This document shows positions 1 through 64,000 of a DNA stretch of 64,000 nucleotides, in pieces. Both the position numbers and the translations under genes were made by a program. The stretch is from Terriglobia bacterium. Its GTDB lineage: Bacteria; Acidobacteriota; Terriglobia; Acidiferrales; UBA7541. The DNA lies in NCBI GenBank assembly GCA_963695545.1, contig OY968796.1:1664001-1728000 (forward strand), read 5' to 3'. The notes under the pieces were generated by a model. It searched no databases, was not told the DNA's origin, and saw only the letters and a program-made list of their open reading frames with translations. Each line of letters begins with the position of its first letter. Positions within the stretch are counted from its first letter, which is position 1.

Positions 1-1373
1 ACCACCGAAGCGGTGAACAATCCTCTGCACGCGAGCGTAGCAAAGGTTGTTCCGAATGATGCGGGCAGAAAAGTTGTGACAACGCAGCCGACCGCCAGCG
101 CTGGCGCCACCGGCCACACTTGGGCCACAATGGCCCCAATTCCAATCGAAAATTCGCGTCGCAGGAAGGGCAACAAAACGGCTCCCGCGCATGCATACGC
201 GAAGAGCACAGCAGCGGCAACCCGCTCAATTCGCCCCGATCGCAATGCCAGCAAAATCAGCAGCAATTCAACTGCTCCGGCTAACGTGTTGGCATGCAAC
301 AGCAATTTGGTTCGCCCTCGGGCCATAATACAGTTGCCGATCGGTTCCGTGATCACCCGCAAGATTCCGTAAAAGCAAAGTATCTTCAGCGCTGTTGCCG
401 CCGGCAGCCATTTGCCCGTGCCTTTGCCCAGGAAAGTCACCAGGAAGAAATGCGCGTTGGCCAGCAACGCCGTGTTGGCGACCACTGCGACAAATGCCAC
501 CATGTCCACGGTCTTCAAATACCATCGGCGCATCGCGACGGCGTCATTTTGAATCGCGGAAAATGCCGGGAACATCACCGTGTTCACGGTGTCGGAAAGA
601 AGTCCGCAAATGAAGCTGCCCCAAGTGAACGCCAGCGAATAGTAGCCCAACTTCGTGCTTCCCATCCTGGACCCCACCAGGAAATTATCCATATTCATCA
701 GCAGAAAGATCACCACGCCGCTACCAAGCAGCGGCAGCCCGAAACGCAAATATTCCCGGGCGATGGTCCAATCGAACTGCAATCGCATGTGCGTTTTTCT
801 CGCGAGCTGAAGGGCAGTCGCGCCGGTTAGATTCGCGCCAACATCGGCGACGACCACCGCCCAATAGCTCCACCCGTAGTAAATCAGCGTCACAGAGAGG
901 GCGGTTCGCGCGGCCGCGCCCACGACCCACGGCATCATCAACGCCCGGTAATTCTGCTCTCTCGTCAACTGCACCAGAGACATGAATCCGATCGTGGTCA
1001 CCAGAAAGTCTATGGCCAAAATGCGAATCACGTTGCCGGTTGCCGGATGGTTGAAAAAGTAGTGCGCGAACGGTGCGATCAAGTACGCCGCAACGAATGC
1101 GCCAGAACTCAGGATCAGTTTCAGAGTAAACGCGGTTTGCAGGCTACGGTCATCGAGTGTGGGCCGGCGAATAGCGGCGCTGCCGACGCCCACGTCGCTA
1201 AAATGCGTTAGGAATCCAATGATGATCGCGGCAAAACCAACGACTCCATAATCGGAGGCGCTGATGTTCCTGGCCACGACTGAAGCGGTCACGGCGAGGC
1301 ACACCAGCGAGGCGCCTTTGGCAAGGCTGGTGTACATGACGTTGCGAAATGTCTTGAATTTGGAAACGCTCAT
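1..1373 (-). CDS. wzx: Polysaccharide flippase (Wzx/MOP family), 3' end beyond window
   Basis: Read manually (absent from ORF track because it runs off the edge): ATG at 1373, MSVSKFKTFRNVMYTSLAKGASLVCLAVTASVVARNISASDYGVVGFAAIIIGFLTHFSDVGVGSAAIRR; multi-TM; glycosyltransferase neighbours. Confidence 0.85.
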   Translation of the reverse strand, partial: MSVSKFKTFRNVMYTSLAKGASLVCLAVTASVVARNISASDYGVVGFAAIIIGFLTHFSDVGVGSAAIRRPTLDDRSLQTAFTLKLILSSGAFVAAYLIAPFAHYFFNHPATGNVIRILAIDFLVTTIGFMSLVQLTREQNYRALMMPWVVGAAARTALSVTLIYYGWSYWAVVVADVGANLTGATALQLARKTHMRLQFDWTIAREYLRFGLPLLGSGVVIFLLMNMDNFLVGSRMGSTKLGYYSLAFTWGSFICGLLSDTVNTVMFPAFSAIQNDAVAMRRWYLKTVDMVAFVAVVANTALLANAHFFLVTFLGKGTGKWLPAATALKILCFYGILRVITEPIGNCIMARGRTKLLLHANTLAGAVELLLILLALRSGRIERVAAAVLFAYACAGAVLLPFLRREFSIGIGAIVAQVWPVAPALAVGCVVTTFLPASFGTTFATLACRGLFTASV

Positions 1374-1394
1374 GAACGAGCCATGGGTGCGGCG

Positions 1395-2501
1395 CTACGA
1401 TGCGTCGCCGGCCATCGTATCGAGAATTCGCGTCAGTCTCGCCTGAAAAGGCTCGAACGTAAAGTTCTCTTGGACGCGTCGTCGCCCCGCGGCTCCCATT
1501 CTTGCGCGCAGCGGCTCGTCCTGCAAAAGCTTAATAAGGAGGCTCGTCAGCGCTTCGAGGTCGTCCGGGTCGACTGAAAACCCAGTCACACCGTCCTGCA
1601 CAACTTCCGGCGCGCCGCCTTGGTCGCCCGCAATCGCAGGCTTGCCGAAGAGCCCGGCCTCGGCAAACACGATTCCAAATCCCTCCTGCCGGCTGGGCAT
1701 GGCAAACACATCGGTTCTCGCATAGTAGCCCCTGAGCCGGTCGAATTGCACCTCGCCGGTAAAAATCACACGATCCTCGACGGAGTGCTCTCGAGCCAGC
1801 TCCTCAAGGCGGGGTCGCAGGTCGCCCTCTCCGACGACGACATAGAAAACATCCGGCACGGCCTTCATCACCTGGGCAAGCACTTTGATCACCGCATCCA
1901 TTCCCTTGCCGGGCTCGGCAGAGTTCAACCTGGCCACAGTTAGAATCATGCGGCCTGACGGAAGATCCGGGACCGAGATTGGATCGCGCGTAACTTGAGT
2001 GAAGCTCGGGTCGAGCGCGTTAAAAATCACATAAACCCGTTGCGGATCGAGCTTATATAATTTAACCATCGCGTTCTTGGTGTACGCGCTCACCGCGAGC
2101 ACTCTCTCGGCGTGCTGCACTCCCAGGCGGCGGTACGCAGGCAACGGTTCCCAAGCCTCTACACCGTGGCCCACGACGCAGTACCGCAAGCCTGGGCGCA
2201 CGAAGTTAAGAAGATAGCCGATCGGAGAGAGATTGAGATGGCTGAAAAACAGGATCTCGATGCGCGGCGCCAGCCAGAGCAGTTTGAGGAATAGTACTAT
2301 TTTGTTACGATCACATCCGGTGAATTCATACTGCTGCGCGCCTACCGTGAAGGAACCTTTCCCGCGAGGGTCGTTCCATCCAATCAATTCGCATGCCACG
2401 TTTCGTTCCCGAGCACGGTTGACGAGGATTGCGCCTGCGTGCCTGCTGAATTGTTGGACACCGCCAATTTTTGAAATCTCCGGGAAAACCCCCACCCACA
2501 T
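1395..2501 (-). CDS. Glycosyltransferase family 4 (GT-B)
   Basis: GGVQ N-terminal motif, ILTVARL..KG, FAMPSRQEGFGIVFAEA (EX7E). Confidence 0.92.
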   Translation of the reverse strand: MWVGVFPEISKIGGVQQFSRHAGAILVNRARERNVACELIGWNDPRGKGSFTVGAQQYEFTGCDRNKIVLFLKLLWLAPRIEILFFSHLNLSPIGYLLNFVRPGLRYCVVGHGVEAWEPLPAYRRLGVQHAERVLAVSAYTKNAMVKLYKLDPQRVYVIFNALDPSFTQVTRDPISVPDLPSGRMILTVARLNSAEPGKGMDAVIKVLAQVMKAVPDVFYVVVGEGDLRPRLEELAREHSVEDRVIFTGEVQFDRLRGYYARTDVFAMPSRQEGFGIVFAEAGLFGKPAIAGDQGGAPEVVQDGVTGFSVDPDDLEALTSLLIKLLQDEPLRARMGAAGRRRVQENFTFEPFQARLTRILDTMAGDAS

Positions 2502-2672
2502 TGCGCCCCCACACAGACTTCAATCCTGACGTCAAATCCAATATATGATACGCGCCGCCGCCGCTCGCTTCAATGCGATGCCAGTATCACCAAAGGCCGA
2601 GTTTGCGCTTCTTTCGTTTGTTCGTCTGAGACATAATCCAACAAAGGGGAATTCGATTCTAAAGGGGACAGG

Positions 2673-4268
2673 ATGAACGCATCCGTACGCGCGCTTGGCA
2701 GCCCCAGGAAAATCTGGGGTTTTCTCGTGGGCTTGGGCATTCTGGCTGTCACCTGGGAGTTATGTGTCTGGATCTCGGCGGGTGACGATAGCATGCTCGT
2801 CCGAGCGGGGCTGGCGTGCGGCGTGCTCGGCATCACCGTGTACATTCTGAGCGACTGGCGCGCGGGATTCTATTTGTTCCTCGGCTGGTTATTGCTGGAG
2901 GACCTGCCGCGCAAGTTCCTCGGCAACAACATGGCGATTTACTTTGCCAAGGATTTTCTGGTCGGCGTTATATACATTTCATGCTTGATTGCCAGGCGGC
3001 GCCGTCAGTTCGAAACTTTCCGGCCTCCGTTTTGGTTGCCTTTGGTCCTGTTTTTCTGGTTGGCATTGATCCAAGTATTCAATTTGTCATCGCCGAGCCT
3101 TCTCTTCGGGGCCCTCGGCATGAAGCTCTACTTCTACTACGTGCCGCTTATGTTTGTTTCCTACGCCTTGATGCAAACTCCGGAAGATCTGCGCCGATTT
3201 CTGCTCTTTAACGCTGTTTTCGGCTTCGCGATCTCCACCGTCGGCGTGATCCAATCGACGGTCAACATCAACTTTCTGAATCCGGTGAACTTGGCGCCTG
3301 AGCTCGTGGAGTTGGGGAGCCTCAAGCGAATGTCGCCGGTCACCCACCAGTTGATCCGGGTTCCCACCGGCGTGTTCGTCAGCGGAGGGCGCTTCGGTTC
3401 CTACTTGATTGTCAGCTGGATTCTGGCGATGGCCACGGTTTGTTACATGCTTCTGGCACGGCGCCGAGGCGCCTTTTACGCCGTTCTTACCATCGCTGCC
3501 GTCAGTGTCGCCGCGTTGCTCTGCGGTTCGCGTGGAACGATTATTTTCGTGGCCGCCAGCGCGTTGATCATGACCGCGGCTCTTCTGTGGGGTGCGCCTT
3601 GGCGCTTGGGTCAAGGGCGCCGACTGACTAGGGCTCTCCGCTGGGTATTTGTGGCGGCCGGAGCGGGTCTGATTCTGCTGGTTCAGCTCTCGCCAAAAAT
3701 CGCCGGAGCGAACTGGGCCTTCTTTTCGGAAACCATGTCTCCGACGGGTTCGGGCTCGGAGCTTCACTATCGCGTTCTTGAATACCCGTGGATCAACCTG
3801 AAACTGGCGTTCCAGCACCCTGACTGGCTGGTCGGTTATGGGACCGGAACAGATTCTCTAGGCGGTGAGTATGTCGCCGAAGTGCTGCACGCCCCGCAGC
3901 ATTACGACGTCGAAAGTGGCGTTGGCACTCTGATCGTAGAGATGGGCATCTTGGGGCCCATTCTTTGGCTGGGTTGGGTTTGCGCGCTGCTTGTAACCGT
4001 TTGGCGCATCGCAAGCAAATTGCGTTACACCGCCTACTTTCCAGTAGCGTTTGGCATTTTTTGGTATGCGTTTATTCTGCTGATCGTTATGACGTACATG
4101 GCCATTGGTCCCTACCAGAATTTCGTGATGAACGCATATCTTTGGATCCTCGTGGGAATATTGTTTCGCTTGCCCTACTTTGCTGAATTGCCGCAGTCGG
4201 TGGCCACTACGAAAAACCAGCGATCTGAACCGAGCCACGGTACGGTCGCGTCCTTCGCGCGCCGATAG
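2673..4268 (+). CDS. O-antigen ligase/polymerase-like (Wzy_C) polytopic membrane protein
   Basis: About 12 hydrophobic segments, CGSRG, periplasmic loop ending GYGTG...VESG..LIVEMGILG; polysaccharide locus context. Confidence 0.7.
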   Translation: MNASVRALGSPRKIWGFLVGLGILAVTWELCVWISAGDDSMLVRAGLACGVLGITVYILSDWRAGFYLFLGWLLLEDLPRKFLGNNMAIYFAKDFLVGVIYISCLIARRRRQFETFRPPFWLPLVLFFWLALIQVFNLSSPSLLFGALGMKLYFYYVPLMFVSYALMQTPEDLRRFLLFNAVFGFAISTVGVIQSTVNINFLNPVNLAPELVELGSLKRMSPVTHQLIRVPTGVFVSGGRFGSYLIVSWILAMATVCYMLLARRRGAFYAVLTIAAVSVAALLCGSRGTIIFVAASALIMTAALLWGAPWRLGQGRRLTRALRWVFVAAGAGLILLVQLSPKIAGANWAFFSETMSPTGSGSELHYRVLEYPWINLKLAFQHPDWLVGYGTGTDSLGGEYVAEVLHAPQHYDVESGVGTLIVEMGILGPILWLGWVCALLVTVWRIASKLRYTAYFPVAFGIFWYAFILLIVMTYMAIGPYQNFVMNAYLWILVGILFRLPYFAELPQSVATTKNQRSEPSHGTVASFARR

Positions 4269-4329
4269 ACTCCATGTCGGCGGTGAAGCCCAGAAGAAAG
4301 CTTCAAGATCTTCGTTGCTAGGGGGTGTA

Positions 4330-6002
4330 ACGGCGTTCGGCGACTGTTGACCACTTCCGGGTCGTCCTCTAGGCGGTCCAGGCCCACTACCGATATCGGC
4401 CCGTTCCTCGAGAGAAATGCCGTGCTCGACGGGTGAAGCAACAGCAGGGGAGCAGCTAACGCCTTTTGCCGCAGCTTCGTGATCGTCGCGTACGTGGTCC
4501 TGACGCTAGCAAGGTAGGCGCTCGTATGTCGATCCGGATTCACAAGAAATATTCTCCACTTCAGTTGGCCGCGCGCCCGCCCGGATTCTGCTCACATTTC
4601 CGGCATACACCAGGCCAAGAATATCTCCGAGCTGATTGAATATCTGCCCTCGGAAGTCGCTCAGCCTGACATTGAGCGCGTCCAAGGCCAACGGCACGCA
4701 TCTACGCGACGTCAGCGGAACGAAGTTCACATCGGTCGGACGCCCCGCAGCACAAGTGTTCATCGGCAAAGTATTGAGGTATCGGTAGACGGAATCGGGG
4801 ACATCGCCCGTCGTGCCGCCTCCCTTGACGTCATAGCGATGGACCGCCAGGCCCGTGGCCGCGACGACCGCGAAAACCCCGATCGCGATTAACGTCTTCG
4901 GATCGCTACGCATCTCTGAAAACCGGAGCGCGCTTTTTGACGCGGCAATCGGTTCTCGAATCTTGATCCATATGCCGACGCACACTGGCGGAATGAACAC
5001 CAGATGGAATAACAGCAGACCGAAATACGGACAGCGTCCGGGATCGTACAGGCGGGATCGCAACGCGTACGACAGTCCGTAGAGCAAGAAGCCCGATGGG
5101 ACCATCAGCCGGGCTTCCGCTCAGATCGTGCGGCGAAAAATCCAAGCACAGGCAATGACTCCGACGATCCACACAAGAGTTTCCCTAACGCCCATCGGGA
5201 ATGTATTGATCACGTAGCAAAGCTTGTGTGTGAATACGATTTTTGGGTATAGAACACGCCGCCTGCGTAGAAGTTCGGCATGCGAAGCATTTCCGAGAGA
5301 GTGAGTGTCGGGCCGTGCGCGGCGGATTGCTCCCGCGACAGCAGCAGGACGCAAACGATGCCTCTTGGTACAATCCATAGCGTTTCTTTGGCCGGGATTC
5401 GGTGACGCAAGTTGTCCAGCGCCAAAGCCAAAGCTTGAAATAAACTGAGCACTAAGAAGGCTGGCGGGCGGAAAAGCGTAGTTGCCAGAAACATTGCCGC
5501 GGTGAGCAAAGGCCTCCGTCCAACCACGCCGACACCTCCAAAATACGAGGATCGGAAATGCAAACGATCGCTACAGCCCGCCTGCGATCGCACTCATGTA
5601 GTTATATTCGACGCCGGCAAGACCGCCGAACAAGAAAATTGCGGCCCGGGTTATTCCCCCGATTACATTTTCGTCTGTGACCGCGCGCCCCAGCCAATGG
5701 GCGCCGATGAGGGCTAGGATCGCAAAAGGAAAGCACAGCAACTCCGAAGTGATTTTGAGGTCAGTGATCCGGGATAGCCCGGCGTACAGCGAGAGGAATC
5801 CGGGTGGGTCAAAATTATTGACGAAGTAATTACGCGACCCGCAATTGGGAAATAGGCTTGAGTGAGAATATCCGAACAACCATGAAATATGCTGGGCGGC
5901 ATCGAAGTCATACACGTCATGGTGAAGGACGACGGGCAGGAAATACACCGCAAGAATACTCACGACAATTACGGCCGCGAAGGCCTTCAATCGGAACGCC
6001 AT
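4330..6002 (-). pseudogene. Decayed polytopic membrane protein (possible GT-C-like), with in-frame stop and several frameshifts
   Basis: Hydrophobic coding sense is split across ORFs 5571-6137, 5210-5593, 5121-5378, 4906-5172, 4506-5105 and 4175-4543; in-frame TAG in AGGL*RSFAFP at 5571-5573; ends approximate. Confidence 0.65.
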
Positions 6003-6265
6003 TTCCCGACCTCGCGAGTCAAAGCTCATTTTGTAACTGGAATGATCTTCGCCGCGATGTTCCTCGAGCGGCCCCGCGTGGGCTGGAGGGCTAACGATCT
6101 CAAATTCGCATTTTATGCGTTCGACCAGGCCGGACAAACACCAAAATCGCCGACGGGCGTTTTTTGGCCAGCGTAATGCAGCCCATGAACGGCGAGGCTA
6201 TAATGCAGATAGGCGGCGCCTCGTTCTCTCCTGACGAGTGGCCACGAGATCGGCTTCGGATTTCC

Positions 6266-7471
6266 ATGCGCATTCTAAAAGTCACTCAATCCTATCTTCC
6301 GTTCGTCGATAGGGGGGGACAGCCGGCGACCATACATTCGCTTGCGCTGGGGCTCGCGGCTCGCGGCCACAAAGTCATCGTTCTGACGGCCGATTTGGGC
6401 CTCGACCGCGAAGCCGCGCGCCGGATCCACGCCGTATGCAACGAATGGGGATGGAGCGCCGAAGAAAATGGCGTCGAAGCGAACTATTTGCGCGTGATGG
6501 GCCGCTATCGCGCGATCACTTGCAACCCTGGGGCGCTGCGTTGGTGCCGGCAGAACATCTCCTCATTCGATGTCGTGCATATTTACGGTATGTACGACTG
6601 GCTGGGGCCCGTCGCCGCGCACGTTTGTGACGGCCGGCGCGTGCCGTACATCTTTGAGCCGATCGGAATGTTCCGTCCGATCGTTCGCAACGTTCCGCTC
6701 AAATGGCTCTATCGTTGGCTCGTAGGCGATCGCATCCTGCGCCATGCGCAATACCTCGTGGCGACTTCCGAGCAGGAGCGCGAGGAACTCGTCGCCGGAG
6801 GCATCCCGCCCGCCAAGATTGCGTTGCGTCGTAATGGAGTCGACAGACCCGCGGTGGCCCCAGCCGCAGGCGCTTTTCGCGCGCAATGGGACGTCGCGGC
6901 GGATGCGAAACTGGTATTGTTTCTGGGTCGGGTGGTAAAAAAGAAATGCCCCGAGATGGCGCTCGAAGCGTTTGCTCAATGGCGCAAGCAAGATGGGCAC
7001 GGCAGCCCTGGAGTTCTGGTCGTCGCCGGACCGTACGAAGAAGACCACTATCGTCGGACTCTTGAAACGTATGCGGCACGGCTCGGGTTGCAAGGCGCGG
7101 TTCTGTTTCCCGGCGCGCTATACGGCGAAGCCAAGTGGGCGGCGTATCGTGATGCGGATGTCTTTGTGTTGCCCTCGCATAACGAGAATTTTGGCAACAC
7201 GGCCGGAGAGTCTGTGGCCTGCGGAACACCCGTGCTGGTGACCGATACCTGCGGGATCGCGCCGCTGGTGAAAGATCGCGCCGGCTTGGTGGTTCCGTTC
7301 GATGGCGCTGCGTTCGGAAAGGCCCTGGCGCGAATGCTCGATGATAACGATCTTCGTCTTCGGCTGCGCGCCGGATGTGCGGCCGTTGAGCGCGATCTAG
7401 CTTGGGATGAACCGCTCGATCGGATGGAAGCACTGTATTCCGCGACAGTGAGCGGAGCTCGGACTGCTTAG
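6266..7471 (+). CDS. Glycosyltransferase family 4
   Basis: Start placed at MRILKVTQSYLP; LFLGRVVKKK; FVLPSHNENFGNTAGES. Confidence 0.92.
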   Translation: MRILKVTQSYLPFVDRGGQPATIHSLALGLAARGHKVIVLTADLGLDREAARRIHAVCNEWGWSAEENGVEANYLRVMGRYRAITCNPGALRWCRQNISSFDVVHIYGMYDWLGPVAAHVCDGRRVPYIFEPIGMFRPIVRNVPLKWLYRWLVGDRILRHAQYLVATSEQEREELVAGGIPPAKIALRRNGVDRPAVAPAAGAFRAQWDVAADAKLVLFLGRVVKKKCPEMALEAFAQWRKQDGHGSPGVLVVAGPYEEDHYRRTLETYAARLGLQGAVLFPGALYGEAKWAAYRDADVFVLPSHNENFGNTAGESVACGTPVLVTDTCGIAPLVKDRAGLVVPFDGAAFGKALARMLDDNDLRLRLRAGCAAVERDLAWDEPLDRMEALYSATVSGARTA

Positions 7472-7537
7472 CGCGCGCCCCGTTTCGCGATTGTTTGTAA
7501 TCAAAGTCGAGAGCCAGAGGAGCATCAAAATCGCGGC

Positions 7538-9334
7538 GTGAATATTTTTGGCATCAACGCTTATCACGGAAACGCATCGGCTGCGCTGGTGGTCGATGGG
7601 CGGTTGGTGGCTGCCGTTGAAGAAGAGCGTTTCAATCGCGTGAAGTACGCGGCGGGTTTTCCCGTGGCCGCGATTCGCTATTGTCTAGAAGCCGGCGGCA
7701 TCCGCCTCCAGGACGTCGATCACATCGCCGTTCCGCGCAATCCCTGGGCGCGCCTCGGAACCAAACTCTGGTTCGCCATGCGCATGCCGCGTTTTGCTCG
7801 CGAACGCGCACGCGTGCTTGCCCGCTTCGTCGGCATACCGCAGGCCCTCGCCGCGGCCTTCGATTGCGATCCCGCTGAAATCCGCGCGCAATATCATCGC
7901 GTCGAGCATCACCAGGCTCATTTAGCCAGCGCGTTTTTCGTATCGCCATTTGAACAGGCCGCGTTGCTCTCCGCCGACGGTCTGGGCGATTTCGCCAGCA
8001 CCATGTGGGGCTCGGGCCAAGGAAACCGCATGAGCCTCGGCGGCTCGGTTGCGTTCCCGCATTCGCTTGGAATTTACTACAGTGCCGTGACGCAATATCT
8101 AGGCTTCCGCAAGTTCGGCGACGAATACAAAATCATGGGCCTGGCCGCCTATGGCCAGCCTGCGTATCTCGACGAATTTCGACGCATCGTGCGCACAACA
8201 GGTGGAGTCGGATTTCGCCTGAATCTCGAATACTTCACTCATCAGCGCACGGGTCCGGAGATGAGCTGGAGTAGCGCGGACAAGACGCCCGAAATCGGCC
8301 CGATGTTTTCCGACTACATGGCCGAGCGCCTCGGGCCGCTACGCGATCCCCAGGCACCGCTCGAGCAAAGCCACCGCGACGCCGCCTCTTCCCTGCAGGC
8401 GCGTCTCGAAGAAGTCCTCTTTGAAATGCTCAACGCATTGCATGCGCGCACCGGGCAAAAGTCTCTGTGCCTTGCAGGCGGCGTTGCTTTCAATTGCATC
8501 GCCAACGGCCGCATTTTCGATCGCACGCCCTTCGAGCGCGTATTCGTCCAGCCGGCCGCCGGCGATGCGGGACTTGCAGTCGGCGCGGCCTACTTTGTGC
8601 ATCACCAACTTCTTGGCCGGCCGCGCGATTTCGTGATGGAGCATTCCTATTGGGGCCCCGAATTTTCGCCCCAGCAGTTGAGCGCCGCGATCGCATCCAG
8701 TCGCCTCTCCGAATCCAACCTTGAGATCTCCGAACTCCCCGAGGAAGCACTCGCGCGCGCCGCGGCGCAAGAAATCGCAGCCGGCAGAGTTCTCGGCTGG
8801 TTCCAAGGCCGCGCCGAATGGGGACCTCGCGCGCTCGGCAATCGCAGCATCGTCGCCGACCCGCGTCGCCCCGAAATGAAAGACATCTTGAATCGCCGCA
8901 TCAAGCATCGCGAAATATTTCGGCCGTTTGCCCCATCGATCCTGGAGGAATCCACGTCCGAATATTTTGAGAAGTCCTATCCCTCGCCTTTCATGACGCT
9001 GGCCTACGCCGTTCGCCCCGAAAAACGCGACGTGATCCCCGCGCCCACGCACGTCGACGGCACTGGACGCTTGCAAACTGTCAGCCGCCATGTCAACCCG
9101 CGCTATTGGCGCTTAATTTCCGAATTCGCCAAGATCACCGGCGTGCCTGTCGTGCTGAACACATCGTTCAACGACAATGAACCCATCGTCTGCCGCCCGG
9201 AAGAAGCCATCGATTGTTTTCTGCGCACGAACATGGACGCGCTCGTGCTCGGCAACGTGCTCGTGCGAAAACCGGCCGGCGCCGCCGATTCTCCGAGCGC
9301 GGCCGGCAGCGCGAGCGCGCAGGCGCGGAAGTGA
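7538..9334 (+). CDS. Carbamoyltransferase (NodU/CmcH family)
   Basis: AVEEERFNRVK, VEHHQAH, KIMGLAAYG, LAGGVAFN, GPRALGNRSI, RPFAPS, HVDGTGRLQTV, LNTSFN. Confidence 0.95.
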   Translation: MNIFGINAYHGNASAALVVDGRLVAAVEEERFNRVKYAAGFPVAAIRYCLEAGGIRLQDVDHIAVPRNPWARLGTKLWFAMRMPRFARERARVLARFVGIPQALAAAFDCDPAEIRAQYHRVEHHQAHLASAFFVSPFEQAALLSADGLGDFASTMWGSGQGNRMSLGGSVAFPHSLGIYYSAVTQYLGFRKFGDEYKIMGLAAYGQPAYLDEFRRIVRTTGGVGFRLNLEYFTHQRTGPEMSWSSADKTPEIGPMFSDYMAERLGPLRDPQAPLEQSHRDAASSLQARLEEVLFEMLNALHARTGQKSLCLAGGVAFNCIANGRIFDRTPFERVFVQPAAGDAGLAVGAAYFVHHQLLGRPRDFVMEHSYWGPEFSPQQLSAAIASSRLSESNLEISELPEEALARAAAQEIAAGRVLGWFQGRAEWGPRALGNRSIVADPRRPEMKDILNRRIKHREIFRPFAPSILEESTSEYFEKSYPSPFMTLAYAVRPEKRDVIPAPTHVDGTGRLQTVSRHVNPRYWRLISEFAKITGVPVVLNTSFNDNEPIVCRPEEAIDCFLRTNMDALVLGNVLVRKPAGAADSPSAAGSASAQARK

Positions 9335-9416
9335 ACTCGTCTCCATCGCCGAATCGGCGGCACGGCGCGCCTCGCGCCAAACGCGAATCGCGCAATCTCG
9401 ATTTCAGGATGACTGC

Positions 9417-10604
9417 GTGCACATCCTGGTTCTGAACGAATACTTTCCGCCGGACACATCCGCGACGGCCAAACTCGCACTCGAATTCCTCAGGCCGCTG
9501 GCGCGCCGCAATCGGGTGACCGTTGTCTGTGGCCGGCCGTCATACGATCCCACCGAACGCCATCCCTACTATCTGTGGCGGCGCGAAGTCCGCGGTAATC
9601 TGGCTATCGAGCGCGTCGGCTCGACCGCCTTTCCGCGCTTCCAGATGCGCCGCCGCGTCAGCAATTATCTGACATATCTCGCGCTCGCCATTCCCCGCGC
9701 GCTCGCCATTCGCTCTGACGTCGTCCTCTCGATGACCGATCCGCCCGTGATGGGAATCGCCGCCTCTCATGTAGCGCGCATTACTGGCCGTCCTTTCATC
9801 TACAACATTCGCGATTTGTATCCCGACATGGCCATCGGCGGAAACATCGTGCGGCCCAGCCGATTCATCAAGCGATGGGAGCGCATGCACAGAAAAGCTC
9901 TGCGCAGTGCGACGCGCGTGATCGTGCTAGGAGAAGACATGCGCGATCGCATTCTGGCGAAAGGCGTGGACCTCGCGCGCATTGCGATCGTTCGCGACGG
10001 CGCGCCCTTGCCCGATTCGCTGCCGTCGCCCGACAATCCCGTGGCTCGCCAAATTCGCGGCGATTTCCGCTTCGTTCTCGTGCACGCAGGAAATCTCGGT
10101 TTCTACGGCGCCTGGCGCAGCCTGGTTCGCGCCGCGCGACTTTTGGCGCCGGAAGGGGTTGGACTGGTGTTCATTGGCGAAGGCGCGCAGAAGCCCGAGA
10201 TCGAAGCCGAAGCCGACGGCTGTCCCGCGGTGCGATTCATGCCATATTTCCCCGCGCGCGACATTCCCAACGTGCTCGCCTCCGGCGATATGCACATCGT
10301 CACCGTCAACCGAGGACTCGAAGGAGTTGTCGTGCCGTCAAAGCTCTACCCGCTCCTTGCCGCCGGGCGGCCGATTCTGGCCGTCGCTCCGCTCGACGCT
10401 GATGCCGCGCGCATCGTTGGCCGCGCCCGTTGCGGTTTCGTGGCCGATCCCGACAATCCCGAAGCAGTGGCCGAAGCCGTCCGCAGCGTACTGCGCGATC
10501 CCTCGCTCTTGTCCGAAATGTCCGCGCGCGCGAGAGAGATCGCAATAAGCTATGATAAGGCGAAGCAAATTGACGCCTTTGTGAAAATCGTGGAGGAAAT
10601 TTAG
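9417..10604 (+). CDS. Glycosyltransferase family 4 (WcaI/WbuB-like)
   Basis: GTG start at VHILVLNEYFPPD; DLYPD; HAGNLG; VVPSKLY..LAAGRPI. Confidence 0.9.
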   Translation: MHILVLNEYFPPDTSATAKLALEFLRPLARRNRVTVVCGRPSYDPTERHPYYLWRREVRGNLAIERVGSTAFPRFQMRRRVSNYLTYLALAIPRALAIRSDVVLSMTDPPVMGIAASHVARITGRPFIYNIRDLYPDMAIGGNIVRPSRFIKRWERMHRKALRSATRVIVLGEDMRDRILAKGVDLARIAIVRDGAPLPDSLPSPDNPVARQIRGDFRFVLVHAGNLGFYGAWRSLVRAARLLAPEGVGLVFIGEGAQKPEIEAEADGCPAVRFMPYFPARDIPNVLASGDMHIVTVNRGLEGVVVPSKLYPLLAAGRPILAVAPLDADAARIVGRARCGFVADPDNPEAVAEAVRSVLRDPSLLSEMSARAREIAISYDKAKQIDAFVKIVEEI

Positions 10605-10638
10605 CGCGCCGGCCCCCGCCCTGCGCGACGCCCAAAAA

Positions 10639-11670
10639 ATGAAGCCCAGCGAAACTTTTTGGTCCGGCAAGAAAGTGCTCATCACGGGCGGCGCCTCATT
10701 CATCGGCTCAACTCTCGCCGATCAGCTCATCGCCCGTGGAGCGACGATACGCGCCGTCGACGATCTCACCAGCGGCCACCTCGACAACATCAAGGGACAC
10801 ATCTCGAGCGGCAAGCTAGAATTTCTTCGCGCTGATCTGCGCGAGCCGGGTATCGCCCGCGGCGCTGTCTCCGGCGTAGACACGGTTTTTCATCTCGCCG
10901 CCGATCACGGTGGGCGCGGCTACGTCGATTTGCATCAGGCCGGCCCCGCTTCCAATTTTTTTCTCGATGGTCTGATTTTTTCCGAAGCGCTCCGGGCCAA
11001 GGTGCGCAAAGTTGTTTTTGCTTCTTCGGGTTGTGTCTATCCGAATTTTCTCCAAGCCGATGCCACGAAAATGCTTTATCTCACCGAGGATCTCACCAAG
11101 GGTCCGAACGACGCGGATAATACTTACGGTTGGGCCAAGCTGATGGGCGAATTCACCCTCCAAGCCTACGCCAAAGAACACGGCCTGAAGGCCGCCTCCT
11201 GCCGTTACTTCACTGTTTACGGCCCGCGCGGCGTGGAAAATCACGCCGTGATCGCCATGATCGCGCGCGCCTTCGTTGGCCAGAATCCGTTCGAGGTTTG
11301 GGGCGACGGCACGCAGATTCGCAACTGGACCTACATTGACGATATCGTCTCCGGCACGATTCTCGCCGGCGAAAAAATCGACGACGGCACGCCCGTGAAT
11401 CTTGGCACCATGGAACGCGTGCGCGTGATCGACGCCGTAAATATGGTGCTCGAATTCACCGGCCAAAAAGCGGAAATTAAGTTTCTCCGCGACATGCCCA
11501 CCGGCCCGCTCAATCGCGTGGCCGATAATTCCCGCGCCAAACAGTTGCTGGGATGGGAGCCCGAGGTTACCTTCCGCGAAGGCTTGCGCCGGACGATTGA
11601 CTGGTATTACAAAACGAAGGATCGCGCTCAGGTCCAGTCGATTTTGAAACGCATGCTGACCGAGCGCTGA
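10639..11670 (+). CDS. NAD-dependent nucleotide-sugar epimerase/dehydratase (extended SDR)
   Basis: TGGASFIG, HLAADHGG, ASSGCVYP, YGWAK (YxxxK), WGDGTQIR. Confidence 0.92.
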   Translation: MKPSETFWSGKKVLITGGASFIGSTLADQLIARGATIRAVDDLTSGHLDNIKGHISSGKLEFLRADLREPGIARGAVSGVDTVFHLAADHGGRGYVDLHQAGPASNFFLDGLIFSEALRAKVRKVVFASSGCVYPNFLQADATKMLYLTEDLTKGPNDADNTYGWAKLMGEFTLQAYAKEHGLKAASCRYFTVYGPRGVENHAVIAMIARAFVGQNPFEVWGDGTQIRNWTYIDDIVSGTILAGEKIDDGTPVNLGTMERVRVIDAVNMVLEFTGQKAEIKFLRDMPTGPLNRVADNSRAKQLLGWEPEVTFREGLRRTIDWYYKTKDRAQVQSILKRMLTER

Positions 11671-11703
11671 AGGTCCCCGCGATCCCCGCGGCGGACCCTC
11701 GTT

Positions 11704-12780
11704 TTGAAAAAGACGCCCTCGGTCGGGCGTCCTGAGAGGCACTTGTTGTTCGCTGCCGTTCTCGCATTCATCGTAGCCTTGTGCGCGTCGCTCGCCCTGA
11801 CGATTCCGGTGCGCCATTTCGCGCTGCATGTCGGCATGGTGGACCGCCCCGGCCCTCGCAAAGTCCACGCGGTCCCGATACCGTTGCTCGGCGGTCTCGC
11901 AATCTATTCCGGCGTGACGCTCGCGATCCTCTTCGCGATCCACGGCGCCGCGTTGTCTCAAGTGGTTGGCATTTTTGCTGGAGCCACGCTCGTCGCCGCC
12001 GTGGGTTTTCTCGACGATCGAGGCTTGTTGCATCACCAAATTAAACTGTTTCTCGCTATGCCGGCCTCCGCCGTGATCCTGCTCGCTTCCGGAATTCGCG
12101 CTTACGTTTTTTCCGTGGTCTGGCCGGGCCGCGCCGGGTGGTGGTGCGACACGGCGTTGACGCTCCTCTGGGTCGTCGGCATCACCGCCGCGTTCAGCAT
12201 CCTCGATCACATGGACGGCCTGTGCGCCGGCGTCGCGGCCACCGCTTCTTTTTTTTTCGCGATCTTCGCGCTCCACAGCGGCCAATGGCTGGTCGGCACC
12301 ATGGCCGCCGCTGTGATGGGAGCCGCGATTGGATTCCTGCGCTGGAATTTCAGCCCCGCGAAAATCTTCATGGGTGACGGCGGCGCGATGTTCCTGGGCT
12401 TCTTGATGGCCACCCTGGCGCTGAAGCTGCGCCCCGAAGGACCCGCACACGCATATTGGCTTGCGCCCGTGCTGATTTTGGGCGTCCCGGTTTTTGACAC
12501 AACGCTGGTATCGATCTCCCGTTCGCGCCGGGGATTGCTGCCATTCAGCACGCCCGGCAAAGACCATACCGCGCACCGCCTTTCGAACCTCGGATTCCGC
12601 CAACGGGGGGCAGTCCTTTTGCTCTACGGTCTGGGTGTGATCTTCGGACTTTTGGCGTTGGTTTTGAGCCGCCTTGGTAGCGATCTGGCGATGGGCCTCG
12701 CTGCGGCGATCGCGTTGGCAGGGCTGATTGCAATAGGATGGCTCGAACGCGCCCCGTACGAGCGCCAGTCCGCGCACTGA
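11704..12780 (+). CDS. Undecaprenyl-phosphate GlcNAc-1-P transferase (WecA/MraY family)
   Basis: RKVHAVPIPLLGGLAI, GFLDD, DHMDGL, NFSPAKIFMGDGG, KDHTAHRL. Confidence 0.92.
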   Translation: MKKTPSVGRPERHLLFAAVLAFIVALCASLALTIPVRHFALHVGMVDRPGPRKVHAVPIPLLGGLAIYSGVTLAILFAIHGAALSQVVGIFAGATLVAAVGFLDDRGLLHHQIKLFLAMPASAVILLASGIRAYVFSVVWPGRAGWWCDTALTLLWVVGITAAFSILDHMDGLCAGVAATASFFFAIFALHSGQWLVGTMAAAVMGAAIGFLRWNFSPAKIFMGDGGAMFLGFLMATLALKLRPEGPAHAYWLAPVLILGVPVFDTTLVSISRSRRGLLPFSTPGKDHTAHRLSNLGFRQRGAVLLLYGLGVIFGLLALVLSRLGSDLAMGLAAAIALAGLIAIGWLERAPYERQSAH

Positions 12781-12889
12781 ATCGCTTCGCTGATCTGGTC
12801 ATTTGAGATCGAATTCCAGTCGAGACGCGGCGTAAGTGCGAACCAAGCGTCGGTGTTCTCCGGAACTAGCGTAAGATGAGTCATTCGCC

Positions 12890-14128
12890 ATGGCGGAGGA
12901 AAAATCGACCAAGCGAACTCGTCGAAAACTGAAACTCGTGATTTACACTCACGATTTTCTGCCGCTTCTAGGCGGAGTCCAAACTCAAATTGAATTGTTG
13001 GGCCGGGGATTTATGACATTCCCCGGTGCCGATGGTCTGCCCGAGTTTGACCCGATCGTCGTCACCAACACACCCGCCAACGGTTTCGACGATTCTTCCC
13101 TGGCGTTTCCGATCGTCAGAAATCCCGCCCTTTCGCAGTTGGTCGGCCTCATTCGAGGAGCCGATGTCCTGCATCTCGCGGGCCCCGCTTTGCTGCCATT
13201 GGTGATTTCCTGGCTGCTGCGAACCCCGACCATTGTTGAGCATCATGGTTACCAGGCGATTTGCCTAAACGGCGCCCTTTTGCACGAACCGGACCGCGCT
13301 GTCTGCCGCGGGTACTTTCAGGCCGGACAAATCTCCGAATGCTTGCGCTGTCAGCGTTCCGAGCTGTCTTCCACGTCCAAAAGTCTGCTCCGTTTGATCG
13401 CGACGAAAATGCGAAACTTCCTTTGTCGGCAGGTGGAAAATGTCGCGATCACCGGCCACGTTCTCAGGCGGCATGATCTGCCCCGTTCCCAGGTGATCTA
13501 TTACGGCATCGAGGAAAGTCTGGCGGGCCAAGCGGGCGGCGCGCCGAATTCCCGCGATCTAGCGAAAGTCTGCTTCGGCTATTTGGGAAGACTGGTCCCG
13601 GAAAAAGGGGTCGGCGTCTTGCTGGATGCTGCAGGAGAGTTGCACAAGCAAGGGCACGATTTCGCCCTCTGGTTGATCGGCGACGGCACAGATCGCCCCC
13701 GTCTGGAAAGTCAAATTGGTCAGCTAGACCTCAGCTCACGCATTCATCTCACCGGGTTTCTCAGCGGCGAAGCTCTATCGTCGTTGCTCCAGAAAATCGA
13801 CGTCATCATCATGCCCTCGGTGTGGGAAGAAACGGCGGGTCTTTCCGCGATCGAGCAAATGATGAGAGGCCGCCTCGTCATCGCCTCCGATATCGGCGGC
13901 CTCAGCGAAGTCGTATCGGACGCCGGAATCCTGTTCCCGCCCGGTAACGCCGAAGCCTTGGCGGAACGCATGTCCGCCGTGATCGCTCATCCAGAGTTGA
14001 TCGAGACGCTTGGTTTCAAGGCTCGCGAGCGCGCCTTACGCGCCTTCAAATTGGAACGAATGTTGGACGAACACGCGCACCTTTGCCGGCAAGTTGTTGC
14101 GAAGCGGGGACCTAAAAGTGGCATTTGA
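12890..14128 (+). CDS. Glycosyltransferase family 4
   Basis: GGVQT, GYLGRLVPEKG, MPSVWEETAGLSAIE. Confidence 0.9.
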   Translation: MAEEKSTKRTRRKLKLVIYTHDFLPLLGGVQTQIELLGRGFMTFPGADGLPEFDPIVVTNTPANGFDDSSLAFPIVRNPALSQLVGLIRGADVLHLAGPALLPLVISWLLRTPTIVEHHGYQAICLNGALLHEPDRAVCRGYFQAGQISECLRCQRSELSSTSKSLLRLIATKMRNFLCRQVENVAITGHVLRRHDLPRSQVIYYGIEESLAGQAGGAPNSRDLAKVCFGYLGRLVPEKGVGVLLDAAGELHKQGHDFALWLIGDGTDRPRLESQIGQLDLSSRIHLTGFLSGEALSSLLQKIDVIIMPSVWEETAGLSAIEQMMRGRLVIASDIGGLSEVVSDAGILFPPGNAEALAERMSAVIAHPELIETLGFKARERALRAFKLERMLDEHAHLCRQVVAKRGPKSGI

Positions 14129-14136
14129 GCACGACC

Positions 14137-14162
14137 AAGTACCATTACTAAGTACCATTACT
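14137..14162 (+). repeat. Perfect 13-bp tandem repeat (AAGTACCATTACT)x2, possible regulator site
   Basis: Seen directly, in the intergenic region upstream of the PEP-CTERM gene. Confidence 0.6.
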
Positions 14163-14367
14163 TCATTCTGATGCCGCGTTCCCGCGATGGGAAAAAATTT
14201 GGAACGCGTTGCTATATTGTGCAAGTCGCTTTCCTTCCAATATAATTTGCGGGGCTGGTATGCCTATTGTTTGCAGCGCGTTGATAATGGCAATCATCGT
14301 GCACATTACGGACGGGAAGCCTTAGGATATCTGCCTCGCGCCGGCAGCGGCCAGGAGGTTTTGCAAG

Positions 14368-14946
14368 ATGCGGAAGTCTTTGTTGGTTGCAGTCGTAGTA
14401 CTGTTCGTCGCGATGGCGGTGACCACCGTTCGCGCGGACTCAACGTCTAACTTCGACTTCACGACGACGGTTGGCCAAGCGCCAACTTCGGGTGTGATCG
14501 ATTGCGATTCCGTGGGTTGCCCCAATTCCATCTCGGCTACGGTGGAATGGGAAGGACTCACGTTTAACTTCTCCGACGCGGTTCTCACCGGGGGTCTCCA
14601 ACCCTCTAGCTACTTCGCGGACTCCGCCACCTGTACAGCAACCGCACCGTCTGCGCTAGTCGACCAAGCGCTGAACGGATGCGCAGGATACGATGGTTGG
14701 GCCACGGCCGAAGAGTCGGATGGAACATGGCTCTTTGCGCTTGATAGTGGCGTCCCGGGGTTGTTCGCAGTGGTCTCGGGAACCGGCACGGTCGATGAGG
14801 GTGCCGTCGCGTCTGGCGGCACATTCACCGATCCAGCCCCCACACCGGAACCGGGCTCAGGTGATCTGTTGCTGATCGGCCTGGCGCTATTGGGAATCGT
14901 GGTTCTGCGAAAGGGCATCGCTCAGGGCCGTCATCAGAGCGCCTGA
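14368..14946 (+). CDS. PEP-CTERM sorting-domain protein
   Basis: Signal peptide ending VRA-D; Ser/Thr/Asp-rich body; C-terminal TPEPGS + TM helix + RK. Confidence 0.88.
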   Translation: MRKSLLVAVVVLFVAMAVTTVRADSTSNFDFTTTVGQAPTSGVIDCDSVGCPNSISATVEWEGLTFNFSDAVLTGGLQPSSYFADSATCTATAPSALVDQALNGCAGYDGWATAEESDGTWLFALDSGVPGLFAVVSGTGTVDEGAVASGGTFTDPAPTPEPGSGDLLLIGLALLGIVVLRKGIAQGRHQSA

Positions 14947-15032
14947 TCGCGTCGTTCCTCTCGCTTCCGGCTCGGGATGGGTTTCTATCTATCGCGAGCG
15001 CGACATGACTTACCAAGCTGCGTCGTGAGGCG

Positions 15033-16232
15033 TCACGGCGCAGCTTTTTTTCTGCGCAATATTTCTGAGAATATTTCGCGGAGTTGTCTGCCGTTGTCGT
15101 CCCAGGCATATCGTCTCGCTGTTTCGGCCGCGCGCTCGCCCAACCGCGCGCGCAGATCGGAATCCTCGTACAGCGAGCGCATGTACGACGCGATCGTAGA
15201 CACATCATTAGGATCTTGTAGGATCAAACCATCCACACTGTCCGTCATAATCTCAGCCGTACCGTTCGTCGAGGTTGTGATCACAGGCAGGCCGCAAGCC
15301 ATAGCCTCCATTGGCGGCTGCGCAAAGGTATCCTCAAGCGACGGGCCGACGTAGGCATCCGCCGCGGCGTAGTAATACGCCACGTCGCCGCGCGAAGGCA
15401 GAAAGCGCACGCGTCCCGCAAGCTTCAACCGCTCGATCGGCGCATCGTATGGCCGCGTTTCATCGTTGCCCGCGACGTACAAGGCTACCGGCAGATCGGA
15501 CAGCGACGGCAATGCCTCGAGCAGCGTGAACAATCCTTTCTTGCGCCAATCATTTCCAACCAGAAGAAAAACGAACTGATCGGCCGGAATTCCCAGCTCC
15601 CTTCGCGTCGCCTCCCGCCGCGCCAACCGTCGCTGCGGATCGAATACCGCGTGATCGAGCCCCATGTAGACGACGGGCAGTTCGTCATGCGCGCCATAGA
15701 AACGGTCCAGGTCTGCGGCCGTCTTGCGCGCGATCAAGATCAGTTGCGCGCGTGGCCCGGTATACAAGTGGCGTTCCAACGCGATCGTAAGCCGGTAAAA
15801 AATCCATCGATGCAAGAGGCGCGGCCAGGAACGCACCGGATTTCGGGCCAAGGCAAGCTCCGGCCGCACTTGCCGGACGAACTCGGCGAACACGATGTGA
15901 ATCGAAATCGCATCCGCGTCCAGGCAGTTGGTCCCCGGAGTGAACACAAGGTCGTGGCGAATTCCGCGAAACGACCGATCCCACCATCGCCAGGCATGAT
16001 TGGCTGCGAGCCACCACGTGAAATTCACGATGTGCGGACCGGGAATTTTCGGAATCCGGTGCCACGTCAAATGCGCGAGATCCAAGTCTTCGACGCGCTG
16101 GCTGTAGACGTGCACGTCGTAATCTTCCGTTAGACGCGCGGTCCATTCCGCGATACGGCGTTCTGTGCCGTGACGCTTGTCAATGAATGGAGAAACAACG
16201 GCGAGGATCGGTTTGGACGCGCGCGTGGCCAT
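15033..16232 (-). CDS. Glycosyltransferase family 4
   Basis: HGTERR, LVGNDWRKKGL, PSLEDTFAQPPMEAMACGLPVI. Confidence 0.9.
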   Translation of the reverse strand: MATRASKPILAVVSPFIDKRHGTERRIAEWTARLTEDYDVHVYSQRVEDLDLAHLTWHRIPKIPGPHIVNFTWWLAANHAWRWWDRSFRGIRHDLVFTPGTNCLDADAISIHIVFAEFVRQVRPELALARNPVRSWPRLLHRWIFYRLTIALERHLYTGPRAQLILIARKTAADLDRFYGAHDELPVVYMGLDHAVFDPQRRLARREATRRELGIPADQFVFLLVGNDWRKKGLFTLLEALPSLSDLPVALYVAGNDETRPYDAPIERLKLAGRVRFLPSRGDVAYYYAAADAYVGPSLEDTFAQPPMEAMACGLPVITTSTNGTAEIMTDSVDGLILQDPNDVSTIASYMRSLYEDSDLRARLGERAAETARRYAWDDNGRQLREIFSEILRRKKAAP

Positions 16233-18143
16233 TCAGCGCGTAACCTTCATTGATTCGCACCATCGCTGCAGCACAAACAGCGACCAAACGCGCGACCATC
16301 CCATCCGCGCGGGATGCGCCAGAAATCGCCGCCATACCTGGCCAACCGCGCGCGGATCGAGCACTCCTGCGGCGCGCAACCGGTCGGGCGCGAAGGCCGC
16401 TTCGACGATCGGGCGCAATTCCGAGGAAAGCCAGCGGCTGTATGGAAGCACGAATCCGCGTTTGGGCCGCCCGATAATTTCCTCATACGCTGCCGGCGGC
16501 ATCAAGCGGCGCATCGCGTCGAGCAGTAATTTTTTCTTTTGCATGCGCAGCGACGCCGGCAGCGAAAACGTGTATTCCATCAACTCGTGGTCTAAGAATA
16601 CGGGGCGCACTTCAAGGCTGTGCGCCATGCTCATCGCGTCTCCATCGCGGAGCAGGCGCGGCTCCAGATGCGCGTGCACGTCGAGATAAGCGATCCGTTC
16701 CATCACTCCGCACGGTGCGGCGCGCGACGCCCACTCGCTAATGTGGCGGCGCGCCTCCGTTTCGCCACGGCGCGTGGCCGCGCCTCCACCGGACCGAGCC
16801 AATTCCGGATCCACCAGGCGCGCGAGGTCGCTATCTAGAAATAGAAGCCTCACCGCCAACTCCGCCGCGATGAAGGGCTCGTCCGCGCCCGCCAGATACG
16901 AAAGCTTGCGCCATCGAAACGGCAGCGCTGCGTAATCGAATAGAGCGTCGGCCACGGGTCGTGGCAGCCAGCGCAGCCGATTTGCCGTGCGCGTAAATCG
17001 TTCGAACCATTCGATCGAATCGTAGCCGCCGAACAGTTCGTCGCCGCCCTGCCCCGTCAGCGCCACTTTGAAGCCGGCGCGTTTCGCGGTGCGGCAAATC
17101 CAGTAAGCGTTCAGCCCATCGACGGTGGGCGCATCCATGGCCCAAATCGCGTGATCCAGCCCGTCGAGCACCTCGCGCGCCGAAAGTGTCAAGACGTTGT
17201 GTGGGATTTTCAAAATATCCGCTGTACGCCTACTGGACTCGGATTCATCGAAGGCTTTCTCTTCAAATCCAATGGTCAGTGCCGTCAGCCGTCCCGTGCC
17301 GGCGCGCTGCGCCAGAACGCCGAGCGCCGCGGAATCCACTCCGCCGCTCAAGAAAAGCGCAACGGGAACATCCGAGATCAAATGGCAACGCATAGCCTGG
17401 GTCAATGCGTTGCTTAAGGTTTCCGATATCGAATCGCTTGTCGGCACCGCGCCATTCGTTTTCGCGCACGGTTGCAAATCCCAATAGCGCCGCGTTTCAA
17501 ACACACGGTCTTTCCACGTTGCAATATGCCCAGGCGCGAGCGGCCGAACGCTTTCGATTGCCGCATACGGCGGAGGAATGTGTCCGAGCTGCAAAAAGAT
17601 GCGCACTGCGTGCGCATCGATGCGGCGCGGCAGCAAACCAGAAGCGAGCAACGTTTTGATTTCAGAGCCGAACATGATGCGATCTGGCGTCACTGAGTAA
17701 TACAGCGGCTTGATGCCGAGGCGATCTCGCGCGAGTAGCAAGCGGCGCTGGCGGCTATCCCATATGGCGAACGCAAACATTCCGCGCAGTTTTTCAACGC
17801 ACGCGTCGCCGAGTTCGGCGTAGAGATGAAGAACGACTTCGGTGTCGGTGGCGGAGCGAAACACATGGCCGCGGGAAACCAACCATTCGCGGAGCTCGGC
17901 CGCATTGTAACACTCTCCGTTGTAGGTGATCCAACAACTGCGGTCGGCGTCCGGCATAGGTTGGCGGCCGCGCTCGCTAAGGTCGAGAATCGCAAGACGC
18001 GCGTTCCCAAGAACGCAGTTGTCGACGACTTCGATTCCGTTGCTATCGGGACCCCGGTGCAGGAGCGCGGCGGTCATCGCCCGGGCGGAGTCTACGTGTT
18101 CCGGCGTCAAGTTTCGCGCCGCGATGCCGCCAATTCCGCACAC
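16233..18143 (-). CDS. asnB: Asparagine synthase (glutamine-hydrolysing) family amidotransferase
   Basis: N-terminal CGI (Ntn Cys), HRGPD, RDRLGIKPLYY, FLSGGVDS, GQGGDELFGGY, SMAHSLEVR. Confidence 0.93.
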   Translation of the reverse strand: MCGIGGIAARNLTPEHVDSARAMTAALLHRGPDSNGIEVVDNCVLGNARLAILDLSERGRQPMPDADRSCWITYNGECYNAAELREWLVSRGHVFRSATDTEVVLHLYAELGDACVEKLRGMFAFAIWDSRQRRLLLARDRLGIKPLYYSVTPDRIMFGSEIKTLLASGLLPRRIDAHAVRIFLQLGHIPPPYAAIESVRPLAPGHIATWKDRVFETRRYWDLQPCAKTNGAVPTSDSISETLSNALTQAMRCHLISDVPVALFLSGGVDSAALGVLAQRAGTGRLTALTIGFEEKAFDESESSRRTADILKIPHNVLTLSAREVLDGLDHAIWAMDAPTVDGLNAYWICRTAKRAGFKVALTGQGGDELFGGYDSIEWFERFTRTANRLRWLPRPVADALFDYAALPFRWRKLSYLAGADEPFIAAELAVRLLFLDSDLARLVDPELARSGGGAATRRGETEARRHISEWASRAAPCGVMERIAYLDVHAHLEPRLLRDGDAMSMAHSLEVRPVFLDHELMEYTFSLPASLRMQKKKLLLDAMRRLMPPAAYEEIIGRPKRGFVLPYSRWLSSELRPIVEAAFAPDRLRAAGVLDPRAVGQVWRRFLAHPARMGWSRVWSLFVLQRWCESMKVTR

Positions 18144-18409
18144 GTTGTGAAGAATCTCCCCTCAGCACTGCGACGCCGAGCGATTCGAGAATATTACAAT
18201 AGCGCGTGAGCTGCCTTCAGAAAAATCGCATTGCGGCAGGTGCGAAGGACGGCCCAATGATGCCAACCAGAATGCCGGATTTGGAGGTCTGGCCAACAGA
18301 TCGTACGGTTTGCCTGCCATCGACACAACGAGTTTGCCGCAAGAGCAGGCCCAAACGAAATCAGCAGGCTTCCGGCGGCTCGTTATTGCCAAAAGCGGTC
18401 GCTGAAATG

Positions 18410-18690
18410 AGTGAATCGAAGGTCGTGTTCATCGCTTGTGAAATCGAACGTCTCACAAGACAATATGCGGATTTGGAGGCAGAAGGTCGGCGAACGCCTG
18501 AATGCAAATCGTCCGTCGCCATCATTCCGGGTCAAGAGGCCCCACATCCCCGGTTGCGTTACGAGACCCACGTCAGCTGTGCGATCGACAGGACTTTGAA
18601 CCGGCTCGATCGCTTGCAACGGATGCGCAAGAGGCTACTCTTGCTCCGCCAGGATGGCGCCCAAGTCCCCTCATGGCTCCATCAGGGCGG
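18410..18690 (+). pseudogene. Probable C-terminal fragment of a helical hypothetical protein
   Basis: Protein-like stretch LRYETHVSCAIDRTLNRLDRLQRMRK inside an otherwise non-protein-like ORF (18206-18964). Confidence 0.35.
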
Positions 18691-19337
18691 ATCTAACTTG
18701 GATTTCCGATTTGGATTTCACCAAACGAGCCGTTGGATGTCGATCCTTATCGATATTCACGCAGGGTTGGACGCGGCGAGAATGCCTTGGAGTCGCAGAC
18801 CTCATGGACGAGAAACAAAATCAGTTGCGTCGGGCCTTGAGATTCCCGACGTGGGTAGGACGGGGAAGCTTCGGCGGTTCCTCGCGGCGCCAGGCCCTCG
18901 AAACTCGCTGGGAATCGGACTTGCATTTCGAGGCCATCAAGTTCATGTTTTTAACGTAAGTTAGCAAGCAAAATGGTAACCCTGGCCCGTTACGCTAGCG
19001 TTGTGCGAGGCAGACTTGACGCCGCCCGAAGTGCAGTGTGGAGAATCGGCTAGTCGACAGACCCAGCGTTATTGGCGCTCAATACGATAGGGACAGGATC
19101 GCAACGTTACCCGGGCGGATAGCATCAAAGCTGGATATGGGGTTCGCCCCGTCGGTTCTCTCCCGGAAAAGGGACGCCGGGAAGACATTCTTTGGCCAGT
19201 ATCTCGTAGCGGCGCGGTCGCGGCCCCTGCCCGAGGCTGACGCGCGATGCGTTGCGGTGTGCAATGGTCATCCTGTGGAATCTCCCTCCGCCCACGTGGC
19301 ATTCGAGATTGCATACTAGGTTTTTGGAGGATTTGAA

Positions 19338-21059
19338 ATGCGTACCCTGCGAGTGATTTTCGTTGTATTGGCATTGAGCGTGGTCCCATTACGGGCGGCT
19401 GATCAGCCGGACACGTTGAATCAGGTGGAAGACCGCATTTTCGCGCAAGAGCACGCGGAGATCACCACTCTCAAGCAGTACTCGCCGCTGGTGGAAACCT
19501 ACATCCAGGAGCTTCGCTCGGACAAGGATCTCGGTACTACCGTACCGGCCGGCGACAGGTATTTCTTGAGCCGCGCCGAACTTGCGAAAGGCGTGGAGCT
19601 TGAGCCCCTTAGCGGCAGCGGAAGCAAGGGCCACCGGTTTATGGCCGGTCTGGGCTCGGTCTTCACCTTGCAAATGGATTTCTTGCCACGCGGCTTCTTG
19701 CAGATGATCTATATTGACGACACCGCTTTCGACCGCGAGCACTACAAAATGGACTATGTGCGTCGCGAATTCCTGGGCGAGGTTCGCTGCCTGGTGTTCG
19801 ACGTCACGCCGCTGCCAAATGCCGGCAAAGGGCGTTTCACGGGTCGCATTTGGGTCGAGGATCAGGATTACCACGTGGTGCGTTTCAACGGCGGCTACAC
19901 TGGCAACACTGCCAGCGGGTTCTATTTCCACTTCGATAGCTGGCGCGTGAACGCCGGCCCGAACCTGTGGTTGCCCGCGTTTATCTACAGCGAAGAATCC
20001 GACCTGCGGTACGCCCTGGGGAAGAGGCTGCAGTTCAAAGGGCAGACCCGGCTGTGGGGCTACAACCTCGGTCAGGCCCGCGAGGAAGAGGAGCTGAGCA
20101 AAGTTCTGGTGGAAGCGCCGACCTCAATCGACGACCAAACGCAGAATGCCAACGACCTCTCGCCCGTGCAGGCGCAGCGCTCTTGGGACCGCCAGGCGGA
20201 AGACAACGTCACGGACCGCCTCGAGCGCATGGGGCTTCTCGCGCCCCCAGGCGACGTCGACAAGGTCCTCGAAACCGTCGTCAATAATCTCGAAGTGACG
20301 AACAAACTAGACATCGAGCCCGAAATACGCTGCCGCGTGCTGCTCACCTCGACGCTGGAATCGTTCACCATCGGTCACACCATCGTTTTGAGCCGCGGCC
20401 TGATCGACGTTTTGCCAGATGAGGCGAGCCTTGCAACGATGCTCGCGCACGAGCTGGCCAGTGTCGTGCTCGGCTACCGTATCAATTCGCAATACGCTTT
20501 CTTCGATAACATTCTGTTCGACGACAAGGACGTCTTCCGCCACTTCGGATTCGCGCGCACCCCGGAAGAGGATCAAGCCGCGGACGTAGAGGCTGCCAAG
20601 TTACTCCGCAACTCTCCGTACAAAGACCAACTGGCCACAGCCAACCTCTTCATTCAGGCTCTTGATCAGCGCTCCAAGGAAATTCCCAACCTGATCAGCC
20701 CGCACTTGGGCGATCGTGTTCCGGTGAGCATGACGATCGAGGCGACTGCTTCTTCGACGCAACCGACATCGGCTCCGCCGGCTGCGGCGCCTGCGAATCT
20801 AATTGTGGCGTTGCCGCTCGGTGGCCGCGTGAAGATGAATCCCTGGGATGATTCGCTCGAACTGCTGAAGAGCAAGCCGGTCGGCACCGTCGCCGAGCAG
20901 GAAAGGATGCCCTTCGAGGTGACGCCGTTCATGTTGTATCTGACGCGTGAGACCGCCAGCACTTCCTCGCAGACGTCCGGCGCCATCGCACCGGTCTCTC
21001 AAGCTAATTCGACCCCGCTAGACTCGGGACACTTCGCCCTAATTCCGAATAAGCAGTAA
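19338..21059 (+). CDS. Exported M48-like metallopeptidase-domain protein with degenerate zinc motif
   Basis: GGAGG RBS, signal peptide, IVLSRGLIDVLPDEASLATMLAHELAS (HExxH reads HELAS). Confidence 0.75.
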   Translation: MRTLRVIFVVLALSVVPLRAADQPDTLNQVEDRIFAQEHAEITTLKQYSPLVETYIQELRSDKDLGTTVPAGDRYFLSRAELAKGVELEPLSGSGSKGHRFMAGLGSVFTLQMDFLPRGFLQMIYIDDTAFDREHYKMDYVRREFLGEVRCLVFDVTPLPNAGKGRFTGRIWVEDQDYHVVRFNGGYTGNTASGFYFHFDSWRVNAGPNLWLPAFIYSEESDLRYALGKRLQFKGQTRLWGYNLGQAREEEELSKVLVEAPTSIDDQTQNANDLSPVQAQRSWDRQAEDNVTDRLERMGLLAPPGDVDKVLETVVNNLEVTNKLDIEPEIRCRVLLTSTLESFTIGHTIVLSRGLIDVLPDEASLATMLAHELASVVLGYRINSQYAFFDNILFDDKDVFRHFGFARTPEEDQAADVEAAKLLRNSPYKDQLATANLFIQALDQRSKEIPNLISPHLGDRVPVSMTIEATASSTQPTSAPPAAAPANLIVALPLGGRVKMNPWDDSLELLKSKPVGTVAEQERMPFEVTPFMLYLTRETASTSSQTSGAIAPVSQANSTPLDSGHFALIPNKQ

Positions 21060-21159
21060 AGTAAGGCTCGATTAGATTTCGGCGATTCCTAGACGAGGGT
21101 AATAACCGCCACTTCAACGCATCTCGGTTTATCGCGCTGCGTCCGGATGTGCCAGACGA

Positions 21160-22160
21160 CGTCACCGCGCGGATTTGGTTCTTTCGCGCAAAATACGGAG
21201 GAACATTTCATGGATTTGCCGTCCGTTTTCATCCCAAGCGTATTGCTTCGTAGTCTGGGTTGCTCGTTCGCACAGGCGCGCGCGGAGTTCGGAATCTTCG
21301 CAGACGGCGCGCATTTGTGCGGCAAGCGGCTGCACTCGGCAAGCTTCAACCGTTCGATCGAGGCGTCGTACGGGCGCGTTTCATCGCTGCCCGCAACTTA
21401 TGGCGCGACCGGCAGATCGGCGAGCAGACACAAGGCTTCGAGGAGCGTGAGTAAATTTTTCAGCCACCCGTTTCCTACCAAAAGAAAAGCGAATTGGCTG
21501 TCAGAAGTGCGGATTTCTTTCGCGCCGCATCGCGCTGCGCCAAGCGCTTCCCGGGATTGGGGACCGCGTCATCAATTCCCATGTACACAAGGGGCAGATC
21601 GTCGCGCGGGCCGTAGAAGCGGTCCAAGTCGCGGACCGTCTCGCGCGCAATCAGAATCAATTGCGCACGCGTGTACAGGTGTCGTTGAAGCGCAACTACA
21701 GGGCGGTAGTAGATCCGCCGGTGCACAAGGCGCGGCCAGGAACGAACAGCATTTCGCCTGAGGGTGAGCTCTGGCCGCATCTGGCGAACGAATTCCGCGA
21801 AAACGAAATGAATCGAAATGGCATCAGCGTCGAGACAATTGGTTCCTGGCGTGAAAATGAGGTCGCGCCGGATCGCGCGAAACGTGCGGTCCCACCACCG
21901 CCAGATGTGATTCGCCGCGAGCCACCACACAAAACTTCCGATGTGCGGTCCGGAAATTTCTGGAACGCAATGCCAAGTCAACTTCGTGAGATCCAGATCC
22001 TCGGCGCGCTGACTGTAGACGTGAACGTCATAATCTTCGGTCAAACGCGAAGTCCATTCGGCGACATGGCGCTCTGTGCCGTGACGCTTGTCGATGAACG
22101 GAGAAACGACCGCGAGAACTTGCTTGGAGGGAGGCTTCGCCATCTGTGGCGTAACCTTCA
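21160..22160 (-). pseudogene. Decayed duplicate of GT4 gene 15033-16232
   Basis: Near-identical N-terminus (LAVVSPFIDKRHGTER..EWTSRLTEDYDVHVYSQR); frameshifts; internal deletion removing the EX7E region. Confidence 0.88.
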
Positions 22161-22435
22161 TCGTTTCGCGCCAGCGCTGCAGCACCAAGAGCGACTGGGC
22201 GCGCGACCGCTCAAAAAGGAGATCGCGAGACGGATATTCGACGGGGAGCAATTGTTGATGACTTTGAACCCATTGCTGTCAGGACTGCGGTGCGGGGGAG
22301 CAGCCGTCATCGTCCGGGCGGACGCCACATGCGCCGGCGTCAGGTTTCGCGCCACGATGCCACCAATTCGGCGCGCGTTGTGAGGAATCTCCTCCAGTGC
22401 GATGACGGCGAACGATTTGAGAATGCTACAGCGAC
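22150..22435 (-). pseudogene. Internally deleted duplicate of asnB plus its upstream sequence
   Basis: ARNLTPAHVASARTMTAA..HRSPDSNG matches the asnB N-terminus and is joined directly to SLLVLQRWRETMKVT (asnB C-terminus); 22375-22430 aligns with 18140-18200. Confidence 0.85.
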
Positions 22436-22497
22436 GCTAAGATCGTCGTCTAAGATGCCGGAGCTTAGTTTGAGTCGGTTCGATCCACAACTTTTAG

Positions 22498-22731
22498 TCA
22501 GGCGAGTTGTCGATGAGCTTTCTGGTGACACGCGACGCAAAGAGCGATCAGATTCTCGGCCGTGTCGTCACCCAGACGACTCCGCGGCTGAATATGATGG
22601 ACCTGAAGTCCCTCGATCGAGCCGCACGATTGGCACCTCCAGCCATCTCTCTCCAGGACTCTACGGCAAAGCTCACGATACGCTTCAGCGCTCAGCTTCA
22701 AGCGTGGCCGTTTGGATCGGATATCAGTCAA
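22498..22731 (-). CDS. HNH endonuclease
   Basis: TTG start overlapping upstream TGA; ERDGWRCQSCG..LQVHHI..G.D..ENLIALCVACHQKAH. Confidence 0.9.
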   Translation of the reverse strand: MTDIRSKRPRLKLSAEAYRELCRRVLERDGWRCQSCGSIEGLQVHHIQPRSRLGDDTAENLIALCVACHQKAHRQLA

Positions 22732-23424
22732 TGGACGACCTGAACGTTCTCGAAGAGTTGCTCTCGCTGCCGCGTAGGAAGGCCGAGTACCAGCCGAGTG
22801 AGAGCCGACAGAAGAACATCCTGTTTGTCCGTCTCCAAGCTCGCCCCCGCCAGAAAATCCGCGCAGATCATCTCGAGACAGTAGCCGCGCGACTTGTCGC
22901 TCCCCAGCATCAGAGCCGCTGTTTCGAGCGCCTGCTCGATCACAGGAAGTTGGCTCTTGTAAGCCTTGAAATACAGGATCTCCCACGGCTCGGTCTCTTT
23001 GCCGGTCAGGTAATGATCGACGGCGCGCTTAAATTCCTCTCGCGGCATCGTACTGGCCTTCTGCACCCAGGGTGCACAATCGAACTTCTGCCGATCCCGC
23101 CGCGCCACCTTCGCCAATTCCCTTGCTTTAGTCCAACCGATCAGCTCGAGTTCCCGCTTGCGGACCGGAGTCAGGTGCTCGTGGATGGCCATGAGGTAGT
23201 AAGCCTTGCGTCTTGATTCCGGGAACTTCCTCTCCAGGAACTCGTCGAACGAACGTACGTTGTCTACCCTCCAGTACTGCCCCGTCCGAACTTCGCAGAG
23301 GTACCGACCCAATTCTACAAACTTCGAGTCCCGTTCGCGGTCAGTTGCCTTCTCCCAGGCCAAGATCTCATCGATCTTCGAGAGCACGAACACCGCGCGC
23401 CGACGATTGAGCTTCGGACGCACC
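22728..23424 (-). CDS. Hypothetical helical protein of the recombination-like operon (start approximate)
   Basis: Protein-like ORF (ELGRYLCEVR..YW..SFDEFLERKF..SRRKAYYLM..IGWTKA) tightly packed between the nuclease genes. Confidence 0.75.
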
Positions 23425-23436
23425 AGAACTCGTCCG

Positions 23437-24240
23437 TTAGTCGTCAAGCCCGTTAAGCCAATCAAGGTCGCTCGCTCCCGGTTGACGAATGAGTTTGGCC
23501 TCAACCAATGGTTCGTTCCCGAGGCACAGACCGAGGTGGGCACAACTGACGCAGCCGTTCTGCGGGAAACGAATTCCAGGTCGAGGAGGAAATTGGGCAG
23601 TCTCGATTTGACCGACGGTCGCTTCCACTAACTTGCCAAACTCCCTGCGCTGTTCTTCGGTGATCGATGCCAGCAGATACTGAATCTCCGGGACGCGCTT
23701 CCTGACAAAAGCCACAATCGCTACATCGGAGATGCCCGTGACCCAGGAGTAGCAGACCAACTGGAGGTCAAGCGAGGTCAGCCCTTCGGGCTGCTCTGGA
23801 TAACGAGCACTGGTGGTTTTCCATTCGAGCAAACGCCGCTTGCCGTCCAAGGTGCCGATCGCATCGACATAGGCCACGAATTCGTGGCCGTTGGGGAGCG
23901 TGCGAACGAGTTTCTTCTGCAGGTTGCCTTGCGGTTCGGGAACGCGAATCCGATCATCTTGGGCAAACCGCTCGAGCAAACCAATCCCTTGCCGAAGCAT
24001 GTGCTCCCAGCTGTCGCCGCGCGAGAACTCGATCGTAGTTTCGCGATAAGCTCCCCACTCCTTGAACAGCACTGCTCCCGGGTCGTCACCCTCGAAGATC
24101 CCCGCGAGAGCCTTCTCAAAGCAGCGGCCGAAGCACAGCAACGCTCGAGACTCGGTCTCCTTCCAGCCGTCCAGATACCGAAAGCGATAGCTCCGTGGGC
24201 AGCGCAGGTACTGCGAAATCTGCGTATAGCTAAAGGTCAT
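23437..24240 (-). CDS. PD-(D/E)XK nuclease, Cas4/RecB/AddB-like with 4-Cys Fe-S staple
   Basis: SYTQISQYLRCPR; AYVDAIG..LLEWKT; QLVCY; C-terminal CVSCAHLGLC. Confidence 0.88.
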   Translation of the reverse strand: MTFSYTQISQYLRCPRSYRFRYLDGWKETESRALLCFGRCFEKALAGIFEGDDPGAVLFKEWGAYRETTIEFSRGDSWEHMLRQGIGLLERFAQDDRIRVPEPQGNLQKKLVRTLPNGHEFVAYVDAIGTLDGKRRLLEWKTTSARYPEQPEGLTSLDLQLVCYSWVTGISDVAIVAFVRKRVPEIQYLLASITEEQRREFGKLVEATVGQIETAQFPPRPGIRFPQNGCVSCAHLGLCLGNEPLVEAKLIRQPGASDLDWLNGLDD

Positions 24241-24664
24241 GGGACGCCCCCTGCCTGATCCTCCCTGACACGGAGACTTCTTCCCACTCGCATGCTGGCG
24301 CGAACCCGCCGAGATTGAGGTAAGTGCGGCCGTTCAGGGTGGTATAGGAAATCCGCACGATTCCACGCAGGCCAAGGAGCGCCTTTTCATCGACTTCATC
24401 GCTGCCCGTAGGACCCGGGTCATAGCCGAAATCGCGCAGGAACCAGCGGAGTTTCCAGAGAGCTTTTTCGGTGCAGTAGAGACGCCCAGTCAGTGAACGG
24501 CCTTGATGTTCGTGCGGTTCGAGGATTGCGAGTCGCAAAGCATAGAACGGTCGCTCCGGATGCCAACGATAGAGGACGCGATCGACGCGAACCAGAAAAA
24601 CGCCGTCTATGGACTCTTTGTGGCTGGGCGGGTCGCAATACAAACCTGGGATGTGGCGCCTCAT
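24230..24664 (-). CDS. Hypothetical protein, DUF669/phage SSB-like
   Basis: Beta-rich 144 aa (GVFLVRV..YALRLAILEP..GRLYCTEKALWKLRWFL..GIVRISY..YLN); overlaps both neighbours; fold is inference. Confidence 0.55.
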   Translation of the reverse strand: MRRHIPGLYCDPPSHKESIDGVFLVRVDRVLYRWHPERPFYALRLAILEPHEHQGRSLTGRLYCTEKALWKLRWFLRDFGYDPGPTGSDEVDEKALLGLRGIVRISYTTLNGRTYLNLGGFAPACEWEEVSVSGRIRQGASHDL

Positions 24665-25464
24665 GAGCTGACTTCCGTTCGCTTGGAATAGCTGTTGAGT
24701 TGAGCGATCAGCGCCTCGCGATCCTTGGCAGCTGACTCAGCAAGCTTGTTGATAAAATCTTCGACCTGATCTCGGTTGGCATCTCGGAGGACTGTGGTTC
24801 GACAGTAATCGGCGGCATAGGCTTTCACGAGTCCAGCATCGAGCTTGTGCTGACGAATCAACATGCAGAGGCGATCGCGGAGTCGAGGTTGGCTGCTGTG
24901 GTGGCCATTATTTCCGTTCGAGGAAGTGGCCGGCTGAACTGGCCGTTCGGGCGAAATCGACCTGGGGACCCAGCCAAGTTCCTCGACCGAACAGAGCCCG
25001 ATGCCGTACGCCTTGCGCAGGGCGCGGTTAACGGCGCGGGTCTCAGCGACGCGCATTTCAGCGCCGTGCACGATCGAGGAGACATTGGACGGATCGGCGT
25101 CACCGAAACCCACAAATCCCTTCGAGCGCGGAGATGTGTAGACCGTCGCCTTAAAGACCCAGCGGCACGAGGCCGGATCTGACAGCCCCTTGTCTACAGT
25201 GGTTCTCATCCCAGAGCAGTGACTGCGCTGTGCTATGCGGAGCAAGCCGGCGTGCGTCACATACCAATTGCCGTCAAGAAGTCTCAAGTCACCTGCACCG
25301 ACTGACAATTGGAGTTCTTCGGTCACGGATTTAAGCATTGCGACTTGCTCCGGCGAGATTCCCCAGTTTCTCCGCGCAAACCGGATGTTGCGGATAGCCA
25401 AGAGACGTCGTTGCGTTTTTTCCACCAAGGACCGAGGGTCCTTAGCCTTTGTGTTGCGATTCAT
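24661..25464 (-). CDS. Putative single-strand annealing protein (Rad52/Sak/ERF/RecT superfamily-like)
   Basis: YVTHAGLLRIA..FKATVY..FVGFGDA..MRVAETRAVNRALRKAYGIG..SVEEL, then linker and helical C-terminal domain; GGGAG RBS. Confidence 0.6.
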   Translation of the reverse strand: MNRNTKAKDPRSLVEKTQRRLLAIRNIRFARRNWGISPEQVAMLKSVTEELQLSVGAGDLRLLDGNWYVTHAGLLRIAQRSHCSGMRTTVDKGLSDPASCRWVFKATVYTSPRSKGFVGFGDADPSNVSSIVHGAEMRVAETRAVNRALRKAYGIGLCSVEELGWVPRSISPERPVQPATSSNGNNGHHSSQPRLRDRLCMLIRQHKLDAGLVKAYAADYCRTTVLRDANRDQVEDFINKLAESAAKDREALIAQLNSYSKRTEVSS

Positions 25465-25564
25465 TGGTCACTCCCAGTATCCTTCGTTGAGTTCGCCCAA
25501 CCGGCTGCCGCAGCGAGTTCTACGGGTGGCTCGTGGGGAATCGGACTCGAAGTGCGTTCCACTC

Positions 25565-25603
25565 TATAAGGATATTATATCTATATAAGGATTAACAGGT
25601 CAA
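25565..25603 (-). promoter_or_regulatory. Sigma70-like promoter of the recombination operon with overlapping direct repeats
   Basis: Minus strand TTGACC (25603-25598), 18 bp, TATAAT (25579-25574); TATAAGGAT at 25565-25573 and 25584-25592. Confidence 0.7.
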
Positions 25604-25632
25604 GCGCAAAATCTCGAGCATCGAACGTTACC

Positions 25633-25839
25633 GTGGAATGGAAAACGGTTGGGCGACGTATTCGGGAACTCCGCGGCTTCGATTTGACCCAGGAGGAGTT
25701 TGCTCGGCGTATTGGGATCAGCCAGAACTACCTTTCAACGATGGAGCGGGGAAATGTTCAGATCGGATCCGAGATTCTCTTGAGGATCAGCCGCGAGTTC
25801 GGAAAATCGATCGAGTGGCTGCTTACTGGAGTAGACTAG
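25633..25839 (+). CDS. XRE-family helix-turn-helix regulator
   Basis: GRRIRELR..LTQEEFARRIGISQNYLSTMERG..SIEWLLTG; divergent from the operon. Confidence 0.92.
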   Translation: MEWKTVGRRIRELRGFDLTQEEFARRIGISQNYLSTMERGNVQIGSEILLRISREFGKSIEWLLTGVD

Positions 25840-26498
25840 AAATTGATTGGCCAAGAGCGCCGAGAAGGCCCCAGCGGTGGGCGCCATCACGGCCCCGTCT
25901 TAGTAGCACCGGTCTGCACTGCGCGCCCCGTATGAGCCGTCGGCCGGCACTTAATTGCGCGCAAGAACCAGTGAGTAGGGGATTCTCAGAGGAATCGAGG
26001 GAATGGATTTGCCGGACTTCAGGAATATGGCCCTCACGCCCACCCATACCGCGGGACGCCTCAAGCTTTCGACGCTTCGTTTGTCTTTTGCCAAACGAAC
26101 CCAACTGGGAGCTTCCGCCGCGGTGGACGGTCAGGTCCACGTCCAAGGCTGCGGGTGGTGTAACGGCCACATCTGATCGGGCGGCTTGCAATCTGCGGAG
26201 TTCGCCGAGGTTCGGCTGGTTGCATCTGTGAACGTCGATGTTATCGATGCCGGGAGAAGAAAAGAACGACTTCACGGAGAAACCATTTGCTTCAGGACGA
26301 ACACGACTTTACTGGTTTGTGCGGCTGCGGTGCGGACGCCCCGCTCACCCGTCGCCGTCGCGCCCGCTTCCTGCAAACTGTTTCCTTTTTCGCGCCGTCT
26401 GTGATTCAGGGCTCTTGCAGCGGGCCGTACGCTGTGCAAAGCTCGATTCGGCGTTGGGACGCACAGCGTTGGGGAATTCTCCCATTTCGCCGTCCGGT

Positions 26499-26834
26499 GT
26501 GAGCACGTCGTACAGCAGAGCCCGCACGGTACCCCGCTACACATTCGTCGCAGTGGCGGAAGTCACCGACACGACAAACCAAACGTGTCGGGTCGTAAGA
26601 ATCGCCGAACTGAGCCGCAACGGCTGTTTCGTGGACACGCTGAATCCGCTTCCGCTCGGCACTCCTCTAAAAGTCGTCATCTACGGAGGCCAAGGGACCT
26701 TCGCCACCAATGGGAAGGTCATCTACGTCTAAGGGTCAATTGGCATGGGCATCGCGTATCTCGACTCTTCCGCCGAGGAAGCGAAGGTACTCGACGCTTG
26801 GCTCGCTAGCCGCCCTCCGGCCCAAGCCTTGTAG
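26499..26834 (+). pseudogene. PilZ-domain protein interrupted by in-frame TAA
   Basis: RTVPRY..ELSRNGCFVDTLNPLP.GT..GKVIYV, TAA at 26730-26732, then GSIGMGIAY..LDAWL in the same frame; parallels 28480-29028. Confidence 0.8.
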
Positions 26835-26955
26835 GCGAGCCCTGTACCGAAATAGATTTCGGTGCTGAGCGAGCCTCGAGAAAGGAAAATGATTCAGGAA
26901 CGGACGGGGAGAAGTGTTAGCTTCTGGCTCTCGGGTTTTGCGCAACCGTCGGAAA
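26835..26955 (+). repeat. Copy A of ~120-bp element with palindrome ACCGAAATAGATTTCGGT (26846-26863)
   Basis: 42 of the first 50 nt match the reverse complement of 36505-36554. Confidence 0.85.
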
Positions 26956-27066
26956 GGTTCTGTGGTCAAAAACCCGGCTGGATCATTTCATGGTCATGGG
27001 CACGTATATACGTTTTCGGCCAGCCGGGAGGTCAGAACGGAAATTCCGAATCAGCAGGTGGTGAGA

Positions 27067-27969
27067 ATGCCTCGAGAGAGTGTGCCTCGAAGTGGCCGAA
27101 TTCCGAAAGAGGTCGGCGTTCTGCTGACGGGAAGCGACGCGGATGGCAAGGTTTTCGCTGAGGAGACCAGGACCGTCATGCTCAGTCGATACGGGGCGGA
27201 AGTTGTTTCGCGACATACGCTATACCCAGAGCAGGAGATGATTCTTTGTCGGCTGGACATGCATAAAGAGGCAGAGGTCCGTATCGTTGGGAAGATCGGA
27301 TTTCAATCCCGCAGCTACACCTATGGTGTAGCGTTTCTAGACCCAAACATCATCTTCTGGGACGTCGAGTTCCCGCCTTTGACTGAATTGGAGAAGGCGG
27401 CGCGCCGCTGCTTGCTTGAGTGCAGCAGATGTAAAAACCGCGAGATCGTCGAACACGGGGACATCGAACGGCAGGTCTTCGCAATCAACGATGGTATCGT
27501 GCGGCACTGCGAACGCTGCGGATGCTCAACCGCTTGGATTCGTGCTGCTGACGACGCCGATGACAAATGGGTTTCGCCCGAATCCGAGCATGAGCCAGAG
27601 CAGGCCGCGTTTCAGGCTCCACCGGCGGAATCCGAGATCCCGATGCCGGCAGTACAGCCAAGAAACAAACGGAAGCACGTTCGCGCGAATGTAAATTTCA
27701 CCGCGTGCATCCGTCGTCCTGGTTTTGATGACGACGTCGTCATCTGTGAAGACATGTCGCGAGGTGGTTTCTGCTTTAGGAGCAGCAAGCGATACCACGT
27801 CAATTCATTTATTGAAGTAGCTGTACCATACTCGGCAGGTGCCCCAAGCATTTTTGTCCCGGCAGAGATCGTGTACGTACTCGATCTGCCAGAGAAAGGA
27901 CTTTTCAGGTGTGGCGCGGCTTACAACAGAACGCCTTGGGGGGCCTTCGCTGTAGAGCGGGATGTGTGA
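27067..27969 (+). CDS. PilZ - zinc ribbon - PilZ protein
   Basis: Degenerate N-terminal PilZ, CSRC...CERC, C-terminal PilZ with RKHVR and DMSRGG. Confidence 0.82.
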   Translation: MPRESVPRSGRIPKEVGVLLTGSDADGKVFAEETRTVMLSRYGAEVVSRHTLYPEQEMILCRLDMHKEAEVRIVGKIGFQSRSYTYGVAFLDPNIIFWDVEFPPLTELEKAARRCLLECSRCKNREIVEHGDIERQVFAINDGIVRHCERCGCSTAWIRAADDADDKWVSPESEHEPEQAAFQAPPAESEIPMPAVQPRNKRKHVRANVNFTACIRRPGFDDDVVICEDMSRGGFCFRSSKRYHVNSFIEVAVPYSAGAPSIFVPAEIVYVLDLPEKGLFRCGAAYNRTPWGAFAVERDV

Positions 27970-28048
27970 TTCACTCTGTCACTGGGCGCAGCGGCAGAGC
28001 GACCTCAATATCTGTTACACAAAGAATCCCGCGGGGCTCGAGATCCCA

Positions 28049-28211
28049 GGCGGTGGCGTGGGTTACAAATTGGATCCGAGCATCGGCGTTCGCGTGATTC
28101 AGGCGCAATACCTTTATCGCAGTTCTTGAACGCCGTCGGCGCCGCGACCGCAACCGCCATAACCATATCAGGCTCAGCGCTGGAATCACATTTGGCCTCG
28201 GTAGACGCTGA
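28049..28211 (+). pseudogene. 3' fragment of an outer-membrane beta-barrel protein gene
   Basis: GGGVGYKLDPSIGVRVIQAQYLY (frameshift) NHIRLSAGITFGLGRR*; amphipathic beta strands. Confidence 0.45.
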
Positions 28212-28479
28212 CAGCCTTCGTGTACGGGTTCGTTGAAATCGTACGAGAACACTGCCACCCGTTTGGGCTGCTGACAGATTGAACATCGGGGACCCGCTCG
28301 TTGCTCTTCCGCGCCTCCCGTCGTGCAATTATTGAGTCCGTGATACAACCGAAGCGCGCCTCGCTGCGCTCTATTGCGTAGCCCAACTCGGTCGCCACGC
28401 AATTGAAACGGAGTTCGAAGGCTAGCGGCTCGCGGACGCGTTCCTATAAGCGACTCCATCATTCAGGACGAATCAGAAT

Positions 28480-29028
28480 ATGCTGCCTAAACCAACTCCG
28501 AATGCGACGCGCTTGCGATCAGGAGCGGCCTTGCATGACGAGCGGCGCCGATTCGCGCGGTATGCCATCTCGGCGGTCGCGCAAATCGCAGATCCGCGTT
28601 CGGGTGCCCGGTTGACTGCGCGGGTATCCGATCTCGGATGGGGCGGCTGCTACGTTGACACGCTCGCACCGTTACCCGTGGGAACCCAGGTCCACGTCAG
28701 CTTGCGCAAAGAGAAGTCGGCGATCGAATTAACCGGGAAGATCGTCTATGCGAATCCCGGCCTTGGAATGGGAATCGCGTTCGTTGGCGCGGCGGCCGAA
28801 CACAAGGAGGCGCTAAAGAAGTGGTTGAACAGCCTTTCCCAAGGTCAGCCATCCGGCGATTCGATTCGAACGCCCGTCCCAGCCGCGCGACGAACCCCCA
28901 CCGCTACCGCTGGCCCGGACGACGCGCGTTCCTGCGTCGCAAGGCTCGTGCATTTGCTCGTCGCAAAAGGCCTACTGACCGAAGACGATGCCGAGATGAT
29001 TCTTAACAAGCGACCGTCCGTTCTCTAG
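28480..29028 (+). CDS. PilZ-domain protein with C-terminal helical tail
   Basis: ERRRFAR, DLGWGGCYVDT, GMGIAF; tail LVHLLVAKGLLTEDD. Confidence 0.85.
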   Translation: MLPKPTPNATRLRSGAALHDERRRFARYAISAVAQIADPRSGARLTARVSDLGWGGCYVDTLAPLPVGTQVHVSLRKEKSAIELTGKIVYANPGLGMGIAFVGAAAEHKEALKKWLNSLSQGQPSGDSIRTPVPAARRTPTATAGPDDARSCVARLVHLLVAKGLLTEDDAEMILNKRPSVL

Positions 29029-29287
29029 TCCGCACTCGCCATCGCGAGGGTTCGGGAGCGTTCCCTATCCATTCGCAGCCTTCGTTGATGCTGCCGCTCG
29101 GCGGGACGCTGCGCTTCTTGTTGCGACTTCTCACATCTTGGCTTGACGGGAAGATGGCTCGATCGAGCGGGCAGCGGACCCAGCTCTTAGTTGAGGCCGC
29201 CTGCTGATAGGATGTAGTTTCGGCGTTCAAGTATCCCGGCGGGAAAGTCGTCGTCGCGGGGCAACCGGAGCTTTGAGAAGTTGCTGG

Positions 29288-30532
29288 CTATCTCGTGCGC
29301 CATCCATATAGTCGGGCCAGCCGCAGCGGGCGCAGAACTGCGTAGAGACTCCCAAAATGCTTCCCTACGGGGTTCTCTTTGCGGTCCGACTCGGTCGAAA
29401 CAGTGGCGAGGCGAATTGCGTAGCGCAGACCGTCGCCAGTCCGTCCGCGCACGCGAACGCGAAAACTGAAACGCTTCAAAACTCCGAGTTCCGGTCGTCG
29501 TAGTGCAAAGAGTCGGCGACAGACTTGTCCACTGAGCTGTCGCACCACCGGGTCGCGATCGAGATGGGATAAGACTGTCTCCGGTAGAGGCGCGCCGAGC
29601 ACTACCCGGCTAAGGTCGGCGGCAAGAAATACCATCCGCTCGACGCCAAGGCTTCGAGCGCGTCTGATCACCGATTCCCAGTCAAATCCTCCAGGAGTTT
29701 CTACTAGTGCGGCAATGTCCGCAATCCAACCAAGCCGATTCCAGAAGTGTTTGGAGCCGTGCACGGAGAGAAGAATAATCAAATCTTCGGCGCAAAATGT
29801 CTGCGCTTTGCCACCTGCCAACAGAATCGTTTGTCTGCGTCCGAGAAAAGCCTCCACATCCAGCCTTCGTGGGAAGTATCGCAGCGTCGCTTCGCTATGG
29901 ATTTCGACGTACACACTGCGTGCTTCGCTGTAGTATGCGTACTGGCCGGGAACCGGCCCACCGGCGCTCACAGATCTCCGTATTTCTTTCTCATCAAGCT
30001 CCGAGGCATAGCCTCGGCCCGTCAATGCCCGATGCGCCTCGAAGATCTCGCAATGTGGCACCATCAAGTCGAGGTCGGCGAATTGTCGCAGCGCGATATC
30101 GCCATGCGCCTGGGCCGCGAGCACAGGCCCTTTATAGGGCGTGGCTCGCACGCCCCGGGCGGTGAGCGCCGAGAGCACGCGGAACAATTCAGAAGTTAGA
30201 AACAGATTTCTGTGGACGTTGCATCTGAATGCGTCGCGGAAACAGTCACGCCAGAGGTGTGGAATGGCGGAACGAACCACGTCATCGAGGCGCCGACAAA
30301 CGCACGGGGCCACGCCATGCTCGGCCGCCGCCGCAAGCAGCTCGCCCCAATTCACGCCGCGCTCGGCGAGCGTTCGCAATTCCGCGGTCGCGGAGTCGTC
30401 GAGTTGCGGGCGCGCACAAAGCAACAGTAGGGAAGGGATCGCCGTGGTCGCGTACGGATCGCTCGCCGCCGGCTTCTCCCCTAAGGTCCTGGGCGCGCGT
30501 GAAGACACCAACCTGTGCCGATCCGAACTCAC
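29288..30532 (-). CDS. Nucleotidyltransferase family protein (NTP_transf_5-like, RiPP-associated)
   Basis: VNWGELLAAAAEHGV, YKGPVLA..GDIALRQFADLDLMV, VEIH, HGSKHFW..LGWIADI; GTGA overlap with radical SAM gene. Confidence 0.88.
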   Translation of the reverse strand: MSSDRHRLVSSRAPRTLGEKPAASDPYATTAIPSLLLLCARPQLDDSATAELRTLAERGVNWGELLAAAAEHGVAPCVCRRLDDVVRSAIPHLWRDCFRDAFRCNVHRNLFLTSELFRVLSALTARGVRATPYKGPVLAAQAHGDIALRQFADLDLMVPHCEIFEAHRALTGRGYASELDEKEIRRSVSAGGPVPGQYAYYSEARSVYVEIHSEATLRYFPRRLDVEAFLGRRQTILLAGGKAQTFCAEDLIILLSVHGSKHFWNRLGWIADIAALVETPGGFDWESVIRRARSLGVERMVFLAADLSRVVLGAPLPETVLSHLDRDPVVRQLSGQVCRRLFALRRPELGVLKRFSFRVRVRGRTGDGLRYAIRLATVSTESDRKENPVGKHFGSLYAVLRPLRLARLYGWRTR

Positions 30533-31671
30533 GACCCTATCTGGTCCGCAGCGGCCGGATTACAAGACGACACAATGGGCGCCACCGACACGACCTGGAT
30601 TTGTACCAAGCCTGCGGCTGATCGGGTCCTGGATAACAAATTCTTTGATGGAATCCCCGTCCGCACAAAGGATTTCTCGCAATCTTGCGAAGATGGACCG
30701 CGCATGTTCCCTTCCATGTAGGCCAATCCTGGACATCGAGTACAACTCACGCCATGAACGCATTGCGAGCAACTCGGCAGTTCCCGCAGCGTGATACGGC
30801 GAACCTCCTTTAACTGTTCGGAATGGCGCCATATCTCAAGAAAGGAATTGTGCCTCACGTTGCCACTGGGGAGAGGAAATTGGACGCAGGGAAAGACATC
30901 GCCATAAGGCGAAACGTAACACGCGGTGTGGCCGGCGCTGCACGGCAGGCCGCTCAAGTCATCTTCGTCCGGCTCCTTCGGTGGACCACAGAATTCGTCC
31001 ACGCTGCCAACTAGCGATTCATCTTGAAACACCTTTCTCAGAGCTGTCGGATCGACATTCAAGTTCAAGATTGAACGATCGCCATCCATCTTCGGCGTGA
31101 TCGTGGGGTCGATCGTAAATACGACGCCGAGTTCCGCGGCGAGCGCCCTAACTCCCGGGTAATCCTGAACGTTTTGCAGCATCAACACGTCTGCAATCGT
31201 CACTTTCAAACCGTGAGCCTTGAGCAGCCGGATCGCCTCCAACGATCGCTTGAGAGAACCCGGAACCTTCGTAATGGAGTCGTGAACCTCCGGGCGATGC
31301 GAGTAAATGCTGATCTGGACCGACTGCACTGCCAGTGAGCGGATACGTTCCGCCTGGCGCTCGCGGATCAGAACTGCATTGGTTTTGAGCTTCACGCAAA
31401 ACAGCAAAGCGCGGGCATGTTCCAATATTTCAAAAAAATCCTTCCGCAGCAGAATCTCACCGCCACTCATGGTCAGGAAGAGCACGCCGGCCCTTGCCAA
31501 TTCGTCTAGAAGTTTCTTGATCTCTGTCGTGGTCATCTCGCCGTGATCCTCATGGTCGAGGTAACAATGAACGCATTGTTCGTTGCAGCGGTAGGTCAAA
31601 TCCAGCTGCACACTGAGCGGAATCTGCAATTGGAGGGCTTTGGCGCTCATCTCTTGCAGCAGGGTGCTCAT
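30529..31671 (-). CDS. Radical SAM/SPASM peptide maturase
   Basis: CNEQCVHC, SGGE, SPASM CSAG..SPYGDVFPC..CSQC..CTRCPG. Confidence 0.95.
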   Translation of the reverse strand: MSTLLQEMSAKALQLQIPLSVQLDLTYRCNEQCVHCYLDHEDHGEMTTTEIKKLLDELARAGVLFLTMSGGEILLRKDFFEILEHARALLFCVKLKTNAVLIRERQAERIRSLAVQSVQISIYSHRPEVHDSITKVPGSLKRSLEAIRLLKAHGLKVTIADVLMLQNVQDYPGVRALAAELGVVFTIDPTITPKMDGDRSILNLNVDPTALRKVFQDESLVGSVDEFCGPPKEPDEDDLSGLPCSAGHTACYVSPYGDVFPCVQFPLPSGNVRHNSFLEIWRHSEQLKEVRRITLRELPSCSQCVHGVSCTRCPGLAYMEGNMRGPSSQDCEKSFVRTGIPSKNLLSRTRSAAGLVQIQVVSVAPIVSSCNPAAADQIGS

Positions 31672-31985
31672 TTCGACTCCTGCCCCGGTGATGAGGGCCC
31701 GAACGGTTCGTCTGAGAGCAACAAAATCCCGTGCTCGGCAAGTCCATCGGCCAGCGCGTTTGCATCTCGCAAGGCTTCAGCTAGGTCGACTTCGAACTCC
31801 GGGAAGATCTTACATTTCACAATCTCGTCCAGCGCCATAGATCCGTCCGCGGCTTCCCAAATGAGCGTCGCCACTTCGTTCAACGTGAATAACGTCGAAT
31901 CCCGGCCGGACATGATCATCATTTCATCGCCCAGACGGCGCGCCGCGATCTCAGAACTCCGCGCTACATACCGCTTGTTGCTCAC
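31668..31985 (-). CDS. Stand-alone PqqD/RRE peptide chaperone
   Basis: IAARRLGDEMMI..LFTLNEVATLIWEAADG..EFEVD..A..D...L..HGIL; GTGA and ATGA overlaps. Confidence 0.92.
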   Translation of the reverse strand: MSNKRYVARSSEIAARRLGDEMMIMSGRDSTLFTLNEVATLIWEAADGSMALDEIVKCKIFPEFEVDLAEALRDANALADGLAEHGILLLSDEPFGPSSPGQESK

Positions 31986-32797
31986 GCGATGAACTCCCAC
32001 ACGCTGGCATCAGGCACGAAGGTGAGGCGGTAGACCGGCACTCGGACGACGAATTCACACGCGGACTCAAACACTAACCTAACCAATTCGGCATCCTCAG
32101 CAAAAAACAGGATATTGGTGAGAAGCGCGCGCCCTGCCTCCGCTTGGGCGACCGGCTCGACTCGGTTCTGGAGGCCTTTCGCCAGTATGTACAACGCGGC
32201 GATGGGCGCGCAGATGTTCTCACCCACTTTTGCTAGTTCTCCGGTAAAAGGCGTCCCGAAAGCAAAATAGCCCACCTCACGTTTCCGAACATAGGAGATC
32301 TCATCGGAAAGCAGCACTGCATTTTCTGGCGCCAGCCTTGCGAGAGTGGTCTTACCGGCACCGGAAGCACCCGCGAACAAGAACGCCGCTCCATTCCGCA
32401 CGGCGCTGGCCGCGTGCACGAGGAATCCTCCCCGCCGGGAGAGGGCCAGCGTGTGTACGATGCGCAATACCGCGTCGACAGAGTACGGGCTGGCGAAGTG
32501 GCGAATGCTGCCTCTGTTCGAGATGGGGTTCCATTCGGCGCGAAAGTCGCCGCGCACGGCTGACCATCGGCCTGCTCGCTGGAGCACGTGTAGATCGTCA
32601 TCTGACCCGATGGGGCCGGGCGGAGTCAGATCGATATCGAACTCGAACTCCGCATGTTCGGTCCGGCTCACGAACCCCGCATAGCGCTTCTCCAGCGAAC
32701 GCAAGAAGGCAGAGTTGGCGGCGCGCAAGCGCACGGGAAGGCCACCGACCTCGATGACGATTTCTTGAATGTCGAGCGTGGTTTTCAGCTCTCGCAC
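31982..32797 (-). CDS. HPr kinase-like P-loop kinase
   Basis: GFLVHAASAV..AFLFAGASGAGKTTLARL..LLSDEI..GTPFTGE. Confidence 0.85.
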   Translation of the reverse strand: MRELKTTLDIQEIVIEVGGLPVRLRAANSAFLRSLEKRYAGFVSRTEHAEFEFDIDLTPPGPIGSDDDLHVLQRAGRWSAVRGDFRAEWNPISNRGSIRHFASPYSVDAVLRIVHTLALSRRGGFLVHAASAVRNGAAFLFAGASGAGKTTLARLAPENAVLLSDEISYVRKREVGYFAFGTPFTGELAKVGENICAPIAALYILAKGLQNRVEPVAQAEAGRALLTNILFFAEDAELVRLVFESACEFVVRVPVYRLTFVPDASVWEFIA

Positions 32798-33294
32798 AGA
32801 GCCTCTTGTTTTCCTCTTGAACGCTGCCGCATCGCATGCAAGCGGACGAGGGCCGTTGCGACTCGTCCGGAATGAGAAACCAGCGCCGCCGTAAGACGCG
32901 CGCCGAAACTGAGCTGCGTACAAGGTTCGATCCATTTCCCGGCGCGAAGGATGGAAGAGACTTTTCCAAGCAACTCGGCGGCTGTGATGGCGGAATCCTG
33001 CAACGGAAGCGCATCGCCTCGGGTGACCAAACGCGCGATTTGATGATCATTCGTCCTAATCACCACGCGATGGGCGATGAACCTGCCATCGCGAGCGAAA
33101 AGCACGATATCGCCTGGAAGGACGTCGCCGATCTGCTGGCGACGAATCAAGAGGAGATCGCCGGGCCACACGGAAGGAAGCATGCTAAAACCCCTGACTT
33201 TCAACCGCAATCTCCCGGACGATCGCAGAACCTTTTCCGCCAGTTCGCACTTCGCGGCGTCAGCAGCTTCAAGTTTGGGGTGATTGATCGGCAT
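32785..33294 (-). CDS. S24/S26 family (signal peptidase-like) peptidase
   Basis: VRGFSMLPSVWPGD..GDIVLF..IAHRVV..TRGD (Ser/His type); no TM anchor visible. Confidence 0.88.
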   Translation of the reverse strand: MPINHPKLEAADAAKCELAEKVLRSSGRLRLKVRGFSMLPSVWPGDLLLIRRQQIGDVLPGDIVLFARDGRFIAHRVVIRTNDHQIARLVTRGDALPLQDSAITAAELLGKVSSILRAGKWIEPCTQLSFGARLTAALVSHSGRVATALVRLHAMRQRSRGKQEALCES

Positions 33295-33594
33295 CGAGCA
33301 CTTGCTCACTCTCGCGCCTTGGCGCGGTGAAGTTGAATCGCCGCCGCGCCAGCGCCGCGACGTGCCACCATCGCCAGACTTCCTTCCAAGCGTGTGCGCG
33401 ATTTCCGCCTGCCATTCGCGGCCCCCAGATGGGCCTCTTGTCTGCCTGCACAGGTAGAGTGCAAGGGAAGGGAACCGATCCGGGTCAGAGATATCGCTGT
33501 CAGCATTGGTCTGGTGACCAATCGGCATTTAATGATTAGACGCCAACGAGCATCCGTTTCCACATGCGAATGGCTGGCCGCGCATATTCCGCGC

Positions 33595-33789
33595 CTAAGA
33601 AAGTTTGCGATTGAAATGGCATTGTGGCTGGGTACTGCTGATCTTTCCACACGTGAGTGCTGTAGTTTCAAAGACTTCCTCAGTACGAAATTCAGGTTTG
33701 CGGTAGGGTTTCTTCCTCACGCTACGCCCAATTTCTTCGTCTCCGCGGGAATGTCCCGTCTTGTCGCTGCCCGGCTTAGGATGAGTCAT
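33595..33789 (-). CDS. RiPP precursor peptide (64 aa)
   Basis: GAGGAA RBS; leader KKPYRKPEF (YxxP RRE-binding type); ETTALT then putative core CGKISSTQPQCHFNRKLS; upstream of the maturases. Confidence 0.85.
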   Translation of the reverse strand: MTHPKPGSDKTGHSRGDEEIGRSVRKKPYRKPEFRTEEVFETTALTCGKISSTQPQCHFNRKLS

Positions 33790-33858
33790 ATTCCTCGTTT
33801 CATGGCAAACCGGATTGTGTCGACCTTGGAGATGGTGGTTTAGAACGCTTGGTTGCAC

Positions 33859-36237
33859 TTACTGCAATCCGTTTTGTGTCAACTTTTGAAAACATCCCCC
33901 GGAGGTTGCCGAGTTACATTGAAAGGCGGAGCCAGCCCCACCAATTAGACTGGGCCCAGCTGGAGCCAGCCACGAGAAATAAATGCTCGACGCTTGTGGA
34001 AAATTCCCAACCGTTGTCAGAGCGTTGTTGTCGATGATTATTCCGCTCGTTCCGCCCGTGCTCACGTCTGAGAAAGCTGTAATACCCGTGTCGCCATTCC
34101 CTTCTGTACCTGATGGAGGCCATGAAGTTGTGGTGAGATCAAGAGACATTACGCAACCGGTCTGACCATTGCACGGCCAGTTTAAGTTCGCGACGCTGAG
34201 AAATATCCAATCCGTGGAAGTATTTGTATTATAGAACTCGGTTACCGGAGAGCACTGAACATTAGGGGGATCCGAGATCTCGGCACTGTACACGAGAGTC
34301 CGATAGGCTGTCGGGCCTCCGTCCGCAGTTGCATTCATAACACCAGTGCTGCTGAATCCGACGCGCCAAAGAGCAGGCGCATCGGCTAGCGTTGGATCCT
34401 TGCCACAGAAATAGAGAAACCCTGAGGTGCTATTCGCTAAACTATTGTAATAGGTATTGTCAAAATCGCCGGCGAACATCGCCGATCCGGTGCTGGTCCC
34501 GCCGACTCCCGCGAGCGTCACGACGCTACCCAGTGCCGTATTCGTCTGCACCACCTCCCCGTTGTTGACAGTATCTGTCCCATCGAACCAGAAGACGCGT
34601 TCCGATGTGCTGTCAACCAAGGGCCCATCAACAATGGAGCCAGACAGCGCTATCTCTGGTGAACCCAGGCAAGGTGGGATTCCAGAAGCGCACGATCCGG
34701 ACGAACTCCCCGTTTCTCGGGCGTACGAGATCTTTCCAGCCGAATCGCCAACGAAGATATTTCCGCTGCTCCCGTCGAAAACCGGACTCGTGAGAATCGC
34801 GCCAGCGTCCACGGTGATCGGCCAACCGCCCGTAATGACCTCGCCGGGCGTCCCCTGGAATACTCCCGAGAACTTGTGGAGTACGCCGCTTTCGTCCCCA
34901 ACGTATAGCGTATCGGTCGCGTAATCGTAAAACGGAGACGAGTTCGTATCTTCATTTCCGTTGTGAAACGGAACACTAATCATGCAAGATTCACCATTTG
35001 GACAGGTGGTTGTGTTCCAGGCCGTGTTACCCAATGCGCCTGCCGCTGTGTTGACGTAGCTATTCGTGGGTGTCATCGGCGATGTGATGGTGGTGCCTTC
35101 GCCTGCCACGCCCCTCAGAATCCGGAGGACAGCACCAGTCGAGACGGAGGTTTCGACGAACGCGACTTTATCGCCGAGCGCAGATAAGACAACTGATGTT
35201 TGCGCGCTGCCGGTGCCGGTGAAATAGGACCACATCACCGACGGCCCAGCTGTCCCGCAATACCCGGCCGGACTACCGCCAGCCTGTGATGCATAGAGTT
35301 GATTAAGCGCAATAATATTGGGCGTTCCGGATCCCTCCCCGCCCGAAGCGCCCGGAAGATCGTTGTTAAAAGTAACATAGTCGTTGATGCAGTCTGGAGC
35401 GGCATCGACGTTAAATGAGAATTTTGCCGGAAACGTAGTCGCGCTTCCGGTCGTGGCGGTGCCAGCCGCGAGCGAACTCATGGAGAATGCCCAATCCCGA
35501 TGCAGTTCGTCGATTGACGAATTGTTTTTCGGCGGGGCCGAAGCCGTGCCGAGCTCTGACGTCGCCGTACCGACTCCTCCGCAACTAGAAATCATCAAAA
35601 CGAGCAAAATCGCAAGAGCCGTCATCAACGTCGGCAGCCAACGTCGTCGACTCATAAATGCAACGACAAATGACAACCCTAAAATAACTGCCGCAATCTG
35701 GAAGCCGTGAACGGGTGACGCTGGCAGCGGTAGCGTTTCGGGTTGATTCTCTTGGGCCTCCGCCGCGTGGACAGTCGTTGCGAAGCTTACGTCCAGGGCC
35801 GCCGCTAAGCGCATCAGAGCGGTATTAGTCCTTGCGGTTAACGCCGGCGATCTGACCCCGTTTGCGTTACGCGGTTCCGAGTGGGTGGAGAACGGACCAG
35901 GACCGCGAGTAGTGCTGTAGTACGGCTGTAACGAACGTACATTTCGTCTCAGCCGTTGGTGAAGCAGGCGAGGATCCTTTTGGATTTTTGCCCAGACGGC
36001 AGGGTCAGATGTGTTGCTGAACACAAGGTGCTGATGAGACCAATCCCAAGGATATCCAACAGGTTGGCCATCCGAAGAGGCAGACCGTGTTGGCGAGACG
36101 AAATAGAACACCGTCAGAAAAACTAGGCCGCAAAGCGCTCCGCAAACGATCATTCGCACTTGCTTATGCCCAAGCTCAAGTCTCGCTCGAACACGCGAAA
36201 GCAGCACTCCCGGCCTGTGACGGGCGCCCCTTCCCAA
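33859..36237 (-). CDS. Large exported Gly/Ser/Thr/Cys-rich beta-rich protein (start may be ~36153)
   Basis: N-terminal hydrophobic segment, DWSHQHLVFS, internal TM-RRR-TM-SSCGG, repeated SSP..D....LYVGD..G beta-propeller-like units. Confidence 0.8.
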   Translation of the reverse strand: MGRGARHRPGVLLSRVRARLELGHKQVRMIVCGALCGLVFLTVFYFVSPTRSASSDGQPVGYPWDWSHQHLVFSNTSDPAVWAKIQKDPRLLHQRLRRNVRSLQPYYSTTRGPGPFSTHSEPRNANGVRSPALTARTNTALMRLAAALDVSFATTVHAAEAQENQPETLPLPASPVHGFQIAAVILGLSFVVAFMSRRRWLPTLMTALAILLVLMISSCGGVGTATSELGTASAPPKNNSSIDELHRDWAFSMSSLAAGTATTGSATTFPAKFSFNVDAAPDCINDYVTFNNDLPGASGGEGSGTPNIIALNQLYASQAGGSPAGYCGTAGPSVMWSYFTGTGSAQTSVVLSALGDKVAFVETSVSTGAVLRILRGVAGEGTTITSPMTPTNSYVNTAAGALGNTAWNTTTCPNGESCMISVPFHNGNEDTNSSPFYDYATDTLYVGDESGVLHKFSGVFQGTPGEVITGGWPITVDAGAILTSPVFDGSSGNIFVGDSAGKISYARETGSSSGSCASGIPPCLGSPEIALSGSIVDGPLVDSTSERVFWFDGTDTVNNGEVVQTNTALGSVVTLAGVGGTSTGSAMFAGDFDNTYYNSLANSTSGFLYFCGKDPTLADAPALWRVGFSSTGVMNATADGGPTAYRTLVYSAEISDPPNVQCSPVTEFYNTNTSTDWIFLSVANLNWPCNGQTGCVMSLDLTTTSWPPSGTEGNGDTGITAFSDVSTGGTSGIIIDNNALTTVGNFPQASSIYFSWLAPAGPSLIGGAGSAFQCNSATSGGCFQKLTQNGLQ

Positions 36238-36431
36238 CTCAGCATTCCTCCATGTTCATTACATCTGGTAGCTCATCTCCACCGGCCATCACGTCAGAAC
36301 CCGCTCGCATCCAGACACCGACTAGCCATTGCCCACATCGAAGATCAGATTAGATAAAGCGCCTGCCCGATTAAAATTACGCATTCAGACGGGATCTCAT
36401 TTTAACGTTCCCGGCCGACCGAATTGGAGTG

Positions 36432-36554
36432 CATTCCCGACGTCCGCGGCGAAATCTAAAATCCAAGTACCGGCGCTCCTCCCAGCCATTCCCCAAGTAC
36501 TTCTCTTTCTCCAGCCTCGCTCAACACCGAAATCTGTTTCGGTCTGCGGCTCGC
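36432..36554 (-). repeat. Copy B (inverted) of ~120-bp element with palindrome at 36526-36543
   Basis: Reverse complement aligns with 26835-26955. Confidence 0.85.
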
Positions 36555-36785
36555 TCTTTTGCTATGAGTCAAATCGGCATAGGCGAACGGTGTTTCCGAG
36601 GATTTGGACACCACGGAAAATCCGACCCTCGACACTAAGTCGATTCTGATCTTAGACGGCGATGTCGGTCCAACCATCAATCCCACAAACACGAACTCGG
36701 CCTCAAGCACGCCAAAACAGAGTGTGTGGCAGGGATCATCGCATACTTGAAATGATTCTGAAAGAAATTCTGCAGGGTCACGGGC

Positions 36786-36938
36786 ACGATTGAAGAAATC
36801 GCCCAATAGAACATGCTATTGACCGAGGCTATCTTCGAACTACTGGCGCGAAAAGGAATTCTAACGGACGTGGGAGTGAAGGACTGAATCGCCAAACTCA
36901 CGGCCGAGACGCAGATTCAGTTTCGCCGGTTTCGGTAG
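36786..36938 (+). pseudogene. Small helical protein remnant with two in-frame stops
   Basis: TIEEIAQ*NMLLTEAIFELLARKGILTDVGVKD*IAKL; resembles the LLVAKGLLT tail of 28480-29028. Confidence 0.4.
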
Positions 36939-36961
36939 GTCAGCTAGCCCGTGGGACGCGG

Positions 36962-37215
36962 TGATCGGCTCGGCTTTTTTGTACCACCTCGAGGTTGAGT
37001 TTTCGGCTGTCTGTAATCCAATGAGATCGCCGCTAGCCGCGATCTCAGTGGCGAATTCGTCGGGCGTTTTTCCCCGAGGGCCCGGTGGGGGCGACTCTCA
37101 TCGTATTCGACGTGCCAAGTCCCCACGCTCTTGCGCCTGCGTCAATGACATGAACCAATGGGCGTTGAGGCATTCGGTCAAAAACGTTCCGTTGAACGAT
37201 TCCAAGCAGGCATTA
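36962..37215 (-). mobile_element. IS3-family transposase 3' remnant with probable right terminal repeat
   Basis: NACLESFNGTFLTECLNAHWFMSLTQAQE (frameshift) WHVEYDESRPHRALG; ends TGGTACAAAAAAGCCGAGCCGATCA. Confidence 0.82.
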
Positions 37216-38295
37216 CGCTACTAGAGAGGCCGAAGCATTCCAACGCGGCAGCGAGATTTACCACCTGCAACAAAGATGACGAGAAGCCAACCACGGCCGA
37301 GGAACCTGTCGCTGGCGGCCAAGGCATTTTATCTACCCTGACCTAGACTATCTCCGTGCTCCTGTTTCGCCCGACATCACGGGCTCTGTCAATTTCCCTT
37401 GATGTGGTTGCAGCTGTTGTTCCTCATCGGTAGGCGTCTTGGAACGAGCGGTCGAATCTTGGTATCGCGCCAGCCGTGAGTCCGCACCGTCGCTTCGTAA
37501 CGCCTTGCAATTCGCTCGTTCGGATAAGTGTCTATCCGCATCAGCGGTCCGCCCTCGAATCTCCTGCCTACGATCTCGTATTTCATTGTCCAGCCATCGC
37601 CCAGGTTGTTCTGCCTTTCTCGTACGTGCCCACAAGGTAAGATAGCGTACGTGGCGCGAAATGTTTCAAACGGAGGCCGCAATCGGATAACGCCTCAGCT
37701 CGACGCCAGAATCAAATAGCAACGCCACCGCCGCGGGCCGAACTCGGCCCAGCCCTCGCGTCTCTGTTCATTCACGATCTTTCAGTCATATCATGAGCTG
37801 TCGGCTATTTGGCACAGGGGCGGCGCGCCGAGGAAAATTCGTGCGCGCCAACCGATACCGGCCGGACGCAGCCTCGAAAAGACGATTTTTGCAAAACGAA
37901 CTGGCCTAACCAACACAAAATAAGTGATTTGACTGTTTTCGCGCATTGCAAAACCCGTGCATTTTAGACCTTTCGCGAAGCCTTCGGACGTTATCGGCGT
38001 GCCCCTGTGTACAAACAGCTCGCGACCGCGGTGCCAACAGATCAAGTCGTCGCATGCTTCCCTCCTTTCCGGCCGACTGCCTGCGTCGGCACATTTTGCT
38101 GCGCGTCCCTGTTTCGCTATACTTCCATGCGCGATACGGTTCCCCTCGGGTCTGGGCTATGAACCGATGCCCGCTATCATTCGACTTTTTCGTTTGTGCG
38201 GCACCCAACGTTGGTGCCTAGTCCGATAGTTCAACAGCCCTACGTTTGCGCCGCGGGGTCATGACCACTCAGGAAAGCGGCGCGGGAAGGTTCCG

Positions 38296-39501
38296 CTGTT
38301 AAGCAAGAATCAAGCGCGGCGAAATCCGTCCTCCGCGGGTGAGCGCGTCGCCATTGTGGGTGGTTCGACGGCAGGGTTCTTCACTGCCTCGCTGCTCGCG
38401 CGCCGTGGAGTGCGCGTTCAGTTGTTCGAGCAAGCCGAGCAGCTCGATCCCGCGCCGCGCACGCTGATCGTCACTCATCGTATGCGCGAATTGCTCGGCG
38501 CGCACGCCGAGCCTTCCGTGGTCAACGAGATCCGCCGCTTTGAAATGTTCACGGATGGTCGCGCGGCCACCGTCGCCCTCGACCGCCCGGACCTCATTGT
38601 CGAACGCGCGCGTTTGATTCGCGGCCTCGCTGCCCAGGCCGAACGCGACGGCGCCCAGATTTCGATGGGGCGCCGATTCCTCGGCGTGCGAGGCAAGCCG
38701 CGCGGCAATGGTGCGGGCCTTCAGTTGACGCTCGGCGTTTCCGGATCCGGGGCGACCGAGCAAATCGACGCCGACACAGTCGTTGGCGCGGACGGCGCTC
38801 AGAGCCGCGTGGCCCAAGCCGCCGGTTGGCCGCGCATGCGCACCGTGCCGTTGATTCAAGCCATCGTCAAGATGCCAGCCGACATGCCGTCCGATTCCGT
38901 CCGTGTCTGGTTCGTTCCCGGAGACACGCCGTATTTCTACTGGCTCATTCCGGAATCGAACCAAACGGCCGCGCTCGGCCTGATCGGCGAAGACGGCCAT
39001 CACGCGCGCGAGTGCCTCGATCGATTCATGGACAAGCGACACTTCGAGCCGCTCTCGTTTCAAGGTGCGCGCATTCCCGTCTACGACGGCTGGGTCCCTG
39101 TCGAGCGGCGCCTCGGAGCCGGCCGCGTTTTTCTGGTCGGTGACGCCGCCTGTCAGGTCAAGGTCAGCACCGTTGGCGGCATCGTCACCGGTTTCCGCGG
39201 CGCGCTCGGGGTCTCCGAAGCCATCCTTGATGGCGGCCGCAGCCGCGAATTGCGCGCCCTTCGCCGCGAACTCGATCTGCACTTGCTGATTCGCCGCACC
39301 ATCCATACCTTCCAGCAGGCCGACTACAGCCGCTTGGTGGATTTGATGAACGCTTCGACCAAACGCTCTCTCAGCCGATACTCGCGCGATGAAGCCGGAC
39401 GCGTCCTCTGGCATTTGGCGATCAGCCAGCCACGCCTTCTTCTTCTCGGGCTGCGCGGGTTGTTGTCCGGCGGGAGCGCCTTCCGCTCGAACCTGCGGTG
39501 A
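38296..39501 (+). CDS. FAD-dependent oxidoreductase (geranylgeranyl reductase-like); start uncertain
   Basis: RVAIVGGSTAG, VVGADGAQSRVA, FLVGDAA..VKVSTVGGI. Confidence 0.85.
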   Translation: MLSKNQARRNPSSAGERVAIVGGSTAGFFTASLLARRGVRVQLFEQAEQLDPAPRTLIVTHRMRELLGAHAEPSVVNEIRRFEMFTDGRAATVALDRPDLIVERARLIRGLAAQAERDGAQISMGRRFLGVRGKPRGNGAGLQLTLGVSGSGATEQIDADTVVGADGAQSRVAQAAGWPRMRTVPLIQAIVKMPADMPSDSVRVWFVPGDTPYFYWLIPESNQTAALGLIGEDGHHARECLDRFMDKRHFEPLSFQGARIPVYDGWVPVERRLGAGRVFLVGDAACQVKVSTVGGIVTGFRGALGVSEAILDGGRSRELRALRRELDLHLLIRRTIHTFQQADYSRLVDLMNASTKRSLSRYSRDEAGRVLWHLAISQPRLLLLGLRGLLSGGSAFRSNLR

Positions 39502-39694
39502 TCACTGCGATACGTTTCTGAGGCGCGGTAGCCGCGATTCACGCGCACCAACGATTGCTTTTCGCGGCGACCTCTATGCAAATTGCGTCACTCAGCTCGA
39601 GTTTCCTCTTTGCCGGTTGCGCGTTGTAAGCGAAAATGTTGATTCCGATCAAAGCGCCGCTGTGGCGCTGGATTCCATCACAAGCGGAGAGTGC

Positions 39695-41080
39695 ATGAAG
39701 CTCGCGGTAATCGGCTGTGGATACGTGGGACTCGTGACCGGCGGATGTCTCGCCGAAATCGGCCATGAGGTCATCGCCACTGACAACGACTCCGCAAAAA
39801 TCGCCGTCCTCGCGGCCGGCCGCGTGCCAATCTACGAGCCGAAACTTGAGCCCATGCTGGCCGCCGCGCGCCGCTCCGGCCGCCTGCGCTTCACTGCCGA
39901 CGCAGCCGAAGCTGTGCGCTCGGCGGATGTAATTTTCATTTGCGTCGGCACGCCGCCGCGCGAAACGGGCGAGGCGGATTTGTCCGCCATTGACAGCGTG
40001 GCGCGCATGATCGCGAGCGAGGCGCGCACTCCGAAACTGGTCATCGAGAAAAGCACCGTGCCGGCTCACACCGGCGAAAATCTGAAGCGCGCTCTCACCG
40101 TCTATGGCCGCAACGGTGGCACGTTGTTTCGGGTGGCCTCGAATCCCGAATTTCTGCGCGAAGGCACGGCCATCGGGGATTTTTTCCACCCCGATCGCAT
40201 CGTCATCGGTGTTGAAGACGCGGCTTCCACCGAGCAGCTTCGCGAGCTTTACTCTCCCATTCTCGAGGGTCGCTTCTCCTGCCCGGTCCATTCAGGCCAA
40301 TGCCCGCCGGCCGCGAAGCCGGAGTTTTTGGTGACCACGATCGCCAGCGCGGAGCTGATCAAGCACGCCTCGAATTCCTTTCTCGGCCTGAAAATTTCCT
40401 ATGCCAACGTACTCTCGGATCTATGCGAGAAGCTCGGCGGCAACGTCGACGAAGTCACGCGCGCCGTTGGACTCGATCCGCGCATCGGCCCGCAATTTTT
40501 GAAAGCGGGGCTCGGCTTCGGCGGCTTCTGCCTGCCGAAAGACATTCAGGCTTTCCTGCATCTGGCCGAGCAAGTGGGTGTGGATTTTGGACTCTTGCGC
40601 GAGGCGGAACGCGTGAACCGCCAGCGCGTCGACCGGCTGATGGAAAAAGTTCACCAGTTCCTTTGGGTCATCAAGGGCAAGGAAATCGGCCTGCTCGGTC
40701 TGGCCTTCAAACCATTCACCGACGACATCCGCCTCGCGCCCGCGCTCGAAGTGATTCGTCGCCTAAGCGCCGAAGGCGCCCGCTTGCGCGCCACCGATCC
40801 CGAAGCCATGGAGCGCACCCGCGCTCAGTTTCCCGATCTTGCCTATAGCGCCGATCCCTACGACGTCGCGCGCGGCGCAGACGCTCTACTGCTGCTCACC
40901 GAATGGCCCGAATACAAAAAACTTGATTGGAAACGCATTCACAAAGAAATGGCTCGTCCCCTGGTCATCGACGCGCGAAATCAGCTCGACCCCGCCACCA
41001 TGAGCGATCTGGGTTTCGAGTACGACTCCTTCGGCCGGCCGGGCTTGCACGTACCGGTCGCGCCAAAACAGTCGCGCTAG
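39695..41080 (+). CDS. ugd: UDP-glucose 6-dehydrogenase
   Basis: MKLAVIGCGYVGL, EKSTVP, SNPEFLREG, AELIKHASN, GFGGFCLPKD, GLAFKP.TDDIR. Confidence 0.96.
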   Translation: MKLAVIGCGYVGLVTGGCLAEIGHEVIATDNDSAKIAVLAAGRVPIYEPKLEPMLAAARRSGRLRFTADAAEAVRSADVIFICVGTPPRETGEADLSAIDSVARMIASEARTPKLVIEKSTVPAHTGENLKRALTVYGRNGGTLFRVASNPEFLREGTAIGDFFHPDRIVIGVEDAASTEQLRELYSPILEGRFSCPVHSGQCPPAAKPEFLVTTIASAELIKHASNSFLGLKISYANVLSDLCEKLGGNVDEVTRAVGLDPRIGPQFLKAGLGFGGFCLPKDIQAFLHLAEQVGVDFGLLREAERVNRQRVDRLMEKVHQFLWVIKGKEIGLLGLAFKPFTDDIRLAPALEVIRRLSAEGARLRATDPEAMERTRAQFPDLAYSADPYDVARGADALLLLTEWPEYKKLDWKRIHKEMARPLVIDARNQLDPATMSDLGFEYDSFGRPGLHVPVAPKQSR

Positions 41081-41104
41081 CCGAAAGTGAACCGCGTGCG
41101 GTGT

Positions 41105-42052
<948 letters not shown>

Positions 42053-42231
42053 AATTCGCTCCTCCCAACGCACTCGCCAGAATTTCGAGCAGCCCGGTCA
42101 CGCAAGTATGAAGCGTCCGCGTGTCCCGCAGCAAGCTTGCCCCGATTTCATGTGCCGGCGCCGCAAGATACTGCATCGCGCATTTGACCCGAACCGCCCG
42201 CCGCGTTAGCATTCGCCGCCGAGCACACTGC

Positions 42232-42936
42232 ATGAGCTTCAACTGGCCTCCACTCTACGAGCCGTATCCCGATCCCGCGCCACCCGCGGATGCGCCGCCC
42301 CCGCCGCGCCGGAATCAGCGCCGCATTCTGGTCGTGCTCACAGCGCTCGCGCTCTTGTTCGTCGTGGCGGCTGTTGTCTTCCTTCGCGTCGGCCAATGGC
42401 TCGTCATCGAAGACCCGCTCGCGCCCGCCGACGCCATCGTCATACTGAGCGGCCGAATTCCGGAACGCGCCATGGAAGCCGCGCGCATTTATCACGAGGG
42501 CGTTGCCAGCGAAGTGTGGATTTCGCAGGGCACGAGCCCGGCCGACGAACTTGCCAAGCTCAATATCCATTACCTCGGCGAGGATTTCTACAATCAGCAA
42601 ATTTTGCTCGCGATGAATGTGCCGCCCGATGCGATCCGCGTCCTCGATCAGCCTGCGTTAAACACCGAAGCCGAAGTCGATGAAATCGCCGCCGATCTGC
42701 GCGCCGACGGTTTCACCTCCGCCATCATCGTCACTTCAAAGCCGCACACGCGGCGCGTGCGTGCGATCTGGAATCGCCGCGCCGGCCCGGGGCTGCGCCT
42801 GATCGTCCGCTATCCCGAAGATGATCCCTACGATGGCGCGCATTGGTGGCGCAGCACCCGCGACGCTCTGGACGTCGTGCGCGAGGTTCTCGGCTTGCTA
42901 AACGCCTGGGCCGGGTTCCCGCTGCACGCGCTCTAA
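42232..42936 (+). CDS. YdcF/DUF218 family protein
   Basis: TM anchor, ADAIVILSG..ER, NTEAE, IIVTS..HTRR. Confidence 0.88.
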   Translation: MSFNWPPLYEPYPDPAPPADAPPPPRRNQRRILVVLTALALLFVVAAVVFLRVGQWLVIEDPLAPADAIVILSGRIPERAMEAARIYHEGVASEVWISQGTSPADELAKLNIHYLGEDFYNQQILLAMNVPPDAIRVLDQPALNTEAEVDEIAADLRADGFTSAIIVTSKPHTRRVRAIWNRRAGPGLRLIVRYPEDDPYDGAHWWRSTRDALDVVREVLGLLNAWAGFPLHAL

Positions 42937-43123
42937 AAACCCCTCTAAAAGCGCCTCAATCCCCCATCTGTAAGTGATTGATTACAAGTGTCTTATTTGA
43001 TGGCAACCGCGAGGCATTTCGGGTGCCCGCCCCCCGATAGGACCGACGATTAAGCGCCTAGTACGGACCGCCCATTGAGCCAGGCGGCCGCGCGCCTCAA
43101 AATGAATCCCGAAGCGAAGAGTA

Positions 43124-43516
43124 ATGCTATCGATGCTTATACTCGTGTTATCGACCATCGCCCTAGTCCAATTTGGCGTGTACTACTGGCGCGCCTTGGT
43201 CGTGACGGCCGCGACCCAGCCCCTCTCCGATCGCGCGCGCGCCGCAGCCCAATTGGCTACGGACAAATCCGGCGCGCCCGACTTCGCCGCCGTGCTCAGC
43301 CTGCACCAGCTCACGCCGGGCCTGGGCGGCCAAGGCAGCGGACTCACGCTGGTCCGCTCGTATCACAGCGCCGTTAGCGCGCTGGGCCGGATGGTCCCTT
43401 CGCTCTCCGGCTGGGTCAACGGCGAGAAGCTAGTCTGCGCGCGTTATGCGACGGTGATGTTGGATCGCCGCCTGGCACGCGTTGCGGCCTGTGTTGCAAG
43501 CTCACAATCTTTCTAA
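43124..43516 (+). CDS. Hypothetical protein, tandem paralogue 1
   Basis: 130 aa, hydrophobic N-terminus; highly similar to 43664-44056. Confidence 0.85.
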   Translation: MLSMLILVLSTIALVQFGVYYWRALVVTAATQPLSDRARAAAQLATDKSGAPDFAAVLSLHQLTPGLGGQGSGLTLVRSYHSAVSALGRMVPSLSGWVNGEKLVCARYATVMLDRRLARVAACVASSQSF

Positions 43517-43663
43517 GGCTTCCCCCCGAGAGGGAGCTTTTCGGCACCGGGTGCTGGGCCTGTCGGCGCGGCACCCGCTGACCGAAAGGTCCAACCGCTG
43601 GTACTCCCGTTCTATTGAGCCCGGCGGCTTTCCGCGCCACAATCCACGTAGAGATTAAGAGAG

Positions 43664-44056
43664 ATGCTGGCCCTGCTCATCCTCGCGCTATCCACCATCG
43701 CCCTGGGGCAATTCGGCGTGTATTACTGGCGCGCCCTGGTGGTGACGGCGGCTACCCAGCCCCTCTCCGATCGCGCGCGCGCCGCGGCTCAGCTCGCCAC
43801 CGATCGATCCGGCGCGCCTGACTTCTCCGCGGTCTTGAGCCTGCACAAGCTGTCACCGGGCCTGGGCGGCAGCGGCCGCGGCCTCACGCTGGTCCGCTCG
43901 TATCACGGCATCGTCAACGCGCTCGGCCGGATCGTCCCGCCGCTCTCAGGCTGGGCCAATGGCGAGAAAGCGGTTTGCGCGCGTTACGCCACTGCGATGC
44001 TCGATAGCCGCCTGGCGCGCGTTGCGGCCTGCGTGGCAAGCTCCCAATCCTTCTAA
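43664..44056 (+). CDS. Hypothetical protein, tandem paralogue 2
   Basis: 130 aa, exactly 540 bp downstream of paralogue 1, no indels. Confidence 0.85.
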   Translation: MLALLILALSTIALGQFGVYYWRALVVTAATQPLSDRARAAAQLATDRSGAPDFSAVLSLHKLSPGLGGSGRGLTLVRSYHGIVNALGRIVPPLSGWANGEKAVCARYATAMLDSRLARVAACVASSQSF

Positions 44057-44140
44057 GAAATTCCCCCCAAAGCTTCTAAGCAGCCGGCGCGAGCCCAACG
44101 GCGTAGCATCATCCATTGCGGACGACAATCGCACACATTT

Positions 44141-45139
44141 TCAGTACGCCCAGTGCATCAAAATTCCGCCGGTCGTATATCCCGCACCGACCGCGACCAG
44201 CAGCACTAAATCTCCCTTGTGCAGCCGGCCCTGTTCAATCGCGTCGTGCAATCCCAGCGGAATGGTGGCCGCGGTGGTGTTTCCGTAGCGGTCGATGTTC
44301 ACCATCACCTTTGAATCTTCCACTCCCAATCGCTGCTGCATCGCGCGGATGATTCGCAAATTTGCCTGGTGCGGCACGATCAGCGTCAGGTCCGCACCGG
44401 TGTAGCCGTTGCGTTCCACCAACTGGCAAGCCACTTCGGCCATCTTGCGCACCGCGTACTTAAAAACCTGCGGCCCTTCCTGATGAACGTAATGCATGCG
44501 CTTATCCACCGTCTCGTGCGAGGGCGGATGCAGCGAGCCGCCGCCCGGCATATAGAGCGACATTCCGCCAGACCCATCGATATCGTGCACGAAATCTATG
44601 ATTCCCTCGCTCTCATTCGTGGCCGGCTCAAGCAGCACGGCGCCCGCGGCATCGCCGAACAGCACGCACGTGGCGCGATCCTGAAAATCGAGGATCGAAG
44701 TCATGGTGTCGCTGCCGATCACCACCACCTTGCGGTGCGTCCCGGCGCCGACGAATTGCGCCCCGACCGTCAGCGCGTATAGAAAGCCCGAGCACGCGCC
44801 CGAGAGATCGAATCCCCAGGCCTTCGTCGCGCCGATGCGGTCCTGCACCAGGCAGGCTGTGGCGGGAAACATCATGTCCGGCGTCACCGTGGCCACGATG
44901 ATCAGGTCGATTTCCTCCGCGCGCGTGCCGGTTTGCTCCAGCAGACGCCGCGCCGCCTCCGTGGCCATGTGCGAAGTCGCCACGCCCGGATCGACCATGT
45001 GCCGCTCGCGGATTCCGGTGCGCTCGCGAATCCAGGCGTCGGTGGTCTGGACCATTTTTTCCAGATCGGCGTTGGTCAGCAGGCGCGGAGGAAGATACGC
45101 GGCCACACCAGTAATCTTGGCGGCAATGCGTTGGGGCAT
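44141..45139 (-). CDS. fabH: Beta-ketoacyl-ACP synthase III
   Basis: [13 protein letters not shown] (Cys), [17 protein letters not shown] (His), GNTTAA (Asn). Confidence 0.96.
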
Positions 45140-45349
45140 CGATCTCTCCGTCAGGCGCCCGCGGCGTCGCGGGTTGAGGAATCGCGATTCTACGCAATCG
45201 CCCCACAGGTGACAAGCGCTTCGCCGGTGCCGCGCCGAGCGCGCATTCGATGCGTGACGATCGATGGAGGCTGCCGCCGCAGGCCGGGCATCGCCGTCGC
45301 TGCGGGCTGGGGTGAGCTTGTGGTGCGTGTTGCGGGAGCGAGATCGCGC

Positions 45350-45548
45350 CGGGAGGGGGGTACACCCCCGGGTATGTTTTGCGTAAGAGCCCGTAAATAC
45401 AGGACTTCGGGGAAAAGAGTGACAAAGAGTGTGCAAGAGATTGATTGCAATGGGTTTGCGATCGTTTATTTTCAATAAGATGCGCACTCTTTTGCATTTG
45501 GTTTGGAATCATTCGTTTACGGCGACACGTTTGTGCACGTGAGCGCGG
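45350..45548 (-). repeat. Dispersed ~200-bp AT-richer repeat, copy 1
   Basis: 45469-45494 matches the reverse complement of 60120-60145 at 25 of 26 nt; internal CACTCTTT units; GGGGGTGTACCCC end. Confidence 0.7.
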
Positions 45549-45980
45549 TTCGGTTGCAGTCAAGCGATGATATTTGGTAGGCCAAGCAAGGCGGGCGGCG
45601 GGCAGGCTCGGGCGGACGCGCGTAAGGTTGTGCTCCGAGATGCGCGCGATTGAGTCGGGCTCGAACGGGAAAATCTTGCGCAGGCGATCCGCCTTCGCCA
45701 AGGCTGTGGCGGACTCCGGCGTCGGGACGTGTCGTTCGAGGTTCATACAAAAGGATAGCACGAGCGGCAATGTGATGTCAATATTATCTTTAAGTTATTA
45801 TTCGAATACAATTGGTGCGGGGCATAGCGAAATGATTTAGAGTGAGATGTTCAGAGTCTTGGTCGTCCGTCTTCTAGCGAGTGGGATGCGGGCGAGATGA
45901 GGCATCGCAGGCGAAATATCAGCAAACGTCCCGTCTGTCATCGGTTTTCCCGGTTCAGTTTCCCGAGAGCCCGCGATTGA

Positions 45981-46514
45981 TCAATTTGAAAGGATCGCGT
46001 TTGATACGACAGTGTATCCAGAGAGTCTGAGCGTGCCGCCGGTTTTCTTCCATGTAAATGTCTCGACGGCCGACCCGGCAGCGAACGTCGTGTTGTACTC
46101 ACATACCAACAAAGAGTCGCCGAATCCGATGTCGACCTTGAGGCTCACCAGTGTTGCCGCGTCGGCGTCGCCTAATTTAGCGTGAAGACCCGAAAAGAAT
46201 TTCAGTGGATCTTGGTCTGTCGCGCCGTCGGAGAAACCTTCGTCGGCTTGGCCGAGGATATCTTGATACCGGCCCTCGTTGAGCTCCTCGTGAAACTGTC
46301 GAACCGCAGTGTCGGCAAGATTGCGCCCATTGACGAAAGCGGAGCCGCATTGCCAAACATAGAATATCGAGACGGCTAGCGTGACTGCGAGAGACCACTT
46401 CCACGGGGCCCCAGTTCGCTTTAAACGCACCCCGTACCCGAAGTCCGGGGGCCGACTGCTGCCCAAGGAGGGTGGCGCACCGTTTATGCGCGTGTCGCTA
46501 GGTTCATTCTGCAC
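45981..46514 (-). CDS. Hypothetical membrane-anchored protein
   Basis: TM segment, then AVRQFHEELNEGRYQDI..YNTTF..G.AVETFTW..L.LSGY. Confidence 0.75.
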   Translation of the reverse strand: MQNEPSDTRINGAPPSLGSSRPPDFGYGVRLKRTGAPWKWSLAVTLAVSIFYVWQCGSAFVNGRNLADTAVRQFHEELNEGRYQDILGQADEGFSDGATDQDPLKFFSGLHAKLGDADAATLVSLKVDIGFGDSLLVCEYNTTFAAGSAVETFTWKKTGGTLRLSGYTVVSNAILSN

Positions 46515-46587
46515 GCGCGGATGATACCACTAGCGATCTTCACCTTGGAGTAATGTGGCGCGTCCGTCGGGCTGCGGCTTGCGCAGC
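46470..46587 (-). repeat. Promoter+leader module copy 1
   Basis: GCAAGCCGCAGCCCGA..GGTGAAGATCGCTAGTGGTATCATCCGCGC-GTG; aligns with 47186-47305 and 49415-49532. Confidence 0.88.
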
Positions 46588-46635
46588 AAAGGGTGAGCCG
46601 CTCCTAGCTGGAAGGCGACATCCCACCCGCGGCGA

Positions 46636-47232
46636 TCAGTGTCGCCGAGTTCCGATCCCGATCAGAAGGCCGCCGCTGATGCCGAGCGACTGCTCGTGCC
46701 CTGGCCCAAAGCTGTAGTCGTAAGCCGGTTCGAGAAACCAGCCGAATTTGTGCCTGCCGGAGGGCCAGAACATGAAATCAGCGGCCACTTCAATGCCGGC
46801 CGCATCTGTGGTCGTGCCGTGTTCGGTCGCATGAATCCACTCGGGACCGACACCGGCCATAAACTCCGCTTTCTTGGAGAACGTCCAGGGCTTCTTGAAC
46901 AGAAGATCGGTGTCCCATTCGGTCGAGTCGAGGCCGAAAAGCGGCGTGACGCCCGCTTCGATTTCCAGCCAATTTTCTATCGGCGTGAATTCAACAGCGA
47001 CATCCGGGCCGAAGCTCGCGCCGCCACCGGTGAGACTCTCGCTCGGGGCGGCCCCGAATTCGAGGATTGCGGCAGGGTCGTTATCGGGCGGCTGCGCCAA
47101 GGCGTTTGCGCAGCAGAGAAACAGAGAGGCCAGCAGCACGTATTTTGTTGCGTTCACAATCGCTCCGACGCACGCCCGATGTTTGATGGCGGGCGGCGCT
47201 CTTCCGTGAGTATGCGCGTTTTCGATCTCCAC
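46636..47232 (-). CDS. Hypothetical exported beta-strand protein (possible outer-membrane barrel)
   Basis: Signal peptide LLASLFLCCANALA follows the shared leader; amphipathic strands; ends GGLLIGI. Confidence 0.75.
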   Translation of the reverse strand: MEIENAHTHGRAPPAIKHRACVGAIVNATKYVLLASLFLCCANALAQPPDNDPAAILEFGAAPSESLTGGGASFGPDVAVEFTPIENWLEIEAGVTPLFGLDSTEWDTDLLFKKPWTFSKKAEFMAGVGPEWIHATEHGTTTDAAGIEVAADFMFWPSGRHKFGWFLEPAYDYSFGPGHEQSLGISGGLLIGIGTRRH

Positions 47233-47305
47233 GCGCGGATGGTACCACTAGAGATCTTCACCTCGGACTGATGCGGCCAGTCTGTCGGGCTGCGGTTTGC
47301 GTAGC
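47186..47305 (-). repeat. Promoter+leader module copy 2
   Basis: GCAAACCGCAGCCCGA..GGTGAAGATCTCTAGTGGTACCATCCGCGC-GTG. Confidence 0.88.
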
Positions 47306-47341
47306 CCTCAGGTCGAAGGCTGAGTCAGTCGCTAATCTCGG

Positions 47342-48094
47342 TTATTTTTTTGCGTCTTCGTCGCGCCTTCGAGCAGCGGCTGCTTCAGGGTCGGTTATGA
47401 TATCGACCCATTTTGGGTTGGGCGAGGCCTCGACCGCGTAAGTGTCGTGCCAGTTCCACCACTTGTACGGCGCGGTCTGCGGGTAACCCTCTGGCGAATC
47501 CTCCCAAGTCTCCTGACGGCCGAGCGCCGTCATATCGAGATAGCTCCAGATGGTTCCCATGTTCTCGTCGCCGCGGACGTTGATGAAGTAGGTGCGGAAC
47601 ACTTTGTCGCCCTCGCGGATAAACGCATTGTGGCCGTGCCACTGGTCCACGCCGAAGTCCACGTCGAAGCTGTCGGTGATGGTGTACCAAGGCATCTCCC
47701 AGTCCATCCGCGCCTTCAGGCGCGCGATGTCCGCCTGCGGCGCGCGCGAGGCGTAGGCCAGCGTGGTGTCGCGTGCGTTCAGATGGGCCAGGTGGGAGAC
47801 CTGATCGGCGCCCAGGGAACAGCCGCGGCAGGCGTGCTCGGGCCAGCCAAAAACGCCGGGCTCGAAGAAGGCGCGGTAAATGACCAACTGACGGCGGCCC
47901 TCGAACAGGTCGAGCAGGCTTACCTTGCCCTTGGGTCCATCGAACTCGTACTTCTTCTCGACGGCGAGCCACGGCATGCGCCGGCGTTCGGCGGCCAGCG
48001 CGTCACGGGAGTGCATCACGGCCTTCTCTTTCGCGAGGAGCTGCTGGCGCGCAGCCTCCCATTCTTGTTGCGAAACGACGGGTGGAGTTTTCAT
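47342..48094 (-). CDS. DUF899 family thioredoxin-like protein
   Basis: PPVVSQQEWEAAR..RRRMPW..LLDLFEGRRQL..CRGCS..LGRQE.WEDSPEGYPQ. Confidence 0.92.
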   Translation of the reverse strand: MKTPPVVSQQEWEAARQQLLAKEKAVMHSRDALAAERRRMPWLAVEKKYEFDGPKGKVSLLDLFEGRRQLVIYRAFFEPGVFGWPEHACRGCSLGADQVSHLAHLNARDTTLAYASRAPQADIARLKARMDWEMPWYTITDSFDVDFGVDQWHGHNAFIREGDKVFRTYFINVRGDENMGTIWSYLDMTALGRQETWEDSPEGYPQTAPYKWWNWHDTYAVEASPNPKWVDIITDPEAAAARRRDEDAKK

Positions 48095-48146
48095 TGCGAG
48101 TGCTCCTTTGGGTGCTCGATGCACTTTGTTTCTCGATCGTTTTTGT

Positions 48147-48374
48147 TTACTTCATCGACGATTGGTTCAATGTTCGAGCAACGTACACAAGAACGATACC
48201 GCTGACGAGCGCGAGGCCGCCGAGAATTGGGGTCGTCAGATTGGGTTTATGCGGTACGAAGGCCGCGAGCATAAATCGTATGGGCGACACAAAGTATATG
48301 AGCGCGATGATTCCCAAGGCGATCAAAATGATACCGACAATCGATGCCACATTGATTAGGAATTGTCGCAGCAT
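48147..48374 (-). CDS. Small two-TM membrane protein
   Basis: Two hydrophobic helices, co-oriented with neighbours. Confidence 0.55.
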   Translation of the reverse strand: MLRQFLINVASIVGIILIALGIIALIYFVSPIRFMLAAFVPHKPNLTTPILGGLALVSGIVLVYVARTLNQSSMK

Positions 48375-48495
48375 GTGTGATCCCTCGGGCGCAGGCTTGG
48401 TCGACCGCGTGATGCGCGGAGCAACAGGAAGAATACTCCAACTGCGATCAATGCGATGGCATTGCAGGGTTCAGGCGAGCCGGGACTTCGGCGAC

Positions 48496-49464
48496 TTATC
48501 GAGCCTTTGTGGAGTGACTTGCTGCGTCGGCTACGTCTTCCAAAGCCCGACGCAACGCGGTAACGGGTTCATTGCCGAATGCCTTGCGCCACTCCGTTTC
48601 TACTGCCTGTATGCGTTCGTCATGCGCGTCCTTTACAGCGACGCCCTTTCGGGTCAGGTAAATAATCTCGCCGCCTTTGCTGCCGCTCAAACGCACGAAG
48701 CCGTGACGGTCCAACGCGGAGATGCCAGCGAAGGGGCCAAGTCCCTGCAGAGGCCGGCCCTCAAGGGGGATGCGCTTGATCACCATCAAACTAAGCGAGA
48801 GCGCAACCGGCGACTTTTTCTCGTAGTTCATCGCGAACGCAACCAGGGCTTGGGAGAGCAACGCCGAGAGCGCGAGATCCGAGACACTGTTTCCGTTCTG
48901 GCGAGGGACCGCTTTCCAGTCGCGTCCGTTCCCACCTGTGATACTCGCGTCCGCGGCCCCATAACTCGCCGGATAATGGGGATGTTCCAGCGGCAGCCTG
49001 GTGGCGATTTGTTCGAGGGAGGCGCGGAGTTTGCTGGTGCGCTCGGCACCGACCTCCGCCCGCCAGCGTTCTTCCGCGGCGTGTTGCAGCGGCGTCCATC
49101 GAGTCGCGACAACGGACCCTCGGGCTGTGAGCCGCACGGTCGCCGGGTCGCGCCCGAGCTTCAATTCTTCGACCCATCCATTTCTGGCCGCCACCGACAT
49201 CCTTGATCGCACGGCCCGCTTCGATAGCCGGACAATCGCCGGCAGCTCCCGGCGATCGGTGCCCGCGACGTTGAGGGCGCGAAGAAGGTTCGCCCACAGG
49301 TCAAGCGACGGCATGCCGTCGCCGCCAGCGCCTTCAAGGATATAGGCTCGCTCGAGTCCGCCGAGTGCGGTCCAAAGCAATGAGGGCAGAGCCGCAGATG
49401 CGACGCTGTTCTCCATGGCGGGCGGCGCACCGTTTACGCGCGTCTCGCTACGTTCACTCTGCAC
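48496..49464 (-). CDS. Hypothetical protein with two winged-HTH-like repeats
   Basis: Internal duplication (LPSLLWTAL / LSALLSQAL; VRLTARG / IYLTRKG; EERWRAEVG / ETEWRKAFG). Confidence 0.7.
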   Translation of the reverse strand: MQSERSETRVNGAPPAMENSVASAALPSLLWTALGGLERAYILEGAGGDGMPSLDLWANLLRALNVAGTDRRELPAIVRLSKRAVRSRMSVAARNGWVEELKLGRDPATVRLTARGSVVATRWTPLQHAAEERWRAEVGAERTSKLRASLEQIATRLPLEHPHYPASYGAADASITGGNGRDWKAVPRQNGNSVSDLALSALLSQALVAFAMNYEKKSPVALSLSLMVIKRIPLEGRPLQGLGPFAGISALDRHGFVRLSGSKGGEIIYLTRKGVAVKDAHDERIQAVETEWRKAFGNEPVTALRRALEDVADAASHSTKAR

Positions 49465-49532
49465 GCGCGAATGATAGCATTAGCGACTTTCACCTTAGAG
49501 TGATGCAGCGGGTCTCTCGGGCTGCGGTTTGC
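49415..49532 (-). repeat. Promoter+leader module copy 3
   Basis: GCAAACCGCAGCCCGA..GGTGAAAGTCGCTAATGCTATCATTCGCGC-GTG. Confidence 0.88.
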
Positions 49533-49550
49533 CCCACTCGCGGGCGGAGT

Positions 49551-50072
49551 TCAAGGTGCGTAGCGAGTGAAGACATAGTCCTGCGCTTTCGCGGGCACGT
49601 GGCAGGGGAAGCATGTTTTGTGCACCGCCTCGCCGGCCGGTTTGCCATCGATGAATTCGGCGTAGCCCCAGCCGCCCGTCGCGGCGTACTTTTTCGAGTC
49701 CTTGACCATGAACTGAACATTCGTGGCGGGCCCGGCAATGAAGGATTGCTCGCGGCCGAAGACTTTGTCGTTCTGAGCCGATGGCACGTATTTCCAAGCC
49801 AGTCTGGCGATGATCGCGCCGTCCGGAAAGGGCAGCGTCCCGTTGCGAAAAGCCGTCATCGCAATCGGGTTCCCGAGCATGGCGCGTATGTCGTCGTAGT
49901 TCGCGGCTTCGTGGGCCACGGAGATCAATTCCCACTGGCGATATCCCGGAGGAATTGTGATTCCGTAGATCGGGGCGGCGTCGTCACCGGCGCCCACCGC
50001 CGTGGATGCCGCCGATGCGATCACGCACGCCGCCGTCGCAACGGCGAGCACGAAGAGAGGGAGTCGTTTCAT
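49551..50072 (-). CDS. Cytochrome P460/c'-beta family protein
   Basis: Signal peptide, PPGYRQW, FPDGAII, MVKDSKKY..TGGWGY, C-terminal CFPCH, DYVFTRY. Confidence 0.9.
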   Translation of the reverse strand: MKRLPLFVLAVATAACVIASAASTAVGAGDDAAPIYGITIPPGYRQWELISVAHEAANYDDIRAMLGNPIAMTAFRNGTLPFPDGAIIARLAWKYVPSAQNDKVFGREQSFIAGPATNVQFMVKDSKKYAATGGWGYAEFIDGKPAGEAVHKTCFPCHVPAKAQDYVFTRYAP

Positions 50073-50114
50073 GGAATGTCCCGTCCTAATTGATGCCGAC
50101 ATCGGCCGAGCGGC

Positions 50115-51182
50115 TCAAAATTTATCGACGTCGATGATCGCTTGGGCGAAATCCTTCGGAGCTTCTTGCGGCAGATTATGCCCTACGCCGCCGGTGATGA
50201 GGCGATACTCATACTTGCCCGAGAATTTATCGCGATACGCCGTGCTGGGCGCGTGGATTGCGCCGTTGGCGTCGCCTTCCATGGTGATCGTGGGCACGGT
50301 GATGGGAGGAAGCGCGGCCAGCCGCTTTTCCAGGTCGTCATATTTCCGCTCGCCGTCGGCCAGGCCAAGCCGCCAGCGATAGTCGTGCATCACGATGTCA
50401 ACGTGGTCGGGGTTGTTGAAGGACGCCGCGGTGCGCTCGTACGTGGCATCGTCGAAATTCCACTTTGGCGAAGCCTGGTGCCAGATGAACTTATTGAACT
50501 CGTCGAGGTATTTCGCGTAGCCGGCCTTGCCCACTGGGGTAGCGAAATAGTACTGATACCAAAACAGGAACGCGGGCTCGGGTGGCCACGGCGTCTGGTT
50601 GCCCGCCGGGGTGCTGATCAGATAGCCGCCGACGGAAACGATCGCTTTGCAGCGTTCCGGCCACAGCGTTGCCATGACGTCCACCGTGCGCGCGCCCCAG
50701 TCAAAGCCGGCGACGGTAGCTGTCTGGATCTTGAGCGCATCCATCAGAGCGATGATGTCGAGGGCCACGGCAGTCTGCTGGGCGTTCCGCATGGTGTCCG
50801 CGGAAAGAAAGGTCGTCGAGCCGTAGCCGCGCAGATACGGGACGATCACTCGGTAGCCTTTCGACGCCAGGATCGGCGCGACGTCGACGAAGCTGTAAAT
50901 GTCATACGGCCAGCCGTGCAGCAGCACGGCCGCCGGACCATCGCTCGGGCCGGCTTCGGCGTAGCCAATGTTCAGCAGGCCGGCGTTGATCTGCTTGATC
51001 GAATCGAACGATGCGTTCCCGGCCGGCGGACGCGCGGGAACGCCTGTCCGTTCTGCGTCGCTGGCTTCCGCTTTCGCAGAATCGCCGATGAGGAGCTTGG
51101 CGGCGGCAACCGACGCGGCCATCGTGCCCAAAAGACTGCGGCGACTACGGTTGATTTCTTCAGGCTTATCAATCGTGCTCAT
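50115..51182 (-). CDS. Alpha/beta hydrolase with Tat-like signal
   Basis: SRRSLLG, LLHGWP, GFDWGA, GHNLPQE. Confidence 0.9.
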   Translation of the reverse strand: MSTIDKPEEINRSRRSLLGTMAASVAAAKLLIGDSAKAEASDAERTGVPARPPAGNASFDSIKQINAGLLNIGYAEAGPSDGPAAVLLHGWPYDIYSFVDVAPILASKGYRVIVPYLRGYGSTTFLSADTMRNAQQTAVALDIIALMDALKIQTATVAGFDWGARTVDVMATLWPERCKAIVSVGGYLISTPAGNQTPWPPEPAFLFWYQYYFATPVGKAGYAKYLDEFNKFIWHQASPKWNFDDATYERTAASFNNPDHVDIVMHDYRWRLGLADGERKYDDLEKRLAALPPITVPTITMEGDANGAIHAPSTAYRDKFSGKYEYRLITGGVGHNLPQEAPKDFAQAIIDVDKF

Positions 51183-51271
51183 CTGCGTTTCTCCTTGAAT
51201 GGATTTGATCGCGCTCGTTTTCTAATCTCGTTGGTTTGCGGCCGCTCGCAGGACCGACGGAAACCATCGAT

Positions 51272-52621
51272 TTAGCGCAGTGTTCGGAACGCCGCTCGGA
51301 GCTCTTCAGAAAACAGCTTCGGCTGTTCCCAGGCCGCGAAGTGCCCGCCTACCGGGGGCCGGTTGTAATAAATCAGATGTGGATAGGCTTTCTCTGACCA
51401 GCTCTTCGGGGCTTGGTAAATTTCGTCTGGGAAGGCGCTCACGGCGACCGGGATGGTGACGTTCCTGACGTCGAAAAAGCCGCCCTTATATTCCCAATAG
51501 AGACGAGCCGACGAGACCGCGGTATTCGTAAGCCAGTAGAGCGAGACGTTTTCGAGGATGTCGTCTCGCGTCAGGCCTTCGGTCTGGCCGTCGAAGACGC
51601 GTGCGATCAGCGCGTAACTGGCGGAATCGTGATCCAGGATCCACGCCGCGAGACCCACCGGCGAATCCGCGATTCCGTATAGCGTCTGTGGGCGGTTGGC
51701 CATTTCGATGGCGTAGCCAAGGCCGTGCTTATAGAAAAAGGCCAGCTGGTTGTAAGCGCGCAGTTCGTCGGCTGAGAGATCGGGCGGCGGCGGCGCCCCG
51801 GCAAGCGCCGCCTTGTCGATGTCGGCTGGAACAGTGGCCGCCATGTTGGTATGGATTCCGAGCAATCCCGGAGGCGTCTTTAGAGCCAACAGCTCGGTGA
51901 CACAATTTCCCCAATCGCCGCCTTGGGCAACGTACTTCGAGTAGCCAAGCCGCTTCATCAGTACGATCCAGGCGCTTGCGATGCGGTCGGGGTCCCAGCC
52001 GGTCGCGGTCGGCTTGCCTGAAAATCCGTAGCCCGGCAGTGAAGGGATCACCACGTCGAAAGCATCCGATGCATTCCCGCCATATGCCGTTGGATCCGTC
52101 AGCGGCGCGATGACTTTCATTTGCTCGATGATTGAACCGGGCCAGCCGTGCGTGATGATCACCGGAAGTGCATTCGATTCCTTCGAACGCACATGAATGA
52201 AATGAATGTCCAAACCGTCGATGTTGGTTATGAACATCGGCAGGGCGTTCATCCTGGCCTCCACCTTTCGCCAGTCGTAATCGGTCTCCCAATAGTGCGC
52301 GAGCTTCTGCGTGGTCGCGAGCTGCACGCCTTGCGTCGCATCACTGACCAGTTCCCGCTCAGGCCATCGCGTTGCCGCGACGCGCCGGCGGAGATCGACG
52401 ATCTCCGGCTCCGGTACATGGACGTGGAACGGGCGGATGGTTTCGTCTCCAGCGGCTGCCTGTGGCTCGCTGGAGACGGCGCCAGTGACAGGGGCCTTTG
52501 CATCGGCGGACGGGCGGGTGTGGGCGTGACTAGGGTTGGCGAGCAGCGTGGCTCCAGCGGAAAGGCCTGCCATTTTCAAAAGATGGCGACGTGAAATCCC
52601 AAGCGACTCTGACTGTTTCAC
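51272..52621 (-). CDS. Epoxide hydrolase (microsomal EH-like) with Tat signal
   Basis: SRRHLLK, IRPF..DLRRR..TRWP, HGWPGS, QGGDWG, GGHFAAWEQP. Confidence 0.92.
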   Translation of the reverse strand: MKQSESLGISRRHLLKMAGLSAGATLLANPSHAHTRPSADAKAPVTGAVSSEPQAAAGDETIRPFHVHVPEPEIVDLRRRVAATRWPERELVSDATQGVQLATTQKLAHYWETDYDWRKVEARMNALPMFITNIDGLDIHFIHVRSKESNALPVIITHGWPGSIIEQMKVIAPLTDPTAYGGNASDAFDVVIPSLPGYGFSGKPTATGWDPDRIASAWIVLMKRLGYSKYVAQGGDWGNCVTELLALKTPPGLLGIHTNMAATVPADIDKAALAGAPPPPDLSADELRAYNQLAFFYKHGLGYAIEMANRPQTLYGIADSPVGLAAWILDHDSASYALIARVFDGQTEGLTRDDILENVSLYWLTNTAVSSARLYWEYKGGFFDVRNVTIPVAVSAFPDEIYQAPKSWSEKAYPHLIYYNRPPVGGHFAAWEQPKLFSEELRAAFRTLR

Positions 52622-52951
52622 CGTTATTCTCCCTTTGAATTGAAATGCTTTCTACGTGATCATGCAGCTCTCCGCAAAACCCCTCTTTGGTCCGATTTCC
52701 TTCATGATTTGTCCGCAAGCAAAGATCTGTCGTCTAAGTGAGGCGCACGTTGGCGGTCTGGACGCATAAAACGTGCTTCACCGTGCCGCAGAACGCCGCG
52801 AGGTCTTACATTATGCTCCCGTGGCAATGCTCCGGCTACGCTCTTTTCGACGCTTCACAAGAATTCCGAGGAAATCTGCGCGAGTGGGGCGGGCACGCGT
52901 GAGCCAGAACTGGGCCGAGACCTGAGTAAAACAATGAAACGTAGGTGCGCG

Positions 52952-55900
52952 CTAGGCGCGAGTGTCAGCGGGGATCGCGGCTTCCACGAGAGGATTCGGC
53001 ATACTCCGCAAGCGGTCGACAAACAAGCGCACAAGCTCGGCGTCGAATTGTGTTCCGGCGCAGCGCTCGAGCTCCGCTATGGCTTCTTCGGGCGCGCGGC
53101 CCTTCTTGTACGTGCGGTCTGAAGTGATCGTGTCGTAGGCATCGGCGATGGCCACGATGCGCGATCCGAGCGGTATTTCCGAGCCGGTGATGCCGTCGGG
53201 ATAGCCGGAGCCGTCGAAATATTCGTGATGGTGGCCGACGATCTTGCGGATGCGCGCGATGGCGCGCAGCGGCTCAAGAATCTTGGACCCAAACAAAACG
53301 TGCTGCTTCATGGTTTCCCACTCTTCGGCGTTGAGTGGGCCGCTCTTGTTCAAAATGTTTTCAGGAATTCCGACTTTGCCGATATCGTGCAGCAGCGCGC
53401 CCAAACGGATTTCCTCGGTTTCGACGTCGGTCATGGCCAGCGCCTCGCAAAGCAGCGCGGCGTAGGCGGCCACTTTCAGGGAGTGGCCTTGCGTGTAGTG
53501 ATCCTTGGCGTCGATCGCGAGAGCCAGAGAGGTCACTGTATCCAGCACGGCCGGCGGTAGCGCCGCCAGACCCTGCGCCTCCGCATCCGCTCCATCGCCG
53601 TTCTGGTGTGGCGCTGCCTCGGCGCCGTTGGGCGCACCGGCAACCAGCGATTGCGAAAAATGATCCAGGCGCTGGCAAATCTCCTCGAAAGCTTCCGGGC
53701 CGGTCGAAAACAAACGCTTGAGGGTGACGCCCAGATAGGCTTCGAGCACGTCGTGCTTCCACTGCCGGGTTTCGTCCGGATTGCAGGAGTCCGCAGTGGA
53801 CACCGTGTTGCCGCCCTGATGCTTCGAGAGATACATCGAAGCGTCGGCGACCTGGATCAGTTCCTGCGGCGTCGAGCCGTGCTGTGGGAAGCTGGCGATG
53901 CCGAAGCTGGCGGTGATGCTCTTTTCGCGCAGCAGCGGATCGGTGCCGATCCACGAGCACAATTTCGTCGAGAGCTGCCGGCCCTGTTCAATGTTCGTTT
54001 CCGGCATCAACACCACGAATTCGTCTCCGCCGTAGCGCGCCACCACGTCCGAGCGCCGGCAATTCTGTTCGAGGATGCTCCCGACGCGCTGCAGCACCAG
54101 GTCGCCTTCCAGGTGGCCGTGGCTGTCATTGACCATCTTGAATCCATCGAGGTCCAGCAGCAGCAGCGAGAACGGCCGCCCCGCGCGCGTAGCGCGCTTC
54201 CATTCGGCGGAGAGCGCCTCCATGAAGAAGCGGTGCGTCTTTACGCCCGTAAGGCCGTCCGTGATGGCTTGCTCTTTCGTCTTCTGGAACGTCACGGCGT
54301 TGTGCAGCGCGCCGGAGATCAGGTCGGCGAGCGTGCGCAGGAAGCGCTGCTCTTCTTCGTCGAATTCGCACGGCTCGCTCGATTCGACGTAAAGCACGCC
54401 GTGAAGTTGGTCGGCGTACGCCAGCGGCAGCGCGATGGCCGATACGGTTCCTTCGAGCACGGTGGTTCCCGGCGCGTCAGGCGCGGCCGCGTCCTTCACC
54501 ACCAACATTTGCCCCGCGCGCGCCACTTGTCCCACCAGACTGCCGTTGAGCGGCAGGCGCATTCCGAGCGCTCCGTGCCGGCGCCCGGCTTCCGCGGATA
54601 TCTGCACTTCGCGCGCCGAATAATCCAACAGGCCGATGCCGATGTGGTCGTAATTCAGGCCGTCTTGCAGCTCGCCGGAAATCTTTGCGAGCACTTCGTC
54701 CAGATTCAGCGTGGTGATGATGTTCTGCGAGATCTGATTCAACAGCGTCAGGTGGCGCGATTTCGATTGCTCTTCACGGAATAGCCGCGCGTTTTCGATG
54801 GCCACCGCTGCCTGGCTGGCCAAGCCGCGCATCAGTTCCAGGTGATCGGCGTCGAACGCGCGCTCTTCCGAGCTCAGCGCGACCATCACCGCGATGGCTC
54901 GCCCGTAGAGCACCAGCGGCGCCCCGCAGTAGCAACCCATTGGGCCGAGCGGCACAAGTCCCAGTCGGCGCACCTCCGCGGCGAAATTCTCGCGGATTAA
55001 TATCGGCTGGCAGGTGCGCAGCATGTATTCCGCCACGTGGTTTCCCGCGGGCCGCGAGCGTTTCGGCAAGCGCTCTCCGTTTGCGATTTCGAGTTCGTAG
55101 CGAATTGCGCCGCGCGGTTCGTCGTACATCGCGATGAAAAAGTCGTCCGCATTCAGCAGGCGCTTCATCTCCGAATAAATTTTTTCAAACAGCGCTTCCG
55201 TGTCCAGTGTCGAGCTCAGCGCCCGGCCGATCTCGTTCAGCGCGCGCAACTCATCGGTACGCCGCGCCGTTTGCTGCACCAGATAACTATTCTCCACCGC
55301 CATCCCGATCTGGTGCCCCAGCGCCAGCAATAGCCGCAGTTCCGGCGGCGTGAAGCGCCGCGTGTCCGGCGTGCTCAGCAGTAGCAACCCGAACGCATTC
55401 GCTTTGGTCTGCAAGCTGATGCCCACCACCGAGCGCACGCCATGCTGCAGCGCCAGTTGCCGGAAGCGCCGGAACGCGTCCTCGCGCTCGAGCGCCGCCC
55501 AGGAAGCGTCGCGCCCCAAATCGCGGAACACCGCGAGCCCGCCCAATCGCGAAACCAGTTCCACCAGCCGGTCGTCGAGCCCGCCCTCTTGCGCCGCCGC
55601 GCAGAACGATTCGCTGAGGCCCGTCGCGATCACCGAAGTCGGCCCATTCGGATCGCCGTGGTGCAGAAAAAATGCGCCGGCCGGAATGCGCGCCACGTTC
55701 AGAATTCGCTCCAGCGCCTGCCCCAGCATTTTCTGAATTTCTCCGCCGGTGAATCCCGACGTCGCCAGATTCAAATTCGAGAGCGCCAGCATGTTCCGTT
55801 CGACGCGCCTCTTTTCTTCCTCGTACGCGGCCATGATCATCAGCACCGCGCCAAACAGTTCCGGAATCAGCTCGAGCAACCGCAGGTCGCGCCCTTCCGG

Positions 55901-56407
55901 CGTTGCCGGCCCGGCCAGGTGCGTGGCCACCAGCATGCCGCCCCACAGCACGAAGGCCAGCGAAAGCAGCAGGTCGCTCATCGTGTCCTGCTCGCGGCTT
56001 TCCCGCCACAGCACCACGCCCACGGCCACGAAGATCACGGCGATTCCGTAAACTGGCGAAATCGCGATGGCTTTTGTTTGGTAGGCAATCACCCACGCCG
56101 CGCACAACGCCGCAGTCGCCAGCAGCGTGCGCGTCCACGGCCGCTGTTTCGCGTAGAGTTGCGCCGCGCAGAAAAACAGCAGCCCCGCGCCCGCCAGCAG
56201 CCATTGGTTAATCGCCGCTTGCCAGGGCGCCACGATCATCCAGGTCTCAAGCGCCGGGCTTAAATCGTGCAGCGCCACGAAGCCCCACGCCCCGGCCCAG
56301 AACAGCAAATATTGCTGCCGCTTCATGTCGTGGATGTAGGAGAACAATCCGGCCGCGAACGCGCCTGTGATGAACAGCCCTATCGCAACGATGGGATCGT
56401 GTGTCAT
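52952..56407 (-). CDS. Membrane GAF-GAF-GAF-GGDEF-HD-GYP c-di-GMP enzyme
   Basis: About 7 TM; three GAF repeats; DGLTG, RRSD I-site, RYGGDEF; HDIGK, HHE..DGSGYP, DAYD. Confidence 0.93.
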   Translation of the reverse strand: MTHDPIVAIGLFITGAFAAGLFSYIHDMKRQQYLLFWAGAWGFVALHDLSPALETWMIVAPWQAAINQWLLAGAGLLFFCAAQLYAKQRPWTRTLLATAALCAAWVIAYQTKAIAISPVYGIAVIFVAVGVVLWRESREQDTMSDLLLSLAFVLWGGMLVATHLAGPATPEGRDLRLLELIPELFGAVLMIMAAYEEEKRRVERNMLALSNLNLATSGFTGGEIQKMLGQALERILNVARIPAGAFFLHHGDPNGPTSVIATGLSESFCAAAQEGGLDDRLVELVSRLGGLAVFRDLGRDASWAALEREDAFRRFRQLALQHGVRSVVGISLQTKANAFGLLLLSTPDTRRFTPPELRLLLALGHQIGMAVENSYLVQQTARRTDELRALNEIGRALSSTLDTEALFEKIYSEMKRLLNADDFFIAMYDEPRGAIRYELEIANGERLPKRSRPAGNHVAEYMLRTCQPILIRENFAAEVRRLGLVPLGPMGCYCGAPLVLYGRAIAVMVALSSEERAFDADHLELMRGLASQAAVAIENARLFREEQSKSRHLTLLNQISQNIITTLNLDEVLAKISGELQDGLNYDHIGIGLLDYSAREVQISAEAGRRHGALGMRLPLNGSLVGQVARAGQMLVVKDAAAPDAPGTTVLEGTVSAIALPLAYADQLHGVLYVESSEPCEFDEEEQRFLRTLADLISGALHNAVTFQKTKEQAITDGLTGVKTHRFFMEALSAEWKRATRAGRPFSLLLLDLDGFKMVNDSHGHLEGDLVLQRVGSILEQNCRRSDVVARYGGDEFVVLMPETNIEQGRQLSTKLCSWIGTDPLLREKSITASFGIASFPQHGSTPQELIQVADASMYLSKHQGGNTVSTADSCNPDETRQWKHDVLEAYLGVTLKRLFSTGPEAFEEICQRLDHFSQSLVAGAPNGAEAAPHQNGDGADAEAQGLAALPPAVLDTVTSLALAIDAKDHYTQGHSLKVAAYAALLCEALAMTDVETEEIRLGALLHDIGKVGIPENILNKSGPLNAEEWETMKQHVLFGSKILEPLRAIARIRKIVGHHHEYFDGSGYPDGITGSEIPLGSRIVAIADAYDTITSDRTYKKGRAPEEAIAELERCAGTQFDAELVRLFVDRLRSMPNPLVEAAIPADTRA

Positions 56408-56767
56408 CTCAACCGGCAATCCACTTCCTGGCGGGAGCCAGACCAAGCGCACTCTTCCTTACGCCGCCGGAGTACGGGGCGGGGTGCCGTGGACCGGTTT
56501 GCGGTGCGCTCGACATGTACTGTGGTTCGGCAGAGGCTGACAGTCGCGGGGTGCGCTTCTCCCCGCTCAATTCGCCGTGTCAATACTTCTGCACTATCCC
56601 ACGACTATAATCTCCGCATTTTTTGGGGGTCAAGGGTACGGGAGTACCCCCTAAGAACATTTGCACAAATTGTCTCAAACGGCACAGACCTCGCCCGGCT
56701 CGCCTTTCGGCAGCCCTTCGGCTAAAATAACTTGCTTCTCACTCGCGCTACAAATTGACCCGAGCCC

Positions 56768-58285
56768 GTGTCCTCTGCCTCCACCATATCATCCGGCATC
56801 CCATCCGCCACGCGAGTGCGTTTCGCTCCGTCGCCTACTGGTTATTTGCATGTAGGCGGCGCTAGAACGGCCCTGTTTAACTGGCTTTTTGCGCGTTCCA
56901 CGGGCGGCGCCTTCATCCTGCGCATCGAGGATACTGACGCCGAACGCAATCGCCCCGAACTGGTCGACGGCATCCTCGACGCACTGAAATGGCTGGAGCT
57001 CGATTGGGATGAAGGCCCCATCCACCAATCGGCGCGCTTCGCCCTTTACGCCGCCGCCGTGGAAAAGCTTCTGGCGTCGGGCGCTGCTTACTACTGCAAT
57101 TGTCCCCCGGAAAAATATGCCGGTGGTGACGCCGCCGAGCCTGGCGATCCTGCCGCGCCAAGCGCCCCGCGCCGCGTGGTGCGCTGCGCATGCCGCGAGC
57201 GGCCCGGCGCCGAATCCCTCGAAAATTCCGCCGTGCGTTTCCGCGTGCCCCTCGGCCAAACCACGCATTTCGACGACGCCGTCTTCGGCCCGCGCGAAGT
57301 CTCCAACGACGAAATCGAAGATTTCGTCCTGCTGCGCTCGCCGCGCCCCGGCCAGCCTCAATGTTTACCGACTTATCAACTCGCCGCCGTCGTTGACGAC
57401 GTCGATATGCGCATCACCCACGTGATCCGCGGCGCTGACCATCTCTCGAACACTCCCAAGCAAGTGCTGCTCTATCGCGCGCTCGGCGCGGCCGTGCCCA
57501 TCTTCGCTCACGTGCCGCTGATTCTCGGACCCGACCGCACGCGTCTCTCGAAGCGCCACGGCGCCACCAGCGTCGGCTCCTATCGCGACGAAGGTTTTCT
57601 CTCCGAAGCCTTCGCCAATTTCCTGGCCCTGCTCGGCTGGTCTCCCGGCGACGATTCCGAATTTCTGCGCACCGCCGATCTGCTCGCCCGTTTTTCACTC
57701 GCGGGCGTCAGCCGCACCAACGCCGTCTTCGATCGCCCCAAGCTTGAATGGTTCAATCAGCAGTATCTGCAAAAATTGCCCATCGAAGAATTGCTGCCCA
57801 TCGTCGAAGCCGAATTGCGGCGTGCTGGAATCTGGCGGGATGAATGGGCCGCCGGCGCCGGCCGCGAATGGTTCGCGCGCGCCGTGGATTTGCTTCGCCC
57901 GCGCACGCGCCTGCTCCCGAATTTTTCCGTCTGGGCCCGCGCGTTTTTCAGCGACGATTTCGAGTTCGATCCCGCCGCCTGCGCGAAATTCTGGAAAGAT
58001 CAGCGCGTCCCCGCCCTGCTCGCGCGCCTGGCCGACGCCCTCGCCGCGCTCCCCGAATGGAACCACGACGCCTGCGACGCCGCTCTCCGCCAACTAGCCG
58101 AATCCGAATCCATAAAAGCCGGCCTCCTGATCAACGCCGCCCGCGTCTCCATCGTCGGCCAAGCCGTCGCCCCCCCGCTCTTCGAGACCATGGTAATAAT
58201 CGGCCAGCCCAAAATAGTAGCCCGCCTGCGCCGTTCGCTCCCCGCTGCGACTGCCTCAGTCGCCGCAGCTGACCAACCGTCCTGA
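56768..58285 (+). CDS. gltX: Glutamate--tRNA ligase
   Basis: RVRFAPSPTGYLHVGG, LRIEDTD, HVIRGADH, LSKRHG. Confidence 0.96.
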   Translation: MSSASTISSGIPSATRVRFAPSPTGYLHVGGARTALFNWLFARSTGGAFILRIEDTDAERNRPELVDGILDALKWLELDWDEGPIHQSARFALYAAAVEKLLASGAAYYCNCPPEKYAGGDAAEPGDPAAPSAPRRVVRCACRERPGAESLENSAVRFRVPLGQTTHFDDAVFGPREVSNDEIEDFVLLRSPRPGQPQCLPTYQLAAVVDDVDMRITHVIRGADHLSNTPKQVLLYRALGAAVPIFAHVPLILGPDRTRLSKRHGATSVGSYRDEGFLSEAFANFLALLGWSPGDDSEFLRTADLLARFSLAGVSRTNAVFDRPKLEWFNQQYLQKLPIEELLPIVEAELRRAGIWRDEWAAGAGREWFARAVDLLRPRTRLLPNFSVWARAFFSDDFEFDPAACAKFWKDQRVPALLARLADALAALPEWNHDACDAALRQLAESESIKAGLLINAARVSIVGQAVAPPLFETMVIIGQPKIVARLRRSLPAATASVAAADQPS

Positions 58286-58296
58286 CCCCCAGGTTG

Positions 58297-58559
58297 GTCA
58301 TCCCGAGCGAGCGCAGCGACGAGGGACCTCTCTGTCGATTCTGTTTTTCTCCGTGGCATTTGCAGTTGTTTCGCAGTTGAATCTGTAGCGGCGGAGTTCA
58401 TCTCCGCCCGCTTTCAGCTGTTGCCTTTCCGCATTTCGTAGCGGAGGCCTTCAGGCCCCCATCTGTCACCTTCGCTCTTCTCCGTCGGTCTTGTTTTTCT
58501 CCGTCGCCCCTGCCTTTGCCCTCAACGTTGTCATCCCGACCTAAGCGGAGGGACCTCTC
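58297..58559 (+). repeat. REP-like cluster: two GTCATCCCGA...GAGGGACCT units and two GTAG-led hairpins
   Basis: 58297-58332 and 58530-58559; GTAGCGGCGGAGTTCATCTCCGCC (~58385) and GTAGCGGAGGCCTTCAGGCC (~58438); between convergent genes. Confidence 0.75.
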
Positions 58560-58572
58560 CGTGGCGTTCGCC

Positions 58573-58902
58573 TTAAACGGTAATCCCTCTCCCCAACTGC
58601 TGCGTCAAAATCCTCCCCATCACTTCCCTCAAATTCTCATCCGTCTTTTCCAGCTTGAACGCCCCGTCCGTCTGCGACCATGCCAGCTTGAAACTCGTAT
58701 CCAGCGCAGAAATCCAAATCTGCCGCGCCGCCGTGTTCGGACTGATCACAAACCGCACTTCCTCCGGCTCCTCAAACAACAACTCGAGCCTCTCCCCGCT
58801 CCCCTCAACCTCAAATCCATGCTCATCCCCCAACTCGAGCAACCGTTTCTTCAGCGTTACCAACTCCGCGTCCGCTTTCCTCCGAAAGTCCTGTTCGTCC
58901 AT
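58573..58902 (-). CDS. cyaY: Frataxin/CyaY-like iron donor
   Basis: MDEQDFRRKAD..LELLFE..FVISPN.AARQIWISA. Confidence 0.85.
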   Translation of the reverse strand: MDEQDFRRKADAELVTLKKRLLELGDEHGFEVEGSGERLELLFEEPEEVRFVISPNTAARQIWISALDTSFKLAWSQTDGAFKLEKTDENLREVMGRILTQQLGRGITV

Positions 58903-58995
58903 GCGTCTCTCCCTCTTTTTTTCTGGCGCGCTCGAAGTACAGCCCGCACCCCGCCATTATCGCAGTTTCTTCCGCCCTCGATTGCGCGGCGTTAT

Positions 58996-59382
58996 CTAGG
59001 CGCGCCCAGCGGTTCGATTCCGGCTGGCTCTTCGCGCGATAATTTTTCTCCTCGGGCCCACAGCCGCTTTCTTTTTTTGCAGATAGTGCGTCAGACTCAC
59101 CGTACGGTCCGGCAGCACCGCGTGCACCTCGATCCTGCCGCCCAGGGCCTCGACATAGTCGCCCAGTGTGTGGATCAGCATGTGCGGCCGCTTTTCCAGG
59201 CGCGAGACCGCCGCCTGTGTGGTCTTGAGCTTCCGCGCGAGCGCGACTTGCGTAACCCGCAACGCTTCACGCAGATCGCGCAACTCCATCTCCGCCAGGT
59301 CGCGCATGGCCAGCGCATGCGCACGGGCCTGCTGCCGCTTGGTCATCGTCTGATTCTTAATCTCACGCCAACTCGTTCGCAC
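58996..59382 (-). CDS. higA: XRE-family antitoxin (HigA-like)
   Basis: LRDLREALRVTQVALA..TTQAAVSRLEKR..YVEALGG; downstream of toxin. Confidence 0.88.
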   Translation of the reverse strand: MRTSWREIKNQTMTKRQQARAHALAMRDLAEMELRDLREALRVTQVALARKLKTTQAAVSRLEKRPHMLIHTLGDYVEALGGRIEVHAVLPDRTVSLTHYLQKKKAAVGPRRKIIARRASRNRTAGRA

Positions 59383-59420
59383 GGTCCCCTCCCAGGGTTC
59401 TTCCCAAAAAGCTGCCACTC

Positions 59421-59777
59421 CTAAATCAATCCCTCTTCTTTCAGTTCTTCGAGATACCGTTCATAAATCTTGTCCGCGGCAATCACGGCCGTCTTGTACC
59501 ACTTCTTATCCGCCTTGCGTCCGCCGAGCAGCAGGATTCCCACTCTCCGGGGATCGAACGCGAAAGGAATCCGGTAGGCGTCGCCCGCGTGCTGCACAAT
59601 CAATTCCTTCATGTTCGGATAGCGCGAGCCCTTGAGTTGGTCCGCATCCGGCCTGCCGAGCCTCGGGCCCACCTGCTCCAGAAGATCGACCTTGCGCGCG
59701 ACCGAGATCCGCTCGGCGCCCCTCAGGCCGCGAAACCATTTCTGGAATTCGTCGCTGCCTTCGATCTCCCATGCCAT
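59421..59777 (-). CDS. higB: RelE/ParE-superfamily toxin (HigB/Gp49-like)
   Basis: EFQKWF..GPRLGRP.AD.LKGSRYPNMKEL..YRI.FAFDPRR.GILLLGG.K. Confidence 0.9.
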   Translation of the reverse strand: MAWEIEGSDEFQKWFRGLRGAERISVARKVDLLEQVGPRLGRPDADQLKGSRYPNMKELIVQHAGDAYRIPFAFDPRRVGILLLGGRKADKKWYKTAVIAADKIYERYLEELKEEGLI

Positions 59778-59779
59778 GC

Positions 59780-59813
59780 GTGTAATATTACACTGAGGGC
59801 ATATTCTCGTCAA
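59780..59813 (-). promoter_or_regulatory. TA promoter TTGACG-17-TAATAT with palindromic operator GTGTAATATTACAC
   Basis: Perfect 14-bp palindrome at 59780-59793 overlapping the -10 box. Confidence 0.75.
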
Positions 59814-60043
59814 GCGCCATCGAGCATGCGACGCGGCAGTGGCCTTATGTGGCGCCAGCCTTCAGGCTGGCCCGCTCCCCTCGGGACGCCCGCCAGCTTT
59901 TTCCGCCCCCTGTGGATATCATTTCGAATACTTAAATAGTAATTGACAGTGATTAGCACTTCTGTTAAGCTTCTGCATGTTCGCCCACAATCCATTCGAA
60001 TCGTTGCCCAGCCTCACTTTTCCCGGCCTCGCCCCGGCATTCG

Positions 60044-60250
60044 CGCGCTCCCGTATGCACACGAAGCCGCTTTTTTCGCCCCAACAAGCTCTTTCGTTTC
60101 AATCGAATCCGCACTCTTTCAAAAGAGTGCGCATCTCATTGAAAAAAGACGATATCAACGTGCCTGTTTTCACACTCATCCGCACTCTTTCCCTGCATTC
60201 CCTTTGCAATCATCATTTTACGTATTTGGTACGGGGGGTATATAGGGGTC
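60044..60250 (+). repeat. Dispersed ~200-bp repeat, copy 2
   Basis: Shares core with 45350-45548; contains palindrome GCACTCTTT-CA-AAAGAGTGC (60111-60130). Confidence 0.7.
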
Positions 60251-60386
60251 GCTCTCGATCCGCTTCTATCTTAAAGGCCGGAGCCTGTCCCGACCCTGTC
60301 GGGAAGCCTCCATCTTTGCCTCTGCATGCTACAATTCGCGCGCCGGGAAAACCATTTGGCAGGTTCCTCGCGTGGAGTATTCCGAC

Positions 60387-61307
60387 ATGATGAAGAAGAA
60401 CACGAAATCGTTTCTGCTCATCGCATCGCTCGCATTCGTCGCGTTGGCAGCGTCGCTGGCGGCGCGCGCTGTGGCGCAGACGGCGCCTGCTGCGACGACC
60501 TCAGATCAGGCGGCGCCGTCAACGCCGATCGCCGTCAAGTACGCGCCGCCATCGCAATCGGCCGTGCTCGGCACCACGTTTGTCGATTGGGACGCGCTCA
60601 CGGTGCGCACCACCGCGAATGGCGAACAGCGCGCGGTGTTTGATAATCCCACGCCGACGCTCGAAAAACTCGAGGTTCACATTTCCACGCTAAATCCCGG
60701 CAAGATGTCGCATCCGCCGCACCAGCATCCTTGGGAAGAAATTCTCCTGGTCAAGGACGGCGAGATGGACGCCTCGATCAACGGCGTCACACATCACGCC
60801 GGCCCCGGCGCGCTGATTTTTTTCGCTTCGCACGACGTGCACAACGCGCAAAACAACGGCACCGCACCCGCCACCTACTACGTGATCAATTTCGTCACCG
60901 ACCTGGTGCACACCGTTGCCGATAAACCGGCCGCCGAACAAGCCGTCGCGGGAATGCTGCCTTCCTCGGTGCTTGACTGCAACAGCATGCCCGCCGTCGC
61001 GACAGCGACCGGTTCGCGCGCGAGCTGCGTCGATTCCCCGACGCTCACCTTCGCGCGCCTTGAGAGCCACATCACCACGCTCAACGTCGGCGCAAGCACC
61101 ATGCCCGACATCGTCGATCCGGGCGATGAACTCTTCATCGTGAAATCCGGCGCGATCGAAGCGCGCATCAACGGCGTCGCCGCGCGCATCTCCGCCGGCT
61201 CGTTCTTCTATTGCGCGCCGAATGATAAGCGCACGTTCCGAAATATCGGCGCGACGCCCGCGGTCTACCAGGTCATAAAAGTGATGTCGGATAAATCGCC
61301 CAAGTGA
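60387..61307 (+). CDS. Exported bicupin protein
   Basis: Signal peptide; HPPHQHPWEE..H motif in domain 1; domain 2 is homologous but lacks the His ligands. Confidence 0.88.
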   Translation: MMKKNTKSFLLIASLAFVALAASLAARAVAQTAPAATTSDQAAPSTPIAVKYAPPSQSAVLGTTFVDWDALTVRTTANGEQRAVFDNPTPTLEKLEVHISTLNPGKMSHPPHQHPWEEILLVKDGEMDASINGVTHHAGPGALIFFASHDVHNAQNNGTAPATYYVINFVTDLVHTVADKPAAEQAVAGMLPSSVLDCNSMPAVATATGSRASCVDSPTLTFARLESHITTLNVGASTMPDIVDPGDELFIVKSGAIEARINGVAARISAGSFFYCAPNDKRTFRNIGATPAVYQVIKVMSDKSPK

Positions 61308-61344
61308 CAACGACCGGCGCTGGGTCGCGCGCCGTTTCCTCGCT

Positions 61345-61386
61345 GTCATCCCGAGGAGTCCGCCGCGGCGGACGACGAGGGATCTG
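61345..61386 (+). repeat. REP-like element GTCATCCCGAG...GACGAGGGATCT
   Basis: Same family as 58297; internal hairpin GTCCGCCGCGGCGGAC. Confidence 0.75.
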
Positions 61387-61482
61387 CTGTTCGGTTGCGC
61401 CGAATGCGATTGGGATGCGGAGTGGTGAGTGGCGAGTCAGCAGCCTAGCAAAATGTGCGCCCGTCTTGTGCAGCAAGAACCG

Positions 61483-62718
61483 TCAGGAAGCTTTTTGAGG
61501 CGCCGCGGATCCCGCGGGCGCCGTGCCGGCCTTCAGCAGATCGAGAGCCTTGCTGAACACCGCATCGTCCTTCGCCGGCAGTTGACCCGCCGCGAGCGGC
61601 GCGGGAGTCTCCACGTTTTCGTCGCTTTGGTCCGTCGGCGGAGCAACTTCAACCGTCGCGGGCACGCCGTCCTCGATGATCGCCTTGCCGTCCGGCGCGT
61701 AGTAGTACGCCACGGTCAGGATCAGCCCCGCGCCATCGTCCAGCGGAATTTCTTTCTGCTCGGAGGCCGAACCGAAAGTCCGCTCGCCGACCAGATCGCC
61801 GCGCTTATTTTCCCCAATCGCGGCGGCGAGCACTTCGGCCGCGCCCGACGTGCTGTCCGAAATCAGCACTTCGACCGGCCCGTGCCACACGACTTTATCC
61901 GGCGCCGCGTCGAAAACTTGCTTCTCGACGGTCTGTCCGCCGAGCGAGCCGATCTCTCCGCTCGAAAGAAACAGTTGCGCCGCCGCCACGCCTTCGGAAT
62001 CGGGGCCGGTCGAGCAATCGCGCAGATCGAGCACGAGTTTCTGCGCGCCCTGATGCTGCAGCTGCACGAGTTTCGCCGAAAGCTCCGCGGCCGTGCCCGC
62101 GTCGAGCGTCGGCAGACGCACGTAGGCTGTGTCGTCGGAGACTTTGTCGGCCGTCAGGTGCGGCACGTCGGTCACTGCGCGTGTCACTTCGATTTGCTGC
62201 GGCTCGGTCGCGCCACGCCGCACCACGTCCACTTTCACGGTCGTGCCCGGCGCGCCATCGAGCAGCAAGTAAGCTTGCGGCACCGACATATCGCGCGTCG
62301 CAAAGCCGCCGACTTCCTCAAGAATATCGCCGCTGCGCAACCCGGCCTTCTCGCCCGGCCCGCCCGGCAATTCAGAAACCACGATGATGTAGCCGTAGCG
62401 CTTGGAAAGCGTCAGCCCGGTCGAAGCGTGCGTGCCGCCCTTGGTGCGGTCGCGATAATCGGAATATTCCCGCGGACTCAGGTATGCCGATTGCGCGTCG
62501 AGCGACTCGAGCAAGCCGTGCAGCGAGCCCGCCGTGACCACTGGCAAATTCGGCTCGTCCACGTAATCTTCCTGAATGTGCTGCAGCACTTCGCCGTAAA
62601 CCGTCAGCGAGCGATAGGTTTTGTCGTCGTCGCTTTTCCCCAGCAGATAACCCAGGCCGGCGTAGCCGAACACAATGATCGAAAGGGTGACGACGACGGA
62701 CTTACCGAGGCGGCTCAT
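61483..62718 (-). CDS. S41 (CtpA-like) peptidase with PDZ domain
   Basis: YVDEP..GLLESLD, PDZ, LVLDLRD, TSGAAEV, VGERTFG, LTVAYYYAPDG. Confidence 0.88.
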   Translation of the reverse strand: MSRLGKSVVVTLSIIVFGYAGLGYLLGKSDDDKTYRSLTVYGEVLQHIQEDYVDEPNLPVVTAGSLHGLLESLDAQSAYLSPREYSDYRDRTKGGTHASTGLTLSKRYGYIIVVSELPGGPGEKAGLRSGDILEEVGGFATRDMSVPQAYLLLDGAPGTTVKVDVVRRGATEPQQIEVTRAVTDVPHLTADKVSDDTAYVRLPTLDAGTAAELSAKLVQLQHQGAQKLVLDLRDCSTGPDSEGVAAAQLFLSSGEIGSLGGQTVEKQVFDAAPDKVVWHGPVEVLISDSTSGAAEVLAAAIGENKRGDLVGERTFGSASEQKEIPLDDGAGLILTVAYYYAPDGKAIIEDGVPATVEVAPPTDQSDENVETPAPLAAGQLPAKDDAVFSKALDLLKAGTAPAGSAAPQKAS

Positions 62719-62875
62719 GAGTTCGCTCGCTTTCTGAGGCCGGTATTATAACACGCCTGCCGATCGCTTCGGATGCCTCCGGCGCAGCTCGCCGGGCGAA
62801 GTCTCCGCGGCGCGGAAAGTCGCTGGGGTTTGCCGATGAAGCCGCCGGCGGGGTCGCCGGAGAAGTCGCCGTCCT

Positions 62876-63877
62876 CTAAAGCAACGCGCTCCGTGCAGAT
62901 TGGCCAAGCGGATTTTCCGCCGGCGATACCCGCGTTAGGTACGTTTGTGAGATGCGGTCCTGCCAGCACAGGTGGTCTTCGTCCCACAGTGCCCACAGGT
63001 AACCAAGCATGAAGGTTCCCGCCGAAATCATGTAGCCGAAACTCCGCCACAGCATTTGCCGCGGCGTGGGCATGTCGCCGTCGAAGGACACCACGCGCAG
63101 CCCGCGCATCATCATCCCCGGCGTCGAGCCGCCGAACACCGTGAAGAGCATGAAGTATTGCGCGTAAAAAAGTCCTAGCGTCGCGACGGCGATCGCCGCG
63201 TCCATACGTGTCAGCGTGAATCGCCCGCCCAGCGCGCAGAACAGCGCCAGAATTCCCCCGAATGTAAACAACAGCACCACTGCGTCGAGCACTGCCGCGA
63301 TGCGCCGATCCGCCAGCGAAGCCACGGGGCGCAGCATTTGCGCGCCGCTCGATTCCAGAGCGCCGATCCGCGCCGCGCTCTGCCGCGCAGCGCCGTCCCA
63401 ATCCAGATTCGGCTGCTCAATGGAAATCTCTACGCGCGTGTTGCCGTTGCTCGCGCTCGCGTTGCGCTCCGCGCGGGCACGCGCTCCCGGCGATTGCACC
63501 GCCGGCGACGGCGGCAGCCAATCCACCGGCCCATCGCCGGCCCCGCGGTCCGCATCAATCTCTCGTTCCGCCTCCGCCGTGCGCGCGGAAGCAAATGGCA
63601 GCGCCGTCTGCCCTTCCGGTTGCCGCAAAGTGCGGCGACGAACTCTGTAAGCTGCAAGCCGTGAGTGAACTTCCCGCTGCCAATCGTGCTCGATGGCCAG
63701 ATTGCCGTCGGTCGGCGCCACTTCGACCGCGGTTCGCCGCGCCGGCGCAGACACGGACGCAGGCGCGGATGCGCGCACGGATCGCTCGGATGCCGGGCTC
63801 AGGCCAAAATCGCAGAAGCAGCAGGTCGCCGCCTGCTGTTCATTGAGGGCGCCACATTGCGGACAGGTTCTTATCAA
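62876..63877 (-). CDS. RDD family membrane protein with N-terminal zinc ribbon
   Basis: CPQCG..CCFC; ASLADRRIAAVLD..STPGM..LRVV..QDRISQT. Confidence 0.88.
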   Translation of the reverse strand: MIRTCPQCGALNEQQAATCCFCDFGLSPASERSVRASAPASVSAPARRTAVEVAPTDGNLAIEHDWQREVHSRLAAYRVRRRTLRQPEGQTALPFASARTAEAEREIDADRGAGDGPVDWLPPSPAVQSPGARARAERNASASNGNTRVEISIEQPNLDWDGAARQSAARIGALESSGAQMLRPVASLADRRIAAVLDAVVLLFTFGGILALFCALGGRFTLTRMDAAIAVATLGLFYAQYFMLFTVFGGSTPGMMMRGLRVVSFDGDMPTPRQMLWRSFGYMISAGTFMLGYLWALWDEDHLCWQDRISQTYLTRVSPAENPLGQSARSALL

Positions 63878-63919
63878 TCGTCGTTTTGCGCTGCGGGCGC
63901 TCTACGAGACTCGTGCATT

Positions 63920-64000
63920 TTAGCAGCGATCCTCGCGCCGCCCAGCGCCGATGCGCGCCGTGTCGCCAATCGAACAACCCTCCGCGATCTGAACATCCCA
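63920..64000 (-). CDS. C-terminal end of a gene entering the window (hexapeptide-repeat-like)
   Basis: WDVQIAEGCSIGDTARIGAG...TAA; only 26 codons visible. Confidence 0.4.
   Translation of the reverse strand, partial: WDVQIAEGCSIGDTARIGAGRREDRC

Follow-up and report, generated by a model that had tools for sequence, protein, structure and literature searches.

What is made by a compact minus-strand operon in which a 64-residue peptide gene is followed by a peptidase, a kinase-like protein, a recognition element, a radical SAM enzyme and a nucleotidyltransferase-fold protein? The window in which it lies is the whole 64,000-nucleotide stretch of DNA that we analysed, from a Terriglobia bacterium (contig OY968796.1). 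Judged by sequence, the most likely product is a small ribosomal peptide that is cross-linked and phosphorylated. To the more specific reading, a RiPP following the recruitment, phosphorylation and cleavage logic of the LPP family (Popov et al., Nat Commun 2026, PMC13381572) with a radical SAM/SPASM step added, we assign a probability of about 0.6.

The locus and its relatives

ORF coordinates place the peptide gene, with five closely coupled genes behind it, at 29288-33789 of the minus strand. Stops and starts of operon genes overlap by 4 to about 19 nt; unlike in relatives, the peptide gene and the peptidase start lie 300 nt apart. All six genes were found on that strand where the original prediction had put them, but its cluster boundary, 29288..33789, overlooked the conserved gene directly upstream. 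The features are:

33859..36237, minus strand: beta-propeller gene, 792-aa membrane-anchored protein, conserved cassette partner
33595..33789, minus strand: precursor peptide gene, 64 aa plus stop
33664..33789, minus strand: predicted leader, residues 1-42, site inferred from LPP (PMC13381572)
33598..33663, minus strand: predicted 22-aa core TALTCGKISSTQPQCHFNRKLS, with conserved xALxCGK, second Cys and terminal Ser64
32785..33294, minus strand: SpI-like leader peptidase, 170 aa, from Peptidase_S24 and sigpep_I_arch matches
31982..32794, minus strand: HPrK/PEPCK-fold P-loop kinase-like protein, 271 aa, assigned by predicted fold and invariant motifs
31668..32000, minus strand: discrete PqqD-type RiPP recognition element (RRE), 110 aa, PqqD 5e-11
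30529..31671, minus strand: Radical SAM/SPASM enzyme, 380 aa, without fused RRE, from Radical_SAM and SPASM matches
29288..30532, minus strand: NTP_transf_5 family protein, 414 aa, putative accessory tailoring enzyme, PF14907 9.7e-50

The operon had been described as lacking a lasso cyclase, a B2 protease and a transporter or exporter, and none of these appeared among the ORFs scanned (22290-41995); Transglut_core3 had zero matches across the whole genome, which is assembled as one contig and is 93.8% complete.

Among species-representative genomes, at least 551 loci encode a relative of the kinase; gene counts were taken from the best 80 of these, almost all in Acidobacteriota. Among these best 80 of at least 551 loci, the RRE and the radical SAM enzyme were each present in 80, the peptidase in 79, the peptide in 73 and an NTP_transf_5 gene in 37; the window's exact gene order was the commonest (23 of 80), and neither an exporter on the operon strand nor partner oxidoreductases were co-conserved. 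Across 401 genomes of the phylum, the kinase occurred in 28 of the 29 with a peptide match vs. 108 of the 372 without, and in one family (f3) peptide and kinase occupied the same 7 of 33 genomes. All five genomes without a complete cassette in the stretch around the peptide gene had a kinase homologue: three carried it on a different contig, G224 about 9 kb away on the contig of the peptide, and G293 right next to the peptide. Leader matches numbered up to 11 in some genomes. The gene cluster is real and common in soil Acidobacteria, and its co-occurrence pattern indicates that peptide and enzymes belong together.

The upstream protein begins with a hydrophobic segment, carries an inserted hydrophobic pair ending in a lipobox-like MISSC, and has as its C-terminus a Cys-rich beta-propeller of about 558 aa. 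A Pfam scan of it gave no family, and its NF058595 match was weak and below cut-off; the AF2 model (pLDDT 76.5, pTM 0.83) found generic beta-propeller matches (BamB, lactonase-like and designed propellers). Its family was present in 57 of the best 80 of at least 551 kinase-anchored loci. In all of them the gene shares the operon's strand, and in the commonest arrangements it immediately precedes the peptide gene. There are one to two copies per genome, one of which adjoins the cassette in 6 of the 6 genomes checked. Three loci (L104, L121 and L128) carry tandem propeller-peptide modules. In the reading that we favour, the protein, probably extracytoplasmic, is a partner dedicated to the peptide, and may serve as its receptor, in immunity or in export.

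The precursor and its predicted maturation

The peptide gene has GAGGAA before its ATG. All 12 candidates in the homologue search matched (E 5e-27 to 6e-09), and the same enzymes adjoin the peptide gene in dozens of other genomes; its conservation is far beyond chance. A variable, charged N-terminus leads into KKPYRKPEF (Y29-x-x-P32-x-F34), and F40-E41-T42 ends the leader; K26, K27, Y29, K31, P32, F34, F40 and E41 are invariant (peptide alignment A1). The leader KKPYxKPxF...F[V/E]T and xALxCGK hardly change across 73 relatives, while the stretch between the two Cys, nine residues long in the window's peptide, varies. Exactly two Cys occur in 68 of 72 unique relatives, spaced by 8-10 in 68 of the 71 unique relatives having at least two; the distance from the last Cys to the C-terminus is 7-10 residues in 71 of 72 (8 in the window's core). 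A C-terminal Ser is found in all 73 relatives (72 of 72 unique) and in 37 of 42 unique peptides of the wider leader family, the other five comprising a read-through, a peptide at a contig end, a doubtful hit and two ending SSG or SN. This pattern (fixed leader and xALxCGK, variable inter-Cys stretch, C-terminal Ser) looks typical of a RiPP. The prediction of a RiPP-type operon with the peptide as its conserved partner is thereby upheld, as is that of a leader of the lasso/YxxP kind, and the logo anticipated for homologues (YxKP, [E/V]TxALxCGK, second Cys, terminal Ser) was borne out by the 73 peptides.

We infer every chemical step of the pathway proposed here. The discrete PqqD-type RRE (31668-32000; PqqD E 5e-11, with weak matches to GeoRSP and lasso PqqD chaperone models) would bind the Y29-x-x-P32-x-F34 leader motif and present the precursor to the enzymes. 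Co-folding of RRE and peptide lends this weak support: the score was 0.50 vs. 0.00 for the best control, three runs shared at least 90% of contacts, and partner pLDDT did not fall below 52. Of 157 solved complexes, 116 pass the mark used, as do 2 of 215 mismatched pairs, yet passing scores of 0.60 or less come from only 18 of the 157 solved complexes and from both passing mismatches; alignments of our own were used, and RRE-leader complexes have already been solved, so that a pass may mirror likeness to them.

The radical SAM/SPASM enzyme (30529-31671; Radical_SAM 7.4e-24, SPASM 1.6e-11) would then modify the core, most likely with a thioether-type cross-link using Cys47 of xALxCGK and/or Cys57. 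Its cluster-binding Cys residues are intact, with C29, C33, C36, G70-G71-E72 and the SPASM residues C244, C262, C301, C304, C310 and C313 invariant (alignment A8). The closest solved chain is SkfB (1.2e-17, residues 12-283); among NCBIfam models AhbD, MftC and NirJ2 scored best and MftC, NirJ2, AlbA and SkfB aligned longest, all below cut-off.

A Ser would next be phosphorylated, possibly repeatedly, by the kinase-like protein (ORF 31982-32935, open upstream to ATG 32935, with a likely start at GTG 32794). Its sequence matches to curated NCBIfam models are weak and below cut-off (ScmC 6.6e-13, HprK_rel_A 1.2e-06), but the predicted structure clearly has the HPrK/PEPCK fold: the AF2 model (pLDDT 88.2) matches ATP-PEPCK over its whole length (VIA Z 15.1), and residues 121-270 match four HprK/P structures at VIA Z 9.1-9.7 vs. 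4.3 for the next unrelated match. Invariant residues include H127, the P-loop G142-x-S144-x-x-G147-K148-x-T150 and D164-E165 (alignment A2). The best candidate site is the invariant Ser64. Where encoded, the NTP_transf_5 protein (29288-30532, PF14907, E 9.7e-50, sole copy in the genome) would put a further group on that phosphate. The predicted pairing of kinase and NTP transferase on Ser has precedent both in lasso peptides (PMC6993621) and in LPPs (PMC13381572).

Finally, the peptidase, aided by the RRE, would release the 22-residue core. Its ORF (32785-33528) is open upstream to 33528, with ATG 33294 the likely start of a 170-aa protein that matches Pfam Peptidase_S24 (E 9e-07) and, below cut-off, NCBIfam sigpep_I_arch (E 2.2e-11). 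With G35-x-S37-M38, H75-R76 and G93-D94 invariant and no conserved N-terminal hydrophobic segment in its alignment (A3), it is, by sequence, a soluble archaeal/ER-type signal-peptidase-I-like (S26B, SipW-like) enzyme using a putative Ser/His/Asp triad; among the distant short-peptide loci, only some yielded a peptidase match. LppS, the LPP peptidase, cleaves after F-3 E-2 T-1 and needs the RRE and its own S29, H68 and D93 (PMC13381572), and the matching positions are conserved here (F in 73 of 73, V or E in 73 of 73, T in 69 of 73), which points to FET(42)|TALTCGK as the likely site, and not to A-L-T/C as originally predicted.

Weighing the alternatives

Taken in full, that earlier reading (A-L-T|C cleavage, both Cys cross-linked by the radical SAM enzyme, terminal Ser phosphorylated and then nucleotidylated) now seems improbable. 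It draws on the -3/-1 rule, which A44 (at least 90% conserved) and the S, T or A directly before Cys47 in 71 of 73 peptides fit, and on NTP_transf_5 being a nucleotidyltransferase-fold family. The distant short-peptide family, however, has Q, R, I or L immediately before the Cys, and besides the FET site of the homologous peptidase, mutation of LPP core residues 1-5 left cleavage unimpaired (PMC13381572). As to nucleotidylation, the only measured addition requiring PsmN is a +162 Da hexose on phosphoserine, not an NMP (PMC6993621), and the activity of LppN was undetectable in the LPP study (PMC13381572). A second possibility keeps the pathway and moves the kinase to a Ser near the core N-terminus (Ser3-like) or an internal one, leaving the C-terminal Ser for, e.g., recognition by the radical SAM enzyme or the propeller. 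We consider this unlikely, for all that LppK phosphorylates only core Ser3 (S3A abolishes the reaction; PMC13381572), BsfK also acts on core Ser3 (PMC10368454), and Ser is frequent at core +1 (33 of 73, with Thr in another 33) and +4 (49 of 73, with Thr in 17). LppK does not accept Thr (PMC13381572), and core positions 1-7 hold a Ser in 59 of 73 relatives but in neither the remaining 14 nor the window's core, whose position 3 is Leu; the C-terminal Ser alone is conserved in all 73, and paeninodin-type kinases target the C-terminal Ser (PMC6993621).

Two further readings concern the radical SAM chemistry and the fate of the product. The enzyme might leave the Cys unlinked (in a disulfide, or with another role for Cys47) and perform a C-C cross-link, epimerization or MftC-like C-terminal chemistry instead. 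This we find doubtful, to about the same degree as relocation of the kinase. AhbD, MftC and NirJ2, which supply the best NCBIfam matches, are not thioether formers, MftC modifies C-terminal residues of its precursor, the fixed distance from Cys57 to the C-terminus also fits near-C-terminal chemistry, and a distant relative encoded beside a radical SAM gene (L048) has a single Cys. Yet A[L/V]xC and a second Cys recur in 68 of 72 close relatives, SkfB is a Cys-to-C-alpha thioether former, and alignments to the AlbA and SkfB models cover most of the enzyme. The LPP leader motif YxxPxVLxHQxIxFETxxS, from systems without a radical SAM enzyme, shows no conserved Cys in its published logo (PMC13381572). 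Least probable is a precursor of a small peptide-derived cofactor of the PQQ or mycofactocin type, in place of a secreted or signalling peptide: a discrete PqqD with a radical SAM/SPASM enzyme and a peptidase but no exporter, an invariant C-terminal residue and the MftC match would suit it, whereas cofactor precursors hold the reactive residues and their surroundings fixed, and here the inter-Cys core varies widely, leader matches multiply within genomes, distribution is patchy, oxidoreductases are not co-conserved in the best 80 of at least 551 loci, and a probably extracytoplasmic propeller accompanies the precursor.

Comparison with known systems

The cross-linked, phosphorylated peptide that we favour would share with the phosphorylated lasso peptides (paeninodin, pseudomycoidin, Bsf) an RRE-bound YxxP-type leader and an HprK-like kinase with the precursor as its substrate (PMC6993621; PMC10368454). 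In paeninodin and pseudomycoidin the kinase uses the C-terminal Ser, and the NTP-transferase-fold PsmN serves for the further addition to the phosphate (PMC6993621; PMC10368454). Unlike them, the operon encodes no macrolactam synthetase or B2 cysteine protease, the genome has no Transglut_core3 match, core positions 7-9 lack Asp/Glu, the leader peptidase is of the serine type, and a radical SAM enzyme is present.

With PqqE/PqqD, MftC/MftB, SkfB and AlbA the operon shares a CxxxCxxC radical SAM core and SPASM auxiliary-cluster Cys, and, as in separate-PqqD or thioether radical SAM systems, its RRE is encoded apart and a Cys-containing peptide lies alongside; the curated models stay far below cut-off here (MftC 138 vs. 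265, SkfB 81 vs. 300; NCBIfam), and those systems lack the kinase, SpI-like peptidase and NTP_transf_5 protein all found in this operon. SynChlorMet (SCM) and GeoRSP are in-silico NCBIfam/TIGRFAM systems with, to our knowledge, no known product, and we know of no precursor or peptidase defined for SCM. The kinase has ScmC as its best curated match (E 6.6e-13), the RRE has GeoRSP PqqD, and the radical SAM enzyme matches both ScmE and the GeoRSP radical SAM protein; a kinase-like protein, PqqD and radical SAM/SPASM are therefore a recurring combination. Membership of the operon in either system was rejected, with scores well below cut-offs (48.6 vs. 125, 27 vs. 100, 114 vs. 400).

Of known systems the LPP family comes closest; its clusters are those of Bacillota, e.g. 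lpp of Paenibacillus alginolyticus DSM5050 (PMC13381572). We found no characterised product of the radical SAM-bearing operon in the searchable literature, so that the original statement to this effect stands for that variant; it does not extend to the closely related module characterised in 2026 (PMC13381572). The LPP core gene set comprises SpI, RRE, HprK-like kinase, NTP transferase and exporter, and NTP_transf_5 and PqqD are among the domains tallied in LPP neighbourhoods (PMC13381572, supplement file 3). Both systems have the archaeal-type SpI (SipW-like) peptidase with a Ser/His/Asp triad (S37, H75 and D94 here, against the residues that LppS needs), the discrete PqqD-type RRE, the HprK-like kinase, NTP_transf_5 and a Y-x-x-P-x-hydrophobic leader ending F-[E/V]-T, and neither has a lasso cyclase. 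The operon differs from LPPs in its radical SAM/SPASM enzyme (80 of the best 80 of at least 551 loci), xALxCGK, second Cys, invariant C-terminal Ser and upstream membrane-anchored beta-propeller gene, in having neither a Ser at core position 3 nor an MsbA-like exporter, and in an FET two residues nearer YxxP. Its host phylum is Acidobacteriota, whereas LPPs are called Bacillota-restricted in PMC13381572, a supplementary table of which holds 10 Acidobacteriota SpI entries, left unanalysed. The operon would unite the peptide-phosphorylation pathway described in 2026 with a radical SAM enzyme and a membrane-anchored partner.

Gene content and distribution of the cassette

The six genes of the original prediction (29288-33789) are all present and tightly packed on the minus strand; what it missed is a gene upstream of them for a membrane-anchored beta-propeller protein ("propeller"), whose family recurs in 57 of the 80 kinase-anchored loci described below. 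The genes are:

33859-36237, minus: propeller, 792 aa; no Pfam family
33595-33789, minus: precursor peptide, 64 aa; GAGGAA precedes the ATG
32785-33528, minus: peptidase ORF, conserved from the ATG at 33294; Peptidase_S24 9e-07; archaeal-type signal peptidase I model sigpep_I_arch 2.2e-11, below cut-off
31982-32935, minus: kinase-like ORF; relatives align from about the GTG at 32794
31668-32000, minus: RRE; PqqD 5e-11
30529-31671, minus: rSAM/SPASM protein; Radical_SAM 7.4e-24, SPASM 1.6e-11
29288-30532, minus: NTP_transf_5 protein; 9.7e-50

The ORFs scanned from 22290 to 41995 included no lasso cyclase, B2 protease or transporter, in keeping with the prediction of an operon devoid of all three. 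The genome (one contig, 93.8% complete) has a single NTP_transf_5 gene and no match to Transglut_core3.

With the kinase as bait (8 close kinase rows forming the query alignment; one genome per species), 597 stretches matched the pattern and at least 551 encode a relative. Gene content was scanned with our own HMMs in the best 80 of the 551, which are 59-67% identical in the kinase: 77 are labelled as Acidobacteriota MAGs (Candidatus Sulfotelmatobacter, Acidobacteriaceae, Terriglobia, Candidatus Acidoferrum), and the remaining three are binned as Binatus (one) and Verrucomicrobiia (two). RRE and rSAM genes occurred in all 80, the peptidase in 79, the peptide in 73, the propeller in 57 and NTP_transf_5 in 37, all of these counts being minima because some loci stop at contig edges. 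That is, the peptide is conserved beside homologous maturases, as had been proposed for checking, and the exact gene order of the window is the commonest (23 of 80).

Sampling the phylum from the peptide side gave a similar linkage. The peptide profile matched 29 of 401 genomes, with strong matches in 7 of the 33 genomes of one family and in one genome (G383) of another; in family f3 peptide and kinase occur together, in the same 7 of the 33 genomes. The kinase family occurs in 136 of the 401, including 28 of the 29 with a peptide match, and we judged the match in the exception (L026) spurious. Nine of the 11 close-type sites (eight fetched loci and the window) are collinear for peptide, peptidase, kinase, RRE and rSAM; the other two hold a peptide with a fragmented propeller gene only (L035) and a read-through peptide next to the gene of a sigma factor (L041). 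In five genomes the stretch fetched around the peptide gene lacked a complete cassette, and each of them encodes a kinase homologue: G189, G081 and G204 on a different contig, G224 at a distance of about 9 kb on the same contig, and G293 directly beside the peptide.

Other neighbour families in the 80 loci (SET domain, an RND pump on the opposite strand, MFS, LacI, M48 peptidase and PALP) each reached at most 32 loci and had no member in the part of the window that was scanned; we rejected them as cassette partners and read them as local synteny. The SET-domain gene was present in 32 of 80. The M48 (Ste24-like) membrane peptidase gene lies on the operon strand in 18 of 80, starting at a median of about 1.5 kb beyond the kinase gene (e.g. 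L073:9405-10838, plus), close to the place that NTP_transf_5 takes in other loci.

Within the window, about 300 nt (33295-33594) separate the peptide stop from the conserved peptidase start; the peptidase ORF is open through part of this gap, and that part lacks conservation. At L033 and similar relatives the peptidase ORF begins within about 13 nt of the peptide stop. The region 33285-33605 gave no sign of a regulatory RNA (fold z-score -1.26; 13 of 100 shuffles fold as well), Rfam had no match at E up to 0.1 across 28000-38000, and a promoter and terminator scan scored no better than shuffles. The sequencing runs listed for this DNA comprise no RNA and four DNA runs from a single soil-metagenome study, two of which may be its source. 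Just downstream of the last gene of the operon, on the opposite strand, stand three PilZ-domain proteins in a row (26238-26732, 26914-27969 and 28480-29028, plus; Pfam E 6e-05, 1e-10 and 2.4e-10). A 60-aa ORF about 700 nt upstream of the propeller gene (36944-37126, minus), with a weak integrase-core match (rve_3, E 0.0026, below cut-off), may be an IS remnant. A UDP-glucose/GDP-mannose dehydrogenase (39389-41080, plus) and an NAD-dependent epimerase/dehydratase (41105-41995, minus) are encoded 3-6 kb from the cluster.

The precursor peptide and its predicted maturation

In a search of 5.8 billion proteins 12 of 12 candidate peptide homologues were confirmed (E 5e-27 to 6e-09), with K26, K27, Y29, K31, P32, F34, F40, E41, A44, L45, C47, G48, K49, Q54, C57, K62 and S64 invariant; no NCBIfam model covers the window peptide or four distant relatives. 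The 80 loci yielded 76 peptides, 72 of them unique, with the consensus KkpYeKP.FRyEqvFvT.ALsCGK...tq..C....k.S. Every unique peptide ends in Ser (as do 73 of 73 in the aligned set), and 68 carry two Cys exactly; 8-10 residues separate the first Cys from the last in 68 of the 71 with at least two, and the last Cys stands 7-10 residues before the C-terminus in 71 of 72. The predicted precursor logo (leader, xALxCGK, second Cys, terminal Ser) thus recurs in the relatives. Leader and xALxCGK are fixed while the stretch between the Cys is variable, a pattern that reads as the usual RiPP leader-plus-core picture.

The leader extends to more distant relatives, in two subfamilies that each lie beside kinase-RRE-rSAM sets. 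The long Gly-rich one (L042-L045, L049, L050; genomes G042, G026, G007) comprises peptides of roughly 90-110 aa ending ...C.NW....S, with up to 11 leader matches per genome, and its neighbours include B12-binding rSAM genes together with the kinase, RRE, rSAM/SPASM and peptidase set; the short one (38-45 aa) has the form MKKxYEKPxI..EARAVxCAK..C..TS. In this wider family 37 of 42 unique leader-HMM matches end in Ser; of the other five, one is a read-through, one meets a contig end, one is a doubtful hit, and two finish in SSG or SN. Among 20 further divergent kinase loci, rSAM was adjacent in 14, and the leader-like small ORFs beside them end in Ser in 8 of 8 cases. The orphan gene copy at L041 (G147:C30) lacks the second Cys and the stop, reads on for about 85 residues, and has probably decayed; its neighbours encode an ECF-type sigma factor and a TonB-dependent receptor.

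The kinase-like model (pLDDT 88.2) resembles ATP-PEPCK over the whole chain (VIA Z 15.1; Foldseek E 1e-09) and four HprK/P structures over residues 121-270 (VIA Z 9.1-9.7, rmsd 2.9-3.3 A, 114-119 residues aligned), the next unrelated structural match reaching only Z 4.3; by sequence it had just a marginal PEPCK match among solved structures (0.033). Invariant in the family are H127, the P-loop G142-x-S-x-x-G-K-x-T150 and D164-E165, and we take GxSxxGKxT, DE and H127 to be the motifs of HprK/P. The protein is accordingly modelled with a PEPCK/HprK P-loop fold carrying a Walker A motif and an acidic pair. A sequence search of solved structures with the NTP_transf_5 protein gave nothing meaningful. 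In the peptidase family G-x-S37-M, H75-R and G-D94 are invariant and there is no conserved N-terminal membrane segment, so it looks like a soluble Ser/His/Asp enzyme. The rSAM protein retains C29, C33, C36, GGE and the six Cys of SPASM; among solved structures it is nearest to SkfB, which forms thioethers (1.2e-17), with PqqE next (2.1e-08), and its scores against curated NCBIfam models, AlbA, SkfB and StsB included, all fell far below cut-off.

Co-folding of the RRE with the peptide, using our own alignments, scored 0.50 against 0.00 for the best control, with three runs agreeing in at least 90% of contacts and partner pLDDT of at least 52. Among 157 solved complexes 116 passed the mark, as did 2 of 215 mismatched pairs; only 18 of the 157 did so with scores up to 0.60, the range in which both passing mismatches lay. 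The result lends weak support to leader binding by the RRE, and may reflect likeness to known complexes, because RRE-leader complexes have already been solved.

For cleavage, the original prediction had favored the junction ALT|C by analogy to signal peptidases; the comparison with linear polyphosphorylated peptides (LPPs) points to another site. According to the LPP paper, their SpI peptidase LppS cuts after F-3 E-2 T-1, only with the RRE LppB, and needs S29, H68 and D93 (PMC13381572). The matching positions in our relatives hold F in 73 of 73, V or E in 73 of 73 and T in 69 of 73, and we therefore place cleavage after F40-E41-T42, for a predicted 22-residue core TALTCGKISSTQPQCHFNRKLS. As for the phosphosite, the kinases LppK and BsfK are described as targeting Ser3 (PMC13381572; PMC10368454), and PsmK and PadeK as targeting a C-terminal Ser, with PsmN then needed for +162 Da hexose additions (PMC6993621). 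The window core has Leu at position 3 and lacks Ser throughout positions 1-7, where only 59 of 73 relatives carry one, and 73 of 73 end in Ser; we therefore favor Ser64 as the residue that would be phosphorylated. Comparative evidence supports the RiPP reading well; the chemical steps of the pathway are all inferred.

The propeller family and a wider reading

The last 558 residues of the propeller are modelled as a Cys-rich beta-propeller (pLDDT 76.5) with structural matches only to generic propellers; the N-terminal part carries hydrophobic segments and, read by eye, a lipobox-like MISSC. Relative to shorter homologues there is an insertion at about residues 120-235, between a conserved N-terminal DWSxxH motif and the propeller, and it holds two hydrophobic segments and the MISSC. 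The protein has a weak match to NF058595 'invert_tail' (30.3 bits, cut-off 37), and in the ESM Atlas unnamed Acidobacteriota clusters (0.83) and PQQ_2/BamB-like leads (0.76) all stayed under the 0.9 guide.

The family numbers at least 739 proteins at E up to 1e-3, with one or two to a genome. A copy adjoins the cassette, upstream or downstream, in each of the 6 genomes checked, and three paralogues elsewhere have no cassette nearby. Tandem propeller-peptide modules precede the maturase genes in L104, L121 and L128, and in L035 a propeller-peptide pair stands apart from maturase genes. These arrangements suggest that peptide and propeller are functionally paired. Many propeller genes in the MAGs, among them genes at the loci with tandem modules and at L096, L119, L125, L136 and L139, are broken up across reading frames, which may be due to frameshifts, decay or long-read assembly error.

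A wider reading, to which we give roughly one chance in four, is that the cassettes make up a RiPP class of their own, widespread in Acidobacteriota, with a product that would be rSAM-cross-linked and Ser-phosphorylated at the C-terminus. Each precursor would be paired with a dedicated, probably extracytoplasmic propeller that recognises the mature peptide, the two acting as signal and receptor or as toxin and immunity protein. Such pairing would explain both the tandem modules and the modules away from maturase genes. In a bolder variant the Ser64 phosphate would be a leaving group, and Cys57, with its regular position 7-10 residues upstream, would attack the dehydroalanine left behind, giving a lanthionine-like ring at the C-terminus.

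Acidobacteria, abundant in soils and peat, are for the most part uncultured, and for that reason little is known of their peptide chemistry. The cassette is common in uncultured soil and peat Acidobacteriota and, given at least 551 related loci and a kinase family in 136 of 401 genomes, would rank among the commoner peptide-modification systems of the phylum. We know of no function for either LPPs or phosphorylated lasso peptides; were the propeller the cognate partner, it would be a rare handle on the function of such peptides. The 22-residue core also gives clear predictions: a cleavage site, two Cys and a terminal Ser.

Comparison with LPP, lasso and rSAM systems

LPPs were defined in Bacillota by Popov et al. 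(Nat Commun 2026; PMC13381572), who list as conserved genes the archaeal-type SpI LppS, the discrete RRE LppB, the HprK-like kinase LppK, the NTP transferase LppN and an MsbA-like exporter, with the leader motif YxxPxVLxHQxIxFETxxS; NTP_transf_5 and PqqD are tallied in the paper's neighbourhood domain tables. LppK puts several phosphates onto core Ser3; LppN showed no activity, and a partner encoded outside the cluster is suspected to be necessary; in Bacilli the clusters are reported to lie inside capsular polysaccharide loci (PMC13381572). The paper calls LPPs restricted to Bacillota, and its main text has no occurrence of radical SAM or Acidobacteria; a supplementary table holds 10 SpI entries from Acidobacteriota, which fall in small network clusters and were not studied there; one of the 10 resembles the window peptidase by eye.

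Set against that account, the window matches in the logic of its leader and in four of the five core genes: an archaeal-type SpI whose invariant S37, H75 and D94 would correspond to LppS S29, H68 and D93, and a discrete RRE, HprK-like kinase and NTP_transf_5 protein encoded together with it. YxxPxF and F[E/V]T are present, but FET lies two residues nearer YxxP, and core position 3 is Leu where LPPs have the Ser3 phosphosite. The MsbA-like exporter of the LPP core set has no counterpart among the ORFs scanned between 22290 and 41995, nor is any transporter conserved along with the cassette on the operon strand of the 80 loci. LPPs are described as linear products made without a cross-linking or cyclising enzyme, whereas here, as far as genes tell, an rSAM/SPASM protein in 80 of 80 close loci accompanies conserved Cys. 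What was reported in 2026 as a Bacillota-only module of SpI peptidase, RRE and HprK-like kinase (PMC13381572) is thus also present in another phylum, there joined to putative radical-SAM chemistry.

Lasso peptides require a macrolactam synthetase and a B2 transglutaminase-like protease, neither of which is in the operon, and a core Asp/Glu at positions 7-9, which neither candidate core has. Sactipeptide and ranthipeptide maturases, rSAM/SPASM enzymes that join Cys sulfur to carbon as thioethers in Cys-bearing precursors, are resembled by the rSAM protein at the level of sequence only (SkfB 1.2e-17; AlbA, SkfB and StsB models below cut-off), and the SynChlorMet cassette is not matched (ScmC 48.6 bits vs 125, ScmE 113.9 vs 400, ScmF 57.3 vs 400). 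Our literature search, with most subscription journals outside it, yielded no description of a cluster combining kinase, rSAM/SPASM and SpI, and term searches of PMC10288494 and PMC10114670 gave nothing of relevance. Because the exporter and linear product of LPPs and the lasso features all fail here, we file the system with neither; it is best described as an LPP-like module for recruitment, phosphorylation and cleavage, joined to an rSAM/SPASM enzyme and a putatively paired, membrane-anchored propeller.
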